DNA from: a virus
Lineage: Duplodnaviria > Heunggongvirae > Uroviricota > Caudoviricetes
Strand: one strand, 5' to 3'
Virus record (IMG/VR): IMGVR_UViG_3300026512_000004
Coordinates: 20,653 to 84,652 of that record
DNA length: 64,000 nt
In this document: positions 1 through 64,000 of the stretch, one piece after another
Numbering within the stretch: the first letter of the stretch is position 1
Layout of the letters: every line of letters begins with the position of its first letter
Notes under the pieces: generated by a model
What the model was told of the DNA's origin: nothing
The model's database searches: none
Seen by the model: the letters and a program-made list of their open reading frames with translations, nothing else
Translations under genes and position numbers: made by a program

Positions 1-90
1 AAACCAGCTCCGGAGGTCAAAGTATAGAATTATTAAGAATACTTTTTAAAGCTATGGCACTTAAATTCTAGCAAGATATAGATATTTAAT

Positions 91-657
91 ATGATCTCAC
101 TTGTTGACATAGTTGACGAATACAGTATCGATACTATTACCTTTCTCGAGGACCAACGCGAGAAGGCAGACATTATAAATGCTGTTCTTGCTCAAGTGAA
201 GGAGTTTAAAGATTTGGGTATTGATCTTGTTTCTTCGTTGCCTTCTGACATCAAACAGGAAGCTCTTGATAATTTTTGGAGCTATATTTCAGATAAACAG
301 TACTTTGCTATTATTGATGATAGGTTTAAGTTACCGATATACATGTTTATGATAGTCGATAACTTTAGATACCTAGTACCTTCAATATTAGACCAGCCTA
401 ATCTTTACACACGTACCATTTTGATCAATAGATATAATAATGCAATCGATAAAATTTGTGAACGCATACTGAAGTTAAAAGCGTTAGCGAGATCACAAGA
501 CACGAAAGATAAACTTGATCAGATAATTGTACGATTTCAATTGTACAAGATATTTGTTAAAAACATTAACGATGAATACATTGAGTGGTTGAGTAAAGCA
601 GTGAACAAAAACTTAGACCAACTAATTTTGGCAAGTAGTGGTGGTTATGCAAACTGA
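91..657 (+). CDS. hypothetical protein
   Basis: 188-aa ORF, no recognisable motif; co-directional with early gene block. Confidence 0.45.
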   Translation: MISLVDIVDEYSIDTITFLEDQREKADIINAVLAQVKEFKDLGIDLVSSLPSDIKQEALDNFWSYISDKQYFAIIDDRFKLPIYMFMIVDNFRYLVPSILDQPNLYTRTILINRYNNAIDKICERILKLKALARSQDTKDKLDQIIVRFQLYKIFVKNINDEYIEWLSKAVNKNLDQLILASSGGYAN

Positions 658-1156
658 ACTTTTTGAGACAGTTTCAATTAACAAGGTAACTGAAACACCT
701 AGTGCAGATGCTGACAAGTCAACTTTAGATAAGTCACAAATCTTATCAGATGTCAAGGAGTACGTTAAATTAAGAGAGGAAATCAATAAATTAGACAAGA
801 AAAGTAAAGACATTAAAAATCGCATTGTTAGTGTACTTAAAGAACAACGTACTCGTAAAATTGAAGTCGAAGACGAACATGTTAGAGGAACTGTAACTCT
901 TGTTAAAAACCGTGACACGTATGGACTTGACGAAGAAAGATTCTGTTCCGAGTTGATTGATGAGTTTACTGGACTTGTTGATAAGTGGTTCGAGAAAATA
1001 GGAGAATATCTTAGAGAGAAGGGAATTGAGACTGAACTGCCTAAACCTCGTATCCAAATTATCGAAGATATAGTGTTTAAGACTCGTAAAAGATGTATAA
1101 AAATGGTAAGGAAAGGTGGAGAGCGTTTTGTTGTAACTCTCAAACCTAAGGTATGA
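638..1156 (+). CDS. hypothetical protein (Lys/Glu-rich)
   Basis: 172-aa ORF; overlaps the previous stop; charged, coiled-coil-like composition. Confidence 0.45.
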   Translation: MVVMQTELFETVSINKVTETPSADADKSTLDKSQILSDVKEYVKLREEINKLDKKSKDIKNRIVSVLKEQRTRKIEVEDEHVRGTVTLVKNRDTYGLDEERFCSELIDEFTGLVDKWFEKIGEYLREKGIETELPKPRIQIIEDIVFKTRKRCIKMVRKGGERFVVTLKPKV

Positions 1157-1449
1157 GGGCTATGAAAATTGCTGTTCTTTCTACCACAGACGGTAAGACG
1201 TACATCGGTCGAAAACGGCGTACAAAGAAGGGTGTTGTTCTTACAGATCCTGCTCTTCTCGATATTGACACTTTAGACATGCAACGTTTGCCTTTAGATA
1301 CTGTTCTAATACCTTACGATAAAATAGTCCTTTATGGCGACCCCAAACGTTCTATCGTGAATAACTATTACAACTTGTTTGCTAAGGTTAAGAAAACTGT
1401 ACGCAAAGAAAATAACATCATTTACTTACCATTAGCCGTGCACAGCTGA
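1153..1449 (+). CDS. hypothetical protein
   Basis: 98-aa ORF, ATGA-type overlap with upstream gene. Confidence 0.4.
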   Translation: MRAMKIAVLSTTDGKTYIGRKRRTKKGVVLTDPALLDIDTLDMQRLPLDTVLIPYDKIVLYGDPKRSIVNNYYNLFAKVKKTVRKENNIIYLPLAVHS

Positions 1450-1457
1450 GGACAACC

Positions 1458-1754
1458 ATGTCTGAACTCTTCTTAACACGTGAACAGCGTTTTAACATTG
1501 TGCAAAAAACAGCACCTTCGATACTTGACACTTACGGATACCAAATAAGTAACATTGATCGTGAACACAGTGTTATCGTCTTTTTTCGTGAAACACCGGT
1601 AAAATTTGAGACCGATAAAGAACGTGACGACTATGTGACTAAGATATCAAGTCAATTGTATCAAGCTTATTGTAAAGAGGTTGGAGGTAAAGATGCTACG
1701 TTAATATTGAGTGTCGAAGTAGATGGTCCAAAGCTGGAGATTAAAGTGTTATGA
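1458..1754 (+). CDS. hypothetical protein
   Basis: 98-aa ORF, overlaps the downstream start. Confidence 0.4.
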   Translation: MSELFLTREQRFNIVQKTAPSILDTYGYQISNIDREHSVIVFFRETPVKFETDKERDDYVTKISSQLYQAYCKEVGGKDATLILSVEVDGPKLEIKVL

Positions 1755-2413
1755 TCAAAGCGTTTAAAGGAACATCTACAGTTGATTATCCGGATAAGCT
1801 AGCTTCCGTTGTCTTTACAGGTGGATGTAATTGGCGTTGTCCTTTTTGTTACAACATTGATTTAGTTTTACCTGAAAGATTGAAACAATTATCCGATATA
1901 CCTGAAAATGAAATTATTAGTCAACTTAAACGACGCCAAGGATTTATACATGGTGTTGTCATAACTGGTGGTGAACCTACTATTTGGGGTGATCGTTTAA
2001 TCAGTTTTATTAAACGTGTTAGAAAAGAAACGAATTTACTTATCAAACTAGATACAAATGGTAGCAATCCAGATGTCGTACAAGAATTGCTTCCGTACCT
2101 AGATTACATAGCAATTGATTTTAAAACTGGTCCTGAAAAATACCATATACTCGGTGGTAATTTCGAGACAGTACAGAAAACGTTTTCTATTGTCCAAGAT
2201 GTGCCGCATGAAATACGTCTAACTCTTGCTATGATTACTGAAGAAGACCTAGAACAAATGCTACCGTACTTAGAAAATAAAGTAATTGCAGTACAAAAGT
2301 TTTTTCACGGTGTTAATACTTTAGACCCTAATTTTACACCTAGTAAGATATCGCCAGAATACGTTTGTGAACGAGTAGGCCAAGTAGCGAAAAAACTATT
2401 AAGGAGGTTGTAA
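1751..2413 (+). CDS. nrdG: radical SAM protein, anaerobic ribonucleotide reductase activase-like
   Basis: N-terminal GGCNWRCPFCYN (CxxxCxxC followed by YN as in NrdG: GCxHxCxGCYN); glycine-rich VVITGGEPT SAM-binding motif. Confidence 0.55.
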   Translation: MIKAFKGTSTVDYPDKLASVVFTGGCNWRCPFCYNIDLVLPERLKQLSDIPENEIISQLKRRQGFIHGVVITGGEPTIWGDRLISFIKRVRKETNLLIKLDTNGSNPDVVQELLPYLDYIAIDFKTGPEKYHILGGNFETVQKTFSIVQDVPHEIRLTLAMITEEDLEQMLPYLENKVIAVQKFFHGVNTLDPNFTPSKISPEYVCERVGQVAKKLLRRL

Positions 2414-2417
2414 CTAT

Positions 2418-3119
2418 ATGCAGATAGTAGCAAAAATGAGTCCCGCAGAATTCGACGAATTGCTCAAAGTACTTAAGATTTTTGCATCTAATAAGAGTTT
2501 GTCGGTGCGTCAGAATACTATTGTTCAGTCCATCGGGACTTCCATTGTTAAAGCTACTTGTTCAGTTAATGTTCCTGATTTAGACATTTCAGATTTAAGT
2601 ACTATTAAATTCTTAGAGAACTTGAAGAGAACTACAAATGATATCGAGTTCTACGATTTAGGTCCACTCTATCTTATCACGAATAATGAAATTAGTATCA
2701 AAATACCGAAAGCACATTCTACTGAGACACCTCCTGATTCGAAGATTGTTGGTGATATTTTGGATACCGTAAAAATAGATGATGTATTTGCTCAGGCTAT
2801 TGCGACTTATACTCGTGATATGGTAGCCAATATACATATTACTGAAGACGAGAAACTGTTAGGTATTAGTACCAATGAGGTTGATATTTTAATGCCTAGA
2901 TATATTGGCCAGATTCCTATAACACAAATGGAACAGCATACTAAGACCAAACTGAAATCTAAAACGTTTATGCCTGTGAGGATAAAGAGTACTTATACGT
3001 TTACCCTATTAAAGTCGAATAATAACTACTATCTACAGACTACTTGCACTATTGGTAATTCTACTATTGACGCGTATGAAGCACTGGAAAACATGGATTC
3101 ACTAGATGCAATAATCTAG
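2418..3119 (+). CDS. hypothetical protein; possibly sliding clamp (T4 gp45-like)
   Basis: 233 aa, similar in length to T4 gp45 (228 aa); weak N-terminal resemblance to gp45 (LLKxF/AxxxS); no motif proof. Confidence 0.25.
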   Translation: MQIVAKMSPAEFDELLKVLKIFASNKSLSVRQNTIVQSIGTSIVKATCSVNVPDLDISDLSTIKFLENLKRTTNDIEFYDLGPLYLITNNEISIKIPKAHSTETPPDSKIVGDILDTVKIDDVFAQAIATYTRDMVANIHITEDEKLLGISTNEVDILMPRYIGQIPITQMEQHTKTKLKSKTFMPVRIKSTYTFTLLKSNNNYYLQTTCTIGNSTIDAYEALENMDSLDAII

Positions 3120-3198
3120 GATATTTTGAGGGGTCCATTTGGACCCCGTATTAAAACTGCTATCTTAGACGCGTTATGCATAAATCTTCTCGTCTAAA

Positions 3199-4074
3199 GT
3201 GATCAAAGAGCGAATTCTTCAACACTTACAGTCCATTTCTACACTTCTCAAACAAGTTCGACCACACGAATATCAGCTCTTCTGTCCCTACTGTAACGAC
3301 GCTCACAGAAAGCCAAATCCCCGCCATGGACATTTATACGTTTTAATCGATACTGATACACACACCTATTTATTTCATTGTTTTCGCTGTGATGCGTCTG
3401 GTCATTTGACCAAACTTTTGCTAGACACAGGATTTACTGACCAAGAAGTACTTCAAGTTTTAAAGAAGAAAGGTAAGTTCACTGTCTCAACTAGATTAGT
3501 TTATCCAACTGAAAAGCGTTTTAAAACGAATTACAGTGTTTTCAGACAAACAATTCAGTATTTCTATCAAAGAACTGGTGTCCACCAATATTGGTATTTT
3601 GGTGTTCAGCCGATTGGACGTCAAGAACTATATGCACTAAACTTCTTTAATAGTCTTGGAATCCACGTGTGTACTCGTGAAATTAAAAAGAGACGATTTC
3701 ATAAATACGGCAGTTATTACTTCTTCCAAGAGCCGCATGAGATTATTTCAAGAAGTATAGTAATATGTGAGGGTCCATTTGATGCTATCAACGCAAAACT
3801 CTACCATTTTAGAGACAATTTTGTATTAGCGGCTTTAGGCAAAGCATCTTTCATTTCGTGTTTTGAATGGGTACTACAGACATTCTATTGTTACTTAAAA
3901 CCAGGAACAACAGTTAAATACGTGTTGGACTCTGATGTTAAACGTTGGAAACATTTAATACGTTATACACAACAATTATTTGACATTTATAATATTGAAG
4001 GACACGTAGAGATATATAGAAGTGAAAAAGACGACATAGCTGATTATGGGCTGCTAGAGAGACTTTACGGATAG
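3199..4074 (+). CDS. DNA primase (DnaG-type zinc finger + Toprim)
   Basis: CPYCNDAH...HCFRCDASGH resembles DnaG CPFH...HCFGCGAGG zinc-binding region; VICEGPFDAI Toprim-like EGxxD; GTG start with poor SD so the start is uncertain. Confidence 0.5.
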   Translation: MIKERILQHLQSISTLLKQVRPHEYQLFCPYCNDAHRKPNPRHGHLYVLIDTDTHTYLFHCFRCDASGHLTKLLLDTGFTDQEVLQVLKKKGKFTVSTRLVYPTEKRFKTNYSVFRQTIQYFYQRTGVHQYWYFGVQPIGRQELYALNFFNSLGIHVCTREIKKRRFHKYGSYYFFQEPHEIISRSIVICEGPFDAINAKLYHFRDNFVLAALGKASFISCFEWVLQTFYCYLKPGTTVKYVLDSDVKRWKHLIRYTQQLFDIYNIEGHVEIYRSEKDDIADYGLLERLYG

Positions 4075-4123
4075 TCCTTAATGACTCTAAGCTAAAGGAC
4101 ATTTAACTAGGCGGAAGTCTATA

Positions 4124-4348
4124 ATGAGAGACAAACTAGGCTGGTTAGGACTGATACTGTTAGTAGTGACATACATAATTTATGCGTTCATTAACAACTT
4201 ATTGTTGTTCACAATTAGCAATATAACTGCAACTACTGTACTAACAATTTACGCTTTTCTTAAACGTGATATCGTGTTTACATTAGTAAATGGGTTCATT
4301 GATGTTATGTTAGGAATTAAGTTATGCAAGTTGCTTCTAAATCTTTAG
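4124..4348 (+). CDS. small hydrophobic membrane protein
   Basis: 74 aa with two predicted TM stretches (LGWLGLILLVVTYIIYAFI, TVLTIYAFL). Confidence 0.35.
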   Translation: MRDKLGWLGLILLVVTYIIYAFINNLLLFTISNITATTVLTIYAFLKRDIVFTLVNGFIDVMLGIKLCKLLLNL

Positions 4349-4731
4349 AACAGTTGACAGATATTCTGGATAAGTATAAAGATAAGATAGAATGTGTTTC
4401 ACTATCAGGATCTACAATTGTACTAACTTTTGGAGATAACGTTGATGATATACCAAGTCATATACGTATTAAACTATTAAGTGGTGAAGACATTATTCGC
4501 TGTGTAGAATTGTTAGATAACATAGATTTGTTTGAGGGTACACTTACGATATGGTATAATGTGAAGCAGATAGACAGAGTTGAAGCAACTTGGAACGGCT
4601 ATATAATGTACTTTAGAAGTGGCAGGGCAGTTTTTCTCACAAGAGATCTTGTAGAGATGTATTTATATTATCATAAGAATACACGTTTAGCCCAATTTCT
4701 CCAACGTGCAATTTTGGAATATGAGTTGTGA
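4324..4731 (+). CDS. hypothetical protein
   Basis: 135-aa ORF. Confidence 0.4.
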   Translation: MQVASKSLEQLTDILDKYKDKIECVSLSGSTIVLTFGDNVDDIPSHIRIKLLSGEDIIRCVELLDNIDLFEGTLTIWYNVKQIDRVEATWNGYIMYFRSGRAVFLTRDLVEMYLYYHKNTRLAQFLQRAILEYEL

Positions 4732-4790
4732 TTAATATACAAAGAGTCACTTCTAACGAATTTAAAGACTATGTAGAGGTGTAATCGACT

Positions 4791-6065
4791 ATGTATAGAT
4801 TGCTTCATTTATATGCTGAATATGGACGATACATAACTTATAGACGTGGAATACCGTTTATTTATGATATGTTAGTTCCGGTACAACGTCGTATTCTCAT
4901 AGTTGCTTATGACGAATACAAACGTTCTAAATCACTTGTTCATTCTGCTAGTATTGTTGGTATGACACTTGCTAAATACCATCCTCATGGCGACCAAGCG
5001 TGTTATGAAGCATTAGTCAAATTAGCAAAACAAGGTTATCTGGAAGATCCAGGATGTTTTGGTTCTGAAGGGTTACAAGACACACCGCCTGCAGCTATGA
5101 GGTACACCGCAACACGTTTAAAAGATTGGGTAGCTGCTTTATGTTTTGAATATATCAAACACGTACCTACAGTTACACTTGAAAAAGAACCAGAACCTCT
5201 CTATTTACCTAGCCCTATTCCCTTGGGATTGATAGGTAAAGGATTCTTCCACGGCATTACTTTTCACAAGACAACTATTCCTAAATACACTATAGACGAT
5301 TTGTATAAACGACTTCTCTACTTGTTAGGTAAAGGTGAAAAATATGTACCAAAACCTAATCTGCCCGGTTGTGATATAGAGGCTACCGAAGAGCAATTAG
5401 AAAAAGTATTTACAGTTGGTAAAACTGACTTTACTATTTATCCTCACGTCGAGAAACACAATAAAGGTTCACTGATACTCGGTAAAAACCCGCTACGAAA
5501 GTTCGACGCACTTATAAAATACTGTAACGAAAACAAGATAGCAATACGAGATTTGTCTGGTAAAGATGTCGAAATATGGGTCAACCTGGATCCAGATACA
5601 GTCCGTAGTTTGACTAAAGCGGTAGCATACGTTGATGTACATGTCGTTGATAACTTTGATTACACAAAGCCTGTAAAAATAAGGACAGTACCTTTAGATA
5701 AAGTACTATTAACAGCTTACGAGAATTGGGTTAAAATTGTTCAAAAGGACATTAGTGATCAAATTAAAAGTGTTGAACAGAAGATTAACGAGTTACAATA
5801 CATACGGAAAATTCGTGACGTCTATCGCAAATATAAACCCGATTCTCTAAACGCTTTGTTAGATGTGTATAACAAAGTTTATCCGCAAGACAATGTGGAG
5901 GTAATTAGAGACATTTGTAAACGTTATAGTATTTCTACGTTATTAGATGTAGCTGTTAATCTGAATAACTGGACAGATAAATTGGAACAACTGAAAAACA
6001 TTAATTTGGGACAGTTTTGTCAGGATAAAATTAATGAATACTTGACTATTGCAGCTGGAAATTAG
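4791..6065 (+). CDS. type II DNA topoisomerase medium subunit (GyrA-like breakage-reunion domain, T4 gp52-like)
   Basis: AKYHPHGDQACYEALVKLAKQ matches the GyrA/ParC/gp52 KYHPHGD-S-YD active-site region; 424 aa, similar in size to T4 gp52 (442 aa). Confidence 0.75.
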   Translation: MYRLLHLYAEYGRYITYRRGIPFIYDMLVPVQRRILIVAYDEYKRSKSLVHSASIVGMTLAKYHPHGDQACYEALVKLAKQGYLEDPGCFGSEGLQDTPPAAMRYTATRLKDWVAALCFEYIKHVPTVTLEKEPEPLYLPSPIPLGLIGKGFFHGITFHKTTIPKYTIDDLYKRLLYLLGKGEKYVPKPNLPGCDIEATEEQLEKVFTVGKTDFTIYPHVEKHNKGSLILGKNPLRKFDALIKYCNENKIAIRDLSGKDVEIWVNLDPDTVRSLTKAVAYVDVHVVDNFDYTKPVKIRTVPLDKVLLTAYENWVKIVQKDISDQIKSVEQKINELQYIRKIRDVYRKYKPDSLNALLDVYNKVYPQDNVEVIRDICKRYSISTLLDVAVNLNNWTDKLEQLKNINLGQFCQDKINEYLTIAAGN

Positions 6066-6086
6066 TTTATTGTCTCAGATTGAGCT

Positions 6087-6884
6087 ATGTTTGTAGAGAT
6101 TGTCACAGACGAGGATAGACAATTGTTTCGACAATTGGTTGCCAATGTCCCTACAATATTGGAAAATACGGGTGTAAGTGCAAGAAGACAACGTCAACTC
6201 GCAGTAAGGCGGGACGTGCATATTAAACCATATTGTTTCCATCCTGTTGTTTGTACTTGTTGTTTCTTAGTTTCAGATAAGTATCCTAAGCGATGCCTAT
6301 GTGATATAAATGTAGATATTGTATTCACATCATGTAAGTCAGATACTTATTTGTTCGGTATGGTTCATCGGACACCGTTTACTTGTACTTTACTTTTAAA
6401 TAGGTCTAAAAAAGTTTATAAGGATCCTAATTACCTCGATCTAATGAGATATATAAACAAGTCTGCGATAGATACATTATATACGAATGCAGATTCACCT
6501 GTTGTTACATATTCTGTAAATCCGGTTATCACCACATGTCCCAGTGCTCTCTTTCTTAAAACAGTTAGATTAACAAGGTTGATAGATATACTTGAAAAGT
6601 GGACAATCGGCAACACACCAAAAACCGGTTCTTGTGTATCCTTTTGGCGGGAAGATTTTGATGTACCAGACGATTATAAAATACCGGATAACTGGGAATA
6701 TTGGATTAAAGTAGCTGAGAAACTTAAGTTAATTAAGTATACAAGCTTAGATACACTAGCAATGCTTAAGTTACCAAAGTACGGAACAATAGGTACAATA
6801 TGTCACTATGATAATGCAAGAGCGTGGTTCTATTGGATGTCGAAGTTAGGTTTAGATCGTAAAGTCCTGCAAAAAGAATTGTAA
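6087..6884 (+). CDS. hypothetical Cys-rich protein
   Basis: 265 aa; CTCCF...CLCD...C cluster. Confidence 0.4.
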   Translation: MFVEIVTDEDRQLFRQLVANVPTILENTGVSARRQRQLAVRRDVHIKPYCFHPVVCTCCFLVSDKYPKRCLCDINVDIVFTSCKSDTYLFGMVHRTPFTCTLLLNRSKKVYKDPNYLDLMRYINKSAIDTLYTNADSPVVTYSVNPVITTCPSALFLKTVRLTRLIDILEKWTIGNTPKTGSCVSFWREDFDVPDDYKIPDNWEYWIKVAEKLKLIKYTSLDTLAMLKLPKYGTIGTICHYDNARAWFYWMSKLGLDRKVLQKEL

Positions 6885-6916
6885 GACAATAAAACTAGTT
6901 CAAAGGAGGGTTACAA

Positions 6917-7204
6917 ATGGTAAGTGTTAGTTCTAAAGTTACCCGTGCATTAACTAGTAGACTTGGTGATGGTAGAACAGTTGATAAGAATATCTACAAT
7001 TTAGTCCATGGTACACTTAGAGAATTGCTTAATATCAAAAACAAATCAAGCGAAGATATTACTGCAGCCAAAGTAGTAATGTTACGTCATAATGGATTTA
7101 TGCTACACATTACCTGGAAAGATGGAAGTACTTCAAGAATCCCATTTGCAATTGATCTTGAAAGAGAACCCGTATCTTTTAAGTACAAATGGACTAATGC
7201 ATAG
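6917..7204 (+). CDS. hypothetical protein
   Basis: 95 aa; preceded by AAACTAGTTCAAAGGAGGG RBS motif. Confidence 0.45.
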   Translation: MVSVSSKVTRALTSRLGDGRTVDKNIYNLVHGTLRELLNIKNKSSEDITAAKVVMLRHNGFMLHITWKDGSTSRIPFAIDLEREPVSFKYKWTNA

Positions 7205-7334
7205 TTAACTATAGGTAAATCTTAAACTCAAGAAGACACTGTGGTGGCAACATTACACTCGGGGATACTGTTCTTTTTGTTCTTTTCTGTAAACGAGTTT
7301 CTGCACAACATTAAATTCGATAAAGGTGTTCATT

Positions 7335-10300
7335 ATGGAGAGGTTTGTCCGAAAACGCAAAGGAACTATTGTACCATTTGATCGTAATCGTATTCAAACA
7401 GCTATCGAAAAAGCATTTAATGCAACTGGTATTAAAGATGACAGAACCGTAGCGAAGGCAACAGACATCGTAGTTGACAAACTTGAACGCGATTTCTTTA
7501 GGTATGGTTCAATACCTCATGTAGAACAAATACAAGATATCGTAGAAAACACGTTGATGACATTGGGATGTACCGAAGTTGCTAAAGCTTACATACTTTA
7601 CCGTGAGAAAAGAAGACAAATACGCGAGCTGAGAGACGCCGAAGTTGATGCTATTAGTCTAATTGATGATTACTTACAACAAGTAGATTGGCGTGTAAGA
7701 GAGAACTCCAATATGACTTATAGTTTACAAGGATTGAATTTTCATATTTCTTCGTCTATTGTAGCAAGATATTGGTTACACAGGATATACCCAGAACGTG
7801 TTCGTTTGGCACATATAAATGGTGATGTACATGTACACGATCTCAATAGCTTGTCTTGTTATTGTAATGGATGGGATTTATATGACTTACTGCTACGCGG
7901 ATTTGGTGGAGTACACGGTAAGGTAGAAAGTAAACCGCCTAAACATTTTAGAACAGCTCTTGGTCAGCTAGTGAACTTTATGTATACTCTACAAGGTGAA
8001 TGTTATTCGGCTGATACTCAAGTGTTGACAGAAAGCGGCTGGAAATACTTTTGGAATGTGAGCATAAATGACAGAATCTATACGCTTAATCCAGAAACCC
8101 GGCAAATTGAACTCCAGAAACCAATAAAACTTTATGAATTTAATTATGACGGCGAACTCTACCATTTTGAAGGAGATGGATTTGACCTGTTGGTAACTCC
8201 AAACCACAATATGTTGGTTTGTGATGATTCACGTCGTCTTACATTTATCAAAGCTCATGAATTTGGACACGAACACAGTATTTTATGTTGTACAAATGGG
8301 GAAATAGATAAACAGTCTTACAGTAAAGCGTCCATTATTGAAAAAGTACCTTACAAAGGCAAAGTCTATTGTTTAGAAGTGCCTAACCATACACTTTGTG
8401 TTAGAAGAAATGGGAAAATTTGTTGGTGTGGTAATTCTGCCGGAGCGGTTGCCGTCTCCAATATAGATACACTTTTGGCTCCGTTTATCCGTTACGATGG
8501 TCTTAATTACGAGCAAGTTAAACAAGCAATACAAGAATTTATTTTCAACATGAATGTACCTACGCGTGTTGGCTTCCAAACCCCCTTTACTAATACCACT
8601 CATGACTTAGTTCCGCCCCCGACACTTAAGGACAACGCTGTTATCATTGGTGGTGAACCGCAAGATGCAACATACGGTGAATTTCAGGAAGAGATGAATA
8701 TGTTTAATCGTGCATTTTTCGAAGTAATGGCAGAAGGCGATGCAAAGGGCCGTCCATTTTCATTTCCAATACCGACTATCAACATAACTAGAGATTTTGA
8801 CTTTAACAATCCCAATTTAGACCCTTTGTGGGAAGCAACTAGACGTTTTGGTACTCCTTATTGGGCAAATTATGTTAACTCTGATATGAAACCTGAAGAT
8901 GCCAGAAGTATGTGTCTTGCACCTTCAACATGTGTGATGATTAAAGACGATAAAGACGAAATACATGTGGGACGTATTTATGAACTCTATAACAAGTTTG
9001 CTGGATGTAGCATAGAAGTACCTTATAATGGTCAATGGGTTCCTGCGAGATTTGTAAAGGTACCTTACAAACAACCGTTCTATCGTGTTAAGTTGAGTAA
9101 TGGCATCAGTCTTGATTTCACTGCCGATCATAAACATGTCACTATAGATGGAATAAAGTTAACTACTGAATTACAGCCTGGTGATTGTCTCGCATGGTCA
9201 ACGGAAATAACACCGTGGAATGGTCAAGTAGGTGATTTTGTTTATGGTTATAAACTAGCAAAAGAAAAAGGGTGTCTTAAACATTGGTTTAAACTGAGTA
9301 CAGATGCACTAGTTGGATTTCTTACATATATACTTACTGAGAACAATGGAGCTTATGGTACTTATGATAAAAATCAGGCATTACGTGTTGGATATATTGC
9401 GAATGTGTTCGGTTATTCGTATAAAATAGTCAGGATAAAAATACGTAGAGAGAATGGTGAAGAAAAAGACTTCTGGGTAACACGTATCTATAGGAACGAT
9501 AGATATGTCTTTGAAGATAAAGACCGATTTGGCTACGTGAAAATTGTAAGTATAGAGAAAATACGTAATAGATCCGGCAAAGCGTATTGTTTTGAAGTGT
9601 ATACAAATGACCACCTGTTTGAGTTACCTTGTGGACTAATAACACATAATTGTTGTAGATTACGACTTGACAATAGGGAACTGCGCAAGAGAGGAGGCGG
9701 ACTATTTGCATCTGCACCATTAACTGGGTCTATTAACGTTGTGACTATCAACATGCCGAGGATTGCTTATTTGTCTCATAGTGAAAAGGACTTCTTTGAA
9801 CGTCTTGAACAAGTTATGGAAATTGCAAAGTTGTGTCACGAAGTTAAACGCAAAGTTCTAGAAGATTTCACGGAAAAAGGTTTGTATCCGTATTCGTGTG
9901 TTTATCTAGATACTATTAAACAACGTACTGGATCCTACTGGTCAAACCACTTTTCCACTATTGGTATAGTTGGTATGCACGAAGCCTGTTTGAATTTTCT
10001 CGGAAAACCTATTTATGATCCGGAGGCAAAGAAATGGTGTATTAAAGTATTAGAGTTTATGCGTGAAAAAATATTGGAGTTTCAGGAAGAGACCGGCAAT
10101 CTGTACAACTTAGAGGCAACGCCTGCAGAATCCTGTTGTTATAGACTTGCAAAAATAGATAAGAAAAAATATCCTGGAATTATTACGTCTGGAACAGAGG
10201 AAGCACCTTATTATACCAATTCAGTACACTTACCTGTTGGCTATACGGATGATATATTTGAGATATTAGAGCACCAGGATGACCTTATGGTTCTTTTTAC

Positions 10301-10535
10301 CGGAGGATGTGTTGTACATTTGTTCGTAGGTGAGGAGATACCCAGTGTTGAAGTAGTTAAGGAGTTAGTGAAATCAATCTGTTGGAATTTTAGATTGCCA
10401 TACTTCTCTATAACACCTACATTTTCAATATGTCCAATACATGGATATATACCTGGTAAACATGAGTTTTGTCCTTATCCCCATACGGAGAAACAGTTAG
10501 CTAAATGGGGTGTTGAAGTTGAAATCGATGAGTAG
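7335..10535 (+). CDS. nrdD: anaerobic ribonucleoside-triphosphate reductase (class III, NrdD) interrupted by two inteins
   Basis: N-terminal ATP-cone (VRKRKGTIVPFDRNRIQTAIEKA). Motifs shared with the T4/E. coli NrdD sequence as recalled from memory: HVHDL...CYCNGWDL, INMPRIAYLS, EATPAESCCYRLAKID, FTGGCVVHL. Likely start is the ATG at 7335 (SD AAAGGTG); the ORF track starts at GTG 7326. Confidence 0.8.
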   Translation: MERFVRKRKGTIVPFDRNRIQTAIEKAFNATGIKDDRTVAKATDIVVDKLERDFFRYGSIPHVEQIQDIVENTLMTLGCTEVAKAYILYREKRRQIRELRDAEVDAISLIDDYLQQVDWRVRENSNMTYSLQGLNFHISSSIVARYWLHRIYPERVRLAHINGDVHVHDLNSLSCYCNGWDLYDLLLRGFGGVHGKVESKPPKHFRTALGQLVNFMYTLQGECYSADTQVLTESGWKYFWNVSINDRIYTLNPETRQIELQKPIKLYEFNYDGELYHFEGDGFDLLVTPNHNMLVCDDSRRLTFIKAHEFGHEHSILCCTNGEIDKQSYSKASIIEKVPYKGKVYCLEVPNHTLCVRRNGKICWCGNSAGAVAVSNIDTLLAPFIRYDGLNYEQVKQAIQEFIFNMNVPTRVGFQTPFTNTTHDLVPPPTLKDNAVIIGGEPQDATYGEFQEEMNMFNRAFFEVMAEGDAKGRPFSFPIPTINITRDFDFNNPNLDPLWEATRRFGTPYWANYVNSDMKPEDARSMCLAPSTCVMIKDDKDEIHVGRIYELYNKFAGCSIEVPYNGQWVPARFVKVPYKQPFYRVKLSNGISLDFTADHKHVTIDGIKLTTELQPGDCLAWSTEITPWNGQVGDFVYGYKLAKEKGCLKHWFKLSTDALVGFLTYILTENNGAYGTYDKNQALRVGYIANVFGYSYKIVRIKIRRENGEEKDFWVTRIYRNDRYVFEDKDRFGYVKIVSIEKIRNRSGKAYCFEVYTNDHLFELPCGLITHNCCRLRLDNRELRKRGGGLFASAPLTGSINVVTINMPRIAYLSHSEKDFFERLEQVMEIAKLCHEVKRKVLEDFTEKGLYPYSCVYLDTIKQRTGSYWSNHFSTIGIVGMHEACLNFLGKPIYDPEAKKWCIKVLEFMREKILEFQEETGNLYNLEATPAESCCYRLAKIDKKKYPGIITSGTEEAPYYTNSVHLPVGYTDDIFEILEHQDDLMVLFTGGCVVHLFVGEEIPSVEVVKELVKSICWNFRLPYFSITPTFSICPIHGYIPGKHEFCPYPHTEKQLAKWGVEVEIDE
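8001..8435 (+). mobile_element. mini-intein 1 inside nrdD (about 145 aa)
   Basis: Block A CYSADTQVL directly after extein YTLQGE; block B LLVTPNHNML; block F VYCLEVPNHTLCVRRNG; C-terminal boundary ambiguous (...KICWCGN/S at 8433-8435 or ...KICW/C at 8426), no canonical HN. Confidence 0.55.
8913..9650 (+). mobile_element. intein 2 inside nrdD (246 aa)
   Basis: Block A CLAPSTCVMIKDD; block B ISLDFTADHKHVT; blocks F/G YCFEVYTNDHLFELPCGLITHN followed by +1 Cys (CCRLRL); possible degenerate endonuclease insert (LVGFLTYILTENNGAYG). Confidence 0.7.
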
Positions 10536-10600
10536 TTTCATCAGGGAACACTTTGTATAATTGTTTGATACTTGTTTAAAGACAGCGGAGGTATAGATAT

Positions 10601-10759
10601 ATGTCAAAGAGACGTGTCAAATTGATACCATGCGAGGTATACAGTAGAGTGGTTGGATACTACAGACCAGTATCACATTGGAACACTGGTAAACAGCAGG
10701 AATTTAAGGAAAGGAAGACTGTGAAATTAAGCACGTATAAGAAAATCGGAGTAAGCTAG
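10601..10759 (+). CDS. stand-alone glycyl-radical domain peptide of NrdD (52 aa)
   Basis: MSKRRVKLIPCEVYSRVVGYYRPVSHWNTGKQQEFKERKTV matches the NrdD C-terminal RxxGYxxxxxxxNxGKxxExxxR glycyl-radical motif; own SD GCGGAGGT 8 nt upstream; different frame from nrdD, which stops at 10535; below the ORF-track size cut-off. Confidence 0.65.
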   Translation: MSKRRVKLIPCEVYSRVVGYYRPVSHWNTGKQQEFKERKTVKLSTYKKIGVS

Positions 10760-10772
10760 TCATGAAAATCCG

Positions 10773-10792
10773 GGTCCATCTGGGCCCGGGTA
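10773..10792 (+). other. GC-rich hairpin CCGGGTCCATCTGGGCCCGG
   Basis: Imperfect inverted repeat after the nrdD glycyl-radical ORF; related to the hairpin at 3129; no T-run. Confidence 0.3.
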
Positions 10793-10816
10793 TCATCTAG
10801 TTGCGAGGCTAAGCTT

Positions 10817-11815
10817 ATGATTACAGCTCAAGACGTTGCATGGTTTGAAAAGTACCGTCCAAACACCATAGACGATATGTTATTCGAATCCGAGGAACAA
10901 GAACGATTATGCCGTAATATAATAGAACAGGGACCTAAAGGCAACATATTACTGTACGGACCACCTGGTACGGGTAAAACTACTTTTGCACGCATAATTA
11001 TCAGAACCTTTATTAAGTCTGAACATGACATATTTAAATGCTCCAAAAGGTCAGTAACAGAGATTGACGAGGTTATAAAATGGATACCACGTGTACCTTT
11101 TCAATCCCCCTTCAAAATTGTATACATCGAGGAAATTGATAAACTCAGTAGAGAAGCACAGACAACACTTAAAGATGGTGCAATGGAACGTAACATTGTA
11201 CACACAAAGTTTATTGCTACTACTAACTGGGTGGAGAAGTTAGATGTTGCCTTAGTATCTCGTTTTGATACAAAACTACATTTCAGTGGTAAATACGATA
11301 AAGCGAAACTGAAAGTATTCCTTGGGAAGGTTCTACAGAACGAAAATGCTAAATATGATGAACAGAAACTAGAGGAGTTTATCAGTCGTCTTGGTGAAAA
11401 AGTTGACATGCGTTCCTTATTATCCAACTTGCAGATAGCGTATATTAAAGGTAATGGTAGTATCAATTTCGATGAGATACAGGCTGTAACTTGCTTAGAA
11501 GACGATGTAGTTAATTTAATACTTAAGATAGTTAAAAAAGTTAGCGATTTACCCCACAGTGATAGATACAGATGTTGTTTATATCCCATGTCATCTCCAA
11601 TAATGAATGAGTATTCTGAACTGGTAACAAGACTTAGCGAGAATCTGCAATACGAGACTATTTTCAGTGAACTGTATGACAGATTAACTTTGTTCCCATT
11701 GAAAGTCATAGTTGGTAAATACCAAAATGATATGTACAACAAACGACATTTAGACTTGCATCTGTTGGCATGTTTATACGAGTTATTAAGATGTTTGACA
11801 AGTTTGTTCGAATAA
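10817..11815 (+). CDS. clamp-loader AAA+ ATPase (RFC small subunit / T4 gp44-like)
   Basis: LLYGPPGTGKTTFAR Walker A; IVYIEEIDKLSREAQTTL RFC-box-like Walker B/sensor; VSRFD SRC-like motif. Confidence 0.7.
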   Translation: MITAQDVAWFEKYRPNTIDDMLFESEEQERLCRNIIEQGPKGNILLYGPPGTGKTTFARIIIRTFIKSEHDIFKCSKRSVTEIDEVIKWIPRVPFQSPFKIVYIEEIDKLSREAQTTLKDGAMERNIVHTKFIATTNWVEKLDVALVSRFDTKLHFSGKYDKAKLKVFLGKVLQNENAKYDEQKLEEFISRLGEKVDMRSLLSNLQIAYIKGNGSINFDEIQAVTCLEDDVVNLILKIVKKVSDLPHSDRYRCCLYPMSSPIMNEYSELVTRLSENLQYETIFSELYDRLTLFPLKVIVGKYQNDMYNKRHLDLHLLACLYELLRCLTSLFE

Positions 11816-11835
11816 TTTTGAAGTAGGTTGTTGAG

Positions 11836-12285
11836 ATGAATAATGAAGTCTTGCTTATATATTACCGTGATACTTATGCGAGGTACAACTGTTCCCATGT
11901 ATCACAAGTTGGTTTTCTGATACTAAGTGATAAGGTATATCAAATAAATCCGAATATTGTTCATGTACTTAGTAAACTTAGTCCTTTCAGCTCTGTTATA
12001 GAACCTGCTAATATAACTTATGGATACCACAACGGTGGAGATTCTTGTGCAATTAAGTTTAGACCGACTAATGTACACGATTTCGTAAAGTGGTGTCTTA
12101 GTGTAAGATCAAGTGAATTATCAACATATAAAGGTATTGCTGGCGAAACAAAGTCTTTCAAAGATTTACTGAACAAAATGTTGAAGAGTAAATTTGCCGA
12201 TTTTCACCTACAAGTATTACGTTTTGTACCAGACTTATTTGATAATCCGGATGTGAAGAAAACAATTATTAAGAGAAAATTATAA
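11836..12285 (+). CDS. hypothetical protein (clamp-loader small subunit position)
   Basis: 149 aa immediately downstream of clamp loader, as gp62 follows gp44 in T4; no motif. Confidence 0.3.
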   Translation: MNNEVLLIYYRDTYARYNCSHVSQVGFLILSDKVYQINPNIVHVLSKLSPFSSVIEPANITYGYHNGGDSCAIKFRPTNVHDFVKWCLSVRSSELSTYKGIAGETKSFKDLLNKMLKSKFADFHLQVLRFVPDLFDNPDVKKTIIKRKL

Positions 12286-12320
12286 TTTAAACACAAATCT
12301 TACCTTTCAAAGAACTGACT

Positions 12321-14069
12321 ATGGCAATTAAAGTTTTAGAAGCAATACAGCAAATCCAATTACACCCTGCAATGTGGATTGATGCTTACACACCAGAAGG
12401 TGTCATCCGTGAAGTAGTTGAAAACGCTGCCGATGAATTACTTAACCGTTATGGCGATAAGTTATATGTATATATACAGCCTTATGAAGATACTATACGA
12501 GTAACCGTTGCAGACAATGGACGTGGTATTCCTATCACTAAAGTTAAACTACCTAACAGTGATAAGGAAATTGACAGTGTCATAGCTATTTGTTGTCATT
12601 TGTTCTCTGGAGAGAAGTTCGACAAGGACACTTATCAACATTCCACGGGATTACACGGTGTTGGATTAGTTGTTGTAAATGCTTTATCACGTAAAATGAC
12701 TGTACAGGTTAAGAAAGGTGATAAATTATATCAGTACTACTTTGAAAAAGGACGTCTCATTGATAGAATTGTCGTTAGCGCAAAAGAAACTCATCCTTCT
12801 ACTCTAGTTTCTTTTATACCAGATCCCCAATACTTCGGGCAGGTGCCGCAGGAAGTAGATGCTTATGAACGCATCTACGACTTACTTAAACTGTTATCTA
12901 CTTACGGTTTCGATATCAGATTAAATGACCAGCAAATTAAATATACGTTACAGGAATTTTTGGCAGAAAAATTACCGGGCATAGAATTCACTGAATTTAA
13001 GTTTAGTACACGTGAATATACTTGTGAATATTACTTCTCTATCAGTGAAGATCCTGTAGAATATGTACACGGATACGTTAATTTACATAAATGTGGCGGT
13101 GAACACATCAAAGCGTTTAGAAGTGCTGTTGCTTCTGTTTGTAGTAAGATAACTGGATTATCTAGATACATCTTTGAACAGAGAGTACCGTTTGTTGGAT
13201 TTGTTTGGGCAAAAAGACCTAAGTTTGAATCACAGGCTAAAATTAACTTCGTAAACTCAGATTTTCAAAGTACGTTAAACAAAAAGATAGATATACTGAG
13301 TAAAGTAATTGAGAACAATTTCGGAAAAGTATTAGATGCAATAAAGGAGAAATATACCGCATCTAAATTAAGTAGACAAATTAAGAAGACAATCTCCGCT
13401 GATAACCCTTTGAAAGATTGCAGATTCCCTGATAAAGGTATATTGTATATCCTAGAGGGTGAATCTGCAGGTAGCGGATTTGCTCAGGTGAGAAATAAAG
13501 ATTATGAAGCTGTTATGATGTTAGGTGGTAAAGTTACTAACGTTTGGAAAGATCCTGATGCTGTTTTCAAGAAAGGTGGTGAAGTCAAAAAAGAATTAAA
13601 ATGGTTACTGGAGGCAGTAGGATGGACGCCTAAAGGAAAACCGAGATGGAGATATAAAGAGATTAAGATATTAACAGATCCGGATCCAGATGGTCAACAC
13701 ATCACAGTATTAGTTGTTCTGATATTGTACGAATATTGCAGACAACTGATAGAGGAAAAACGTGTTAAAATAATATTGACGCCAATCTATCTAGGCGTTA
13801 AAGGCAAGAATTATGTACCAATTTATCGGGTACAAGACAGAAATAAATTTTCCAAAGTGATAAGAATAAAGGGTCTGGCACAAATACCACCTAAAATACT
13901 GAGGGAAATATTAAATAATCCGTTAGAGTTTACGATTGGAATTCCAGAACATATTGAAGAGTTAAAAGCAATCCTACTTTCAAACGTGAAGACTGCGTTA
14001 TTGGAGAAAGAAACACTGGGGTTTATTTCCTTGTTAGAAAGTATTGTTGGTAACCGTAAAAACAGTTAG
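12321..14069 (+). CDS. type II DNA topoisomerase large subunit (GyrB-like ATPase + Toprim, T4 gp39/gp60-like)
   Basis: GHKL ATPase motifs (GLHGVGLVVVNALS, ADNGRGIP); Toprim EGESAGSG and DPDPDGQHI. Confidence 0.8.
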   Translation: MAIKVLEAIQQIQLHPAMWIDAYTPEGVIREVVENAADELLNRYGDKLYVYIQPYEDTIRVTVADNGRGIPITKVKLPNSDKEIDSVIAICCHLFSGEKFDKDTYQHSTGLHGVGLVVVNALSRKMTVQVKKGDKLYQYYFEKGRLIDRIVVSAKETHPSTLVSFIPDPQYFGQVPQEVDAYERIYDLLKLLSTYGFDIRLNDQQIKYTLQEFLAEKLPGIEFTEFKFSTREYTCEYYFSISEDPVEYVHGYVNLHKCGGEHIKAFRSAVASVCSKITGLSRYIFEQRVPFVGFVWAKRPKFESQAKINFVNSDFQSTLNKKIDILSKVIENNFGKVLDAIKEKYTASKLSRQIKKTISADNPLKDCRFPDKGILYILEGESAGSGFAQVRNKDYEAVMMLGGKVTNVWKDPDAVFKKGGEVKKELKWLLEAVGWTPKGKPRWRYKEIKILTDPDPDGQHITVLVVLILYEYCRQLIEEKRVKIILTPIYLGVKGKNYVPIYRVQDRNKFSKVIRIKGLAQIPPKILREILNNPLEFTIGIPEHIEELKAILLSNVKTALLEKETLGFISLLESIVGNRKNS

Positions 14070-14132
14070 GTCAGAACTACAGATATTTAACTCTGATCTG
14101 TAGATAAAAACTAACTTAAAGGAGGTTGGCGC

Positions 14133-14441
14133 ATGGATGCCGTAGTTAAACCCAAAAGATCCCCTTCTAAACCACTTACACAGGAAGAGATAATTGCGAT
14201 AATTGGATTGGCTAAAAAGGGATTTACAAATGCCGAAATAGCAGCCAAAGTAGGTTGTACAAAAGCGCAGGTGCAGAGAGTTATATACGATTACAAAAAG
14301 ATTTGCAAAGAGAAAGGTATACCACATGGAATACCTGAAAGGAAGGCTACTAAGAACGGTTCTGTAATTAAGAGCACACTTAGTCAGATTGCTAATGGTT
14401 CTGTCAATTTGGACGACGTTCTCAAAAAGTTCGGACTTTAA
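14133..14441 (+). CDS. small helix-turn-helix DNA-binding protein
   Basis: GFTNAEIAAKVGCTKAQVQRVIYD HTH; strong SD AAAGGAGGT; 8-bp hairpin upstream (14078-14104). Confidence 0.5.
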   Translation: MDAVVKPKRSPSKPLTQEEIIAIIGLAKKGFTNAEIAAKVGCTKAQVQRVIYDYKKICKEKGIPHGIPERKATKNGSVIKSTLSQIANGSVNLDDVLKKFGL

Positions 14442-14452
14442 ACCTTTGCAGG

Positions 14453-14499
14453 TGCGGGCTGTAGAACTCTAGGTATGGCCCGCGCCGACTTCTCTTTTT
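14453..14499 (+). terminator. rho-independent terminator candidate
   Basis: GTGCGGGC...GCCCGCGC stem with nested TAGA/TCTA, followed by TTCTCTTTTTG. Confidence 0.45.
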
Positions 14500-14526
14500 G
14501 CAAACGTGTCAAGAAAGGGGGCTTAT

Positions 14527-15216
14527 ATGCAACTTGAGGATGTGGTCCAGTTTATACCTAAAACTATTCAAGGAGAGGGTAAACGTGCTGGACATATTTG
14601 CACACTTTTACGGTTCAAGAAGTGTTTACGTTCCTGTCCATTTTGCGACACCACAGAGTTAATGAAACAGGAATGTTTACCCATCACTATTGACCGGGTT
14701 GCTGATGCAGTCAAGGATACGCATATGTTATTGATAACAGGTGGTGAACCATTAATCTACTTACCACAAATAGCACTATTAGTTCAGTATATTTCAATTT
14801 CACATTCAATTAAGGTTGATTTAGAAACTGCTGGACCGAAGAACAATAAAGCAGGTAAACTCAGTCTAACACAAATACACAAGTATTTACGTATTATAAA
14901 TCAGAACACAGATTTAAATATTGTATTTAGTCCAAAAATATTTAACGATAGAGACCTATGTGAAGCGTGTGATTTTCTACGTATCATTAAAGACTTCAAA
15001 TTTACCGTAAAAGTACTTGTGCCATTTACCAGTGACCATGTGAAGTATTTCTTGTATCATTATAAGACTATGTATTCAGAAGAAAATTTATACTTTATGC
15101 CCATGGGTCAAACGAAAGAAGAACTGGAGAAGAATATACCCGCCACATTAGAAACTGTTTACGAATATGGTGGCAATTTTACGCATAGACTACATTTACT
15201 AACTAATATGCCCTAA
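14527..15216 (+). CDS. queE: 7-carboxy-7-deazaguanine synthase (QueE-like radical SAM)
   Basis: IPKTIQGEGKRAGHICTLLRFKKCLRSCPFCDT closely parallels E. coli QueE FQTLQGEG...GCPVGCAWCDT; ITGGEPL motif; ATG 14527 preferred (SD AAAGGGGG) over GTG 14506. Confidence 0.75.
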   Translation: MQLEDVVQFIPKTIQGEGKRAGHICTLLRFKKCLRSCPFCDTTELMKQECLPITIDRVADAVKDTHMLLITGGEPLIYLPQIALLVQYISISHSIKVDLETAGPKNNKAGKLSLTQIHKYLRIINQNTDLNIVFSPKIFNDRDLCEACDFLRIIKDFKFTVKVLVPFTSDHVKYFLYHYKTMYSEENLYFMPMGQTKEELEKNIPATLETVYEYGGNFTHRLHLLTNMP

Positions 15217-15217
15217 A

Positions 15218-16513
15218 ATGAAGGCTATAAAACGTAAGAAACAGTCTGCTAGAACATACGAACTTCTACGACAAGTTACACAATATCTCACACGTCCCAA
15301 TTTACGCGAACGTCTTGATAATGTATTAGCAATAAATAAAGAACTAAAATTTGTAACACATAAACGTATTTGGTTGTATTTTCTGAAACGACCACAAATT
15401 ATCAAATGGGTTAACGAGTACATTAATGACAAGTATATTCATTATCAGCCAACAGAGGCATTAAAGACAGCTGCTTTTGTATGCGATCAACATAGACTAA
15501 CAAGCAACGATTTACATTATGCTCGCACACCAGAAATAGATGACACGATAGAAGAATTAAGACTACAGTTGACATCCGGACTTGAACTGAGGAACTCCTC
15601 TGATTTTTCAACGTTACAGTATTTACTCAATAATGTTGTCAAAGTTAAAACATTAGAGGAATTTATACAAGAAATACTACAAGATGTGGAAAATTGCAGG
15701 TCTAAATGTCCACTTGGCCAATTACAACGTCCCGTTGTTGTGTTAGATGGCAATATTGAATATGTTGGACCTGTAGATGTGATGTTTATTGGCTTGAATC
15801 CTGGTACTGAAGAGGCTAAACAGGGTAAACCGTTTGTTGGTCTTACCGGTATTAAACTGCGTGAATTTGTGGAAAATAACTTAGGTCATTTGAAGTACAT
15901 TTTTACTAATTGTATCTTGTGTTCTACAAGGAATGAAAGCGAAATCCCGGAGATACAGAAAGTAATAACACTATGTAGACAACATGTTACTAAGATTGTC
16001 CAAACATTTCAACCAAAGATAATCGTATTAGTTGGCGATAAAGCGTGTTCATCTTTTGGTATCACTGGTAAAATAAGTCAGATATCTGGAACTCTTATTA
16101 ATGATAAATACTTTCCATTGATACACCCTTCTGCTGTATCTAGGAACCCTCATTGGAAAGATTTGTGGGAAAGAAGTCTGGATAACTTGTTAATGGTTTT
16201 GGGTATTGAGAAAAAGAACAAGGTAGAGATTAAAGGCGGCAGTACAGTTACTTGGGATGATGTACGTGAAATGCAGTTAACCTTGTTCGACCTAAAGATA
16301 TTAGAAGGTCAAACTGCTATTTACATATTCTTGGATAACGAGGGTAAAAAGTATTACTTAGTTGAAGAACCGAAGCACAGGATATATATTAAGCGTGGTG
16401 AATTGCCGTTTCTAGCCTTAGTTGAAGATGAGTTCGATCAGTATGTTGATTTAACACCACGAGAGAAACATTTTCTTGTTGCCGAACTAAGAAAACGTAT
16501 TGCGCAGATTTGA
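15218..16513 (+). CDS. UDG-superfamily (family-4-like, Fe-S) domain protein with N- and C-terminal extensions
   Basis: Residues about 160-330 align motif by motif with family-4 UDGs. Fe-S Cys motifs: CRSKCPL, NCILC, LCRQH, ACSSF. Motif A: VMFIGLNPGTEEAKQGKPFVGLTGIKL, versus GEGPGeeEdxxGrPFvGkaG. Motif B: FPLIHPSAVSRNP. The catalytic-motif residue is Asn (GLNPG), as in MUG/TDG. The start overlaps the queE stop. Confidence 0.7.
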   Translation: MKAIKRKKQSARTYELLRQVTQYLTRPNLRERLDNVLAINKELKFVTHKRIWLYFLKRPQIIKWVNEYINDKYIHYQPTEALKTAAFVCDQHRLTSNDLHYARTPEIDDTIEELRLQLTSGLELRNSSDFSTLQYLLNNVVKVKTLEEFIQEILQDVENCRSKCPLGQLQRPVVVLDGNIEYVGPVDVMFIGLNPGTEEAKQGKPFVGLTGIKLREFVENNLGHLKYIFTNCILCSTRNESEIPEIQKVITLCRQHVTKIVQTFQPKIIVLVGDKACSSFGITGKISQISGTLINDKYFPLIHPSAVSRNPHWKDLWERSLDNLLMVLGIEKKNKVEIKGGSTVTWDDVREMQLTLFDLKILEGQTAIYIFLDNEGKKYYLVEEPKHRIYIKRGELPFLALVEDEFDQYVDLTPREKHFLVAELRKRIAQI

Positions 16514-17291
16514 GAATATGCTTACACGTATTCTTGAACGATACAGTCAACTAGATTTATCTGAAAGTATACGAGACAGAATTCAGTGGTATTTAGGTGA
16601 TGAACGGGATCAAATTGTCACCGCCTTGGACGTCGTCGAAGTGGATATGAAACAGGCATTTCTGCATTTAATTAAGTTAGATCCTAATTTAAGTCGAAAA
16701 TACGCAAAACATATTCCACGTTGGGAACAATTGGATAAACAAGCTCGTAACATTGAAATTGGTAAAACATTGTCTAGTGATGATGTACAATATCTGAATT
16801 TTCTATCCAAAGTATCTGTATTGACTTATATCGATATAGTTTTTGAACATTACACACTATTGGAACTGAAAAAAGACGGTGCATTAGTAGTAGCGGAAAA
16901 GAGGGAGAAGTTGTTACATCACCCGCTTTGTGACCAATTAGAGTTCAGATGTACCGTTTACGACTTCTACACTAGAATTTACAAAACGAGTTACTATTGG
17001 AATGGTGAACTAATTATCAAAGGACAGTATAAAGGATTACCAATAGGTTTACGGAAGTTGTTAGTGTGGTTTCTTAAGGATAAGCAAGATAAGGTGTTAG
17101 AAACAGCAAGACGAGTTTACCATATTGAATTCATGAGAAAGTATAAAGACCAGGTTGCAAAGTGGTACATGTTTGAGAACGGTAAAGTGTTAGATATAAC
17201 AGGTAAATTAGGAGACAAATGTCATCCCTTAGCATACACCATATGGATATTCAATCCAGTAATTACTGAAATTGTAAAAGCGGGGGTGTAA
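16500..17291 (+). CDS. hypothetical protein
   Basis: 263 aa ORF overlapping upstream stop. Confidence 0.45.
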   Translation: MRRFENMLTRILERYSQLDLSESIRDRIQWYLGDERDQIVTALDVVEVDMKQAFLHLIKLDPNLSRKYAKHIPRWEQLDKQARNIEIGKTLSSDDVQYLNFLSKVSVLTYIDIVFEHYTLLELKKDGALVVAEKREKLLHHPLCDQLEFRCTVYDFYTRIYKTSYYWNGELIIKGQYKGLPIGLRKLLVWFLKDKQDKVLETARRVYHIEFMRKYKDQVAKWYMFENGKVLDITGKLGDKCHPLAYTIWIFNPVITEIVKAGV

Positions 17292-17294
17292 ACA

Positions 17295-17570
17295 ATGCAA
17301 ACTTTAAACGGACCACAACAAATCAAGATTGACATTTCACAACTTGAAGATGTTAAATGTAAAAGATGTGGTGGCACTCTATTTGTACCAGTATTTCTAA
17401 TTAAACGTATATCACCTTTGTTGTCACCTACAGGACGTGAGGAGTTTATTACAATACCAGCTAGTTTAGCATGTTTACGTTGTGGAGAAGTATTACATGT
17501 GGACCCGAATAGCCAAGAAGGATCTGGACAAACTGTTGATACGTCATCCACGGTTGGAAAAGCTGATTAA
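17295..17570 (+). CDS. zinc-ribbon protein
   Basis: CKRCGG...CLRCGE two CxxC pairs. Confidence 0.4.
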   Translation: MQTLNGPQQIKIDISQLEDVKCKRCGGTLFVPVFLIKRISPLLSPTGREEFITIPASLACLRCGEVLHVDPNSQEGSGQTVDTSSTVGKAD

Positions 17571-18876
17571 TGATATCATCTTGATAGAAACATCTGAGTA
17601 CTATTATTTACCAAGACTTCTTTACAAGAAATATCCAGAAGTAGAATTAATTTGTAACAAACAGTTTACACCCAGAAGAATAGAAGTTGAGTTTAAAGGA
17701 CAATTACGTCCTGAACAAACTAATATTATCAGTCAGATTCTAGAACATTGGAAAACTAGTGATACACCAGGTGGTATCATAGAGGCGCCTCCTGGTACTG
17801 GTAAGACGGTTCTAGGTGTTTATCTAACGTGCATAACTAAATTGGCGACAATGGTTATTGTAGATAATCGTAAAATTGCAGATCAGTGGATTAATGAATA
17901 TCTTAAATTCAGTAATGTAAGTGAAAAAGATATTGACATTGTCAAACGCAAAGAACCAACACCAGGCAAAAAAGTGTATATAGCTTATGTGCAGACGCTG
18001 TTATCACGTATGAAAAAAGACATACGTAATATACGTGAATCAGTTAAACGTTGTGGTATTGGTTTAGTTCTCTACGACGAAGTTCATAGAATTGCTACCG
18101 GACAAAGATATGCTAAAGTGTCGGTCCTTTTTGACACGCCTTTGTTAATTGGCTTATCTGCCACTCCTTTCAGTCATGGTGTTCATGAATTTCTAATGTA
18201 CAATACTATAGGACCTGTGATAGCTAGTGGTGGTGAAATGATGCCTTGTCTTTTGAGACGTATTTTCTATAACTCTGGGTTATCTCAGTACGCTTCATCT
18301 ATACTGTCTATGGGTGACGAAACAAGAAGAAAAGCAAAGTATAACTCATTGATAACTCATTCTGATACGTGTAAACTCGTTATACGAGATCAGGTGGAAA
18401 AGCTCCTGAAAGAAGGTCGACAAGTTTTCGTAGTGGTTTTGACGGTTGACCATGCTGAAAGTTTAGCATCTTTTCTGCGTTCGAGTTTAGGAGTTCGTAC
18501 TGCTGCTTTACACCGTAAAAATCCAAATGTAACAGTTGATGACAAAGTAATAGTCAGCACTTACAAAATGGGATCACATGGGTTCAATATGCCAACATTA
18601 TCTGCAGCAATAATACCAATACTACTGGCAGGTAAAGTTAGTCTGAAACAAAGTATTGGTCGTATTGTTAGAAGATTACCTGGTAAACAGCAGCCTATTG
18701 TTGTTGATTTAGAAGATATGGATTTTCAGAATGTATTTAGGAAGCAGTTGATAGCAAAGAAAAATGTGTTGAAAACGTATTTACCTATCAAAAAATATGA
18801 GTTTTTAAAGGCGATTGTTGATGTCCAGAAACAAAAAGTGTGGTACACGAACATTAACACTTCCAACAGTTTTTGA
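17482..18876 (+). CDS. SF2 DNA/RNA helicase (DExH-box)
   Basis: Motif I APPGTGKT, motif II LYDEVH, motif III SAT; C-terminal RecA-like domain. Confidence 0.7.
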   Translation: MEKYYMWTRIAKKDLDKLLIRHPRLEKLINDIILIETSEYYYLPRLLYKKYPEVELICNKQFTPRRIEVEFKGQLRPEQTNIISQILEHWKTSDTPGGIIEAPPGTGKTVLGVYLTCITKLATMVIVDNRKIADQWINEYLKFSNVSEKDIDIVKRKEPTPGKKVYIAYVQTLLSRMKKDIRNIRESVKRCGIGLVLYDEVHRIATGQRYAKVSVLFDTPLLIGLSATPFSHGVHEFLMYNTIGPVIASGGEMMPCLLRRIFYNSGLSQYASSILSMGDETRRKAKYNSLITHSDTCKLVIRDQVEKLLKEGRQVFVVVLTVDHAESLASFLRSSLGVRTAALHRKNPNVTVDDKVIVSTYKMGSHGFNMPTLSAAIIPILLAGKVSLKQSIGRIVRRLPGKQQPIVVDLEDMDFQNVFRKQLIAKKNVLKTYLPIKKYEFLKAIVDVQKQKVWYTNINTSNSF

Positions 18877-19372
18877 GCAGATAAAAGTCATCAATCCTTT
18901 GTTTGCTAGTATGTGTACTTTGACCAGTTTAAAACAAGTTTTTGAACGTGAGATAGAACGTGCACAAGCTACGGAGTATGAACCATGGACAGAATATTTA
19001 GATAAAAGTAAAATAGATATAGTGGACCCATTAAAGATAAACATGTATCGTATTCTTCCACACGATGTTTATTATCTTTCTCGCAAGGTATTGTGCAGTA
19101 CTAATATGATATTCGTAGCATATAACAGCCACAAAGAATTAAGTCTAGTAATAACAACACCATCTATGAGTAAAACACGCGGACTAATCTATGACAGTAT
19201 AAAATCACGAGTTGGTTTAGTTGATTTAATTGATGAAGTAGTACTTTGGCACGAACTACAATACGCAGGGTTAGCCACTTTTTACCAAAATAAAACGGGT
19301 AAGTTAATTTATGTCGAAGACAAAATCAGGGAACTTACAGACGAATTTATCTTCGACAAAATTAACAGCTGA
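18815..19372 (+). CDS. hypothetical protein
   Basis: 185-aa ORF; start uncertain (overlap with helicase). Confidence 0.35.
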   Translation: MLMSRNKKCGTRTLTLPTVFEQIKVINPLFASMCTLTSLKQVFEREIERAQATEYEPWTEYLDKSKIDIVDPLKINMYRILPHDVYYLSRKVLCSTNMIFVAYNSHKELSLVITTPSMSKTRGLIYDSIKSRVGLVDLIDEVVLWHELQYAGLATFYQNKTGKLIYVEDKIRELTDEFIFDKINS

Positions 19373-19877
19373 ATTGATTAAAACAGTCATTAGTAGTACC
19401 AGTTATATACATCCAAGTTGTATTGAAATTTACACGGATGACGAAGTACATATAACTCGTTTCTTTAACTGTGTTGACAAATGTATTGTTCACGAAAATT
19501 ACAGATTAGATTGGTTCGTAAAGGGCATTACTGTTGAACGTAAACCGTACGTAAAGTTACCTATTGACGAACTCAAATATGGCGCGGTAATATCTGATCG
19601 TTGGGCGATATGTTCTGATATAACACCAGTACTACATGCTACTTTGGGAAAACGTATGTTAACGTTTTATGCTGTCGATTATTACAACTATGTTCTCATT
19701 GGTCGTTATCAACGTTTTCCTCAGATAAGTTGTCAAATATTAATGCGTACTGATGTACCTCTAATGATAGTGTTATTAGGACCTTTTTATTGTCAAAGAA
19801 TTCTTAGACTTTCAGCATCAGATTTTGATGAATTTGAACGTACAATAAAAAGAAAATTTCTAGAGGTAAGTCTATGA
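19311..19877 (+). CDS. hypothetical protein
   Basis: 188-aa ORF. Confidence 0.35.
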   Translation: MSKTKSGNLQTNLSSTKLTAELIKTVISSTSYIHPSCIEIYTDDEVHITRFFNCVDKCIVHENYRLDWFVKGITVERKPYVKLPIDELKYGAVISDRWAICSDITPVLHATLGKRMLTFYAVDYYNYVLIGRYQRFPQISCQILMRTDVPLMIVLLGPFYCQRILRLSASDFDEFERTIKRKFLEVSL

Positions 19878-20281
19878 GCGAATATGTAGTATTTTGCGAC
19901 GGGTCCTGTAGAGCTAACACAGCAGGTGGTTGGGCAGCTGTAATTATGGAAAAACGTACTCATCGTAAACATGTATTATCTGGTAGTAAAAAGAACTGTA
20001 CTAACAACGAAATGGAGTACATGGCAGTTCTTGAAGCAGTTAAATGGCTGCCATTAAACAGTAAAGCTGTTATTCAAACTGATAGTCAGTTAGTAGTTAA
20101 ACAGTTAAACGGCGAATATCAGACACGACATCCTAAGCTGAAAAAGCTGAAAGATGAAATAGATAACATTGTTCAGCAGAAGAATTTACAAGTGGAATAT
20201 AAGTGGGTTGGACGTGGATATAACGAGGAAGCTAATCGTATAACACAAGCTGAAAGCGCTAAATTGCTCGCAAAGAAGTAG
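19874..20281 (+). CDS. rnhA: ribonuclease HI
   Basis: VFCDGSCRANTAGGWAAVI (DGS..GxxGxGxG), TNNEMEYMAVLEAV, TDSQLVV match the RNase HI DEDD motifs; 135 aa. Confidence 0.7.
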   Translation: MSEYVVFCDGSCRANTAGGWAAVIMEKRTHRKHVLSGSKKNCTNNEMEYMAVLEAVKWLPLNSKAVIQTDSQLVVKQLNGEYQTRHPKLKKLKDEIDNIVQQKNLQVEYKWVGRGYNEEANRITQAESAKLLAKK

Positions 20282-20313
20282 AGATATTCACTCGAAACAT
20301 GAAAGGAGGTTGC

Positions 20314-20670
20314 ATGCGTAAACTGCTTGGTTTACTGACACTGGGATTCACAATGTTCGCATTTACAGCATGTGGTGGTGATCTTTGTCACAACAAACAG
20401 GTACAAGAAAAGGCAAAAGAGACATATGCTATTTATAGCAAAGAATTATTGTCTGCACTGGGGTATGATGTTTACACGGTTGATCAGATCATAGACATGT
20501 TGGACATTACTAAAGTCGTGAAAAGCAAAAAAGTTGGTAAAAATGAACAAATTTGCACTGTCGTTATTGAAGATGTAAGTGGTAGAAAAGCGAATTATAG
20601 TTTTAGAGTTACGGATAGAAACGGTCACTATAAAATAGACATTTTGGACATTGTGCCAATTGAGAAATAA
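20314..20670 (+). CDS. lipoprotein (candidate superinfection-exclusion/surface protein)
   Basis: MRKLLGLLTLGFTMFAFTACGG signal peptide + lipobox; SD AAAGGAGGT 5 nt upstream of ATG 20314. Confidence 0.55.
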   Translation: MRKLLGLLTLGFTMFAFTACGGDLCHNKQVQEKAKETYAIYSKELLSALGYDVYTVDQIIDMLDITKVVKSKKVGKNEQICTVVIEDVSGRKANYSFRVTDRNGHYKIDILDIVPIEK

Positions 20671-20680
20671 AGTCTCTGGT

Positions 20681-20711
20681 GGGCGTCGTTTAAGACGCCC
20701 GTTCTATTTTT
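20681..20711 (+). terminator. rho-independent terminator
   Basis: GGGCGTC-GTTTAA-GACGCCC hairpin followed by GTTCTATTTTTG. Confidence 0.7.
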
Positions 20712-20714
20712 GCC

Positions 20715-21395
20715 ATGGTTATCATAGGCCTTTTCGGGAAGAAGTATCACGGTAAATCGACATTTGCAAGACAACTACAAAAATTACTTAGACACTGTGA
20801 AATCGTATCGTTCTCACGGGTACTCAAACGTATTGTAGTCGAAATCCTACAGTTTCCAATTAAAGTTCCGTACACTGGACCATTAGACGATTCACCGTTG
20901 AAAAAGTCGCAAAAGACACCACAAGTAGATTGGAATCTTGCTGAACAAAAGCTACAAGAGAAGTTACAGGAATTTAATTTAGGTACTATGGACGACCTCG
21001 ACAAAAAAGTACTGAATTACTTACGTACTCTTAAGACGGAAGGTGAATTATATCGACGTGCACTGCAATTAATTGGTACTGAGATATTTCGTAGGAGACA
21101 AAAAGATATTTGGATACACAAGTTAGACGAAATAGTGCAGAGTTTATCAGTTAACTGGGTTATCATTGACGATTGTAGATTTCTCAACGAATTAGAATAT
21201 GTTAAGTCTAGAAATGGCATAGCAGTCGGTATTGTTAGACCAAATTTCGGAGACAATGATACGCACCAATCTGAAATTGAGGTTGATAAATGTTTACCAC
21301 AGTGTGATTATGTGTATGTATGTGAGTCACTGGAAAAGTTGTATGATGCAGCAAAAGAGCTAGCGGATATACTAACACATGGAAAAGAAGATTAA
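20715..21395 (+). CDS. P-loop nucleotide/nucleoside kinase-like protein
   Basis: N-terminal IIGLFGKKYHGKSTFA Walker A; size close to T4 dNMP kinase but no specific motif. Confidence 0.4.
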   Translation: MVIIGLFGKKYHGKSTFARQLQKLLRHCEIVSFSRVLKRIVVEILQFPIKVPYTGPLDDSPLKKSQKTPQVDWNLAEQKLQEKLQEFNLGTMDDLDKKVLNYLRTLKTEGELYRRALQLIGTEIFRRRQKDIWIHKLDEIVQSLSVNWVIIDDCRFLNELEYVKSRNGIAVGIVRPNFGDNDTHQSEIEVDKCLPQCDYVYVCESLEKLYDAAKELADILTHGKED

Positions 21396-21567
21396 GTTAG
21401 AAGAACCTCTACAGATAATCGATGTACTGAAACAATGTATTTGTGAACTTACAAATAGTATTAAACAAATACAAGAGATGTGTACTATGTTATCCGATAA
21501 AGTGAGTAAGCTTGAAACTCGTGTAAAAAGGTTAGAAAAAAGCAAGAAGAAAAATGGCAAAAATTAA
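21379..21567 (+). CDS. small coiled-coil protein
   Basis: 62 aa, heptad-like K/E-rich; may be spurious. Confidence 0.25.
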   Translation: MEKKIKLEEPLQIIDVLKQCICELTNSIKQIQEMCTMLSDKVSKLETRVKRLEKSKKKNGKN

Positions 21568-22336
21568 CGTCGTTCTATCAGGTAGTGGTGCTAATTTTAC
21601 GGTACACATCGGCGCCTTATACGCATTAACTAAAGAATTAGCATTCGATATAAATTCTATTACGTGTGTATCTGGTGGCGCGTTAATTGGTGGATTAGTT
21701 GCGGCCGGAATTTCATTGGAAGATTTGCTAGACGCAGTATTGCGTGTAGACTTACGGGAATTAATACAACCTGTGCCCTGGTGGAAACGTTTATTTGTTA
21801 AACACTTCTATGAGACGAACAAAGTTGCCGAGTACTTAAAATACTTAACAGGTAACTGTTCAATTAAAGAGTGTAAATACGATATAGCTATTGTAACCAC
21901 TGATTACATGAAATGTGATAGGAAAATCTTTACGAAAAACGATGATATAGAATTGTGGCGTGCTATACTTGCGTCTATGTCAGTGCCTATACTATTTCCA
22001 CCGGTAAAATGGCAGGGATATATTCTAAGAGACGGTGCAGTTGTAAACAATATGCCTATTGACATTGCTACTGAATTATTCGGAGAACCTGTTATTGGTA
22101 TAAAAGTAGTACCGCCGAAAACATACATAAAACCTGGTAGTTGGAAGTTTGAACTGATAAGTCTTATTGATAGTTTTATGACGGCTTTAGACAGAGAACA
22201 TATGGAGGAAAACGCGGACAAAGTAGTGTTCGTTAAGTGCGGTTGGCAAAGTTTTAACTTCGATATACCTATTGAAGTTAGAAGAGCACAGTTTGAGGCA
22301 GGTAGACAAGCTGTACTGCGCTACTATAATAAGTAA
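21554..22336 (+). CDS. patatin-like phospholipase
   Basis: VVLSGSGANFTVHIGALYA (oxyanion Gly-rich), GxSxG serine motif CVSGGAL, conserved D in DGAVVNN (catalytic dyad). Confidence 0.65.
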   Translation: MAKINVVLSGSGANFTVHIGALYALTKELAFDINSITCVSGGALIGGLVAAGISLEDLLDAVLRVDLRELIQPVPWWKRLFVKHFYETNKVAEYLKYLTGNCSIKECKYDIAIVTTDYMKCDRKIFTKNDDIELWRAILASMSVPILFPPVKWQGYILRDGAVVNNMPIDIATELFGEPVIGIKVVPPKTYIKPGSWKFELISLIDSFMTALDREHMEENADKVVFVKCGWQSFNFDIPIEVRRAQFEAGRQAVLRYYNK

Positions 22337-22826
22337 AAAGCAAGCTTCGGGTTGGGTTGTGTTGGAAACTGTGTTTGGTCGCAATAACTTCGAAAGATTT
22401 ACAATGACATACGCAACGTACAAATGGTTACACGGTGAACCTGAAGAACGTGCGTTTTTGATAGGTTTGGCGGCTGCTACAATGTTAGCTGCGCTGAAGG
22501 GTCGTACTGGTAGAAGGGCGAATAAGAAACAGAAAGTCAGTAGTACTGTAGCACTAACAAATAGTAATTGTAGGTTAATTGATGATTTCTGTGTGGGTAT
22601 TTATGAATGCGAAGATAAAATTGGTTGGGGTCATAACCCGTTTCACCCTGTTAAGCCAAATCATCTACTCTACGAACAATGGTTAAGATGGCGTGATAAC
22701 CTTGCAGTGTACTTGCGTAAAACCGGATTAGGACCTTATGAGTTTTACAAGATATATTTGAGAACTTGGCCGTCTAAACCGGTCACTTGGGAAGAGATTG
22801 AAAGTAGATTGATTCACATTGTATAA
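22272..22826 (+). CDS. hypothetical protein
   Basis: 184 aa; real start possibly at internal Met (22401). Confidence 0.35.
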   Translation: MKLEEHSLRQVDKLYCATIISKKQASGWVVLETVFGRNNFERFTMTYATYKWLHGEPEERAFLIGLAAATMLAALKGRTGRRANKKQKVSSTVALTNSNCRLIDDFCVGIYECEDKIGWGHNPFHPVKPNHLLYEQWLRWRDNLAVYLRKTGLGPYEFYKIYLRTWPSKPVTWEEIESRLIHIV

Positions 22827-22839
22827 GAAAAGGTAAGTC

Positions 22840-22878
22840 CAGACGGGGTTTTGCGGAGCCCCGTCTGTTTTTCTTTTG
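22840..22878 (+). terminator. rho-independent terminator
   Basis: CAGACGGGG-TTTTGCGGAG-CCCCGTCTG followed by TTTTTCTTTTG. Confidence 0.7.
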
Positions 22879-22907
22879 CAGTCCAAAAGTTCAATAGATA
22901 TTAACAA

Positions 22908-23777
22908 TTGGTCATGAACATACCAGCAGACTTTTACACACGAGTCGAAGATCCACGCTTTCTACATTATGTTCTATACGGTGATACTGACAGTTTGTTT
23001 TTGCATGTACCTTTTGTACACTACGAAACGACTAAAGAAGCAATTGAGAAAGCACAAAAAATCGCAAAGCAAATTAACGACAGAATCCAAGCGTACTTAA
23101 ATGTTGAAATGCTACCTAAAATGGGTGTCGACCCTAAATATAATTTTACTGACTTTAAAACAGAGCTAGTAATTAAGTCGTTAATGCTTCTCGAGGTCAA
23201 GAAAAATTATGCATTGAAAATAATTGCTGAAAAAGACGAGGTATTTTCTAGTCCAAAGATTAAGTACACGGGATTACCTATTGTTAAAGCAGATGTTGCT
23301 GCCTTAGCTAAACAATTCTTAAAAGAACTTGTAGACAACATTGTCTTAAATGAAGAAATCCCTCTGGAACAGAAACTGGATCATTGTGAACGTATACGTG
23401 AAGTGTATAAAAAACGTACAAAAGAAGCGTGCGATAACTTCCAAATACACCTAATAGGCAAACCTGCTAAGATGTCTAATACGGAAAGTAATGCTCATCA
23501 CATACAGGCAATGAAACGTTGGAACACGTGGTGGAGTAATGACTTCAAGTTAGGTACATCTGGTTATTTAGTGTACACAGATAGAGGTGAACTTGCGGTA
23601 CCATTTTGGTATGACGAACACATGGTCAAGAGAGCATTTGAAAAAATGCAACTGAAACTCGATATTAATGCTATTTGGAACAAATTTATCTACATCACGA
23701 TTACACAACGTATTATCAAACTATGTGCAAAATATTGCCAAGATCCGCTAAAACGTGTAAACTATGACGTACAATGA
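22908..23777 (+). CDS. family-B DNA polymerase, C-terminal fragment (palm motif C + thumb)
   Basis: YGDTDSLFL (motif C) 24 aa from N-terminus, KKNYALK (KKRY motif), GLPIVKAD; begins right after a terminator; TTG 22908 or ATG 22914. Confidence 0.8.
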   Translation: MVMNIPADFYTRVEDPRFLHYVLYGDTDSLFLHVPFVHYETTKEAIEKAQKIAKQINDRIQAYLNVEMLPKMGVDPKYNFTDFKTELVIKSLMLLEVKKNYALKIIAEKDEVFSSPKIKYTGLPIVKADVAALAKQFLKELVDNIVLNEEIPLEQKLDHCERIREVYKKRTKEACDNFQIHLIGKPAKMSNTESNAHHIQAMKRWNTWWSNDFKLGTSGYLVYTDRGELAVPFWYDEHMVKRAFEKMQLKLDINAIWNKFIYITITQRIIKLCAKYCQDPLKRVNYDVQ

Positions 23778-25707
23778 GTTAATACGTGAGATACGTGAAG
23801 GTCGATTAAACTACTACAATATCTACAACGCAATTTCAACACACACTTACTTAACCACAAAGTACTATAACGAATTCACACATGATACAATCGATAAACC
23901 ACAAAAAGTATCTGTTTTGTATTTAGATATTGAGGTTTATATACCAAGTAAAAACAGAAGCCCTGATCCGCAAAAAGATCCTATTTGTGCTTTCTCTATT
24001 GTCTACGAAAGAAACGCCTATCTTTTTGGATTAATACCACCTGGTAAAGCACGTGAAGAATTACCTAGTAAAGAAGAGTTGGAAGAGTTAGTCGCAAGAC
24101 ATGTTGGTAAAAAGTATAGTATAGAGGTAAGATACTACGATAATGACGCAGATTTACTAAAAGGTGTTTGGCGAAAGATACGTGAATTAGACCCCTGTTT
24201 GTTGAGTGGATGGAACATAGACGGATTTGACATACCTTATATTATTGAAAGGATGCAAGTGTTATTACCAAATGAATGGCAGCGGGTAATTTCACGTTTT
24301 GGACGTGTCACTAAAGAACAGGGATATTGGCAGATTCCAGAATATTCACGATATGACTTATATTACTTCTACAAGCCTAGAGATGAAGGTGGTATGAATT
24401 ATGGATCAAAAGAACCGAGTTACACTTTAGATTTCATTGCTAGTAAACTGCTTAATGTTACTAAAGTTCACCATGAAACTGACTTACATACAATGTTTGA
24501 AGAGAAGACACGCGAGTTATTTGTCTATAACGTAGTGGATACTATCCTCTGCCAAATGTTAGATGAAAAGCTCAAATTTTGGGATTTGCACAATACAGTA
24601 AGACGTAAAATGGGTGTAGGATTTTCGGCATCATTACGTGGTTGGTCTGTTATGTATGAGGCTTATGTGATTAAAACATTGAAAGACAAGAAAATTAGAT
24701 TTGGTTATCTGGAAGAACTAGATTTTGAAGTCGACCAGTATAGTAAACAAGATGTGAGAAAAGTAACGCGTCGATATATGGGTGCTTACGTCAAAGAACC
24801 TCGTGAGGGTATTTATATTGATGGATTATTGATGGATTTAGATGCTTCACGTCTATATCCGTCTATGATTATGCAGTTTAACATATCGTTTGATACTTTG
24901 TACGGCATAATTATAGATCCTGTATGTTATAACGCAATGACTTCTCTAAGTCAAATGATGAACTCTACTGGTGAAAGAAGACAACAAATTGCTGCGAAAA
25001 TTAAACTAGCTATTGAGAAGACATTTGAACAGATTTTCGGAACCACTTCAAAAGGCAAAACCTCTTACCGTAAGGAAGATCGTGCTTTTCTGACAGTTAT
25101 TTCTGCTATTGTGGATAGACTCTGTGAGAGTGGATTATCGTTTCAAGAAATATGCACACCTACAACACCAAAAGGTTATGTGTATTTGAGGCGATACTTT
25201 ATACCACTTTTAGATATGATTAAGTATGTAAAATATAGTACTCTTGAGTATAATACATTCGCATACGATTACGTATTCGATGAACCTAAGGTGAACAGCG
25301 TATACGTTCTTATTAACTGTGATAGTAAACCGCTAAAAATAGACAAATGGAGCGTCGAATATCTGAAGAAAAGGTTGGACGAAGACTTAGTTTTAACATG
25401 TACTGGTTGTTTGTTTTATAAACATGACGTTAAACGCGGATTGTTCTTCGAGTTCTTACAAGAATTGGGGAAAATGCGTAAAGATTTCGAAAGGAAAGCA
25501 TTACAAGTCGACGACGAAGAACTTAAAAACATATACAGAAGAAATGCAAAAACGTGTAAGGTTATTATGAACACGTGTTACGGGTTGTACGGACTACCAA
25601 CGTTTACATTTTCTAATCAGTGGTTAGCGTCTACAATTACATTACAAGGTAGAATAAGTGTTAAATTAGCACAGTTAATTGCGGATCAAGTTATCAGTGA
25701 ACTATGA
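23764..25707 (+). CDS. family-B DNA polymerase, N-terminal fragment (3'-5' exonuclease + palm motifs A/B)
   Basis: Exo I VLYLDIEV, Exo II SGWNIDGFDIPYI, Exo III YNVVDT; motif A DLDASRLYPSMIM; motif B KVIMNTCYGLYG...TITLQGR; ORF ends about 20 aa after motif B; overlaps upstream ORF by 14 nt. Confidence 0.85.
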   Translation: MTYNELIREIREGRLNYYNIYNAISTHTYLTTKYYNEFTHDTIDKPQKVSVLYLDIEVYIPSKNRSPDPQKDPICAFSIVYERNAYLFGLIPPGKAREELPSKEELEELVARHVGKKYSIEVRYYDNDADLLKGVWRKIRELDPCLLSGWNIDGFDIPYIIERMQVLLPNEWQRVISRFGRVTKEQGYWQIPEYSRYDLYYFYKPRDEGGMNYGSKEPSYTLDFIASKLLNVTKVHHETDLHTMFEEKTRELFVYNVVDTILCQMLDEKLKFWDLHNTVRRKMGVGFSASLRGWSVMYEAYVIKTLKDKKIRFGYLEELDFEVDQYSKQDVRKVTRRYMGAYVKEPREGIYIDGLLMDLDASRLYPSMIMQFNISFDTLYGIIIDPVCYNAMTSLSQMMNSTGERRQQIAAKIKLAIEKTFEQIFGTTSKGKTSYRKEDRAFLTVISAIVDRLCESGLSFQEICTPTTPKGYVYLRRYFIPLLDMIKYVKYSTLEYNTFAYDYVFDEPKVNSVYVLINCDSKPLKIDKWSVEYLKKRLDEDLVLTCTGCLFYKHDVKRGLFFEFLQELGKMRKDFERKALQVDDEELKNIYRRNAKTCKVIMNTCYGLYGLPTFTFSNQWLASTITLQGRISVKLAQLIADQVISEL

Positions 25708-26723
25708 GCATGGAACATTCAACGATTAATACACGACCAAATGATATAATAACTTGTTCTCAAGAATCGTGTGTAGACTTTTTGTACGCTTCATATGTTC
25801 ACAGATACGGATTATCTTGTGCGTACGATTATGCTATATACAAGTTGAAAGTAGATGAGTTCTTACGCGGTTTAGGTAGTTGTGTAAAAATGATATACGT
25901 GGGTTTCAAATACGGTTTTGGTATTGTTGATGTACATAATGTTGTATTTGGCGTAGTATGGTCATCTCGTGGTATTTCTTTATATGCTCAATCATCTGCC
26001 GAGGTTAATCGCGTCCTAGAAATACTACACCCTTATTTGGAGACAGTTCGTGATAATGTCGTTGTATTTAAAGTCTGGTCTTATGCGCAGGGATTATCTT
26101 ATGAACACATAGACGTTACAACTGATGAATTACTTATGAATATAGATGTAAATTTGTTTAAATATGCTGGGGCGGATGTAGATGACTTACTGAATTTCTT
26201 CAAGTCCAGGGAATCACTGTTATTAATAACAGGCATACCTGGTACGGGTAAAAGCAAACTTTGTGCAGCACTGATTGCGTTAGCGAGACAACAAGGATTA
26301 ATTGGTGATTATATAGAATTTGTCAAAGGACGCGAAGTTATTAAAGCCTTATTGTCGCATCCGGACAACTTCTTGAAGCCAAAAATTTGGTTGTTCGACG
26401 ATCTAGACGTAATTAGTGGTGAATTTAGTAGGGATACTTCAGATGAACTTGCACAGGACTTCATATCCATGCTGTTGACAATGAGTGACGGTGTCATACC
26501 CCAAAAATCTAAATTTATCGTAACAACAAATATACCGTTGAAAGCAATTGATGAAGCATTGTTACGACCTGGTCGTTTGTACGAATCCGTCGAGTTGAAA
26601 AAGTTCAATGCGAGAAATGCTGGGTTAGATATTGATAAAGAAGTTACTTTGGCAGAATTTATGGCATTACGCGAAAAACAACGTATTGATAGACATCGTC
26701 CAACTAGGAAGATTGGATTTTAG
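25704..26723 (+). CDS. P-loop ATPase (DnaC/IstB-like AAA+ candidate)
   Basis: LLITGIPGTGKSKLCAALIALA Walker A; IWLFDDLDVISG Walker B (DDLG-like); 170-aa N-terminal extension. Confidence 0.45.
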   Translation: MSMEHSTINTRPNDIITCSQESCVDFLYASYVHRYGLSCAYDYAIYKLKVDEFLRGLGSCVKMIYVGFKYGFGIVDVHNVVFGVVWSSRGISLYAQSSAEVNRVLEILHPYLETVRDNVVVFKVWSYAQGLSYEHIDVTTDELLMNIDVNLFKYAGADVDDLLNFFKSRESLLLITGIPGTGKSKLCAALIALARQQGLIGDYIEFVKGREVIKALLSHPDNFLKPKIWLFDDLDVISGEFSRDTSDELAQDFISMLLTMSDGVIPQKSKFIVTTNIPLKAIDEALLRPGRLYESVELKKFNARNAGLDIDKEVTLAEFMALREKQRIDRHRPTRKIGF

Positions 26724-26787
26724 CTCTTAATCATTAAGGTAATAGCACACAGTATCACTTAAAAGACTCTTCTAAGGAGGTTGTAAT

Positions 26788-27540
26788 ATGGAGAAAGTAC
26801 GTTGCGGAAAATGTGGTAGATATGTTCCTAAGAGTTCTTGTCTTCCGTATCGGACTAAAAGAGGCAAATATGCAGGCAGACCTAGTTGGATCTGTTTTGA
26901 GTGTTACATTACATGCGAAGATGATATAGAACTTCTGACACCAGATTGGAATAAGATACAAAATAAGATACAAGAACTTATAGATATTTTACATGAAGAA
27001 TTAGGTTGGTTTAATAGTGAAGAATTAAAAAATACCGCTAGAAGAATTGCTAATTTCTACAAAGAATGGGCAAGTAATCAATCGTTTAAGTTTACCACGT
27101 TTGAACGTGATTTAGTTGAAAGTAAATTAGACCAGCTAATAGTATATCGGGATATCAAGTTCTTTAGTATGTGTAGTCATCATATGTTGCCATTCTATGG
27201 TGTTTGTCATGTTGCTTACTTACCCCGTGACGAAGTTGCTGGAGCATCTAAAATTGCCAGAATGGTAGTTGCTAAAGCCAGTAAACCACAAATACAGGAA
27301 AAACTGACAGATGAGATTTGTAGAGAATTGTTCGATACACTTAAAGCTAAGTTCGTTATGGTAGTAATGGAGGCGACACATTTATGTATGGTTTGTAGAG
27401 GGATAAAACAGTATGGCAGTAAGATGGTAACATCTTCTATTAGATACGATAAAGAAGCACAGGAGTCAGGTGAGATAGATTGGAAAACCTTGAAAGAGGA
27501 AAGTTTAATTTTGTTCAGGGGATTGAGACAAGACTTTTAA
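26788..27540 (+). CDS. folE: GTP cyclohydrolase I (FolE) with N-terminal Cys4 zinc-ribbon extension
   Basis: FFSMCSHHMLPFYGVCHVAYLPRDEVAGASKIARMV...QIQEKLTDEI matches FolE CEHHLVPF...GLSKLARIV...QVQERLT; N-terminal CGKCGR...CFEC. Confidence 0.8.
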   Translation: MEKVRCGKCGRYVPKSSCLPYRTKRGKYAGRPSWICFECYITCEDDIELLTPDWNKIQNKIQELIDILHEELGWFNSEELKNTARRIANFYKEWASNQSFKFTTFERDLVESKLDQLIVYRDIKFFSMCSHHMLPFYGVCHVAYLPRDEVAGASKIARMVVAKASKPQIQEKLTDEICRELFDTLKAKFVMVVMEATHLCMVCRGIKQYGSKMVTSSIRYDKEAQESGEIDWKTLKEESLILFRGLRQDF

Positions 27541-27770
27541 CTAAGAAGACGCTCTAAGTCCCCTTCCTTACGGAAGGGGATGCGGAACGATGTCGTAAAA
27601 TGCCGTTATTGACAGGTATTAGATAGGGAACTCCTTACGAGTCTTCTGGATGGAGAAACTGGTCCTCTACTAGAAACTCCGTCTGGAGCGGAGTAGTTCA
27701 CTCTGAAGCAGTACATATATCACTATTATTTTGACGTGTCTAGCATCCGTTGTTACCCTGGAGTTAACGT
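27541..27770 (+). other. structured non-coding region (candidate small RNA / regulatory leader)
   Basis: 230 nt without an ORF, containing several inverted repeats. Confidence 0.25.
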
Positions 27771-28076
27771 ATGCGGTTTGTTCGACGTTCAACATTGGCT
27801 GTAACCAAACGTACAATACGTACTCGACGGATACCAGAAGTTTTACGATCTGATGCTCGTTGTTCTCTACAACAATATCGTTATCTACTTACTGTACTCG
27901 ACAAGTACAAACACGCGTTTATGATAAATACTGCATGTGATAACTGGATTATGTGTTTAACGTCTGATCCTATGGATGCGTTTTACTGGGGTGTTACGCC
28001 ACAAAATGAAATTTGGGCCTCTTGTACGATGAATATTATGGATAAATTTACTCTAGGAATGCAAACAGAACTATAG
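27771..28076 (+). CDS. hypothetical protein
   Basis: 101 aa ORF. Confidence 0.4.
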   Translation: MRFVRRSTLAVTKRTIRTRRIPEVLRSDARCSLQQYRYLLTVLDKYKHAFMINTACDNWIMCLTSDPMDAFYWGVTPQNEIWASCTMNIMDKFTLGMQTEL

Positions 28077-28111
28077 ATATTTCAACTAAACGAAGTAGAG
28101 TGAGGTTTAGA

Positions 28112-28993
28112 ATGAAGTTGTATGACTTATTAGCACAGGTGTTAGAGACAAAATACGACATATCCAAATTTCAGATATTCCCAGAAAACATAGACGCATA
28201 TGCTAATATAGACACATCTTTACCATTACGAGTTTATCTGGAGAGTACACGGATAGATGGATACTATGATTACAAATTATCTGATTCATTTTCGATAATC
28301 GATAATATATTCAGCAAAACACCTAACAACGACAAAGCATTTCAACTGTTTGTAAAATATATCAGAAAACGAATTGTACCGAAACTAATTACAAAAAGAA
28401 GTAAACAACATTATCCTGGAGAAATAACCGTTATAGGACTAGGAGGTGTCGGGTTCAACCTTTTATATAACTTATATCGTTTAAGGAAATTTAGTCTTAC
28501 CAAATGGAATCCTAAGATTAAGGTATACGAAGACGATTGTTTGGAGTGGCATAACATACCTAGACTACCTATACAATATCCTGTGTTTGATAGCGAACAT
28601 TGTAAAATTGAATATGCGAAATATCTCAAAGAGTATTTAAATATTCGGTTCTACAAGAAAAGATGGTCATTAAAAGACTATGATGGTAGTATAGTGATCG
28701 GCGCTCCTGATCTTAGAACGCGTCGTGAGATTGTTGAAAACAATATACCGCATCTCTTTATCCTGCATCAGAATGATGAGTTCTATATCAAACGCTATAA
28801 AACTTACCATGCTTTACCGATTACAGAAACATATGGAACTATTGACGTTTGTGTTCTCGCGTTCGGTGTATTAATAGCGACATTATTATTACCGTACCTT
28901 TTCAAGAAAGAAGATGTAGATATCACATATAAACCACGCGAACTGTTTGGTAAAATTGTTGAAATAGAAGGTTATAAATTCGAACTGGAGTAA
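28112..28993 (+). CDS. ThiF/MoeB/E1-like nucleotide-binding protein
   Basis: ITVIGLGGVGFNL Rossmann GxGxxG followed by KIKVYEDDCLEWHNIPRL (parallels E1/ThiF D-x-D-x-V-E-x-S-N-L-N-R); ATG 28112 preferred (SD GAGGT). Confidence 0.5.
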   Translation: MKLYDLLAQVLETKYDISKFQIFPENIDAYANIDTSLPLRVYLESTRIDGYYDYKLSDSFSIIDNIFSKTPNNDKAFQLFVKYIRKRIVPKLITKRSKQHYPGEITVIGLGGVGFNLLYNLYRLRKFSLTKWNPKIKVYEDDCLEWHNIPRLPIQYPVFDSEHCKIEYAKYLKEYLNIRFYKKRWSLKDYDGSIVIGAPDLRTRREIVENNIPHLFILHQNDEFYIKRYKTYHALPITETYGTIDVCVLAFGVLIATLLLPYLFKKEDVDITYKPRELFGKIVEIEGYKFELE

Positions 28994-28996
28994 GAA

Positions 28997-29821
28997 ATGC
29001 TGCAAGAGTGGTTAAAGGATTTAGTACTAAATATGATAAAAAATGATAGTCTTGTTATTGATAAATGGTATACTACCAGTTGGAATGGTACTTTGCCACT
29101 ACATGATGTTTCAGATTGTATTAGTATATTTCCAATTGACAAATTCACAATTAAGAAAGTAGACAACGTTAATTTGGAGTGGCTAATAAACAAAATAACA
29201 CATCCAAATGTGTACGGTATCTTAATTGCTGATGACTCTAAACTACAATATGTAAATCCCTTAACTGATCTCTATTTCTACCCGGATAGAATTTTACAAA
29301 GGAGATATCAAACCTGTTACATCTACTATTTGAAGAATGAAATTAAAGCAGATAAAACAAGTATGCAAATTGCTAATTCTATCGTAGAGTTTATGAAAAC
29401 ATTACTATACAAAGAAGATAAGCTAAAAACACATCAATTTGATCCAAATACACCGCTTAAGAAATTAATAGAGGAAGAAATTGAACTCTTATCTGATGAT
29501 GAGAATGTTGTTCTTCCTGTGTCTATTACCGTATGGAGTGGTATAGTTACACCCTGGTATAGCATGTATATGATTCGGAGAGAAAAAGATAAATATCGCG
29601 GGTACAGAATATGTGGATATTTGACAGGTAACATTTCTTCAGAGGATCATGAGGTTTGTTTCGGCAGTAGAATGCCAACGAACAAATCAGATATTATAGA
29701 TATCATGAGAAAACAAAACTACGACAGTGTCTATTTCACACGCGTTTTACCTGAAAACTGGGATACAATCTTAGCAGCATTTAAAATCGCAGCTTTGAAA
29801 ATTTTGGAAGATGCGGTATAA
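28997..29821 (+). CDS. hypothetical protein
   Basis: 274 aa; HPNV and later ...EDHEVCFG; no firm assignment. Confidence 0.4.
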   Translation: MLQEWLKDLVLNMIKNDSLVIDKWYTTSWNGTLPLHDVSDCISIFPIDKFTIKKVDNVNLEWLINKITHPNVYGILIADDSKLQYVNPLTDLYFYPDRILQRRYQTCYIYYLKNEIKADKTSMQIANSIVEFMKTLLYKEDKLKTHQFDPNTPLKKLIEEEIELLSDDENVVLPVSITVWSGIVTPWYSMYMIRREKDKYRGYRICGYLTGNISSEDHEVCFGSRMPTNKSDIIDIMRKQNYDSVYFTRVLPENWDTILAAFKIAALKILEDAV

Positions 29822-30707
29822 CGTCTCTGCTATTACAAAAGAGATACAACTCGCTAGGAAAATACAACGTGTCAAAGATGAATACAGTGAGGACAGAGTT
29901 ATAATATGTGTTCAGAAAGATACAGTATTAGACGAAATACAGAACTTGGTAGAACCGAGGGTTGGCGATGCGGAGTTTCAAGTACATGGACACACACTAC
30001 ACATACCGATAGACCGTATAGATGTAATAATACCTATTTATTACTTCAGTATTCCACAGACGTGTTCACATTCGAACATCGAATATTCGTTAGATGATCT
30101 TAGAGTGAGGATACAAGATACAAAAGAGTTAGCTAAAGAATATGTAAAAAAACTAGATTTAGGCCTTACATGCAGATTGATAGTCGATGGTATCTCTATA
30201 CACAAACATCCTGGTCGATTTGGATTTTCATCGACTGATCTGTCAAAAACATTAGATCCCGCGAGCGTAGTTTACAGATCTGAAAAAGCGGATGACAAAA
30301 TACAAGTTGACTGTATTCTCGCAGAAGGAGAGATATATACTGCAGAAGGAAAAGTTGTAAATGTTAGACCTACAGATGATGATAACGTCGAAGGTACTTA
30401 TATGTGGTATCCTACTATAAATGCTACGTATTGTGGACAATATCACCCAATTCTGGGCAAGTTGGAAGATGTATACGGTAAATATAACTTAACATTTTAT
30501 CGATTAAAACCTACAAGATACGCACGACTCACACAAATTCTTGACTTTATAAGTGAAATCATAGATAAAATAGATCCGATAATTGACGTAAATCCAGAGG
30601 ATTACGATAGGAAGACATATAGCTATCTGTATGATGACGATGATGACGATGAGGACACAATATTTCCAAAACCAAAAACTATCAAAAGGACCTCCTTCAA
30701 TCTATAG
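29811..30707 (+). CDS. hypothetical protein with poly-Asp tail
   Basis: 298 aa; VHGHTLHIPIDRID; C-terminal DDDDDDED; stop codon lies inside repeat copy 1. Confidence 0.4.
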   Translation: MRYNVSAITKEIQLARKIQRVKDEYSEDRVIICVQKDTVLDEIQNLVEPRVGDAEFQVHGHTLHIPIDRIDVIIPIYYFSIPQTCSHSNIEYSLDDLRVRIQDTKELAKEYVKKLDLGLTCRLIVDGISIHKHPGRFGFSSTDLSKTLDPASVVYRSEKADDKIQVDCILAEGEIYTAEGKVVNVRPTDDDNVEGTYMWYPTINATYCGQYHPILGKLEDVYGKYNLTFYRLKPTRYARLTQILDFISEIIDKIDPIIDVNPEDYDRKTYSYLYDDDDDDEDTIFPKPKTIKRTSFNL

Positions 30708-30946
30708 GAACACATTTCCTATAGATTTCAGAAGTCCTGCGCCAGGACGACCCTGGGCAACCCCTCGCAGTCCCATGGACAATCTGTCCAGAGGGGACTG
30801 GAGGCTTATCAGATTGCGGAAGACAATTGGATTATGTAGTTTTACTATAACACACAGGTGAGATTTATAGTCTTACATACAACGGCTACACGAGATAAAG
30901 ATATGAGACTTTATTAAACAACAACTAGTTCAAAGGAGGTTGGCGT
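30686..30946 (+). repeat. structured intergenic module, copy 1 (about 260 nt)
   Basis: Shares near-identical blocks with 41121-41356: GGACCTCCTTCAATCTATAGG, an 88-nt core at 30735-30822 that contains two hairpins, then TGTAGTTTTACTAT...ACATACAACGGCTACACGAGAT...AACTAGTTCAAAGGAGGT ending at the ATG. Confidence 0.7.
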
Positions 30947-31111
30947 ATGGCTGGAGGACTTAGAGACTTAATTAAACAAAAGATTACTGAAATCCTCGAA
31001 GAAGAACTCAAGGAAGCTCTTGAAGAGGTGCTTACTGAAGAGTCTAGCGAACCCGAAGAGGTAGAGTGTACACCTGCTAAGGGTGATGCAGCTTCTGGAT
31101 TTGTAGCCTAA
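30947..31111 (+). CDS. small acidic protein (54 aa)
   Basis: Strong SD AAAGGAGGT 7 nt upstream; MAGGLRDLIKQKITEILEEELKEALEEVLTEESSEPEEVECTPAKGDAASGFVA; followed by a terminator. Confidence 0.5.
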   Translation: MAGGLRDLIKQKITEILEEELKEALEEVLTEESSEPEEVECTPAKGDAASGFVA

Positions 31112-31122
31112 ACGTATAACAT

Positions 31123-31155
31123 GGGCGGACCATCGGGTCCGCCTCTTTGTCTTTC
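31123..31155 (+). terminator. rho-independent terminator
   Basis: GGGCGGACC-ATC-GGGTCCGCC followed by TCTTTGTCTTTC. Confidence 0.7.
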
Positions 31156-31257
31156 AAACTATATACATGTTACTTTTCGTATTGATAGATCTTGTGTTAG
31201 ACAACTTATTCGTATGTACCAAAAAGTACGATTAATCTTTTTTGTCTGTATTAAAAG

Positions 31258-31524
31258 ATGGAAGAGATTTGGCCGAAAATAGAGGAACGATATCGTAAAG
31301 ACTCGTACTTAAGACGTCTAGCAATTTTATATCATATTCGTGAATTGTACGTTAAAGAAGAGGCAGCTTTATTAAAAGACAGTTGTGCATTTAGAGAAGA
31401 AGCTTGGTTAAAGGAATTAGCGGATTTGTACATATTGCTGCAAATGCATGCAAAATTCGATCAAAAGTTCGCTGAATTAGTTGAAAAACGTAAAATACGT
31501 TTTGTTGAAAAAATATTCAGCTGA
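31258..31524 (+). CDS. hypothetical protein
   Basis: 88 aa ORF. Confidence 0.4.
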   Translation: MEEIWPKIEERYRKDSYLRRLAILYHIRELYVKEEAALLKDSCAFREEAWLKELADLYILLQMHAKFDQKFAELVEKRKIRFVEKIFS

Positions 31525-31532
31525 AGTAGAAC

Positions 31533-32474
31533 ATGAGTAGTCTAAATGAACGATTTCACATTAAATCGATACTGAAAATTTTCTGTATAATATCTGTGTT
31601 AATAATAATGGCCACAGGATGTGTACGCGTAATCGAATCAGGTAAAACAGGTATCCGTGTTATACTAGGTAAATACAGTAAGAACGAATTAAACCCAGGT
31701 ATCCATCCCTGGATACCTATCATCTACGACATAAAAATAGTTGATACACGTGTTCATACTATCAACTATAAAGAAGTACCCGACAATAAAGGTCATGGTG
31801 TTATCAATCACAAACCAATTACTGTGTTAGATCAACGTGGTTTGCCCATCCAGGTGGAACTAACTGTTCAATATCGATTAGTACCTGATCATGCATCCGA
31901 AATGTTACAAGAATGGGGCGATAATTGGGAAGAGAAGTTAATTAATCCTATTTGTCGTGAAGTTATCAGAGATGTAATCGGTACTTACCCTGCAGAAATA
32001 ATACCCACTAAAAGACCTGAAATTGCTGCGAGAATTCAAAAAGATATAACCAGGAAAGTACAAGAACAGTCCAAAGGCGCTGTCCAAGTAATTGGTGTAC
32101 AGTTGAGAAACGTACATTTGCCACCCGAAATTGAAAAGAAAATTAAGGATGTACAGTTAGCTAAACAAGAGGCACAAAGAATGAAATATGTTGAAGAACA
32201 AGCTAAAAGACGTCAAGAAGTTAAAAGAATAGAGGCTGAAACTAAGAAAATTCAGAAAGTAATTGCAGCTCAAGCTGAAGCTGAAGCAACTCTGAAAAGA
32301 GCAGAAGCGATCGCTGAAGCGAATAGAAAACTGGCACAGACTATTACACCTAACTTGTTAAAGTGGAAAGAGTTAGAAGTACAGAAACAAATCGCAGAAA
32401 GTCTTGAGAAGAATCCGAATGTTAAATTGTTCTTAAACACACCTGCTGGAAATTTTTCACATGTGGTTAGATAG
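31533..32474 (+). CDS. SPFH/band-7 (stomatin/prohibitin/HflKC-like) membrane protein
   Basis: N-terminal TM (ILKIFCIISVLIIMATG), SPFH-like core, C-terminal Ala/Glu coiled coil (AQAEAEATLKRAEAIAEANRKLAQ). Confidence 0.65.
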   Translation: MSSLNERFHIKSILKIFCIISVLIIMATGCVRVIESGKTGIRVILGKYSKNELNPGIHPWIPIIYDIKIVDTRVHTINYKEVPDNKGHGVINHKPITVLDQRGLPIQVELTVQYRLVPDHASEMLQEWGDNWEEKLINPICREVIRDVIGTYPAEIIPTKRPEIAARIQKDITRKVQEQSKGAVQVIGVQLRNVHLPPEIEKKIKDVQLAKQEAQRMKYVEEQAKRRQEVKRIEAETKKIQKVIAAQAEAEATLKRAEAIAEANRKLAQTITPNLLKWKELEVQKQIAESLEKNPNVKLFLNTPAGNFSHVVR

Positions 32475-32493
32475 TGATAAGTAGTAAATCAGT

Positions 32494-32527
32494 CAGACGG
32501 GCTTTTATGCCCGTCGTTCTGTTTTGG
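32494..32527 (+). terminator. rho-independent terminator
   Basis: GACGGGC-TTTTAT-GCCCGTC followed by GTTCTGTTTTGG. Confidence 0.7.
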
Positions 32528-32742
32528 TAAATGGAACTATAGATATTTTCGGTAAACTTTACAAAAGAAGAACTCAAAGTATACTTGATAATCTTTATAC
32601 TTTGCTGGTAAAGTGGTAGATGGAGATACTCTCGGTATAGATTTGAGATTTAATTGTCGGCTAACTGTACGCACCCGTATGAAAGGTTGTGATACAGGAC
32701 AATAAACCTATATTAAAATTGAGCACTCTAACAATAGGAGCA

Positions 32743-33063
32743 ATGAGTCAAAAACTTCTAGTCGGTGGATTAAACAACCCGCTGATATCGTTACCATGCA
32801 TGTATTGTGATAAGTTTCGTATCTTTTCCAAAGCGTTAAAACAGACAGTACAAGAAGAAGACTTTAGTGCAGATTTAGCATTGAACAACATTACAGACTA
32901 CGAGAATTTTTGGTTCTGTGAAAAGTTATATGAACAGGGTAAAATGTGTATTATTTGTTACTCTGTATTGTGTGACAAAGGTTGTTACAACGAACACGAA
33001 AAAGTGCAGCTAACAGAATTAGGCAATACTATCAAAATGAAAGGAAGTTGTGCGTCAACATGA
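32743..33063 (+). CDS. Cys-rich zinc-finger protein
   Basis: CMYCDKF...CEKLYEQGKMCIICYSVLCDKGCYNEHE; ATG 32743 (SD AGGAG) preferred over GTG 32689. Confidence 0.4.
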   Translation: MSQKLLVGGLNNPLISLPCMYCDKFRIFSKALKQTVQEEDFSADLALNNITDYENFWFCEKLYEQGKMCIICYSVLCDKGCYNEHEKVQLTELGNTIKMKGSCAST

Positions 33064-33584
33064 TTTACAAAATCACTAAATACGACTTGACACAACCCGA
33101 TACTCCAGATAGTGTAATCGAGCAATTAAGCCAGGATTTGGAGAAAACATTAGATCGTGCTATATTGTACACCAATGTACCAAGTGTAGTCGAAATAGCG
33201 GGGATAAAGGATAGTGGCAATGACTGGATAACAAAATGGAGAGGGAATTTATATCTAAAAGCAAACGGAGTAAAAGGTAAGTTTATAAGTTCTGTTGATG
33301 GTGCACTTTTTGAAACAATTTATCAAATACAACTAATAGTACGATATGGTACATCTTTTGACTTAATCAGTAGAAATTATTTACAGATTTTCAACCTTGT
33401 AGATCCTCAAGACGTTAAATATGGTGACAATGAAATACTTGTTAACGGTATATTCCACCGTGTGATACTGAGGCCACTACCTGGACATCAACTGACATCT
33501 AGTATGTCATTTCAGTTTAGAATTAATACGTCAAATATAACCCTGATTGTTGACCCGAACAAGAAATTTTCGATAACCGTGTAA
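33060..33584 (+). CDS. hypothetical protein
   Basis: ATGA overlap with upstream stop (translational coupling); track ORF starts earlier at 32982. Confidence 0.45.
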   Translation: MIYKITKYDLTQPDTPDSVIEQLSQDLEKTLDRAILYTNVPSVVEIAGIKDSGNDWITKWRGNLYLKANGVKGKFISSVDGALFETIYQIQLIVRYGTSFDLISRNYLQIFNLVDPQDVKYGDNEILVNGIFHRVILRPLPGHQLTSSMSFQFRINTSNITLIVDPNKKFSITV

Positions 33585-33608
33585 AAATAAAAAAGGAGGA
33601 AAGTGAAA

Positions 33609-34064
33609 ATGGCCAATTTTAATGATCAAATGAATGACAAAATTGCCAATTACATTGTCGACTTAACATTAGCAGAACAAAAAGAAGACGTACAAAAAAT
33701 TGTAGACAATATTCTAAACGAAGAAAATGCGAGAGAATACCTAACAGAACTACTGTTCAACATTCTTCCTATACACAACAAACCAAAGTTCAACCACAGT
33801 AAAGACAACTTCTTCGAAGCATGTGGTGTAGACAAAGATAAGGTAGTAAATCTTGCCAATAATATAGCCGATAAAATTGAGAACGATTGTCAATGGTCTC
33901 AAGTAGCTGAGGATATTTATAATTTTCTATATAGACAATCCGGTACATCTACATTAGAAAGAGTAGTTGCTTTGACAATGGTATTGCGTTCACTGTACAA
34001 AGATGCTGACGCAATACTAAAAAGTATAGTAGGAACGCTCCAGGAATATAAAAGTACAGATTAA
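33609..34064 (+). CDS. hypothetical protein
   Basis: SD AAAAAGGAGGAAAG; 152 aa. Confidence 0.45.
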   Translation: MANFNDQMNDKIANYIVDLTLAEQKEDVQKIVDNILNEENAREYLTELLFNILPIHNKPKFNHSKDNFFEACGVDKDKVVNLANNIADKIENDCQWSQVAEDIYNFLYRQSGTSTLERVVALTMVLRSLYKDADAILKSIVGTLQEYKSTD

Positions 34065-34070
34065 TTAGAG

Positions 34071-34100
34071 AAAAGGGGTCCCTATAGGACCCCTTTTTTG
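34071..34100. terminator. bidirectional terminator between convergent genes
   Basis: AAAAGGGGTCC-CTAT-AGGACCCCTTTTTTG: perfect hairpin flanked by A-run and T-run. Confidence 0.7.
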
Positions 34101-34119
34101 TTTGTCAGGACTGGTCAAA

Positions 34120-34887
34120 CTAACCTTGTATTGTGGCCATCATTCTGTCATAAGGATCATGTATACTGTACCCTTCAATGATAGATTCCGCGTATTTCTT
34201 TACCTGGTCATCAATAGAAGCGGTTATTGGCCATCCATCAAAGTGAAAAGTTACAGAATGTGTAACAAGGGCAGTTGTATTTATATCTTCATTACCAGCA
34301 GTATCCAAGGGTTCATTTTCAGGGAATACACCGTCGAAATAGAATGCGTCTTCTATTTCTGGTTTGTAATTTGAGTTAGCACCAATTGGTTTTATCAGAG
34401 CGACAATACAGGAACCTTTGTATTTTAAGGCTGTTAACTTATCTAAGGGACTGAACCCGCTGTAGGGTTCTAATACACTAGTCCATTTACGAATGATATT
34501 ATAGATACGAAGATACTCGTATTCACGGAATACTAAAGTGAAAGTACGTGTAATATTCTGGCCAACCACAAAATCAGCAGAAACTCCACCGATACCAGGT
34601 ACCGTATCCACGTTTAAAGTTCTAGTGGGTGGGGTAAACTGTTCACAAGTACAAGATAACCAAAGTTCGGCATCCTGTTTATCCTTACCAAAAATAGCCT
34701 CGGGTAACCGAAAGCAAACGAAGAAGTAACCCGTTACACGAGGGTGACTATCAAAAAGGGAACCACCAGCAAATCTGTTAAAGATACTGGGTTTCGTATA
34801 TTTAGACTCTTTATTACCGTCTGCTGTGCGGGCAATTACGCCTTGATTTTCAAGTGCTTCAAAAATGCTATTACCATTTAATGCCAT
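34120..34887 (-). CDS. tail tube protein (candidate)
   Basis: 255-aa gene immediately downstream of sheath gene on same strand, the canonical sheath-tube order; no motif. Confidence 0.45.
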   Translation of the reverse strand: MALNGNSIFEALENQGVIARTADGNKESKYTKPSIFNRFAGGSLFDSHPRVTGYFFVCFRLPEAIFGKDKQDAELWLSCTCEQFTPPTRTLNVDTVPGIGGVSADFVVGQNITRTFTLVFREYEYLRIYNIIRKWTSVLEPYSGFSPLDKLTALKYKGSCIVALIKPIGANSNYKPEIEDAFYFDGVFPENEPLDTAGNEDINTTALVTHSVTFHFDGWPITASIDDQVKKYAESIIEGYSIHDPYDRMMATIQG

Positions 34888-34957
34888 TGTAAATCCTCGT
34901 CATTTTTATAAATAAGTCTCAAACAAAAAGACGGGGTCAAACGACCCCGTTATAAAC

Positions 34958-37828
34958 TTATGCAACCTGGATATTAACAACAATTCTTTCAATCACACCA
35001 TAAGGTCTAATTGTAAGTGTGACATAAAGTGTACCAGAATCTTGGTCCGGTACTACGTTTACACTAAAAGACTGTAAAATTGACCATCTTTGATTAGACG
35101 GATCATATAAGAACTTATTCATAAACTTGTTAACACGAGCTTGGGCCTCATTTACCCAATAAGGAGTCATCCTTCTGTGCAAAATGCCTTTGAGCAACTT
35201 AGGTATCCACTTCTTGATAAAATGTACAAACTTCGCAACATTTTGGTACTTAAGTTTGGAAAGACGTTTCCAAGTGGTATACTGTTGGATAAAGTATTTA
35301 CCATCAGGTTCAACAATTGTCGGGTTTAACTGTTTCTCAATTAAATCACCAATTTCAGTTAAAGTTGGTCTGTAAGCTAGTTCTATCTTTTCTTCAATTG
35401 CGCCTTTTTCGATACCTGCTACAGGCTCACAAAGACCATAAACTTCATCAACATAAAGATGACGCTGTATAGCATGGTAAACAGGAGTTATCCAGATTTC
35501 TTTACCTGTGTGTTTATCGAAAATCTTACGATATTGAACATAAAGAGCACCATTGAAACTATTCCAAGGCACATCGTTTAAACGTGCATCAAGATCCTGT
35601 TGTGCAGACCAATTAAATCCGGTATCACCAAGAACAAGCATATCTTGACGCATATTTGCTAAAGTAATAGCCGCATTCTGGATGTTTGCGTTGTAACCAC
35701 CTACGAGGACATAATCGAACTCGTACCAAGGATAAATCGCTTGACGTATTAACTCAACGGACCCGTCTACAGAAATCAGAGTTCCTTCGTACGCTTTAGC
35801 AATAAGACCTATAATCTTATCGCTGGCAAGATTGACCATTCCATTAGACAAGTACAAAATACCATTACTACCCTTATTTAATCTAATTTCGTCAGCAACC
35901 GGGACATTATTAGTACCTACAGGAGAAGCAGGTGTCATTGAAAGTAACAGCATTAACCTATCTTTTTCGCTCTTAACAAGATTTTCTACCTCTAAAGTAC
36001 CAGCTTTACAACGGAGGTACTTAGACCTTTCATTGACCACAGTTTCTATATAAAGAGATTTACCAGAAGTTGGATCAACTACTTTAACCTTTTGACCACT
36101 ATAGTAAACATAAGGTGTTAAAGATACAGTCCACGGACCTTCTAACAGTTTGTGATTACCATCTTCACCAATCCTATAAATATAGAGATCCCAGAAGAGA
36201 TACTTGTACATCGGCTCACCATTATCATCTGTATAAAGCTTTTCATATTCCACATTACGGACAGCACGTATACGAATATTATTGTACCAATCACCAACAC
36301 CGACTGCATAAAAGTAGAAATAAACATTGGGCAGTTGCGCATCTAACTCGTCTTCACCGTTGACGAAGTCAACTGAAAGGGTTGTAACCGGTGTAGTTTT
36401 AATAGCAGTTCCAGATCCTTCTGTTCCAGTATATTTTTCGTCGAGATAAAGGTAGTAAACTGAACCATCAGTATACTTCTTAACAACTTGTCTTATATAA
36501 TCAAGTCCATCTGCCTGAGCTGCAATCCAATCGCCTTCAGAAACCTGATCATACTCGGTCTTAGAGGCACAGATGACAACTTTAGGATCCCAATCAGATC
36601 CATAGAACTGTGCATTCGAATCCGCAGCATCAACTACATTGGACACAGTAATCGTAGTAGATTCAGACACAACACCAGAATCACCTGTTCCAACAACACC
36701 GCAATAATCCCAATCAAGTATTGAAGTAGTGGTACCTTCATATGCGTCTTCGAGAATAAGTTTATACACCTGAGCAGTATCGTCATAATCGAATCCAACA
36801 ACCCTCACTGCTGCTTCTATACCATCGCCCCAAGAGTTGGATCCTGCTTTAAAGATCCAGAAATAGTTAGAACGGAGCACATTGTTTTTCCTATCTACGA
36901 AAACATCAAATTCCGCAGCAGACTTACAAATGACTATTTTACTGCCTTTGGTAAAACGATACCCTTTAGAACGAACACCAGCAGGTGCAGCATCTGCCCA
37001 TTGACGTATTCTAGTTAAGTACTGTGAATCACTTGTATTACCTGTATAAGTCTTCTCGAGTACAAGTTTGCCAGCAGTAATATCTATATCTACAACACGT
37101 ACAGCGTATTGTCTTGGGTCTGTGGTAGTTCCATCGTCCCACAGAATAAGATCGCCAATACGAAAATTCTGTATAACAGAAGGATCAGTACAGACAACAG
37201 CAGTGTTATTATCAGTGAACTGAAACGTATTATCTGAACCTGCGTCAATTCTCGTGGCAAGTTCTGCAACTTTAACAGAACCAGTCCCGGATGTTCCTTG
37301 ATAATCTCCGTCTAATACATATCGATCACTCTCTACTTGAACAACTTTCTTAGCATATTTCAAAGAGTCAAAACTTGTAGTACTCCCTTTTACGACAAAA
37401 GCATTCTCTAACTCAACAAGAGGTGAAGAAGTAGAAACTATAGAACGATCTTTATCGACTCTAAAAGTGTAGGTGCCACTGAGTGTCTCGTAATTAGTAG
37501 ATCTAGCAAGTACAACATTTGCTAAAGTAGCAGATTCTGTTTCGGAAAAGCCGTTATCAGGTGTAGGAGCAACACGACATACATATAACTTTTGTGCATA
37601 AAGAAGAAACGCATAAGCAAGGTAATGTCCGTAACCAGTCTTGTTAATATCAGGTGGTCCAAATAACTCAACAAATTGATCCCAGGAAGTTACCTCAACA
37701 ATCCTATTGTGAGGACCACGATCGCTTGTAATAACAACATAACCACTACGACCAGTTTCTAAAGCAGGTTCTAAGTAAGAAACATCTTCAATAAAAACGT
37801 AAACACCAGGCACTCTCATGTCAGGCAT
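34958..37828 (-). CDS. contractile tail sheath protein
   Basis: N-terminal MPDMRVPGVYVFIEDVSY (sheath PGVY motif), 956 aa with insertion domains, conserved C-terminal sheath-like region. Confidence 0.75.
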   Translation of the reverse strand: MPDMRVPGVYVFIEDVSYLEPALETGRSGYVVITSDRGPHNRIVEVTSWDQFVELFGPPDINKTGYGHYLAYAFLLYAQKLYVCRVAPTPDNGFSETESATLANVVLARSTNYETLSGTYTFRVDKDRSIVSTSSPLVELENAFVVKGSTTSFDSLKYAKKVVQVESDRYVLDGDYQGTSGTGSVKVAELATRIDAGSDNTFQFTDNNTAVVCTDPSVIQNFRIGDLILWDDGTTTDPRQYAVRVVDIDITAGKLVLEKTYTGNTSDSQYLTRIRQWADAAPAGVRSKGYRFTKGSKIVICKSAAEFDVFVDRKNNVLRSNYFWIFKAGSNSWGDGIEAAVRVVGFDYDDTAQVYKLILEDAYEGTTTSILDWDYCGVVGTGDSGVVSESTTITVSNVVDAADSNAQFYGSDWDPKVVICASKTEYDQVSEGDWIAAQADGLDYIRQVVKKYTDGSVYYLYLDEKYTGTEGSGTAIKTTPVTTLSVDFVNGEDELDAQLPNVYFYFYAVGVGDWYNNIRIRAVRNVEYEKLYTDDNGEPMYKYLFWDLYIYRIGEDGNHKLLEGPWTVSLTPYVYYSGQKVKVVDPTSGKSLYIETVVNERSKYLRCKAGTLEVENLVKSEKDRLMLLLSMTPASPVGTNNVPVADEIRLNKGSNGILYLSNGMVNLASDKIIGLIAKAYEGTLISVDGSVELIRQAIYPWYEFDYVLVGGYNANIQNAAITLANMRQDMLVLGDTGFNWSAQQDLDARLNDVPWNSFNGALYVQYRKIFDKHTGKEIWITPVYHAIQRHLYVDEVYGLCEPVAGIEKGAIEEKIELAYRPTLTEIGDLIEKQLNPTIVEPDGKYFIQQYTTWKRLSKLKYQNVAKFVHFIKKWIPKLLKGILHRRMTPYWVNEAQARVNKFMNKFLYDPSNQRWSILQSFSVNVVPDQDSGTLYVTLTIRPYGVIERIVVNIQVA

Positions 37829-37894
37829 TATATTAACCCCCTAAAATTTGCAGAAATATCAATCCCAACACGATACAATCGCATAAAGTTTGTT

Positions 37895-38605
37895 TTAACT
37901 AAGTATGTGCCATTCAATGGTCAAAGTACCAGTTGCGACGGGCTTCCACACAGGAGCAAACGTAACATGCGCAAACACTTCTACAGGTGTTACAGTACTA
38001 CTTGCGGAGTGATAAGCATTATCCTCCCAAGTTCCTAGGATTAACCAGGCCTCGTCAATTTTAGCATAGTCGTCTGTTATATAGGGTTCATTAGGTTCTA
38101 CCACACACTTTAAAACTACTTCTGTCTTTCTACCAGTTACATTATTAGTAGTAATCAACATGTTATCAGGATTGGTAGTGTCAAATTGCCTAACATATTG
38201 AATCCATTTACCAGCTCCTATCACACCGTTAACTGTAACATATTTCGGTTGGATCTCAGAACTATGTAATTGGTATGCACGTGTACTGGTTATCTGAGCA
38301 ATACTATCTTCAGAAGTAGGTGGATAAATAGTCGGGTCACCTCCGGATATAACGGATCCTTGTTTACCTACCACAAAATGGGAAATAATCGCATCCTTAT
38401 ATTCCAATTTAGGAGGCCCTTGACTATCGGTAAGATAAAAAATACGGGGTAAAACATACTCACGTCCTGTGTAAACAACCATGTTTTTTGATTCTCGTAT
38501 TAAGACACCATCTAAGAGAACACGTACAAATCCTCTAATTCTGGATACATGGTCTCTACCTATAAAGTCTTTAAAGCCCATTTTACTGTTCACAATACGT
38601 TTCAT
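37895..38605 (-). CDS. hypothetical structural protein
   Basis: 236 aa, upstream of sheath in tail operon. Confidence 0.4.
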   Translation of the reverse strand: MKRIVNSKMGFKDFIGRDHVSRIRGFVRVLLDGVLIRESKNMVVYTGREYVLPRIFYLTDSQGPPKLEYKDAIISHFVVGKQGSVISGGDPTIYPPTSEDSIAQITSTRAYQLHSSEIQPKYVTVNGVIGAGKWIQYVRQFDTTNPDNMLITTNNVTGRKTEVVLKCVVEPNEPYITDDYAKIDEAWLILGTWEDNAYHSASSTVTPVEVFAHVTFAPVWKPVATGTLTIEWHILS

Positions 38606-40257
38606 ACACTTCCCCCATTATTGTTTTTTGAAGTTAGCTCGACTCTTGCCCAAGATGCCAAACATAGTACTTCGTAAGACTTGTTTACTATATAGTCATT
38701 ACGACTAGTTAAAAAGTTAACTACTGACACATGACATAAATTAGCCGCAAGTTTGGGTGTACTACTAAACGGTATCTGACTATTAGGAGGTGACGTAATT
38801 ACGTCTGACGTATTCGCAGAGCTAGTTAACATTAGAAATTCTTTGACATTATGGTTAACACACAATTGCATTTGGTCAATCTGAAAAACAGACGACAAAA
38901 ATTTAACCACATTATCTGTACCAATCTGACTTACTAAACATAGACTATCAAAAGGATCCTCCAATAGAACACCTGTGAACATACTAGTATCAGTTAACAA
39001 CATGACGTGGTAAGGCTTCATGTGGTAAAAGAAAGCATACGTAGACATTTTATCAGGCTGTATTGCCTTACCAAAAAGAATGGACGCGAACAAATACTTG
39101 TACTTATTGTAAATGGCAGAAGATGGATTTTGTGATGCGAGAAAACATGTGAACAATTGTTCCAATGTATCATCGATACGATCCGGATGATTAACCACAA
39201 TATCCTTGAGTATCTCTGCAAAACGGTTGTTGTTTGTACTTAACCACACATATATATCGTCACTGTTTACATCAAGTTCCTGTACAGTACCACATAGAGG
39301 TGTCAACCATTTGTCTGTAAAGTTGTCCAAAAGCTTTCGTCTTTCCTCAGGATCTGTAGCTAAAGTTAAACCTTTATAATCCGCAACTAAATCTTTAAAC
39401 TTCTCTTCGGTGTTCCATCCAAGCGCATCGAAAGTACTTATGTTCGCCACATACCCAATACGTGGATCAATATGGTAGGTCAGATTACCACGTTTAGTAT
39501 TTAAATACCAAACTGCTAAAACTAAGTCTAACAACGTGATGTTAACAGGATCATACCCTTCAAGTGTAAAAAGGAGAACAATATTTCGGAATATTGTATA
39601 ATACATGACAAAAATCAAATCAGATATTACAGAAATCCGCACATTCTGTGTTACGAAAAGAATAATGTGTGACTGCAGTGGTAAAACTAATTGACCATTA
39701 TTGTATAGACTGTCTAATACCGTCTTATCGACAAGAAGTTCTGGAACACGTTGATAGACATCATCATAAGATATGACATCGCCATCTCTACTAGGACTTA
39801 TAGACTCATGCTCATAAATCTTCTTAGCGACAAATACCCAATCGTCTTCCTTCCTTGTAATAAGCAACTCATAAATACCTAAAGGTTCATTGAGATCACG
39901 TGCAATACGGTAAAATAAACTAACACTACCTTTAATACGGGCCAAATCTCCGTAACACTTTAGTATAATCGATTTATCGGAATAAGTGAGATTATCAAGA
40001 AGATCCTGTGGCAGTCCAGCAGACACTAAAATATGGTCAATAAGAGATTCTGGAACTTCCTTGTTTTCTACCAGTAATTTTAAATCACCAGGCACTTGAT
40101 TGTAAATCTGATCAATGTACACATCCAGAAGGTATCGAAGAATAATACCATAAAGTTCGTCATCGCGGTAAGGTAAATGGTCGAAAAGATAGCGTTCAAA
40201 ATAGTCCTGTATTTGATCACGAGTTATTGCCATAGAGGTAACCTCGTAATTGTTCAA
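38602..40257 (-). CDS. hypothetical structural protein
   Basis: 551 aa; overlapping stops/starts with neighbours. Confidence 0.4.
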   Translation of the reverse strand: MNNYEVTSMAITRDQIQDYFERYLFDHLPYRDDELYGIILRYLLDVYIDQIYNQVPGDLKLLVENKEVPESLIDHILVSAGLPQDLLDNLTYSDKSIILKCYGDLARIKGSVSLFYRIARDLNEPLGIYELLITRKEDDWVFVAKKIYEHESISPSRDGDVISYDDVYQRVPELLVDKTVLDSLYNNGQLVLPLQSHIILFVTQNVRISVISDLIFVMYYTIFRNIVLLFTLEGYDPVNITLLDLVLAVWYLNTKRGNLTYHIDPRIGYVANISTFDALGWNTEEKFKDLVADYKGLTLATDPEERRKLLDNFTDKWLTPLCGTVQELDVNSDDIYVWLSTNNNRFAEILKDIVVNHPDRIDDTLEQLFTCFLASQNPSSAIYNKYKYLFASILFGKAIQPDKMSTYAFFYHMKPYHVMLLTDTSMFTGVLLEDPFDSLCLVSQIGTDNVVKFLSSVFQIDQMQLCVNHNVKEFLMLTSSANTSDVITSPPNSQIPFSSTPKLAANLCHVSVVNFLTSRNDYIVNKSYEVLCLASWARVELTSKNNNGGSV

Positions 40258-41089
40258 ATATTGCCAAAAATGACTCCTGTGGTTGTAATCCAGTTAGGTC
40301 AATAGTGTTGCCTGACTTATCGATATCATTAGAATAATTGAAAATACCATAAGGACGTGGTAGAGTCGAAAGTAACGGAAAAGAGAATCCTTTGGTGTAG
40401 AATTCAAGACAATCATAAATGATACGATTATAGTACTGTGAAGCCGCTACAATCGTTTGTTCGTTATACTGGTCACCATATGTGAAAAAATACAGTTCAA
40501 ATGTACTGTCAAAATGTGACTCTATTTCAGATGCAATAGACTCCAGGGTTTGCAACAGATTGATGATGTTTTCGTACACATCTAATGTGACATATTGGTT
40601 AGCAAAAAAGACATAATGGTTTTGTATGTTTAAATTCTTGATATGTTCATATTGTATATTAGCTGGTTCAACGTCTATCTCATAAATCGTTTTATCTTCA
40701 ATAGTGTGCGGTGTAACACGCATATTAGTCACACGAACACCAGTACTATTCAAAGGGCTGAAGAAAAAGATTAAGTCGTTTATTTTCGGTTTCAAAGTAG
40801 CAATATGAAGAACACCTGTGAAGTAGAGGATAGCACCGTATTGCATTTCTGTTGTAGTCGCGGCAAAAGGAGTTGCGTAAATCAGAGGAGTTAAGTCATA
40901 AAGTGTATACTTACAATGAGGTGAGGTCCAGAAAGCAGTACTATCTTCAAATGTAGAGGTAGTTTCTAGAGAGAAGTATCTAACAGGTAAAGATTGTATG
41001 CGATAGTTTTTATACTGATCGAGTTGACGTAAGTACTCTTCTAAATAACGATAAGAAAGTTGTGGACTAGAAAGACTTGATAACTGCAT
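40217..41089 (-). CDS. hypothetical structural protein
   Basis: 290 aa. Confidence 0.4.
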   Translation of the reverse strand: MQLSSLSSPQLSYRYLEEYLRQLDQYKNYRIQSLPVRYFSLETTSTFEDSTAFWTSPHCKYTLYDLTPLIYATPFAATTTEMQYGAILYFTGVLHIATLKPKINDLIFFFSPLNSTGVRVTNMRVTPHTIEDKTIYEIDVEPANIQYEHIKNLNIQNHYVFFANQYVTLDVYENIINLLQTLESIASEIESHFDSTFELYFFTYGDQYNEQTIVAASQYYNRIIYDCLEFYTKGFSFPLLSTLPRPYGIFNYSNDIDKSGNTIDLTGLQPQESFLAIFEQLRGYLYGNNS

Positions 41090-41120
41090 TTTCTGTAGTA
41101 TAGATATTTATGAAAAATCT

Positions 41121-41356
41121 GAAAGGACCTCCTTCAATCTATAGGTTCCAGAGGTCCTGCGCCAGGACGACCCTGGGCGATCCCTCGTAGTCCCATGGAC
41201 AATCTGTCCAGAGGGGACTGGAGGCTTGTCAGATTACGGAAGTGTAGTTTTACTATGATGCATATGAACATGATTCAGTTTTACATACAACGACTATACG
41301 AGATGAAAAATGTGGAACTTTACTAAACAATAACTAGTTTAAAGGAGGTACGAACT
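41121..41356 (+). repeat. structured intergenic module, copy 2 (about 235 nt)
   Basis: Direct repeat of 30686-30946. The core at 41155-41242 differs from copy 1 only at a few positions, including a C-to-U change that keeps the stem as a G-U wobble. Copy 2 lacks the 25-nt hairpin insert of copy 1 and ends with AACTAGTTTAAAGGAGGT plus an ATG. Confidence 0.7.
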
Positions 41357-42163
41357 ATGCGAACTAGTACTCACTACATCACTACACCAGACAAAAACAG
41401 GTTTCTAGGGTTGATAGTGTACGAGAAGGATAATAATACAAGGGTACTTAGAATTGTAGGTTCAGCAGTACTAGAAAATGGTAAATTAATATCCGACTTA
41501 AATGACCTACCTGTTAGGACAACTTTGAATAGAGTCAAAAAGATAGCAATGTATGCACCTATCAGGTATGTAGTGGATGAGAAGATCCAAATCTTTCCAT
41601 TTGACAAAGTAAATGAAGAGGTTGAATTAGAAGGCGAGGATGGCAAATTATTTATAGACTATTGTATCCAGCAGGATATGTCAACAGGTAAATCGGAGAT
41701 TATTTCTATTCGCGCGTATCAAATGGAAGAAGATGTTAAAACATGGTACTTACTGAATGCTATAGACACAGATATAGTCAGAGATAGATTGAAAGTTTTC
41801 GCCGTAGATGTCGAACTAGATATGTTTCCGCCTCTGGTAATCTGTGATCCGGTGGAAAAAGTTCTCTATGTCGAAATTGGTCATAATGGCTATATAGGTA
41901 GTTTTCACGGTAGGAAATTAGAAACAATTACTAGAGCATTTGCGGTATGGCCGGAGTTTATGTGCAAGCTGACAGGAACAATTACTAGAGGCTCACACAC
42001 GCCTGGTGCTCAAGGAGGATTCTATGGAAAACTGTATACGGGATTAGTTAATCATCTAGACGATTGGACACCTGGTCTATATAAGTTATATCGCGTGATG
42101 GATGATAGAGTAGAAATTAGTAGAATAGCTGAACGAATAGAGGTTATAGAGGAAGAAGAGTAA
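41357..42163 (+). CDS. hypothetical protein (strongly translated, late-region island)
   Basis: 268 aa; strong SD; flanked by repeat module and bidirectional terminator. Confidence 0.5.
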   Translation: MRTSTHYITTPDKNRFLGLIVYEKDNNTRVLRIVGSAVLENGKLISDLNDLPVRTTLNRVKKIAMYAPIRYVVDEKIQIFPFDKVNEEVELEGEDGKLFIDYCIQQDMSTGKSEIISIRAYQMEEDVKTWYLLNAIDTDIVRDRLKVFAVDVELDMFPPLVICDPVEKVLYVEIGHNGYIGSFHGRKLETITRAFAVWPEFMCKLTGTITRGSHTPGAQGGFYGKLYTGLVNHLDDWTPGLYKLYRVMDDRVEISRIAERIEVIEEEE

Positions 42164-42172
42164 GTCATCTAA

Positions 42173-42200
42173 GAGGGGTCCTACGGGCCCCTTTTTTTGT
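42173..42200. terminator. bidirectional terminator between convergent genes
   Basis: AGGGGTCC-TAC-GGGCCCCTTTTTTTG. Confidence 0.6.
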
Positions 42201-42216
42201 TTTCTAGGACTGAACA

Positions 42217-43032
42217 TTAGTATACCTTACATTTCAAGCCTAACTTTGCAATATTCATTTTAGCAATTGTTAGTAATTCAGGCTTCAAAACACGTACTTC
42301 ACGTGGTTGCATATCCATAACACGTATTAAAGCATCTAAGACATCCACTTCATCCAAATACAGATAAGTAAATCCCTGACTATAGATTACGCGCTTATTT
42401 GTCAGCATCTGGTCAACACTAAGAGTTATACCTATGAATGCGTCAAGAAAAATTGCAAGTATTGATGTTAGTTCGTATACTAGGGATAAATGAATATCTT
42501 CTTCGTCTAAACATAACTTGTTGAATTTATCGTATAACCATATGCGACCAACTTCACTGTGTATTTTTGTCGCGTACTCAGTAATTTCTTTTCCTTTATC
42601 AGACAAAACAGTTGCTAACTTTTTCTTGACTTTACTTGCTTTAATAACTAACTCATTAAAAGATTGCTTCAGAAATTCTACACAATTGACACATCGTTCA
42701 TCTCGTAACGCAAGAAATCGATTCCACGCGGCTATAACCTTAAACCAATTTAGGACAAGGTCTATGCCTATATCTATAAGGTAAAGAGTGCTAGAGTGGA
42801 AAAATAAAGTACTGGCATAAACTTGGCGCATAATCTCAGATTTCAAAGAATAAAAATGTGCTAAACTGGAAGATGTAGCAGACGAAAGATGTGCTAAACG
42901 TTTAAACTTCCCGTTATCTACTTCAACAGATGGAACTATAACATCTTCATTGAGAAACTCGAAGTATTTTGTTACGTATTCTGATAAGTCAATAGGAAGA
43001 CAATGTCTTCCACATTCCTTACACAGTTGCAT
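42217..43032 (-). CDS. hypothetical protein
   Basis: 271 aa; N-terminal CKECGRHC. Confidence 0.4.
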   Translation of the reverse strand: MQLCKECGRHCLPIDLSEYVTKYFEFLNEDVIVPSVEVDNGKFKRLAHLSSATSSSLAHFYSLKSEIMRQVYASTLFFHSSTLYLIDIGIDLVLNWFKVIAAWNRFLALRDERCVNCVEFLKQSFNELVIKASKVKKKLATVLSDKGKEITEYATKIHSEVGRIWLYDKFNKLCLDEEDIHLSLVYELTSILAIFLDAFIGITLSVDQMLTNKRVIYSQGFTYLYLDEVDVLDALIRVMDMQPREVRVLKPELLTIAKMNIAKLGLKCKVY

Positions 43033-43139
43033 AATTACTTCCCCCGGCAGTTGTCGTTTTCAAAGTCTTTAATCGTTGTATTCTCAACCCTTTGGTCCAA
43101 ATCGCTTGTCGACTTCTAGAGAGTTAGATGAAGATTATT

Positions 43140-43454
43140 TTAGAGCGATCCAAAAGTCGTTCTTGAGAACATATTACGAACTTCACGTATATCTTGTTTT
43201 ATTTCGCGCAAAAGTCCTAAAATCTGTTCATAACGCATCTTATCCAGTTCTGTCGTATTGTTCAACTGCTGCTCTAAATTAGCTATTTTGTTAGTAACGT
43301 CATCAAGCTTATCGTTGACACGTATTCGATCATCGTTGTTCTGTTTAACAACTCCACGCAGTGAAATGACAAGTAAAATAAATAAGGCTAACGAAATAGT
43401 ACCAATAAGAGGATGCTTGTCTAAGAATGATATCAGTAACTGTAATTCTTCCAT
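43140..43454 (-). CDS. membrane-anchored coiled-coil protein
   Basis: 104 aa; TM (ISLALFILLVISL) then coiled coil. Confidence 0.35.
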   Translation of the reverse strand: MEELQLLISFLDKHPLIGTISLALFILLVISLRGVVKQNNDDRIRVNDKLDDVTNKIANLEQQLNNTTELDKMRYEQILGLLREIKQDIREVRNMFSRTTFGSL

Positions 43455-43472
43455 TTATACAACCTCGTGTGA

Positions 43473-44441
43473 CTAGAAAACCTCACCCTTGTACACAGTT
43501 TTAATAGTAGCTCTAAATCTACCTCTATCGTCGTAACGTATAATAGCAAACCCTTGAGTCCAATTGTTTAATAACGCGTACTCAAAACTAGTAGCCAAAT
43601 GGCCAACAGCTCCACCCCAGTATAGTTCACCGTCTATACGTTTAAACACCTTTTCTTGATTTCTATGGAAGTGTCCTACAATGAAATGGTCGTGTACATA
43701 CTTCCAGATAACGTTTGTTATATGCTCTGGCTGATAACTGCCAACACGTTCGTGACCATGTAAATGCCATAGTTTACCAATACGAAAAGGTTCTGTATAG
43801 ACGGTTATGTTTAGTTCTTTAACATTTAACCTAACTTCTAGGAGATCCTGAACTAAATCGTAGATTTCTTGAGCGTTATCAGCTATATAACGTGTTAAAC
43901 GTTGTTCATGGTTGCCATAAAGATAGAAAATTCTAGCATCTGGATATTTATTGCGCAAGAAATTGAGAAAGTTGCGCGCTTCATCTATCTCTTGACGAAC
44001 GGATTTGCGAGTAGGGTCTTTCGAAAAACGTGAAATTTTATAAAAATCAATTAAATCACCAAGTATTGTTATAATAGTAGGCGTAATATGTTCAGTATCA
44101 AGATAATCAAAAACAGTATTAACAGCAAGTTGATCGTGATAAGGTATATGAAGGTCAGCAAGGACTAACTCTATATCTTTTTGTTCTGAAACAATCTGAG
44201 ATTTTAAGGTGAAAACATGCTGATTGCGAATAGCAAAAAGAAGTCCACGTGCAAGTGATTCACTAATTCCGAGCACATCTGCCAACTTTCTTCTGCCAAT
44301 AGGCTTACCAGTCGTTTTTAAATGCTTCTCGTATATAAGACAGGCATTGTGCCAGAGTGATGGTGTAATCAAAGACGACAACTGTAAGACCTCGGATATG
44401 ATTAAAAGTGTTAAGCAGACGACAAAGTGATCTTTTTCCAA
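43473..44441 (-). CDS. calcineurin-like metallophosphoesterase with N-terminal HTH
   Basis: Motifs ADLHIPYHD (DxH), ILGDLIDFY (GDxxD), LYGNHEQ (GNHE), LHGHE, VGHFH; N-terminal RRKLADVLGISESLARGLL HTH. Confidence 0.6.
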   Translation of the reverse strand: MEKDHFVVCLTLLIISEVLQLSSLITPSLWHNACLIYEKHLKTTGKPIGRRKLADVLGISESLARGLLFAIRNQHVFTLKSQIVSEQKDIELVLADLHIPYHDQLAVNTVFDYLDTEHITPTIITILGDLIDFYKISRFSKDPTRKSVRQEIDEARNFLNFLRNKYPDARIFYLYGNHEQRLTRYIADNAQEIYDLVQDLLEVRLNVKELNITVYTEPFRIGKLWHLHGHERVGSYQPEHITNVIWKYVHDHFIVGHFHRNQEKVFKRIDGELYWGGAVGHLATSFEYALLNNWTQGFAIIRYDDRGRFRATIKTVYKGEVF

Positions 44442-44585
44442 AATAGATTCATTTAGCCTACATCAGTCAAATAATTTTACTCAAAAGAAACTACAGTAAC
44501 TTACCAAACTTCCACCAAGAGGGTGGATTGGGATAAGGTGGATGTTCTGCTTTAAGTAAACTCGTTTCATATTAGAAACCTCTTA

Positions 44586-45065
44586 CTAACTCTGTTTAGG
44601 AGTGTAATTGGCAATTTCTTGCCTTATCTGTTCAAGCTCCTCTGTAGTTGTAGCTGATTGTATTCTTCTCTCTAAATCGTCATTCCACTGCCTTATAGCG
44701 TCTCTCTGCTGAAGTTGAGAGTTGTAATAAGATATGAGTTCTTCATATTTAGAGGTATCCCCTTTGATTTGAGCTTCCTGAATCTTTGTGATTATGTAGT
44801 CGGTTTTGGACAATAAGCTTGCTACCTTTGCTTTTCTCTCATTATGAACTATTGTTCTCAACTCATCTAAAGAAGGTGGAGATGGAGTATACTCAACAAC
44901 TTCTTTCTTTTCAAAGTCCCATCTTCTTCTACCTTGATTGTTTATGAACTCAAGCCACTGTTCATCTGATATAGGAATTGCTTCTTTAGGAATGTTGTCT
45001 CCGTGGATGTCTGGAGAGTAAAATGCTTTAGGAAAACCTTTCTCGTCAAAAATTGCATATTTCAT
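44586..45065 (-). CDS. hypothetical protein
   Basis: 159 aa. Confidence 0.4.
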   Translation of the reverse strand: MKYAIFDEKGFPKAFYSPDIHGDNIPKEAIPISDEQWLEFINNQGRRRWDFEKKEVVEYTPSPPSLDELRTIVHNERKAKVASLLSKTDYIITKIQEAQIKGDTSKYEELISYYNSQLQQRDAIRQWNDDLERRIQSATTTEELEQIRQEIANYTPKQS

Positions 45066-45077
45066 GGTTGTCCTCCT

Positions 45078-45794
45078 TTAGTAACCTATTGCTACCCACC
45101 ACAAACGACCCTTTCCGTTCGGAGGGGTATTTCCAGCTACGTCCCATACCTTTACACCGACCCCAGATGTTGAAAAGTTGCTTAATGTTCCATCTAAATT
45201 TTGTCTTACCGCAACCCCGAAATGAAATGCTCCATTGTTCTCGTCTGTTCCTGGTGAAATCGCACAAGCAAACGAAAGTAAAACTGTTGGAAATGAAATC
45301 GGAAATATTATATCAAATTTTTCACCATGAACGAACGGACTACTTTTTTCATAAACTCCCCACTGTATAATCAACCCATTCGGAAACTTTATATACCCAG
45401 ACGATGACAACAACTGAGCTACATCTCCTTGATGCCAAACTTTATGATCCAAAAACTTTAAGCTTCCATTATCACTATATAGTATATTAGTTGAATATCT
45501 TGCACAATAAATGCGAAACTCGCCCCCACGGGTACTGCTGTACTCCACACGTTTACTCGTATCCTTATCAGGATACAAAGCAAGCCCAACACTGTCGAAT
45601 GAATTATTGGAATCAGACGTCCCCGAAATCACTAATGGATAGAAGTTATTGTCAACCTGAATGGTACTTGGTACATCTGTCCTTACGAACTTGTTTGGAG
45701 ACAACCCTCTCAACAAATCAGCATCCAATCCACTCCCTTCACCATCAACCGTCTTCAACGCTTCTAACAGTCCCTTAGCAGTTCTGTAGCTCAT
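45078..45794 (-). CDS. hypothetical structural protein
   Basis: 238 aa, downstream of fibre genes. Confidence 0.4.
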   Translation of the reverse strand: MSYRTAKGLLEALKTVDGEGSGLDADLLRGLSPNKFVRTDVPSTIQVDNNFYPLVISGTSDSNNSFDSVGLALYPDKDTSKRVEYSSTRGGEFRIYCARYSTNILYSDNGSLKFLDHKVWHQGDVAQLLSSSGYIKFPNGLIIQWGVYEKSSPFVHGEKFDIIFPISFPTVLLSFACAISPGTDENNGAFHFGVAVRQNLDGTLSNFSTSGVGVKVWDVAGNTPPNGKGRLWWVAIGY

Positions 45795-45810
45795 ACTCTA
45801 CTCACCTCCT

Positions 45811-46194
45811 TTAAATAATCCACCAATTAGATCCGTCACAAATCAACGTATAAGAGTCATTTTGATTTTCAATTTGAACAAACTCCTGACCATCAATCAA
45901 TCCACTCTCAGATTGAACTCTAACATAATTCACTGTATCATCAACCTTCTTAATAACTACAATCCTATCTTTAGCGTTCTTTAGTGTTATAGTAACATTG
46001 TTTGCGGAAGCATCTATCGGATAGAACTTGTTTCCTGTTTCTAACTCGGTGAAGTCGGAAGTCACAGTAGATTGAACTTGAATTTCGTTTTGTAGGATTT
46101 GCTGTTGTAAGTATGCTATAGATGGTGTAGCTATATCAGCTTTAGTAGGTTGTTTTTGTAGTTTGTGAGTGGATAATTTACGTATAATGGGCAT
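45811..46194 (-). CDS. hypothetical protein
   Basis: 127 aa. Confidence 0.35.
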   Translation of the reverse strand: MPIIRKLSTHKLQKQPTKADIATPSIAYLQQQILQNEIQVQSTVTSDFTELETGNKFYPIDASANNVTITLKNAKDRIVVIKKVDDTVNYVRVQSESGLIDGQEFVQIENQNDSYTLICDGSNWWII

Positions 46195-46217
46195 GATTTA
46201 AGCCTCCGTGTTTAAAG

Positions 46218-47921
46218 TTAGAGTTCGGCGTCAGCTACAACTTTAAATGGATTAGTAGTGTACTGACTCCCACCACCTCCAACCAAATCAAAAGCACTAG
46301 CATCTCCAACATTAAGAACGACATAGGTTCGCGAAGATACAATAGAAATACTCCCTGGTATTTGCCAACTACCAGCTCTGAATATCAAAACATTTTCATA
46401 CTTTATTGTAGGAGTAACTCTTTTCACAACTTTAAATGGTAAATAAACTTTTTCATTGTACTTATCGCAATCATCACTGTAACTTCCTTCCAAAACTTCA
46501 TAATACCTCATACATCTCATAAGTTGAATCTCATAAGGAACATACTCAAACTCTGTTGCTCTATCGCCCTCTTCCAACTGAACCCTTCTTATCCTAAACC
46601 AATCACCTTTCTGCCACTGATTTGTTCCTGTTAAGAAGTGGTAGTCTACACCGGTATGCAAACCTTCACTTGGTGCTTCATAGTTTTTATCGTTAGAGCC
46701 GATTATAAGTTCAAATCCTACATTCTCGTCATTTTCAAATCTCTTAGGGAATTCAGACAAGTCAAAAGTGAACTCAAATCTTTGAAACTCTCCATCTCCA
46801 TTATAGGTAAACTTTTTGATATAACTGTCAGTAACTCCACGAGTACAGTTTCTAAACGATAAAGAGTAATCTCCATTCTTATTTGATGCAAACTCAAACG
46901 AAAGTGTCACCTTCTTTCCTTGAATAGCTAAGTCGTATAAGTGTTGACCTTCAAAGCGATAAACAAATGAATGAATATGGCGATTGGAATTTGAAGTATC
47001 TTCGTCTTCAATCTTGTAGTAAAGAAAGTAAGTAGGAGACTCTTTGTAGTGATTGGATTCGGTGTAGAGAATCTTGATTTCGTCGTCTGTTAATGCACGG
47101 TTGAAGATGCGGACTTGGTCGATGAAGCCCTTAAAATAACTAGCACTTTCTACATGAGAACCGTCATAGTTATACATAACCCCCATATACCATTGAGCTA
47201 CATCAGCTAAGGTATTACTATTGATGTCTCTCTCATACAGCTTATTTCCGTCCAAATATAGGGTAGCAAGAGATGGTTGTAACTTCAGTATAACATTGTG
47301 CCATACTCCATCAGATACAAGGGTACGGGAATAATAGTAGTCTTCAACACCTAAGCCTAAGAAAGTGCCTATATAACCATCTTTTATTTCAATCCCAAAG
47401 TCATTGCTAGCGTCGCCTGCGGTTGCGAAACCTATTAGAGTTGGGTTATTCCAATATGTTGATCCATGAGCTGTTTGAGTCGTTTTAAACCATAAACTTA
47501 TTGAAGCGGGTAAACTCGTTAGAGGAGACGGTATTGCCATATAACTACTCCCATCAAACTTCGCACATTGACCAAACTTACCTATATCATACTGTTCATT
47601 TCCGCTCCAAGTTCCGTTGTAGTTTCCTGACAAATCATTAGCATTCCCGTCAAAAGTATATGTTGCAATGCAAGAACCATCACCGAAAATATCCAAAGTA
47701 TTAACCAAACTGCCTTCATCTAGAGCATAAACCTTATCTCTCCGTAAACCCACCGTATATCCCTCTACATTAGAAAATACTCTATCTATTGTATACCTAG
47801 CCTCATTCTCTAACCTAAAACTCTCACCCCTTTGAGCTACAGAGAAGTCTCCATTGATTATTCTATTTTTGAATTGACCGACTTCCTTTATAAATCTTGC
47901 ATCTAACTTATTCATCTCCAC
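46218..47921 (-). CDS. tail fibre / receptor-binding protein with LamG (concanavalin-like) domain
   Basis: LamG signature (WHNVILKL...LYLDGNKLYE...QVRIFNRALTDDEIKILY); N-terminus KNRIINGDFSVAQRG and C-terminal EFEYVPYEIQLMRCMRYYEV...DAEL shared with 48490-49635. Confidence 0.6.
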   Translation of the reverse strand: MEMNKLDARFIKEVGQFKNRIINGDFSVAQRGESFRLENEARYTIDRVFSNVEGYTVGLRRDKVYALDEGSLVNTLDIFGDGSCIATYTFDGNANDLSGNYNGTWSGNEQYDIGKFGQCAKFDGSSYMAIPSPLTSLPASISLWFKTTQTAHGSTYWNNPTLIGFATAGDASNDFGIEIKDGYIGTFLGLGVEDYYYSRTLVSDGVWHNVILKLQPSLATLYLDGNKLYERDINSNTLADVAQWYMGVMYNYDGSHVESASYFKGFIDQVRIFNRALTDDEIKILYTESNHYKESPTYFLYYKIEDEDTSNSNRHIHSFVYRFEGQHLYDLAIQGKKVTLSFEFASNKNGDYSLSFRNCTRGVTDSYIKKFTYNGDGEFQRFEFTFDLSEFPKRFENDENVGFELIIGSNDKNYEAPSEGLHTGVDYHFLTGTNQWQKGDWFRIRRVQLEEGDRATEFEYVPYEIQLMRCMRYYEVLEGSYSDDCDKYNEKVYLPFKVVKRVTPTIKYENVLIFRAGSWQIPGSISIVSSRTYVVLNVGDASAFDLVGGGGSQYTTNPFKVVADAEL

Positions 47922-48465
47922 CCTCCCACTTTATCCTACAAACAGAGTCAAAATCTGTAGCTGCATCCACTTGCTTCTCCAAATCCCACTTCTTCTGGAA
48001 AAGTTGAGCATGATAGGCAATCAACTCAGTAATCAAGGTTTTAAGCTGGTCAACTGTGATTGTGTGGTATTCGTTATTGTAATCTCGAATAGTAATTTTC
48101 TCTTGCTTCGTAGCTTCAGCAAGTTCTAACGCTCCTTTAAAGTTAAGCAAGTCCTCTTTCTTACAATCCACTTTTATGCCAAGTGTGGGAGAGGTGTAGC
48201 CTTGATTGAAAGCTTGGAGAAAGGCAGATTTGATTTCAAACTTCTTTAGTCGTTTTACTTCCTCTAAGGTGTAAGATGGGTCAGGTTCGTTACCGTGTTT
48301 CAACCACTCTTGATACTCCTGATAGTGACGGTTTGCTAGGTCAAGAGGGATGAACATATTAGTCTCGTTGTCTTTGATTCCTATAATGTTAGGTTCGTAT
48401 CTCGTAGTTCCATCTTCAAGTTTGATTTCTTTGATTCCGTCGGCTACGAGTTTGTATTTAGCCAT
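47908..48465 (-). CDS. tail-fibre assembly/chaperone-like protein (paralog of 57389-57943)
   Basis: 185 aa located just 3' of a fibre gene; conserved ...IRDYNNEYHT...KKWDLEKQVD... with 57389-57943. Confidence 0.4.
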   Translation of the reverse strand: MAKYKLVADGIKEIKLEDGTTRYEPNIIGIKDNETNMFIPLDLANRHYQEYQEWLKHGNEPDPSYTLEEVKRLKKFEIKSAFLQAFNQGYTSPTLGIKVDCKKEDLLNFKGALELAEATKQEKITIRDYNNEYHTITVDQLKTLITELIAYHAQLFQKKWDLEKQVDAATDFDSVCRIKWEGGDE

Positions 48466-48489
48466 CGCTTGTAACCTCCTTTGTTTGGT

Positions 48490-49635
48490 TTAGAGTTCGG
48501 CGTCAAAAATTATATATCCGTCTTGTGCAACCTCTCTACAAAATCCAAACAAAGTAGCAAAATTTGTCCTGGTAGACGTAGTTGTAGCGTGGAATTGAAA
48601 CCTATATGAGTATGTCGATGATACACCAACAAGGGAGTCTATATATACAGGTCCTCCACTATACTCTACTACAAGTCTATTTAAATCAGGACCATAAGAC
48701 ATAGAAGGCGGAACCCTCTTAGGCACTTTGAAGAAATAAGTAACCCAGCCACAATCGCCAGAATACCACTTTCCGTTCCCTATCGGAGTATCACTCCCTT
48801 CATCTCTTAGCACCTCGCAATACCTCATACACCTCATAAGTTGAATTTCATATGGAACATACTCAAACTCAGTCGCAACTTCACCTTCTTCTAGCTGCAA
48901 CTGAGCTATCTCTATGTAATTACCAGCTTGAGCTGCCCAGTTGGTATAATCTGAAACACAGTAAGGGTCTATACCACTAGAATTCTTTCCCACCCACTGA
49001 TTTTCCTGTCCCGGGTCGCACCTATTACTATCACCAATAAGTCCGATGTTCAGAACAAATCCGCGGTTATTATCGTTTCGTGGAGGTTGAAGCCAGTTGT
49101 GATCCAACGGTATAGTAACTGTAACCCTCTGTACTTCATCATTTCCGTTGCTAACAAAACTAGTCACATAATTTTCATATTTTGACTCGTCAGGTATACT
49201 AGTTTGATTGTGTAAACTTATGGATATTTTACCTGTTACATTAGACCTCCATAAAAACGATATTGTTACACTTCCCTTTTTTATAGCAATATCGTATAAA
49301 TGAGAGCCTTCGAAATGGTAGGTAAACGGATCCCAACATCGAGTATTAGAACCATCCCAAGATAAGTTTTCTGGTGGTGTATCTACTACAACTTTATACG
49401 AAGGCAACCCATTTAGACTTCCTCTGGATACGGTAAATTTACCACCAGCCCTTACATTAGATGCCCAAATTCTATCCGCACTTTTATATCCTTGATCTAT
49501 AGTTAACGCATCGGCGTCACTACTATAACTAGCACTAGTTCCTCTCTGCCATATCGCAAAGTCTCCGTTAATTATCCTGTTCTTAAACAACTTGTTATAT
49601 TGTGTATCGTTTAGAAACGCATATCTAGTTCCCAT
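48490..49635 (-). CDS. tail fibre / receptor-binding protein (paralog of 46218-47921 lacking LamG insert)
   Basis: Shares KNRIINGDFAIWQRG N-terminus, FEGSHLYDIAI block and EFEYVPYEIQLMRCMRYCEV...DAEL C-terminus; DNA near-identical over the shared blocks. Confidence 0.6.
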   Translation of the reverse strand: MGTRYAFLNDTQYNKLFKNRIINGDFAIWQRGTSASYSSDADALTIDQGYKSADRIWASNVRAGGKFTVSRGSLNGLPSYKVVVDTPPENLSWDGSNTRCWDPFTYHFEGSHLYDIAIKKGSVTISFLWRSNVTGKISISLHNQTSIPDESKYENYVTSFVSNGNDEVQRVTVTIPLDHNWLQPPRNDNNRGFVLNIGLIGDSNRCDPGQENQWVGKNSSGIDPYCVSDYTNWAAQAGNYIEIAQLQLEEGEVATEFEYVPYEIQLMRCMRYCEVLRDEGSDTPIGNGKWYSGDCGWVTYFFKVPKRVPPSMSYGPDLNRLVVEYSGGPVYIDSLVGVSSTYSYRFQFHATTTSTRTNFATLFGFCREVAQDGYIIFDAEL

Positions 49636-49636
49636 A

Positions 49637-51139
49637 CTATAACTCCTCCACTACGAGGTTTCTATTTTCTACATACAGCTTAACCAACGCTCCGTCAGCT
49701 TGGTCTCTCAAAACGAGGTAATCTGCAACATTGTCAGTCCAGTGAGGGACTAAAGAGTTCAGTTTGCTTTGATTCTCCACACTTGTGTCTACATAACCAT
49801 ACTTCTGTATAAAGACTAAAGTATCACCTGCAGCTAAATCAATATTCAGCTTTATAGTTCTACTATCAACTTCCTCGAAATCAACTCCATTCACCAACCT
49901 AACTCTGTTCAAGTAAACTTCCAACGACTTACCATCAGGAGTATAGACCATATTATTAGGAAGTGTAATAGTAATCGGAGCAGTCTGGTCAGAGGTAACA
50001 TTCATAATTTCAAATGCTTGGACATCAGTAACATAGGAATAACCTGTTTCTTTATAAAGAACACCAAAATTATAAACTTTACCAGACCCATTCCAAACTA
50101 TTTTGATATCCAAACTTGTAAATCCGTTTTCAACTAAAATAATCTTATCCAAATCACCAGATGTCCAAGTATTGCCTCCGTCAATAGAGTACTCTAAACT
50201 AGGCGCAACCGCATCGTCTGCTTCCACATGAACTAGAAATTTGTAGTATGTTTCGGATCCAGAAACAACCGTCGCAGTGAAATAGGCTCCTGTATCGCCC
50301 TGTAAACACGTACCTCGCTGATCATGAGTTAACCCATTAAGCGTTAGGTCATCTATATCATCCAATATATTATAGTAACAATATTCAAAGCTACTATTGT
50401 CTAATAGTATCATATATAGTGTATCTTCAAAACCACCTTCAGCAGCAACTTTACCTGCAGTCCATTTATCACCATCCCACACCAATCCATAACCTATAGT
50501 AGGATTCATATTATCATCTACATCACCCAAATCTTTAATAGATGATCCGTCTTTACTTATGTCAGTCCAAACATGACTATGCGCTATGATACTAGCAGGT
50601 TTTACACGTACCTGTAGTTGTTCACCGTTAATAGTTATAGAAGTTGTTTCAGTTAAAACAAGAGCACCATTTGAATCACGTGATATTTTCAACGCATAGA
50701 GTATTGATTTGTCAAGTTCAGGTATATACAGATCGAAATCAGATTTCGCGACACCATCCTCGTCTACGTAAACAATGGCGATCTTAAACGGATTTGGAGA
50801 AAGATCTCCAGAATACTTAAACCTGGTAAAAATACAAAGATAACCAGAAGTATAACCTGTTAAGTCAACGTCAAACTCAAATGGTTGAGTCAACTCCAAA
50901 AGCGTGATATCTTGAATACATTTACCAGGTGATAAAGTGAAATGTACAGTATCGCCAGAAATAGTGTATGTGACATCTAAACCATAGATAATGACGTTAT
51001 CCTGACCAAGAGTTAAAGCTTTTAACAGATTATTTGTATAACGGGAAATAAAGATTTTGGAGTCGGCTGTGCCATACTGGAAAATCTGCTGCCCGTAAGG
51101 AGATAAATATTGTTGTTGAAAAGGTGGTGTCAATGCCAT
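49637..51139 (-). CDS. hypothetical structural protein
   Basis: 500 aa, beta-rich composition. Confidence 0.4.
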   Translation of the reverse strand: MALTPPFQQQYLSPYGQQIFQYGTADSKIFISRYTNNLLKALTLGQDNVIIYGLDVTYTISGDTVHFTLSPGKCIQDITLLELTQPFEFDVDLTGYTSGYLCIFTRFKYSGDLSPNPFKIAIVYVDEDGVAKSDFDLYIPELDKSILYALKISRDSNGALVLTETTSITINGEQLQVRVKPASIIAHSHVWTDISKDGSSIKDLGDVDDNMNPTIGYGLVWDGDKWTAGKVAAEGGFEDTLYMILLDNSSFEYCYYNILDDIDDLTLNGLTHDQRGTCLQGDTGAYFTATVVSGSETYYKFLVHVEADDAVAPSLEYSIDGGNTWTSGDLDKIILVENGFTSLDIKIVWNGSGKVYNFGVLYKETGYSYVTDVQAFEIMNVTSDQTAPITITLPNNMVYTPDGKSLEVYLNRVRLVNGVDFEEVDSRTIKLNIDLAAGDTLVFIQKYGYVDTSVENQSKLNSLVPHWTDNVADYLVLRDQADGALVKLYVENRNLVVEEL

Positions 51140-51256
51140 ACATGTCCTCCTGCAATCGATTTGCTATTTTCCGAAGCACTTTAGTGAAATAAAACTAGAA
51201 GTCGCTTAGAATTAATCCGATACAAAACTTCTAAAACGACGGTTTTATAGAAAAAC

Positions 51257-51478
51257 TTAAATCAAGGTACTTAATCCACCTGCTAAAGCACCAATTGCAA
51301 ACTGCTTTAAAGCGTGTCTACGTTCCTTCGGTGACTTAACAAAAGCCGACTTCTTCTTACCAACTGTAGTAGCTGCTAAACTTGATCCACCCCAAATAGC
51401 TGCTTGTTTAGCTGCTTTTCGTACCAATTCGTCGTCAAAATCGATTTCGGTTAACACTAGTTTATAAGCTTGTAACAT
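51257..51478 (-). CDS. hypothetical small protein
   Basis: 73 aa. Confidence 0.3.
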   Translation of the reverse strand: MLQAYKLVLTEIDFDDELVRKAAKQAAIWGGSSLAATTVGKKKSAFVKSPKERRHALKQFAIGALAGGLSTLI

Positions 51479-51852
51479 TAGAAGAACTCACTGTTAATGT
51501 TTACAAAAATGTCTAAAGTCCCTGGGTTACTCAAATCGGAACCTATATAATCTATATGAAAACGAAAAATATCAGCTGGACGTGGAAATGGTACCGGTAA
51601 AACAAACTTATCAAAAGACCCATCAAACTCAGGCTGCCAAGGTGTGTAATCATCTAGGAGAAGCAAATAGTACTTATTGGAGTTGTCAAAATGATCACGC
51701 ACATAGAAAGAGAAGCGTATTTTATCCTCGGTACCACGTTGGTAATCAACATAGAGATAAATACCGTTGCACATACGCACATCTACATCATAAGTTGTTT
51801 CATCGATTTTGGTTGCCTTGTTTGGTCTCCAGGTGCGAACTGTAATTGGCAT
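51478..51852 (-). CDS. hypothetical protein
   Basis: 124 aa. Confidence 0.35.
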   Translation of the reverse strand: MPITVRTWRPNKATKIDETTYDVDVRMCNGIYLYVDYQRGTEDKIRFSFYVRDHFDNSNKYYLLLLDDYTPWQPEFDGSFDKFVLPVPFPRPADIFRFHIDYIGSDLSNPGTLDIFVNINSEFF

Positions 51853-52895
51853 TAGATACGTGAAGAGGGTATAGAACGCAGATGTGTCCTAGGTGGATGG
51901 GTTTGATCACAACGTGTAAACGGAAGCGGACGAAGTTCTACAGAAGGTTGTCCACCTCCTTCACACGGACCAAAGACAATCTCGAACTCCCAAGCTTTCG
52001 TAGAAGAAGCATTATCCTGATCCCAAACGGTTAACACTATTTTATACTGACCTTCATACTGAAACTGATATTCGTAAACAGGATTAGAAGAACGGTCCTG
52101 TTGATCAATAAGTTCATAATGATCGCCTATCCAACGATATAACTCCCATTTGTACTCAAGAAGATTATCGTCACCATCTATATCGTAGGAATAATGGTCG
52201 CTGGATAAATTACGTGCATCAAACTTATACCGTGGACAACAATAACCAGACTCTTCTACATCAAAGTCTGCCACAGGTGGTACATTAGACATGTGAATTG
52301 TTTTTACTTTATCAACAACTTGTGTTTGCCACCCATCATTATAGTAAACGATTTGTCGTACATTGACATCATGTTTTTCAGTGAAATTGTACCAAAATTC
52401 GTCCGTTTTGGACAAATTTGTCTTATCTGGTATATGATCGTTGTCAGTATCTAGTTCATCGACAGTACCATCGTCATAGATATCAAAATTAACATACTCT
52501 ACTTTACCATAAGCGGAATCTTCGTCGCGACTGTCATCAATTTGTTGAGCAAAGTGAACATAATCAGTAACAGTCGGTTCTTCTGGATCCCAGACGAAAT
52601 CAATGACAGGAGGATCATAAGGAGTAGGATGAACCGTTATCTGTACAGTCTTCTGGTAGATGTTGCCCCATCCATCATCGAAATAAATAACAGCACGCAC
52701 AATACGATCACCAGGACTGTGATAAACATGATAAATTACGTCATCAGGTGATTTATTTGTATGAGTAACACTTACATCATTACCATCTAAGTCATAGTCT
52801 TCTATATACCAATCAACGTACTGTATAGCTGGACATTTGTCAGTGTAGGATAAATGGTAGGCTACTTTTTCTTGACCATAAATTGTACAAGACAT
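51852..52895 (-). CDS. PKD-like domain structural protein
   Basis: Contains WYIEDYDLDGNDVSV...HVYHSPGDRIV and other W/D/Y-rich segments similar to the repeats of 52899-55760. Confidence 0.45.
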   Translation of the reverse strand: MSCTIYGQEKVAYHLSYTDKCPAIQYVDWYIEDYDLDGNDVSVTHTNKSPDDVIYHVYHSPGDRIVRAVIYFDDGWGNIYQKTVQITVHPTPYDPPVIDFVWDPEEPTVTDYVHFAQQIDDSRDEDSAYGKVEYVNFDIYDDGTVDELDTDNDHIPDKTNLSKTDEFWYNFTEKHDVNVRQIVYYNDGWQTQVVDKVKTIHMSNVPPVADFDVEESGYCCPRYKFDARNLSSDHYSYDIDGDDNLLEYKWELYRWIGDHYELIDQQDRSSNPVYEYQFQYEGQYKIVLTVWDQDNASSTKAWEFEIVFGPCEGGGQPSVELRPLPFTRCDQTHPPRTHLRSIPSSRI

Positions 52896-52898
52896 AGT

Positions 52899-55760
52899 TT
52901 AATGATTATAGTTATCAACGTTACATTCATACCAAATAGAAGCAGAAATTTCACAAGGTCGTGCCTCATAAGTCTTCGTTTTACTCGTAAAAGCTTGGTC
53001 TATCCACCCATCATCATAACGTACTGTCAAAGTAACCTGTTTATTCGGGTTACAACTAGTTGCGCCATTATCTGCTGAAAAAGGTTTGCGTGACGGATAT
53101 TGCCACGTGTAGAACTGATGTTCATCTGGTGGACGATCATTACGCTCTTCTACTGCTTTGTCATCTGAAATACCAGATGGATCTACGAATTTCCAATTCA
53201 CATCCAATTGTCGGTTATAAGGATCAGAAGTTGTGTTTATGAACTCTATTTCTCGTTGACCGACCCAGTAGTGACAATCACAGTCTTCGTCATAATCAGG
53301 TAAAGGATTTTCTGTAAAATCAGCCTGTAGAACATACTTATCAGTTGTTAAAGTCTTAGTAATATCTACGTATCTCTCCGCAAAACCATCATCATAATAG
53401 TAGCGCATTGTAACATTATGAGAACCGTAACTCTGGAAATAATGTGTTGGAGTGAAATCTCTAGATTTGTGAATGAAGGAAGTAGAGTTGTCTGGCGTAG
53501 AATTACCATAATCCGGATTATCTGGATTGTAGAGGTCATAATAATCAGAAATTTGCCAATCTAAATAACGACATCTGTTGTTAGGGTCAGAAGTATTGTC
53601 GTGGAAGGTCACCAAAGTATCACGACTAATAGGATGTTCTGGTGTCCAATAGAAATCAGGTGTTGGTGCAGGATAGGTCTGAGGATGGACTGTTTTGGTG
53701 ATTTCTCTACGTTCCCTCTGCCATCCATTATCAAAGTAAATAACAAGAGTAATATCGTGGTCATCTGGTGATTGAAAGTGATGACAAATTTGCGTGTCAG
53801 GTGGAACACCTAGAAGTTCTTCTGAATTATCCGTTTTCTGACCAGGATTAGGGTTATCTAAATTATCGACACTGTAATAGTCTTCAATATGCCAATCTAT
53901 AAAATACTGGAGGTTATCAGGATCATGAGTTGTATTAGTAAAACAAACTTTCTCTTCACGTCCTAGCGGATTCCAATTAGTGGCAGTAAAATCAGGATCT
54001 AATTCGTATTTACATTTGTTGACCGTTTTAGTTATGCTCTTTGTTACGTACTGCCAACCGTCCCAATATGTAATAGTAAGCGTAACATCAGTAGGATCTG
54101 GTGTATGGTATTTGATAGTCGGATATTGTGTGTCTTCTATGTGATAAGTGTTATCTACTTGTTGTGTGTTGTCAGGTGAACCTTCTCCAAACTTAGATGT
54201 CTCATCTTGTGAAAATGTGTAAAAATCAGGTAAAGAAGAAGGTGGCCAATAGTCCACTATAACCCAATCATATCGACTAATTTTATCCGTATCACCATAA
54301 GTACTATCAGGGTTAAAAGTAACATCTTGTGCACGGTTAATAGGACAATCGGGTGTCCAGGTGAAATCGGGAACTATGTTGAAAGGATAGATTTGTAAAG
54401 TTTTCTCGACCTCTTTGGTATGATCATACCACCCATCGTTCCAATAACAGAGCAATTTAACCGTTTTAGTTCCAGGTGACTGGAAAGCATGTTGTGGTTG
54501 ATACGTATGATCGACGTTATCGTAAATTTTAGTGTTGTCGGTACCGTCTAAAAGAGTATCCTCTATAGTCCATTTGTATGTATAGACGTCTGTGGAACGG
54601 TCGTAAGGATCTGAAGTATCATTGATAAAAGTTATCAATTCCTGCCCTTTTAACCGAGGCCCTTCCCAATCATTAGTATAAGTAGGTGTCCAGTGGAAAT
54701 CAACATCAGGTTCTGGATAGGTTTGAATAACTATTTGTTTCGTGACGGAAGTTTCCTGCCACTCTATACCATCAAACCACTTACATGTGAGCGTTATATT
54801 TTTAGTTCCAGGTGTTGCAAAAACATGTTGAGGTTGAAATGACCACTTGACATCTTCGTAAGTCTGTGTGTTATCGGATCCATCTTTGTTGGTATCTTCT
54901 ATAGTCCAGGTGTATGTATATTCGGTTCGACTACGGTTATCTAGGTCAGTGGTATCATTGATAAAAGTAACGGTAATAGGACCAACAACGGGATCTGGTG
55001 TCCAGTGAAAATCGACATTTGGTGGATTATAGCGGACGTTAACTTCTTTACAAATAACTTGTTCTGTATTCCATTTCTGTTTAATGTAGATACAAATAGT
55101 CTTCTTACCACCTTCAGTATAAACGTGAGACGCTGAAGTAGAATTTGTTCCATCAATAACAGTAGCAGGAATAGTATCTTGTGTTCCGTCACCCCAGTCG
55201 TAAACTGTTTCTAAAAGGACGTGACCAGGAAAGATCTCTACAAGATCGTACGTGTACTTCTGAGAAAGATCAGGGGTAGAAACGCAAGGATTTGATACCC
55301 AAGAATAATCAGGATAAGACGTTTCAGAAGCAGTATAGGTATGTTTCGTCAATAATTCATCAGGAGGCAAACTATAGGAGTCAACAATAGGTTTACGTTT
55401 TGGTAAAAGAGTTACGTCGATACGATAAACATCAACACCTTTCTGTATTAAATGTGTTACAAAACAACAATGAGTAAACGTTAATGATGTTCTATCTTCA
55501 TCACTAGGATCATCTTCGTTATAAACGTACGCTATATAGATTTTATCAATACCAGGTTTAAAAACTCCATCTACACCAAGAAACTGGGTATCGTTAAGGT
55601 TAAAGCTATAGTAACCATGGGTATCTATCTGATATGGCTCATCGGCCCATTTAGAAGGACTAGAGTTAGAATCTACCTGTTTAAAATAGGGGTAAACTTT
55701 ACCATGTTTTACCGGATTACAGTCAGGTCCATAAACGTATCCATATACACAATATCCCAT
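52899..55760 (-). CDS. large structural protein with tandem PKD/Ig-like domains
   Basis: At least five tandem repeats of about 95 aa, e.g. DFHWTPDP...TFINDTTDLDNRS...YTYTWTIEDT..DGSDNT...QPQHVF..PGTK.ITL.C.W.DG (PKD pattern F...V.F.D.S...Y.WDFGDG....H.Y..PG.Y.V.L), with matching DNA-level periodicity. Confidence 0.6.
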   Translation of the reverse strand: MGYCVYGYVYGPDCNPVKHGKVYPYFKQVDSNSSPSKWADEPYQIDTHGYYSFNLNDTQFLGVDGVFKPGIDKIYIAYVYNEDDPSDEDRTSLTFTHCCFVTHLIQKGVDVYRIDVTLLPKRKPIVDSYSLPPDELLTKHTYTASETSYPDYSWVSNPCVSTPDLSQKYTYDLVEIFPGHVLLETVYDWGDGTQDTIPATVIDGTNSTSASHVYTEGGKKTICIYIKQKWNTEQVICKEVNVRYNPPNVDFHWTPDPVVGPITVTFINDTTDLDNRSRTEYTYTWTIEDTNKDGSDNTQTYEDVKWSFQPQHVFATPGTKNITLTCKWFDGIEWQETSVTKQIVIQTYPEPDVDFHWTPTYTNDWEGPRLKGQELITFINDTSDPYDRSTDVYTYKWTIEDTLLDGTDNTKIYDNVDHTYQPQHAFQSPGTKTVKLLCYWNDGWYDHTKEVEKTLQIYPFNIVPDFTWTPDCPINRAQDVTFNPDSTYGDTDKISRYDWVIVDYWPPSSLPDFYTFSQDETSKFGEGSPDNTQQVDNTYHIEDTQYPTIKYHTPDPTDVTLTITYWDGWQYVTKSITKTVNKCKYELDPDFTATNWNPLGREEKVCFTNTTHDPDNLQYFIDWHIEDYYSVDNLDNPNPGQKTDNSEELLGVPPDTQICHHFQSPDDHDITLVIYFDNGWQRERREITKTVHPQTYPAPTPDFYWTPEHPISRDTLVTFHDNTSDPNNRCRYLDWQISDYYDLYNPDNPDYGNSTPDNSTSFIHKSRDFTPTHYFQSYGSHNVTMRYYYDDGFAERYVDITKTLTTDKYVLQADFTENPLPDYDEDCDCHYWVGQREIEFINTTSDPYNRQLDVNWKFVDPSGISDDKAVEERNDRPPDEHQFYTWQYPSRKPFSADNGATSCNPNKQVTLTVRYDDGWIDQAFTSKTKTYEARPCEISASIWYECNVDNYNH

Positions 55761-55769
55761 AGAAAAAGC

Positions 55770-56669
55770 CTAACGGTACGTAATAATAATACCGACACTA
55801 TCACCAATTGTTTCTATACCCTGAAGTATTCTCATTTGTATACCACGGATATACTGTTTGCCCAATTCGTCCTCAACAATCAAAGCAAAGTTGTTATAAT
55901 TGTCTTCCGGTGTCACGGATGGTATGTAGGAGAGAAACATTCCTCGTTCTTCATCAAAACACTGCATATACTTTATATAGTTACGTATCCAGTTTGGGTC
56001 AGAGGGATCATTCCAAACAAGATTGTATCTGTAGCATACTGCCTTGGCTAGGTCAGAAGCCCGCGCTAGACGTGTTTTCGTTGGATCTTGAACCCATTGA
56101 CCAGTTGCCATATCAAAGTACGAATATTTATTACCCTGAAAACCAAAAGTAGCATAACCAACGTCAAAGAAGTTCTCGTCAGCAAGCAAAACCCCGCCTC
56201 CGCCTCCGCCTTGCCCTGTATCTCCACACGTGTAGGGTAATTTCAGTGTAATAAGGCCTACGTTTTCTATGTCATAAAATGATAAGTCTTGTGAAGCGGG
56301 TGAGACGTAGTAGAACCCGTGTCCTATCTCTACAAATTGGCCTTGGTCTAACTGTGTTCCATCTGTAACTGAAATCTGTCTGTAGTTAATTGTCTGTCCT
56401 TCTTGTCCTAAATACCCTATAACCAGCGGAGGCGGGTTTCCCACTCGTAAAATTTCACACGCGTCACCCCAAAGCAAAAAGAGAAAATAGTCAGAATTCT
56501 CTGTATTAACTTTAATGCGGTAGTATTCTCCTATTGTTTCTACTGCTGGGAACTCGAGTTCTTGTATTCCGTCTACCAGGTCAAACTTGAAAAGTCTTCT
56601 AGGTTCCTCGTTCTTATCGTTGATAACGTAGAAAGATGCTAGTTTAGGTACAAAATTAGTATGTCTCAT
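55770..56669 (-). CDS. hypothetical structural protein with poly-Gly linker
   Basis: 299 aa; GQGGGGGGV encoded by a (GGC/GGA) run at about 56190-56215. Confidence 0.4.
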   Translation of the reverse strand: MRHTNFVPKLASFYVINDKNEEPRRLFKFDLVDGIQELEFPAVETIGEYYRIKVNTENSDYFLFLLWGDACEILRVGNPPPLVIGYLGQEGQTINYRQISVTDGTQLDQGQFVEIGHGFYYVSPASQDLSFYDIENVGLITLKLPYTCGDTGQGGGGGGVLLADENFFDVGYATFGFQGNKYSYFDMATGQWVQDPTKTRLARASDLAKAVCYRYNLVWNDPSDPNWIRNYIKYMQCFDEERGMFLSYIPSVTPEDNYNNFALIVEDELGKQYIRGIQMRILQGIETIGDSVGIIITYR

Positions 56670-56711
56670 ATTTTAAAGGGCCACTACCGCGTAAGTTATA
56701 TTTAATAAATT

Positions 56712-57299
56712 TTAAGCAATAACTTTCATTACTCTGGTTGCACCGAGAGAGTTAAGTCCTTCGTCAAGTCTCTGGTAAATATCGTCGTCATCATGTTCAA
56801 CAACTTCTACTTTCACTGTTGCATGGCCCATATCGGGATGATGAAAGTTCACAAAATAATCGCCAAGATCGTCAATCTGAATGGGATACCTATAGATACC
56901 AGTATTACCAACTGTGTCAAGTTCAGTATTAGCGGAGAGATTTGCCTTTACACCACCTTTTACATACACTTTGTCTTTCGCTTGTGAAACGTCAGTTACA
57001 TAGTAAATAATGTTATTCGTAGGATCCTTAATTCTATCGCCAGGCACTACAGTACAACTTGAAGGATCCACTGTGAAGTAAGCATCACCCTCAAGTGCAT
57101 CATTTGTTAAAGTGCAAGAATGTCCGGGATTAGTCCACATGATTTCTTCAAAAGTCGGGCTAGGATATTTGTTTTCATACTGAGAACCAGTATCAGCGGC
57201 TACGATCTCTGCAGAAAAACTATCAGCATCATCGAAAACGTCGAACTCAGTATCTACAGCGATCCAAGATGGTTGTCCCTTCTTAATCTTTACAGCCAT
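56712..57299 (-). CDS. hypothetical structural protein
   Basis: 195 aa. Confidence 0.4.
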   Translation of the reverse strand: MAVKIKKGQPSWIAVDTEFDVFDDADSFSAEIVAADTGSQYENKYPSPTFEEIMWTNPGHSCTLTNDALEGDAYFTVDPSSCTVVPGDRIKDPTNNIIYYVTDVSQAKDKVYVKGGVKANLSANTELDTVGNTGIYRYPIQIDDLGDYFVNFHHPDMGHATVKVEVVEHDDDDIYQRLDEGLNSLGATRVMKVIA

Positions 57300-57388
57300 A
57301 TACCCTCCTATTGACTTGTTACGCGGTAGTGGCCCACTTGTTCAAGTTTACTTAAGTGTAAACCCTCTTTAATAGCTCGGAAGCAAAC

Positions 57389-57943
57389 TTATTTCTGTTC
57401 GTCGCTATACCAAGTTATTGTCTTTACTTCATCAACATCTTGTGCTTGATCGACACGTGCTTGTAAGTCCCATTTCTTCTTAAAACAGTTAAGAATATGT
57501 TCTCCCAGTTCCAAAACCATTTTTTCAAACTCGGAGACAGAAACTGTGTGAACTTGATTATAGTAATCCCTTATTACCACCTCTTCTAAATTCTTCACCT
57601 TAGCGTAATCTAAACTCGCTCTAAAGTTGTGTAAGTCTTCCAGTTTGCTATCAAGAGTTATCCCTGAAGACGTAGTAAAGCCTCTTGACAAAGTGTCAAG
57701 AAATGCTTGTTTAATTTCCTCTTTCTTTTTCTTCTTCCACAATTCAAGTTCTTTCTCCACATCCACCTCAATTTGTTGAGTATCTGGGTTGTATTTGTAA
57801 AAACCGAAGTCAGACTTAGGTGGGTTATCGACTTTAACATATGTAACATCGTAAAATTTTTGAGACAAGAAATAATCCTCTTTCTCTTTTGGAATATTGA
57901 CGGGTCTGACATTGTTGTATCTATCAATTCTAAAAATGGCCAT
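57389..57943 (-). CDS. tail-fibre assembly/chaperone-like protein (paralog of 47908-48465)
   Basis: 184 aa directly 3' of the 680-aa fibre; shared VIRDYYNQVHT...KKWDLQARVD. Confidence 0.4.
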   Translation of the reverse strand: MAIFRIDRYNNVRPVNIPKEKEDYFLSQKFYDVTYVKVDNPPKSDFGFYKYNPDTQQIEVDVEKELELWKKKKKEEIKQAFLDTLSRGFTTSSGITLDSKLEDLHNFRASLDYAKVKNLEEVVIRDYYNQVHTVSVSEFEKMVLELGEHILNCFKKKWDLQARVDQAQDVDEVKTITWYSDEQK

Positions 57944-57959
57944 TGTCTTTTCTCCTTTA

Positions 57960-60002
57960 CTACGTAGTCGTTATAGAATAGGTAAGGTCTTGTTTAGCAT
58001 ATTTCCTAACTCTAATCCAATGAAAGTTCCATATTGTAACACCCCAAGCAGGTCTCCAAGCACCAATAATTAGCCTCTTCCAAGCTTGATTCTTAAATGT
58101 AGAATCCTCCCTGGTATGATCTACCTCTAGACTGTTATCGGTTGTGGGTTTAAAATGGTATAGAACACTACCGTCATAAGCACCAGCAATATGATAAGAC
58201 ACGCCAGTTTGAGGCCCATAAAAACCAGAATATTGACCGTTGTCTGTGTTTGCATAATTTGAATTGACTATAGTTCTCATAAAATGAGCATCTCCACTAT
58301 AACCCCACCATCCCCAATCATATCCATTTTTCAAGATATCATCTGTATTCCCTGAACTACCCAAAGTCTCCTCTGTAGATAAACCAAATAAAACACATTC
58401 TCCTGTTGACTTTGCACTAACTATAGCTTCAATAATTACACTATTGGGTAAAGATAAAACTGGAGACTGGTAAAAAGCAATACCTGTAAGTTGCATCTTG
58501 CCATCTTGCAATGATCCGCTTCCGTAAATTACGCTAAATTTAGTACTACCGTTAAAATCATCGTAGAAATCAAAAATATCGTCACCGGAAACAGCTGTTT
58601 CAACACTACTCGGCATTATGCGTAAAACTACATCGCCACCAGCAGATATCGAGGGTATTTTAATCCATACCAAAGTAGTATCCCATTCTGTTTTGGTGTC
58701 AGTGACTTCACCATCCGACTTTTCGTAGGCAAAAGGTATAATAGTGTTATCTCCAGTTACAATCTTAAAATAAGGCCAAGAATCAATAGTAGACTTAATA
58801 CCACTTAAATCAATTTTCATTTGGAAATCTGATAAATTACAAGAATTTGGATTGTATATTTGCAACTTAATCTTGGTAGATAACTCATCATACAGCTGTG
58901 CTACTTCAGAGGCTGATAATTGTTTTGAAAATACTCTAATATGGTCTATACGTATATTTGAACAAGGAAAATCTCCACCAGTAGGATTACCAGAACCAAA
59001 CAGCAAATAATCACGTGGTTCACTATTAGCAGAACTTCCAATATTAGACGTTCCAGCAAAACTACCATTAAGATACACATCAACCGCATCGCTTCCATTC
59101 CAAACTAAACAGATATGGTGCCAAGCATTAGCTGTTAGTCCGATATCAATAGATTGACCAGGACAAATACCAGTCCTACCGCAAGAAACTTTCAAATCTT
59201 GGTGAACTAAAAAGTTCCAATGTCCGTTAGGACCAGACATAACTACACAATAACTCGCGGGGATGTTATTATCAATGTAAATCCAAAAAGACGCACTTTT
59301 ACAGTTAACAGGCCCCGTTATCTTAACCGTTTGGTTACCAGTAAACTTAACCGCTTTATTCTTTTTACCATCGACAAAACTGGGGTTATTATATATAGAA
59401 ACACTATGTCCTTCCAAATCGTCAAAACTTCCATCCAATGGCATAAATACTTCTTCACTACCGTCTTTGAAGAAATCAACTGCATAAGGACCAACAACTG
59501 TCCCCAATTGACCAATCCACTTGTTCATATTATAACTATTGTCTACACAAACGAAGATCTCACCGGTAGTGGTATTGACCCAAGAAGCACCTACACTATC
59601 CGGATTAACGTCAACTGAAGGATTAGAAGGATACGAATAATCGAAACCACCCCCACCACCAGTAGTTATAGCAGTAAACTCAAGTCCGGTACCCTCAGCA
59701 TTAACTCTTACAAATCTACCTGCTTGTCCCTTGTAGGAAGAAGGTGTATCAGCTAGATCTAAGAATGTACAGGATTTCTTTACTTTGAGTTTGTGTGTGT
59801 CAACATCTACTGTAATAGTTTCGTCATCAACTTTATCAGAAAGATAACCAGCAGTAGGATCAGACGTGTCAGCCTTTACCTTCTCATCCGAACCTTCACA
59901 AGAAACAGGCTCACCATCAACTAAAAGTTCACCACTCTCGTCAATAGTAAGAATATGATTATTTATTTCAAGTCCAGTTACTGGTAACTCGTTTGCCATC
60001 AA
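57960..60002 (-). CDS. tail fibre / receptor-binding protein with LamG domain
   Basis: WHHICLVWNGSDAVDVYLNGSF...HIRVFSKQLSASEVAQLY LamG signature; 680 aa. Confidence 0.6.
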   Translation of the reverse strand: MMANELPVTGLEINNHILTIDESGELLVDGEPVSCEGSDEKVKADTSDPTAGYLSDKVDDETITVDVDTHKLKVKKSCTFLDLADTPSSYKGQAGRFVRVNAEGTGLEFTAITTGGGGGFDYSYPSNPSVDVNPDSVGASWVNTTTGEIFVCVDNSYNMNKWIGQLGTVVGPYAVDFFKDGSEEVFMPLDGSFDDLEGHSVSIYNNPSFVDGKKNKAVKFTGNQTVKITGPVNCKSASFWIYIDNNIPASYCVVMSGPNGHWNFLVHQDLKVSCGRTGICPGQSIDIGLTANAWHHICLVWNGSDAVDVYLNGSFAGTSNIGSSANSEPRDYLLFGSGNPTGGDFPCSNIRIDHIRVFSKQLSASEVAQLYDELSTKIKLQIYNPNSCNLSDFQMKIDLSGIKSTIDSWPYFKIVTGDNTIIPFAYEKSDGEVTDTKTEWDTTLVWIKIPSISAGGDVVLRIMPSSVETAVSGDDIFDFYDDFNGSTKFSVIYGSGSLQDGKMQLTGIAFYQSPVLSLPNSVIIEAIVSAKSTGECVLFGLSTEETLGSSGNTDDILKNGYDWGWWGYSGDAHFMRTIVNSNYANTDNGQYSGFYGPQTGVSYHIAGAYDGSVLYHFKPTTDNSLEVDHTREDSTFKNQAWKRLIIGAWRPAWGVTIWNFHWIRVRKYAKQDLTYSITTT

Positions 60003-60009
60003 TTTACCC

Positions 60010-60402
60010 CTACGCTATTATCTTAATTCTTTTACCTGTAGACGTTATAAGACTTGTTTGTTCCTCCTCTTCTGTCATAAGTTCATTAATATTTGCTTCT
60101 ACACTCATTAGTCGCAATCGTATCTCCTTTAGTAATCCACAAACATCACAATCAAAAACGGGACTCTTTTTTCGTAGATATAAATTCCCATCTATAACTG
60201 CCAAAACATATTCCTCTCCAGTAGCTGTATCTATAAGTGGAGGATTATTCTCCGGTTCTGTGTCCTCTTCTATTAGAATTAAATTGCCATCTAATACAGT
60301 TAAACGCCACAAAACATCTAAAACGTCATCGGCGATTATATAATCGAAATCCCAAGTATCATCAACCCATTCTAAAATTCCATTAGTTACTTGAAGTGCC
60401 AT
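60010..60402 (-). CDS. hypothetical protein with CDVC motif
   Basis: 130 aa; FDCDVCGLLKEI shared with 61378-62058. Confidence 0.35.
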   Translation of the reverse strand: MALQVTNGILEWVDDTWDFDYIIADDVLDVLWRLTVLDGNLILIEEDTEPENNPPLIDTATGEEYVLAVIDGNLYLRKKSPVFDCDVCGLLKEIRLRLMSVEANINELMTEEEEQTSLITSTGKRIKIIA

Positions 60403-60404
60403 AG

Positions 60405-60728
60405 CTAATATCCAAGTATTTTCTTTTCTATTCGCGCAAGTTTTATATTGTTATTCCTCAAGAAATCAAGGTAGGGCACAACCTCTATAGTAGCGAACAT
60501 TGGACGTATCTTATTGTTCTGCTCCACAACTTTCAAGAGAACTTTTCCCACAAAATCAAAAGAATGTTTGAGAACGTAAGTGTAATCATCTAATTTAACG
60601 AAGGATTTATCTAGTTTGGTGAAACCACTGTCACCCACTCTACGATAATAAGCCTCAAACTCATAATCCCCAGGTGTATTAACAATAACTACTATCTCGT
60701 TCTCTCTACCTCTTTCCCAAATAGCCAT
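60405..60728 (-). CDS. hypothetical protein
   Basis: 107 aa. Confidence 0.35.
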   Translation of the reverse strand: MAIWERGRENEIVVIVNTPGDYEFEAYYRRVGDSGFTKLDKSFVKLDDYTYVLKHSFDFVGKVLLKVVEQNNKIRPMFATIEVVPYLDFLRNNNIKLARIEKKILGY

Positions 60729-60741
60729 TGTTGTGACCTTA

Positions 60742-61368
60742 CTACACTATAAGTCTACCAGATAATGTTGCGCCTCCACCACTACCAAGATTATTTAGAA
60801 CTTCATCAAGCTTATTATTTACAATAGAATCGTGTGTAGCAATTTGGTCTGAAATAGTACGTAAGTCCTTGTCCACTACGTACACCTTAGTGCTCTCATT
60901 TAACAGTCCAATAGACGGATTGTTCACAATTAGTATGTACTGTCCTACTGAGTTAAGGGTAAGCTTTCTTTCGTAGATACCAGTATTACCCACTTGTACT
61001 ACAGAAGATCCAGAACTATAATCTGTTTTGAGAGGACGTCTAAATATAAGTTTGTTATTTACTGTATCGACTCCCGCTACATACTTTATTTCACTGTTAG
61101 CAATCTTGACTCTCATACCAACGGTAAAAGCTGAAGCATCACTAACAACTATTTCAGTACTTCCAGCGGAAGCATTACTTGCTAAGGTCGTAGACACAGG
61201 CGAACTTATCGCTTCAATAACTTCGGTGAAATCTCCCTCAACTGGTGTAGCTTCAGTAGCGTCCTTTTCCTTAATCAAGAGTTGAAAACCAGAAGCCCCA
61301 TAAATATCATAGGGTGATAAATCTATTGCGAGTAGTTGTTCTTCTCCTACCATCCAAGTCTGTGCCAT
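60742..61368 (-). CDS. hypothetical structural protein
   Basis: 208 aa. Confidence 0.4.
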   Translation of the reverse strand: MAQTWMVGEEQLLAIDLSPYDIYGASGFQLLIKEKDATEATPVEGDFTEVIEAISSPVSTTLASNASAGSTEIVVSDASAFTVGMRVKIANSEIKYVAGVDTVNNKLIFRRPLKTDYSSGSSVVQVGNTGIYERKLTLNSVGQYILIVNNPSIGLLNESTKVYVVDKDLRTISDQIATHDSIVNNKLDEVLNNLGSGGGATLSGRLIV

Positions 61369-61377
61369 AGATTCCCC

Positions 61378-62058
61378 CTAGACAATAAATCTAGCCGTTA
61401 TCCTCTCCTCAGTTGTATTTTCTTGAGGCTGTGGCATCGTCTTTTCTGTAGCTTTCCGGTGTTGCTTCAGTTCACTATATATGTCTTCTAATAACTTGCA
61501 TACATCACAGTTAAAGATCTGATTACCTGTTTCACCACTAAACTGTTGCATATATGTCTCTGGATCACTTACTTCCAGTGTATCTACTGTAACAGTCAAA
61601 CTAGTTTCATCGCTCAAAGGCACAAATAGGTAATCTGTTTGCTCGTTAACACTTAACATATCTGTATCATCTAGGTGAAATACGTCACACGGGTATAAAA
61701 TAAATAATCTCGTACTGTTCTGCTGATGAGATATGGATAATAGCTGAGTACAACACATGGAATCTCTACTAACAATAGGTTGAGTTGACTTGTTCGATAG
61801 TTTAGCTACAAAAAGACCAGCTACATTAGAATACACATCTGACAGCCCTCGAACCAAAAGCTGATTATGAACATCAGGTTTAGTGAAACCAGAAATCAGA
61901 TTAACAGTAGTACATGTCTTGACACTAGTGTGATGCCAACTACAACTAACAGCATTGTCAACTTTTAAAACAGCATCATCGGATACAAAGAACGTTGTTC
62001 GCTTTCCAACATCGACTTCTAAGTAATCCTCATCATATACCCTATTTCCTATAAACAT
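61378..62058 (-). CDS. hypothetical protein with CDVC motif
   Basis: 226 aa; FNCDVCKLLEDI. Confidence 0.4.
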   Translation of the reverse strand: MFIGNRVYDEDYLEVDVGKRTTFFVSDDAVLKVDNAVSCSWHHTSVKTCTTVNLISGFTKPDVHNQLLVRGLSDVYSNVAGLFVAKLSNKSTQPIVSRDSMCCTQLLSISHQQNSTRLFILYPCDVFHLDDTDMLSVNEQTDYLFVPLSDETSLTVTVDTLEVSDPETYMQQFSGETGNQIFNCDVCKLLEDIYSELKQHRKATEKTMPQPQENTTEERITARFIV

Positions 62059-62059
62059 C

Positions 62060-63562
62060 CTATACCCTTACTCCCTTGACATAAATCATACCAGGACCAA
62101 GAACTTTAACATCTACCAAAACATCGTTATTCGTAGAGGTAGTTACAGTTTGCACTAACGTATCTCCATCCTTAGTTGGAAAGACAGCATTACCACTTTC
62201 AATAGTAAGCTTAACATCCACTGCAACTCTATTGTTAAACAAATCGTAAGCAGAAACAGCAACTTGTGTAGTAATAGGTTCACCTTGCCATGTAACCTCT
62301 TTTTCCACAAAACGTACGTCTATTCTATCTACATCAAATAATGGAGTAAAGTAAACATCTCTATTCGCATCAGCAAACCACAAACGACCCAAAGAATCTT
62401 GTCCGACTGCAAGACAAGACATACTAAACGTTTTCACCAAATCAAATGTATTATCTGTAGAATTAAACTTGCGCATTTCAACTTTTGAATCGTAGATGAC
62501 CAAAATTAGGTCACCTGTATCATTCAGCTTCAAATAACCACGAGCACGATCGGGTAATTGAGTTCTGTTAAGTAAAACTATAGAATCGTCACTACGTGAA
62601 AAAACATAAATAGCAAAAACATTGAGGTTATTTTTACTCGTCTGTGTGGATTCAAAAGTGCCAAGTGCCAATTTATCACCAGGAAGGATCCAAGGGAATA
62701 AATTGCTTTGTGCATCACGATAATTAAAATGTGTCATAGTGTGTCCGTTTAAGTCAGTAGCGATCTGCGTAACAGTACAAGAAGCTCCATCATCAATATC
62801 CACTTTGTAGAAATTAAATCTATCTGTTGCAGGATAGGGTATATAGAAAGTTTTGACACCGTTATTGACAACTGGATTGGAAGCTATAGTATTGCATTTA
62901 TAAGCCGCTGTTTTGTCCGAAATAACAGTGTGTGTATTCGTGCTAACATCAAATTTAACAATCAGTACCCGATTTGTGCGATAATGATTGGAAATGTAGA
63001 AGAAAATTGTGTTGCCAACTAACGTAAGAAAACCACCAGTTGACCAATCACAACACTGAGCATCTAAAATTTTCCCTAAGTTAGAATTGAGTTTACCGGC
63101 ATAGTAAAATCTCGCCCTATAACTATTTTCAGCACAATATACTATTTGGTTACTTTGAGGAATATAATATACGGGAATCCATCTTGTATTTGAATCGCCG
63201 CCACCGTAACAACCAACAAGTCTGCCTTCTCCATCAGATGAGTACTTCCTAACAATGTCCCTACAAGGATAAGCAATAACGTGGCCATCATCTAGTTTTA
63301 TGTACATGGGAGACTTATCGTGTTCTGGCATGTATCTATGAGAAAGATAATCAACGTAATAGTTTTTATACTTCATCCATAATTTATGAAGAACAAGCAT
63401 TGGTGTTTCGGGTAGAAAGGGTAATAAGGCTGAACGAAATTTTGGGGCAAACGTAAACTTATCGTGACCGGCACCGTAGAAATACATCATATCTTCAGTT
63501 TCTATTACAGCGGGACATCCACCACCTCCACATTTGTATCTATTTTCGAGAAATATCTCCAT
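62060..63562 (-). CDS. hypothetical structural protein (first gene of tail/baseplate operon in window)
   Basis: 500 aa; a 190-nt non-coding gap upstream (63563-63749) could hold a promoter. Confidence 0.4.
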   Translation of the reverse strand: MEIFLENRYKCGGGGCPAVIETEDMMYFYGAGHDKFTFAPKFRSALLPFLPETPMLVLHKLWMKYKNYYVDYLSHRYMPEHDKSPMYIKLDDGHVIAYPCRDIVRKYSSDGEGRLVGCYGGGDSNTRWIPVYYIPQSNQIVYCAENSYRARFYYAGKLNSNLGKILDAQCCDWSTGGFLTLVGNTIFFYISNHYRTNRVLIVKFDVSTNTHTVISDKTAAYKCNTIASNPVVNNGVKTFYIPYPATDRFNFYKVDIDDGASCTVTQIATDLNGHTMTHFNYRDAQSNLFPWILPGDKLALGTFESTQTSKNNLNVFAIYVFSRSDDSIVLLNRTQLPDRARGYLKLNDTGDLILVIYDSKVEMRKFNSTDNTFDLVKTFSMSCLAVGQDSLGRLWFADANRDVYFTPLFDVDRIDVRFVEKEVTWQGEPITTQVAVSAYDLFNNRVAVDVKLTIESGNAVFPTKDGDTLVQTVTTSTNNDVLVDVKVLGPGMIYVKGVRV

Positions 63563-63749
63563 AGGATCCTCCTATACCGGAACTTATCCTTCTTTTCTGT
63601 ATGAATACTGAAGACCCTTCTAGTACAAACAATCAGAGCTTTAAGACTAGGAGTTACTATTCTAAGGTTATGTCCGTGTGCTTACGTCCTTAGACCACTT
63701 TGGGAACAAATGATAGAAGAGGAAATAGGTGTTCCTAAGGATTAGAAAA

Positions 63750-63995
63750 CTATTGTATGTTTTGGTGCATAAAATCTTGTATATCATGATAAAACTGTTT
63801 CATAGTAGTCAAATACTTGTTTAAAGCATCAAAATCGGCAGTGCCTTCAAGGGACCAACATAATTCATCATAAGCACACAAAACGGCTATTTGGAGTGCA
63901 CGTAGTATCCAATACTTGATGTTATTGTTTGGGGCTTCATATTTAGAGAAAACGGTGTTATAATAATCTTCTAGAGTAGTTTTACCTGCTATCAC
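63750..63995 (-). CDS. hypothetical protein
   Basis: 81 aa, near window edge. Confidence 0.3.
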   Translation of the reverse strand: MIAGKTTLEDYYNTVFSKYEAPNNNIKYWILRALQIAVLCAYDELCWSLEGTADFDALNKYLTTMKQFYHDIQDFMHQNIQ

Positions 63996-64000
63996 ATTAC

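Follow-up and report, generated by a model that had tools for sequence, protein, structure and literature searches.

Whether a replicative DNA polymerase can be encoded back to front, with the gene for its C-terminal half placed ahead of the gene for its N-terminal half, is the question raised by two overlapping genes of the window, as we call the whole 64-kb stretch of DNA analysed here, which is part of a 122-kb source contig. A sequence-only reading of this stretch had proposed that the two genes together make one complete family-B polymerase (PolB) and that the enzyme must assemble from two polypeptides encoded in reversed order. To our knowledge, the natural split family-B polymerases described so far retain the N-to-C order or are encoded by dispersed genes, and our literature searches for permuted or reversed split PolBs returned nothing relevant and no prior description. 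Split PolBs as such are already known, and the aspect that appears to be new, judging from the gene arrangement, is the presence of back-to-front halves in one operon.

The downstream gene, polB-N, occupies positions 23764 to 25707 (like all features given here, on the plus strand) and encodes 647 aa comprising the N-terminal domain, the 3′-5′ exonuclease, motif A, and motif B of the fingers. Exo I (DIEV, 23926–23937), Exo II (NIDGFDIPY, 24214–24240), and Exo III (YNVVD, 24526–24540) are followed by the palm motif A (DLDASRLYPS, 24835–24864) and by motif B (KVIMNTCYG, 25558–25584), and thus all the motifs that had been assigned to this frame were found at exact positions. The earlier reading was also right in placing the stop after motif B, at a distance that it gave as about 20 aa; the protein ends 40 aa past G607, the last residue of motif B, or 16 aa past the TITLQGR stretch that this reading had counted with the motif. 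The product matches the exonuclease family PF03104 (E = 6e-16), positions 93–197 of the 453 of PF00136, and positions 98–555 of the 856 of phrog_262. Its best structural and sequence matches are gp43 of phages RB69 and T4, and a tblastn search with polB-N against 50,697 phage records had no matches other than T4-like gp43 (about 27% identity).

The upstream gene, polB-C (22914–23777), encodes 287 aa with the second half of the palm, including motif C (YGDTDS, 22977–22994) and the KKxY motif (KKNYA, 23199–23213), and the thumb. Translation might instead begin at a TTG at 22908, giving 289 aa, but the ATG at 22914 is the likelier start, as it is chosen by gene callers (P0001) and an equivalent start is found in all homologues. 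Apart from this small correction, both frames exist at the coordinates first proposed. The frame 22908–23777 matches positions 220–413 of PF00136 and 572–740 of phrog_262, and in a profile alignment with RB69 gp43, motif C aligns at residues 614–636 and the KKxY motif with the palm/thumb boundary at 705–769. In an AlphaFold model of the polB-C product, residues 125–275 are predicted with a pLDDT of about 75–95, and the top 20 Foldseek matches of this model all belong to family-B polymerases, led by RB69 gp43 (probability 1.00); the predicted structure thus confirms a thumb fold at the C-terminus. Profiles, the RB69 alignment, and the structural search all agree with the earlier identification of the upstream frame as the C-terminal region of a PolB.

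Do the two frames add up to one enzyme? Their coverage of the Pfam and PHROG PolB profiles is complementary and without overlap, as a comparison suggested by the sequence-only reading made clear, and the combined length of the halves is 287 aa plus 647 aa, or 934 aa. The polB-N profile alignment ends at RB69 residue 607, and position 16 of the polB-C profile corresponds to RB69 residue 614. These alignments place the break inside the palm, at approximately RB69 gp43 residues 607–613, in the stretch that separates the helix behind motif B from the β-strand carrying motif C. As polB-N, which ends at about RB69 residue 607–612, contains the complete fingers domain with its motif B, the break is not at the fingertip. 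The features of a family-B polymerase of the T4 gp43 type (Exo I–III, motifs A, B, and C, KKxY, and a thumb fold) are present between the two genes, and we consider it very probable that they encode, as two subunits, the replicative gp43-type PolB of an uncultivated myovirus. A full-length polB elsewhere would have spoken against this reading, and tblastn and HMM searches in six frames found no second polB-like sequence in the 64-kb window. The window contains no tRNA genes, and its NrdD carries an intein.

The arrangement of the locus agrees with what had been described from the letters: polB-C lies directly 5′ of polB-N on the same strand, and its end (TGA) overlaps the ATG of polB-N by 14 nt (23764–23777), with polB-N in the +1 frame relative to polB-C. 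Neither start is preceded by a Shine-Dalgarno sequence, and we found no recognisable ribosome-binding site for polB-C; the overlap would be consistent with translational coupling. The strong terminator reported ahead of polB-C is also there, as an intrinsic terminator at 22840–22877 (CAGACGGGG-TTTTGCGGAG-CCCCGTCTG, then TTTTTCTTTT) with a stem of 12 bp, 7 of them G-C pairs, at 22840–22867, and it is the strongest of only three terminator-like sites in 9 kb. This terminator closes the upstream transcription unit, and thus polB-C opens a new one. A scan for sigma-70 promoters gave 34 sites, against 33 expected in shuffled sequence, and revealed no recognisable promoter for polB-C. On the other side, an AAA+ ATPase gene of 339 aa (25704–26723) begins with an ATG that overlaps the polB-N stop by 4 nt (ATGA), and it may constitute the third cistron of a coupled operon. 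This gene is not conserved in relatives, as it shows no similarity to the 345-aa ORF found at the same position in the related locus L121.

Because the sequence comes from a metagenome, one might suspect that contigs were joined chimerically, or a repeat collapsed or rotated, so as to put the 3′ part of an ordinary polB ahead of its 5′ part. Assembly can indeed fail in this region, as one relative, L206, has its C-N block in a tandem repeat of 5 kb whose 100% identity is suspicious. Nevertheless, the identical junction recurs in L120, which was assembled independently (Logan) from run SRR7968125, and the assembly error considered in the sequence-only reading is effectively refuted. Moreover, a search of related phages for the same order, which had also been suggested, showed polB-C upstream of polB-N on the same strand in all ten diverged lineages (30–38% identity) in which both genes are visible, from different samples and assemblers, and all family members start and stop at one break point, using regular start and stop codons. 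An artefact of assembly is hence extremely improbable. No lineage among those ten of the clade of the window has N before C; the tally leaves out L002, L009, L107, L108, L205, and L207, where the partner gene lies beyond the readable 8–10 kb. The spacing from C to N is variable: the 14-nt overlap is found in the window and L120, spacings of +3, +6, and +8 nt in L204, L005/L006, and L121–L123, respectively, and larger ones in L206 (250 nt), L112 (0.5 kb), L109 (1.6 kb), L004 (7.5 kb), L008 (9.5 kb), and L007 with L106 (13.7 kb).

These relatives were recovered by alignment-based scans, while a scan of viral contigs with a single protein had found nothing. When 1.84 billion representatives were searched exhaustively with hmmsearch, at least 107 representative clusters (50% identity) were obtained at a cut-off of E ≤ 1e-30, essentially all of them stand-alone C-fragments, and contiguous PolBs, which form a separate clade, first appear at about 1e-28. 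The close polB-C homologues are stand-alone proteins of 287–311 aa (12 of 12), and the 10 closest polB-N homologues, of 677–716 aa, end after motif B. The clade includes contigs of 255–315 kb, and no cultured relative was found: neither a megablast of positions 22000–27000 nor tblastn searches with the C-fragments of the window, P0005, and P0241 gave any match in the 50,697 phage records. A scan of 185,579 species genomes returned weak cellular Pol II-type matches only and thus offers no clue to the host. The reversed layout is not confined to a single phage: it is ancestral to a large, hitherto undescribed clade of uncultivated environmental phages, within which the adjacent C-N state probably came first, with intervening genes gained later in other lineages. 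NJ trees of the family are star-like, and they do not separate split from contiguous as the deepest ancestral state.

A different objection would be that the two genes are decaying remnants of a dead polB and that another polymerase, encoded by the phage or its host, carries out replication, and the fact that the visible sequence amounts to 64 kb of a 122-kb contig leaves some room for this, as the absence of another polymerase holds for the window. However, the large ORFs of the window include no other polymerase, and the catalytic motifs are all intact and invariant across the family, where DTD, KK.Y, DIE, FD, Y...D, D.D...YPS, and K...N..YG do not vary in alignments A1 and A2. The dN/dS values lie between 0.1 and 0.27 (0.21 for polB-C and 0.11–0.27 for polB-N), and both genes are under purifying selection. 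In addition, the split form has been kept across the clusters counted above, and the genes stand within a conserved replication module consisting of topoisomerase II, a UDG-like protein, a helicase, C, and N. We therefore regard the loss of function as very unlikely.

If both genes are functional, the next question is whether their products are joined. The sequence-only reading was correct in stating that neither frameshifting nor readthrough could restore the normal N-to-C order, but recoding at the overlap, by a +1 frameshift or by readthrough of the stop, could in principle produce a single-chain C-N polymerase that is circularly permuted. Such an event would be favoured by the overlap of polB-C and polB-N in the window and by the situation in L005, where the genes share a frame and are separated by a stop codon and two codons. 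In the family as a whole, the relation between the frames is not maintained, being +1 in the window, 0 in L005, and +2 in L121; the overlap of the window (ACTATGACGTACAATGA) has no slippery site; and other ORFs separate the two genes over 0.25 to 13.7 kb in seven lineages, including L206. Furthermore, no fused C-N protein exists among the best 150 representatives. There is, thus, very little probability that recoding produces the active enzyme.

Protein splicing is another way in which two chains could become one. Split inteins ligate the polymerases of Nanoarchaeum equitans (PolB) and Aeromonas phage Aes123 (PolB1), as well as cyanobacterial DnaE, and similar intein halves at the break could join the products into a chain of normal N-to-C order. 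Inteins are indeed abundant in this family, many C genes having one in motif C and some N genes in motif A, and there is also the one in NrdD of the window. Nevertheless, the inteins of the relatives are complete cis-inteins inside motif C, 20 residues away from the break, and Pfam detects no intein in either polB-C or polB-N of the window. The 40 aa that follow motif B in polB-N and the 21 aa that precede motif C in polB-C correspond to a normal linker, and because this linker is fully accounted for, intein halves, which would measure about 100 and 35 aa, do not fit in. Trans-splicing is, consequently, a most improbable explanation.

Since there are neither intein halves nor a conserved recoding frame, the reading in which the polymerase works as two chains is favoured over one in which they are joined. 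We propose that polB-C and polB-N would be transcribed from a unit starting past the strong terminator and that their translation would be chained, from C to N through the 14-nt overlap of start and stop and then to the next gene through the 4-nt overlap. The polypeptides of 287 and 647 aa would associate non-covalently to form a composite catalytic site, to which the large subunit would contribute the aspartate of motif A and the small subunit the aspartates of motif C. Polymerase activity would then need both subunits, while the large subunit alone has a complete exonuclease domain. An AlphaFold model of the concatenated N and C products (pTM 0.38, with the palm below a pLDDT of 50) was uninformative on the interface.

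Several known systems resemble this one in part. In the T4-related phages 133, 44RR, 31, 25, and 65, gp43 is bicistronic, and the 43A and 43B proteins are reported to be separately translated and to reassemble, their genes being 2 bp to 3 kb apart and in some cases flanking a gene for a homing endonuclease (Petrov and Karam; PMC3061061, PMC2677866). The genes of the window likewise encode a phage gp43-type PolB in two cistrons, in a myovirus and within a T4-like replication module. However, 43A/43B are broken at the fingertip and follow the N-to-C order, whereas the window has a palm break that separates motif B from motif C, a reversed order, and only some 27% identity to T4-like gp43. In position, the break may be similar to that of PolB1/PolB2 of M. 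thermautotrophicus, the split PolB3 of Methanobacteriales, which is described as a palm break in an active two-subunit enzyme, shown biochemically, with genes about 85 kb apart and an origin attributed to erratic intein excision (Kelman et al. 1999; PMC3061061, PMC4104785). Both systems would combine a palm break, a large subunit with the exonuclease and the first polymerase motifs, a small C-terminal subunit, and the lack of an intein. The break in the window lies about 20 aa before motif C, and the one of M. thermautotrophicus (Mth) is placed by a secondary source some 83 aa downstream of Pfu residue 467 (PMC3061061). Unlike the archaeal genes, which are cellular and dispersed and hence without a defined order or operon, those of the window are adjacent in a phage replication operon. 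According to the same source, Mth PolB, T4-like 43A/43B, and an engineered split Pfu are all active as two chains, and the PolB of Rhodothermus phage RM378 is split in two pieces between the N/exonuclease region and the palm (PMC3061061). The latter type of split is resembled by one relative, P0232 (745 aa, with its start shortly ahead of motif A), and not by the window.

Genes fractured by homing endonucleases (Dassa et al. 2009, PMC2677866) provide a further comparison. In five distant loci (L010, L012, L024, L026, and L032), the break is the same, between motifs B and C, but the order is N-to-C; the N frame ends about 48 aa past the lysine of motif B, and the C frame starts 8–15 aa before YGDTDS. 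This conventional-order group is only distantly related, with C profile scores of about 54 bits compared with 260–460 bits within the clade of the window. In L032, a GIY-YIG homing endonuclease gene sits exactly in the gap between the halves. The palm junction between motifs B and C is a recurrent break tolerated by PolB, and an endonuclease hits this site in another lineage, which is relevant to the engineering of split polymerases. The junction of the window, with its 14-nt overlap, differs from such fractured genes in having no endonuclease gene.

As for how the order arose, circular permutation of proteins has been described as proceeding via duplication or via fission and fusion (Bliven and Prlic 2012, PMC3320104), and an adjacent C-N pair, in which the C part is encoded first, is the intermediate predicted by either model. 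Here, in contrast to circularly permuted proteins, the parts stay separate genes, kilobases apart in many relatives; a circularly permuted polypeptide was considered and discarded because of the stop codon, the differing frames, and the varied frames in relatives. The C-before-N order would have been passed down from the common ancestor of the clade, and candidate origins include a tandem duplication with reciprocal loss or a fracture by a homing endonuclease followed by relocation. Vestiges of a duplication were sought in the flanking ORFs (22272–22826 and 25704–26723), which show no similarity to the polB profiles.

It is also conceivable, although rather doubtful, that the order itself has been selected and is no frozen accident, either because a small subunit that is made first, from a start of its own past the terminator, captures the emerging C-terminal end of the large subunit, in an ordered co-translational assembly of the composite active site, or because the supply of the small subunit switches the large one between a stand-alone proofreading exonuclease and a polymerase. 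If so, the clade would offer a natural case of a replicase whose activity depends on the stoichiometry of its subunits, as well as a living intermediate toward a circularly permuted polymerase. Whatever the reason for the order, the locus would represent an essential replicase with reversed halves whose arrangement is kept throughout a large clade that is deeply diverged and has no cultivated member. It would also provide a natural test case for the relation between gene order and the assembly of a two-chain active site and a natural intermediate for both textbook routes to circular permutation. The C-fragments of around 300 aa found in public data are mostly labelled hypothetical or nameless, and thus the polymerase may be annotated as truncated in genomes that belong to this clade.

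The ORF check placed both genes on the plus strand, where the sequence-only reading had put them. The downstream ORF, polB-N (23764-25707; 647 aa), matches PF03104, positions 93-197 of 453 of PF00136 and positions 98-555 of 856 of phrog_262, and the upstream ORF, polB-C (22908/22914-23777), matches the latter two profiles at positions 220-413 of 453 and 572-740 of 856. The proposed C-terminal identity of polB-C is borne out by these matches and by its AlphaFold model, in which the thumb is confident and for which the top 20 Foldseek matches are family-B polymerases throughout, RB69 gp43 first; the palm piece is poorly modelled on its own, which is unsurprising in a domain cut in half. Motif location in the sequence found Exo I, Exo II, Exo III, motif A and motif B all intact in polB-N, and motif C (YGDTDS) and KKNYA both intact in polB-C. 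The catalytic residues are invariant across family alignments of the C and N homologues, and purifying selection acts on both genes, with a dN/dS of 0.21 in C and 0.11-0.27 in N. No second polB, and hence no full-length one, was found in the 64-kb window by tblastn and six-frame HMM scans, and an assembly error is ruled out because run SRR7968125, assembled independently in Logan, shows the same C-N junction (locus L120).

The reversed split PolB is an ancient arrangement, widespread in a clade that has no cultured members. Each of the 12 close C homologues is a stand-alone protein (287-311 aa), and the ten nearest N homologues (677-716 aa) end after motif B. An exhaustive C-profile search of 1.84 billion cluster representatives gave 1462 matches, including 107 with E ≤ 1e-30. 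Strong matches are stand-alone C-fragments, either plain (~280-350 aa) or with an intein inside motif C, the latter class including 37 with an HN|(T/S/C)DS junction. Contiguous PolBs are first seen at ~1e-28 and form a single separate clade in an NJ tree. Given that megablast and tblastn detected no member among 50,697 deposited phage genomes, the split-PolB clade is known from metagenomes only, where some of its contigs are as long as 255-315 kb.

As had been read from the window, the C gene directly precedes its N partner on the same strand, and this order recurs at every related metagenome locus (L numbers) in which both genes are visible; N-before-C was not found among them. At six loci the partner lies beyond the 8-10 kb that the analysis covered. 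The spacing, always on one strand, is -14 nt in the window and L120, +3 nt in L204, +6 nt in L005 and L006, +8 nt in L121-L123 (where hhalign identifies a 317-aa ORF as the C-fragment, E = 7e-61), 250 nt in L206, 0.5 kb in L112, 1.6 kb in L109, 7.5 kb in L004, 9.5 kb in L008 and 13.7 kb in IMG/VR contig 3300044712_000810 (L007 and L106). Since the adjacent-gene lineages share only 30-38% identity and are scattered across a star-like tree, the upstream synteny (topoisomerase II, a UDG-like protein, a helicase, then C) is recurrent, and different lineages have different genes inserted between C and N, we infer that adjacency is ancestral and separation came later.

These data also bear on whether the two products could end up in one chain. 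Protein trans-splicing is excluded because Pfam finds no intein sequence in either window ORF and the residues flanking the break sum to a normal motif B-motif C linker. A recoded, fused and circularly permuted chain is rejected as a conserved product, given that three lineages with adjacent genes each place N in a different frame with respect to C (+1, 0 and +2) and that the genes lie kilobases apart in others; no fused C-N form was seen among the best 150 representatives of the profile search. The explanation that remains, judging from sequence, is a two-subunit polymerase, which supports the earlier interpretation of two polypeptides encoded in reversed order. In the RB69 mechanism, the metal-binding carboxylates are supplied by motifs A and C. 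Two subunits would thus form a composite active site, with the motif A carboxylate coming from the large subunit and those of motif C from the small one, and the large subunit by itself would keep the whole exonuclease domain. There are precedents for active two-chain PolBs: Mth PolB, T4-like 43A/43B and an engineered split Pfu (PMC3061061). The pTM of a model of the reconstituted N+C enzyme, 0.38, is too low to inform on assembly.

On alignment of the N and C homologue profiles to RB69 gp43, the former ended opposite residue 607 and position 16 of the latter fell on residue 614, directly before the strand carrying D621/D623, which puts the predicted break inside the palm, past the helix following motif B. 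In contrast, the break in the split gp43 of T4-like phages lies in the fingertip (PMC3061061), and the N-to-C order is kept. Archaeal split PolBs belong to a different lineage with dispersed genes, and the window's pair is neither a split-intein system nor a circular permutant. Thus, the reversed split PolB probably functions like known split PolBs yet falls into none of the kinds described, and the major PolB-diversity and phage-polymerase surveys in the literature searched make no mention of it. A further homologue, P0232 (745 aa), begins just before motif A and continues unbroken through motif B, motif C and the thumb; this polymerase-domain-only gene implies an RM378-type exonuclease/polymerase split within the same broad family.

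In a distant viral group (L010 8037-10891; L012; L024; L026 7205-10873; L032 7596-10858), PolB is split at this B|C junction too, but with the genes in the conventional order, which marks the junction as a recurrent, tolerated break point. The gap in L032 is filled by a GIY-YIG homing endonuclease gene, matching the layout that Dassa et al. (PMC2677866) describe for fractured genes and making it plausible that endonuclease invasion caused the fission. In L026, the gap holds a 351-aa ORF in which zinc-ribbon-like modules are repeated. The reversal could have followed from tandem duplication and reciprocal loss, which would keep a working enzyme at every intermediate (permutation by duplication; PMC3320104), or from relocation of one half after fission; no intermediate was found among the loci examined, and no polB vestige in the ORFs flanking the window's pair. 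In L206, a 5.0-kb block of C gene, 62-aa ORF and N gene occurs twice in tandem (2066-7130 and 8360-13424; period 6294 bp) beside an IS605 TnpB/Cas12f-like gene. Since the two copies do not differ at all (100% identity), the repeat could reflect an assembly artefact; otherwise the whole split polymerase was duplicated very recently.

The sequence-only reading had started polB-C at 22908; its end coordinate stands, but ATG 22914 is the likelier start, as it is the gene callers' choice and has an equivalent in all homologues. The terminator proposed ahead of it is present as a G+C-rich hairpin (12-bp stem) with a T-run, 36 nt 5′ of this ATG, and the 14-nt overlap is confirmed, with polB-N in the +1 frame. 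The polB-N stop overlaps the start of the AAA+ gene (25704-26723) as ATGA. Because of these overlaps, and since no Shine-Dalgarno sequences were found at either overlapping start, the layout suggests that C, N and AAA+ may be translationally coupled within one transcript starting after the terminator.

This PolB lineage is a hotspot of mobile elements: many C genes carry a complete intein in motif C, and some N genes carry one in motif A. For instance, in L112 (3369-10861) a LAGLIDADG intein occupies motif C of the C gene, and the N gene has an intein of its own and is cut into at least three ORFs by an HNH endonuclease gene. Further fragmentation is also seen in L109 (6957-12526) and L110 (9998-12888); the L110 N gene is two ORFs ~700 nt apart. 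In the window, the anaerobic ribonucleotide reductase NrdD (7326-10535, plus strand; 1069 aa with an N-terminal ATP-cone) is interrupted by an intein spanning approximately residues 550-775 (PF14890, E = 9e-14), a sequence sign that protein-splicing elements are active in this genome. A topoisomerase IV/gyrase A-like gene overrunning the end of L121 (1-85; 973 aa) also has an intein, adding to the clade pattern of intein-rich replication genes.

GTP cyclohydrolase I (FolE; 26788-27540) is encoded by the second gene downstream of polB-N, the AAA+ gene being the first, with two radical-SAM genes nearby (14506-15216 and 1751-2413; all plus strand), and QueC and GCHY-1 (FolE2) genes lie beside the polB pieces in relatives (L002, L121, L206, L207), which suggests that a 7-deazaguanine DNA-modification pathway may be tied to the replication module. 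The early/replication block of this myovirus also carries a patatin-like phospholipase (21554-22336) and an SPFH/Band-7 protein (31533-32474), both on the plus strand and unusual cargo there. L204, a 96-kb contig, encodes a Ro60/TROVE-domain protein that also has a vWA domain (16372-17943), ~4 kb downstream of the split polymerase.

Follow-up and report, generated by a model that had tools for sequence, protein, structure and literature searches.

Two repeated modules in a large phage genome are very probably miniature IS607-type transposon derivatives in ribosome-binding sites

A stretch of 64,000 nucleotides from a tailed-phage genome (the window) carries the same structured module twice, each copy ending a few bases before a start codon with a strong ribosome-binding site, which raises the question of whether the module is a regulatory RNA of the downstream genes or a sequence that was inserted there. 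The original prediction placed a plus-strand 5'-UTR, RNA operator or small RNA at the front and named a miniature mobile element as a further option. A repeat search of the window recovered both copies in direct orientation, as predicted (Table 1), and aligned positions 30719-30822 with 41139-41242 (104 nt, 92%) and a second pair of blocks, 30869-30899 and 41277-41307 (87%). The identical 21-nt block at the 5' end (GGACCTCCTTCAATCTATAGG), already pointed out in the prediction, occurs exactly twice, as does a 35-nt core segment, and neither was found in shuffled sequences; the blocks common to both copies are not expected by chance. Similarity begins at (AA)AGGACCTCC and ends at AAAGGAGG(T), shortly 5' of the ATG codons at 30947 and 41357, and the substitutions between the two copies are transitions in every case. 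The near-identity ascribed to an 88-nt core stands, with the value of ~93% corrected to ~94% (five differing positions). The named hairpins are present in the folds of both copies, and copy 1 overlaps the stop codon of the upstream gene as stated (TAG at 30705-30707). The insert in copy 1, given as 25 nt, is a 17-nt segment in the alignment (30709-30725), and copy 1 has a further insert of 12 nt (about 30823-30835). The 17-nt segment is missing in copy 2, and variants of it occur in the contigs L006 and L007; copy 2 belongs to a subfamily that, like L007, has neither segment.

Table 1. Features at and around the two copies (window positions; LE, left end; RE, right end).
Feature	Position	Strand	Basis or remark
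Upstream gene, 298 aa	29811..30707	+	ORF list; final 6 codons and stop from copy 1 RE tip
GG pairs flanking/ending copy 1	30688-30689, 30938-30939		Assignable to element or target alike
Copy 1, probable non-autonomous IS607-like element	30690..30939	- (LE to RE)	Copy alignment; empty-site allele L013 without exactly these bases
Copy 1 RE module: tnpB relic (last ~49 codons) and omega-RNA-like scaffold, helices S1-S4	30690..30845	-	tblastn; L009 compensatory stems
Copy 1 17-nt segment, lengthens RE terminal hairpin	30709..30725	-	Alignments and fold
Copy 1 LE module, outer ~93 nt of transposon left end	30846..30939	-	nhmmer E 2.7e-28
Copy 1 target gene, 54-aa acidic protein, no known family	30947..31111	+	ORF list
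Promoter-like phage box TATAGATATTT	41099..41109	+	Directly 5' of copy 2; predicted function
Copy 2 of the element	41127..41348	-	Alignments
Copy 2 RE module: tnpB 3' relic and omega-RNA-like scaffold	41127..41253	-	tblastn; nhmmer E 1.6e-39
Copy 2 LE module	41254..41348	-	Alignment, nhmmer; ends AAAGGAGG, ATG 41357 8 nt on
Copy 2 target gene, 268-aa orphan protein	41357..42163	+	ORF list, searches

Our analysis indicates that the two copies are very probably internally deleted, non-autonomous derivatives of an IS607 transposon (MITE/PATE-like) that lie antisense in two ribosome-binding sites. On the minus strand, each copy starts with the outer ~93 nt of the left end, and the terminal ~130-155 nt of the element follow immediately, comprising the tnpB 3' end (~45 codons) and the right end. 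This composition became apparent from full-length relatives. In L006, which is identical to L010 6626-17196, the window element is split by 1949 bp between ...TGTAGTTTTAC and TAACAC..., and the insert encodes, in antisense, a protein with Resolvase and MerR-HTH domains (an IS607-type serine-recombinase TnpA) and a protein with OrfB_IS605 and Cas12f1-like_TNB domains (TnpB). The copy 1 LE sequence is continuous with the tnpA-proximal LE of this full-length copy, which probably resides in the phage genome of the window or in that of a sister phage, given that sample, GC content and promoter motif are shared. The TnpA domains of the full-length relatives (L006/L010, L009) were detected with E 3e-21 (Resolvase) and E 4e-6 (MerR), tnpB is intact in L006 and L009, and the RuvC residues D210, E344 and D394 are invariant. 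A profile of the TnpB group (4 sequences) matched Cas12f/TnpB structures; a phmmer search of the PDB with a single TnpB gave no match.

The tnpB reading frame of L006 continues into the GC-rich core, and the 51% identical TnpB of L009, an unrelated contig, aligns across the junction (NVKLHNPIVFRNLTSLRSPL / NVKLHNPVVFRDLQGLRPPL); the junction-spanning segment is present in more distant homologues too. With the TnpB tail (aa 422-470) as query, tblastn matched the minus strand of copy 1 at 30845-30702 (78% identity, E 4e-16) and that of copy 2 at 41253-41140 (71% identity, E 7e-12), and nhmmer matched the RE with E 1e-38 to 1e-45 and the LE with E 1e-20 to 1e-28. Homology to the window element likewise extends to L009 (LE tip and RE), a contig that ends before the right-end tip of its element. 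From the match to the tnpB tail and the 3' architecture of L009 it follows that the GC-rich core represents the tnpB 3' end together with the right end, and so the omega-RNA scaffold; the AT-rich half corresponds to the left end. Both ends of the window copies (LE and RE) thus have homologous counterparts in autonomous elements (L006, L009), the internal genes being deleted. Neither tnpA nor tnpB was found by tblastn in the 64-kb window, where only the last ~42-49 tnpB codons remain, and the window copies have neither the TnpA with N-terminal MerR-type HTH nor the downstream tnpB of an autonomous IS607.

The original prediction had proposed a search for the core beyond the window, and a metagenome scan revealed 3 additional copies, whose neighbours are unrelated genes (e.g. 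a dCMP deaminase, a QueD neighbour); outside the window, 3 full and 2 short copies lie on other contigs. Every copy is antisense to a gene, has its LE tip in a Shine-Dalgarno GG run 5-15 nt from the start codon, and is bounded on the gene strand by GG...GG; the tip is located directly 5' of a start codon in the window copies (W1, W2), in L006 and L009, and in two copies each in L007 and L008. A single deletion junction is common to all four miniature copies, which points to one deletion followed by spread. Assemblies break within copies at the starts of L002 and L014. No match to the element was obtained by blastn against 50,697 phage records, nor in IMG/VR when two exact core patterns or TnpB served as the query, nor in GTDB genomes searched by core pattern and TnpB. 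A contig walk past the window gained ~10 kb on the right (L003) and none on the left, and there were no extra copies in the sequence gained.

The insertion itself can be read from L013, a ~95% identical strain with an empty copy 1 site (...CTATCAAAAGG|GGGTGCAGTATGG...). The element is missing there exactly between AAAAGG and GGGT, within the Shine-Dalgarno sequence of the downstream gene, while the occupied site reads AAAAGG-ACCTCC...AAAGGAGG-T, so the crossover lies somewhere within the GG. As our analysis had anticipated, the upstream ORF of the empty allele overlaps the 54-aa gene by 17 nt; the neighbouring genes are unchanged between the two alleles. A search for the corresponding empty site of copy 2 found none. 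The element thus inserts at a GG dinucleotide, terminates in GG and generates no longer target duplication, as in the IS607 family, and is discretely present or absent at several non-homologous loci, as a non-autonomous IS607 element would be. The outer tip of the copy 1 LE (...TTCAAAGGAGG) probably supplies or rebuilds the Shine-Dalgarno site of gene 30947. A strong ribosome-binding site does adjoin both copies, as had been noted, but this is explained by insertions in Shine-Dalgarno GG runs, which the left end of the transposon would have rebuilt.

Comparison with L009 also bears on the strand that carries the structure. At its 3' end the same layout is found with different stems: CCAGG/CCTGG is replaced by CTTCCGC/GCGGAAG with a GAGA loop, AGTCCC/GGGACT by GGCCCC/GGGGCC, and TGGACA/TGTCCA by TTCC/GGAA, and the joining motifs are kept. 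The S1-S4 helices persist at a TnpB identity of 51%, every stem having been rebuilt. Across 6 sequences, the stem pairs on the tnpB-sense strand comprise 161 Watson-Crick pairs, 11 G-U pairs and 2 mismatches; the same stems on the plus strand include 2 G-U pairs and 11 mismatches. In the five phage copies just 6 of the paired columns show variation, with 4 in favour of the minus and 2 in favour of the plus strand, which is modest strand evidence; variation affects 6/56 paired and 15/73 unpaired columns and is mostly G-U-compatible on the tnpB-sense strand. A comparison of minimum free energies did not discriminate between the strands. The C-to-U wobble that had been taken as selection on structure falls, in the wider family, in a bulge or internal loop of the probably functional strand.

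As in an omega RNA, the structure overlaps the tnpB 3' end and extends up to the RE boundary (in copy 1 its minus-strand end is ...GAAGGAGGTCC), and the predicted guide of copy 1 (UUUUGAUAGUUUUUGGUUUU) matches the empty allele over at least 20 nt. Judged from these sequence features, minus-strand transcription of omega RNAs from the miniature copies and their binding by TnpB are predicted, and such RNAs may guide TnpB in trans. The suggested Rfam scan gave no match in the window at gathering thresholds and only chance microRNA/snoRNA matches in both copies at E<=10, and the elements of L006 and L009 were unmatched, also by RAGATH-18 and group I introns. Inspection of the sequence led to the rejection of guanidine-II (ACGR loops), ZTP, a group I intron, a retron and a T4 gene-60-like bypass, the reasons being missing model matches, unconserved loops, the lack of an RT and a stop after the landing codon.

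A plus-strand cis-regulatory leader (a riboswitch, protein operator, processing site or thermosensor) would control translation by means of the 5' anti-SD block ACCUCCUU, which would sequester the SD AAGGAGGU and enclose a core that binds a ligand or protein. The two segments are perfectly complementary over 8-9 bp and are paired by RNAalifold, with a long-range pairing probability of 0.6-0.75 in L007 and L008, and the plus-strand folds are more stable than those of shuffled sequences (z -5.4 and -2.8). Moreover, copy 2 begins ~13 nt past the promoter-like box and so lies in the 5' UTR of gene 41357, which it would fill entirely. However, in both window copies the SD/anti-SD pairing probability is ~0 in folds that include 30 nt of coding sequence, the hairpin loops vary (ACGAC, GUGGU, ACAACC), changes in the stems produce A-C mismatches on the plus strand, where the pairing is the less well kept, and no Rfam family was matched. 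In addition, the genes downstream of the copies are unrelated, the sister strain does without the element at the same locus, and the core is what remains of a tnpB 3' end, in antisense. Thus, we consider the leader, which had been the main idea of the original prediction, very unlikely, and interpret the complementarity and the apparent leader as by-products of an 8-bp terminal inverted repeat and a scaffold read backwards. The option of a miniature mobile element is the one borne out by the transposon-end homology and the empty site.

Alternatively, the copies could be inert fossils of IS607 ends with neither mobilisation nor a functional omega RNA, kept by recombination and hitch-hiking, whose only present effect would be extra 5'-UTR sequence and repeated DNA as a possible substrate for deletion of 30.9-41.1 kb; deletion between the two direct copies is possible. 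Consistent with this, the window is without transposase or TnpB, the minus-strand promoter is only putative, the terminal hairpins carry indels, 12 nt are deleted within the tnpB relic, and degraded short versions exist (L008 1487-1590, L007 9542-9588). Yet even the shortest derivatives retain both termini, variation is half as frequent in paired as in unpaired columns, the same sample contains an intact tnpA-tnpB copy whose RuvC triad is conserved, and recent activity is implied by the difference in insertion state between strains that are ~95% identical. We regard inert fossils as somewhat improbable. It appears extremely improbable that the module is a conserved boundary sequence for the exchange of phage gene modules, copied by homologous recombination and not transposed: on several contigs it does lie at the border between genes, with an end precisely where a gene starts, but different copies are flanked by unrelated genes, which excludes module exchange, both ends are homologous to those of a serine-recombinase-encoding transposon, and the empty site shows a clean insertion in a GG run.

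The element shares with IS607 of H. pylori and C. botulinum (Zedaveinyte et al., PMC10690162) a TnpA that carries a MerR-like HTH at its N-terminus, a tnpB that overlaps tnpA on its downstream side, a guide scaffold formed from the tnpB 3' end and the right end, and insertion at GG within a G-rich SD-like motif, the crossover dinucleotide being common to element and target. IS607 elements insert at GG, end in GG and have G-rich, SD-like TAMs (TGGG, AGGAG or GAGGG, abutting the LE in the tnpB-sense direction) and a scaffold ending in ...GG, with the omega RNA located at the tnpB 3' end and RE (PMC10690162; PMC13565253). In contrast, the G-rich motif of the present element is on the strand opposite tnpB (sense CC): the LE is flanked by (T/A)ACC or CCCC, the presumed TAM is C-rich (ACCTCC / ACCCCC) and the scaffold ends in ...GGUCC. 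The window copies also differ in being gene-less and in residing in a large myovirus, and the TnpB described here has no zinc-finger cysteines and a frame that is open through the whole scaffold; an intron is absent. Furthermore, whereas IS607 is described as being without terminal inverted repeats (PMC6188088), a short repeat (ACCTCCTT / AAGGAGGT) is found here, the termini GGACCTCCTTCAA... and ...TTCAAAGGAGG(T) showing 8 bp of perfect inversion and about 12/16 overall.

For IS605, PATEs have been described that are devoid of genes but bear omega RNAs to be used in trans (Meers et al., PMC10055086). Like the window copies they keep LE and RE with the omega-RNA scaffold, occur in several copies per genome and presumably depend on TnpA and TnpB in trans; however, they belong to IS605, a Y1-transposase family of single-strand 'peel and paste' elements that have end hairpins and AT-rich TAMs, and the present element is of serine-recombinase IS607 origin and located in a phage. 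RAGATH-18-derived reRNAs, structured RNAs directly 3' of IS607 tnpB that act as guide scaffold (PMC11061315), have the same position and role but differ in helices and sequence motifs; neither RAGATH-18 nor any other Rfam model gave a relevant match in the element at E<=10. As selfish, strain-variable intergenic insertions expected to spread by cutting the empty allele in co-infection, the copies resemble the free-standing Seg/Mob homing endonuclease genes of T4-like phages; unlike these, they would rely on RNA-guided recognition and hold a guide scaffold but no nuclease. IStrons (IS605/IS607 with a group I intron) self-splice from mRNA and likewise limit the damage to interrupted genes; the present element has no group I intron on either strand and would avoid damage by inserting in a ribosome-binding site and rebuilding it.

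For the non-autonomous IS607 derivatives proposed here, the following mechanism can be envisaged. The serine recombinase TnpA of the full-length copy would act in trans on the element ends (GGACCTCC...AAAGGAGG) and mobilise the miniature copies via a circular double-stranded intermediate that would target GG dinucleotides of GGAGG-type ribosome-binding sites. The LE tip (...TTCAAAGGA plus GG) would restore the Shine-Dalgarno sequence, so that the downstream gene would remain translatable. Minus-strand transcripts would yield omega RNAs whose guide is the flank adjoining ...GGAGGUCC, and TnpB may then cut insertion-free genomes, leading to retention or homing of the element. A bolder version, which we think unlikely, is that a virulent phage employs the copies as distributed, CRISPR-array-like solo guide-RNA genes for an RNA-guided multi-locus gene drive and competitor exclusion. 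In that case, an LE promoter would drive each miniature copy, the omega RNA would use its own flank as guide, one TnpB from the master copy would load all omega RNAs and cut insertion-free co-infecting sister phages, and the insertions would be tolerable since each targets and then rebuilds a ribosome-binding site.

These results remove a false lead, as there is no new riboswitch or operator at either copy, and they illustrate that an omega-RNA scaffold read backwards can mimic a structured leader. They also reveal a previously unmodelled IS607/TnpB lineage in a large phage, with no Rfam model, a nearest TnpB of 51% identity and no zinc finger, and provide a data set in which a master copy is accompanied by several miniature copies that are guide-only and by a natural pair of filled and empty alleles. 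Antisense insertion at a Shine-Dalgarno GG with restoration of the site is a neat lifestyle for a transposon in tightly packed phage operons, and the locus is one at which RNA-guided homing from one phage genome to another could be tested directly.

With regard to the surroundings of the copies, the promoter-like box TATAGATATTT is found 5' of plus-strand genes at 77, 14078, 28072, 32538 and 41099 and also on contigs L006, L007 and L008. An IMG/VR scan with the 268-aa protein encoded downstream of copy 2 gave no match, and a tRNA/tmRNA search detected none. The nearest homologues of the phage's sheath protein share just 42-47% identity and are located on short contigs.

The window contains two insertions of a non-autonomous element that derives from the IS607 family and carries a guide-RNA scaffold for TnpB. 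Judged by sequence, both of its halves are homologous to the ends of an intact tnpA-tnpB element; its RNA helices are conserved, a clean filled/empty polymorphism exists, and it is sited in ribosome-binding sites in a specific orientation. The original prediction of a twin direct repeat held with minor corrections, the window containing two direct copies of a 220-250-nt module. A repeat search of the window aligned 30719-30822 with 41139-41242 (104 nt, 92%) and 30869-30899 with 41277-41307 (87%), and the window has exactly two occurrences of both the 21-nt block and a 35-nt core segment, compared with none in shuffles. In pairwise alignment, similarity extends from (AA)AGGACCTCC to AAAGGAGG(T), stopping 7-8 nt ahead of the ATG codons at 30947 and 41357, and copy 1 has extra segments of 17 and 12 nt compared with copy 2. 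ORF 29811-30707 has its stop codon within copy 1; copy 2 occupies a divergent intergenic region between gene starts at 41089 (minus strand) and 41357 (plus strand). Other assemblies of this phage are identical in sequence but broken within the copies: one (L002) starts inside copy 2, and ENA contig k141_399410 starts inside copy 1 (∼30800), 147 nt upstream of the ATG at 30947.

The checks proposed with the prediction included an Rfam scan and a search for the core elsewhere. The Rfam scan assigned the window copies to no known RNA family: gathering thresholds gave no hit, and E ≤ 10 admitted only microRNA matches attributable to chance. The search for the core beyond the window, with a mixed exact/RY pattern built from it, turned up three further copies, all from a single JGI metagenome; GTDB genomes contained none. 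No similarity was found among 50,697 phage records or in IMG/VR. The new copies are 81-95% identical to the window copies and lie on contigs L006 (between an Hsp20 gene before and a dCMP deaminase after), L007 (in a divergent region) and L008 (after a QueD-like gene), beside mutually unrelated genes. In three of them the CCAGG/CCTGG hairpin carries differing loops (ACGAC, GTGGT, ACAACC).

In L006, 1949 bp divide the module between ...TGTAGTTTTAC and TAACAC... and encode, on the opposite strand, a 217-aa Resolvase + MerR-HTH protein and an OrfB_IS605 + Cas12f1-like_TNB protein, which are the IS607 gene pair. The four miniature copies share one common deletion junction, which argues for a single deletion followed by spread. 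The full-length copy lies on a 62-kb contig (L010) of the same ENA sample, together with phage RNA-polymerase subunit genes, ThyX and dCMP deaminase; the GC content and promoter box that this contig shares with the window make it probable that both come from one genome or from sister genomes. Its RNA-polymerase beta/beta'-like proteins are split and multisubunit and, with ThyX and dNK (2795-7576, 15369-16367), are as in jumbo-phage-type genomes; tandem paralogous ∼100-aa genes (DNA identity 72-87%) occupy 12.8-15.2 kb.

The TnpB frame of L006 stays open past the junction and through the GC-rich core, and its stop lies in CTATAGG, 15 nt from the element end. P0013, the TnpB of an independent element (L009, a 2.1-kb contig from a different sample, own TnpA alongside), is 51% identical and aligns unbroken over the junction (...NVKLHNPIVFRNLTSLRSPL vs ...NVKLHNPVVFRDLQGLRPPL). 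The junction-spanning segment is also present in more distant TnpB homologues, RuvC residues D210, E344 and D394 are invariant, and the profile of the group matches Cas12f/TnpB structures. In tblastn, the TnpB tail (aa 422-470) matched the window minus strand at 30845-30702 (78% identity, E 4e-16) and 41253-41140 (71%, E 7e-12), and the window showed no other TnpA- or TnpB-like sequence. From the open frame and the tail matches it follows that the GC-rich half combines the tnpB 3' end with the right end of the transposon; the AT-rich half corresponds to the outermost 93 nt of its left end.

The clade of P0012 (L006 3376-4785) and P0013 (L009 710-2110) has the RuvC D-E-D triad but lacks CxxC zinc-finger cysteines in the E344-D394 interval. 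The TnpB frame is open over the entire omega-RNA scaffold, and amino-acid conservation ends ∼30 residues ahead of the stop codon. A distant group member (33% identity, without tnpA) is encoded at 3001-4236 of L011 (GCA_043956535.1, JBINNZ010005672.1), just downstream of a 1226-aa family-B DNA polymerase; this contig is apparently another viral-like one. L008 also carries a short form (1487-1590) with the 5' block and AT-rich half but without the GC-rich core, immediately behind a TATAGATATTT box. This derivative and a more degraded one in L007 (9500-9600, right-end tip degenerate) consist only of the right-end tip (∼21 nt) and the left-end module, and both immediately precede start codons. The terminal 17 nt of the left end (AACTAGTTCAAAGGAGG) recur exactly at window 6893-6909, upstream of gene 6917, and a 48-nt stretch with SD, spacer and start (AAAGGAGGTTGGCGYATGG; window 14101-14148) is common to genes 14133 and 30947; these matches could reflect either a common ribosome-binding-site context or ancient remnants of the left end.

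A look-up of the 54-aa protein led to the empty site: contig L013, obtained in a different run, has flanks ∼95% identical to those in the window but no element (...CTATCAAAAGG|GGGTGCAGTATGGCTGGAGG...). There the upstream ORF and the 54-aa gene overlap by 17 nt, matching the prior prediction from removal of the element at its GG boundaries. The insertion swapped the last codons of the upstream gene for six codons and a stop from the right-end tip, split up a coupled gene pair and provided the downstream gene with a canonical AAAGGAGG site. Next to the right end, the filled and empty alleles share at least 20 identical nt of flank, so that the putative copy-1 omega RNA would match the empty site.

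At all sites (both window copies, L006, two in L007, two in L008, and L009), the left-end tip lies 5-15 nt from the start codon and the element is antisense to the adjoining target gene; removing it at GG restores GGAGG-, GGGGG- or GGTGG-type ribosome-binding sites. This target choice resembles that of published IS607 elements: in C. botulinum, GG is strictly required and the target/TAM is TGGG (PMC10690162), and most elements end in GG, with TAMs AGGAG or GAGGG (PMC13565253). The orientation differs, however, as the G-rich motif here is opposite to the tnpB strand, giving a scaffold end ...GGUCC and a presumed TAM ACCYCC. The element also has an 8-bp terminal inverted repeat, whereas IS607 is described as having none (PMC6188088). 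New here are an IS607 lineage in a phage, the reversed crossover/TAM orientation and the restored ribosome-binding site.

Coordinates of copies, terminators and promoter-like boxes, and stem changes in L009
Feature	Position	Description
Copy 1	window 30690-30939	minus strand
Copy 2	window 41127-41348	minus strand
GC-rich terminator hairpins	window 3127-3147, 34075-34100, 42173-42200, 32497-32525	GGGGTCC-loop-GGACCCC then T run; strong, one type
(gaAC)TATAGATATTT box	window 77-87, 14078-14088, 26979-26989, 28072-28082, 32538-32548, 41099-41109, also 22895	
(gaAC)TATAGATATTT box, other contigs	L008 1468-1480; L007 ∼3950, ∼10330	
Stem change in L009		CCAGG/CCUGG to CUUCCGC/GCGGAAG; GAGA tetraloop, tnpB strand
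Stem change in L009		AGUCCC/GGGACU to GGCCCC/GGGGCC
Stem change in L009		UGGACA/UGUCCA to UUCC/GGAA
Stem change in L009		GGACCUC/GAGGUCC to AUCUCUC/GAGAGAU

The L009 DNA 3' of tnpB has the layout of the core, with all stems rebuilt and the joining motifs CCCA, GAGGGG, AUCGC and CGCAGGA kept. Summed across four helices in six sequences, the tnpB-sense strand gives 161 Watson-Crick pairs, 11 G-U pairs and 2 mismatches, compared with 161, 2 and 11 for the window plus strand. Among the five phage copies, 6/56 paired columns vary against 15/73 unpaired ones, and pairing is kept only on the tnpB strand in four of the six variable pairs and only on the plus strand in two; MFE values by themselves did not discriminate between strands. 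The structure is real and under constraint, and its position together with the tnpB-strand pairing bias identifies it as the predicted scaffold of a TnpB omega RNA (reRNA). No Rfam model, RAGATH-18 included, matched the L006 or L009 element.

The roles offered with the original prediction included a 5'-UTR with an RNA operator as well as a miniature mobile element. A translational switch was at first suspected because the SD AAGGAGGT is perfectly complementary to the 5' block ACCTCCTT at the opposite end, and two other copies reach an SD/anti-SD pairing probability of 0.6-0.75. In both window copies, however, this probability is ∼0, coding-region start included. The plus-strand regulatory reading is superfluous and has little support. 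As a side effect, the element may affect expression of genes downstream of its insertion.

For the IS607 derivative, the TnpA of the full-length copy would mobilise the miniature copies in trans, minus-strand transcription would start from the left end, and TnpB might use the resulting omega RNAs for retention or homing. Other IS605/IS607 elements have been shown to use omega RNAs in this way, and the same is proposed for PATEs that bear omega RNAs (PMC10055086). A rather unlikely extension is a multi-locus gene drive between phage strains, in which solo guide genes would all work through a single TnpB.

The (gaAC)TATAGATATTT box lies upstream of many plus-strand genes (77, 14078, 28072, 32538, 41099), likewise in related contigs, and resembles a promoter specific to the phage; the multisubunit RNA polymerase that the phage encodes, as found on L010, may recognise it. 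At copy 2 the box stops 13 nt short of AAGGACC, so that the element forms nearly the entire 5' UTR there; copy 1 lacks a box and is internal to an operon. Boxes frequently come right after terminators. Two of the GGGGTCC-type terminators lie between convergent genes, and a similar motif, TTTGT(T)T(G/T)(T/C)(C/T)AGGACTG, comes after hairpins of this type.

The phage is an isolated large myovirus (37% GC) with topoisomerase II, a 956-aa sheath whose closest homologues are 42-47% identical, and an orphan 268-aa gene 3' of copy 2. Its NrdD (anaerobic ribonucleotide reductase, 1069 aa; window 7326-10535) has an intein splicing domain at aa ∼550-775. Family-B DNA polymerase is encoded in two overlapping ORFs (window 23764-25707, 647 aa; 25704-26723, 339 aa), an apparent split that may be explained by a frameshift, a truly split gene or an error in sequencing. 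Direct repeats of 81% identity (window 46495-46580 vs 48812-48897, also 46203-46233 vs 48475-48505) sit at the ends of adjacent tail-fibre-like genes (Laminin_G_3, DUF4376 neighbours), suggesting duplicated fibre/chaperone cassettes.
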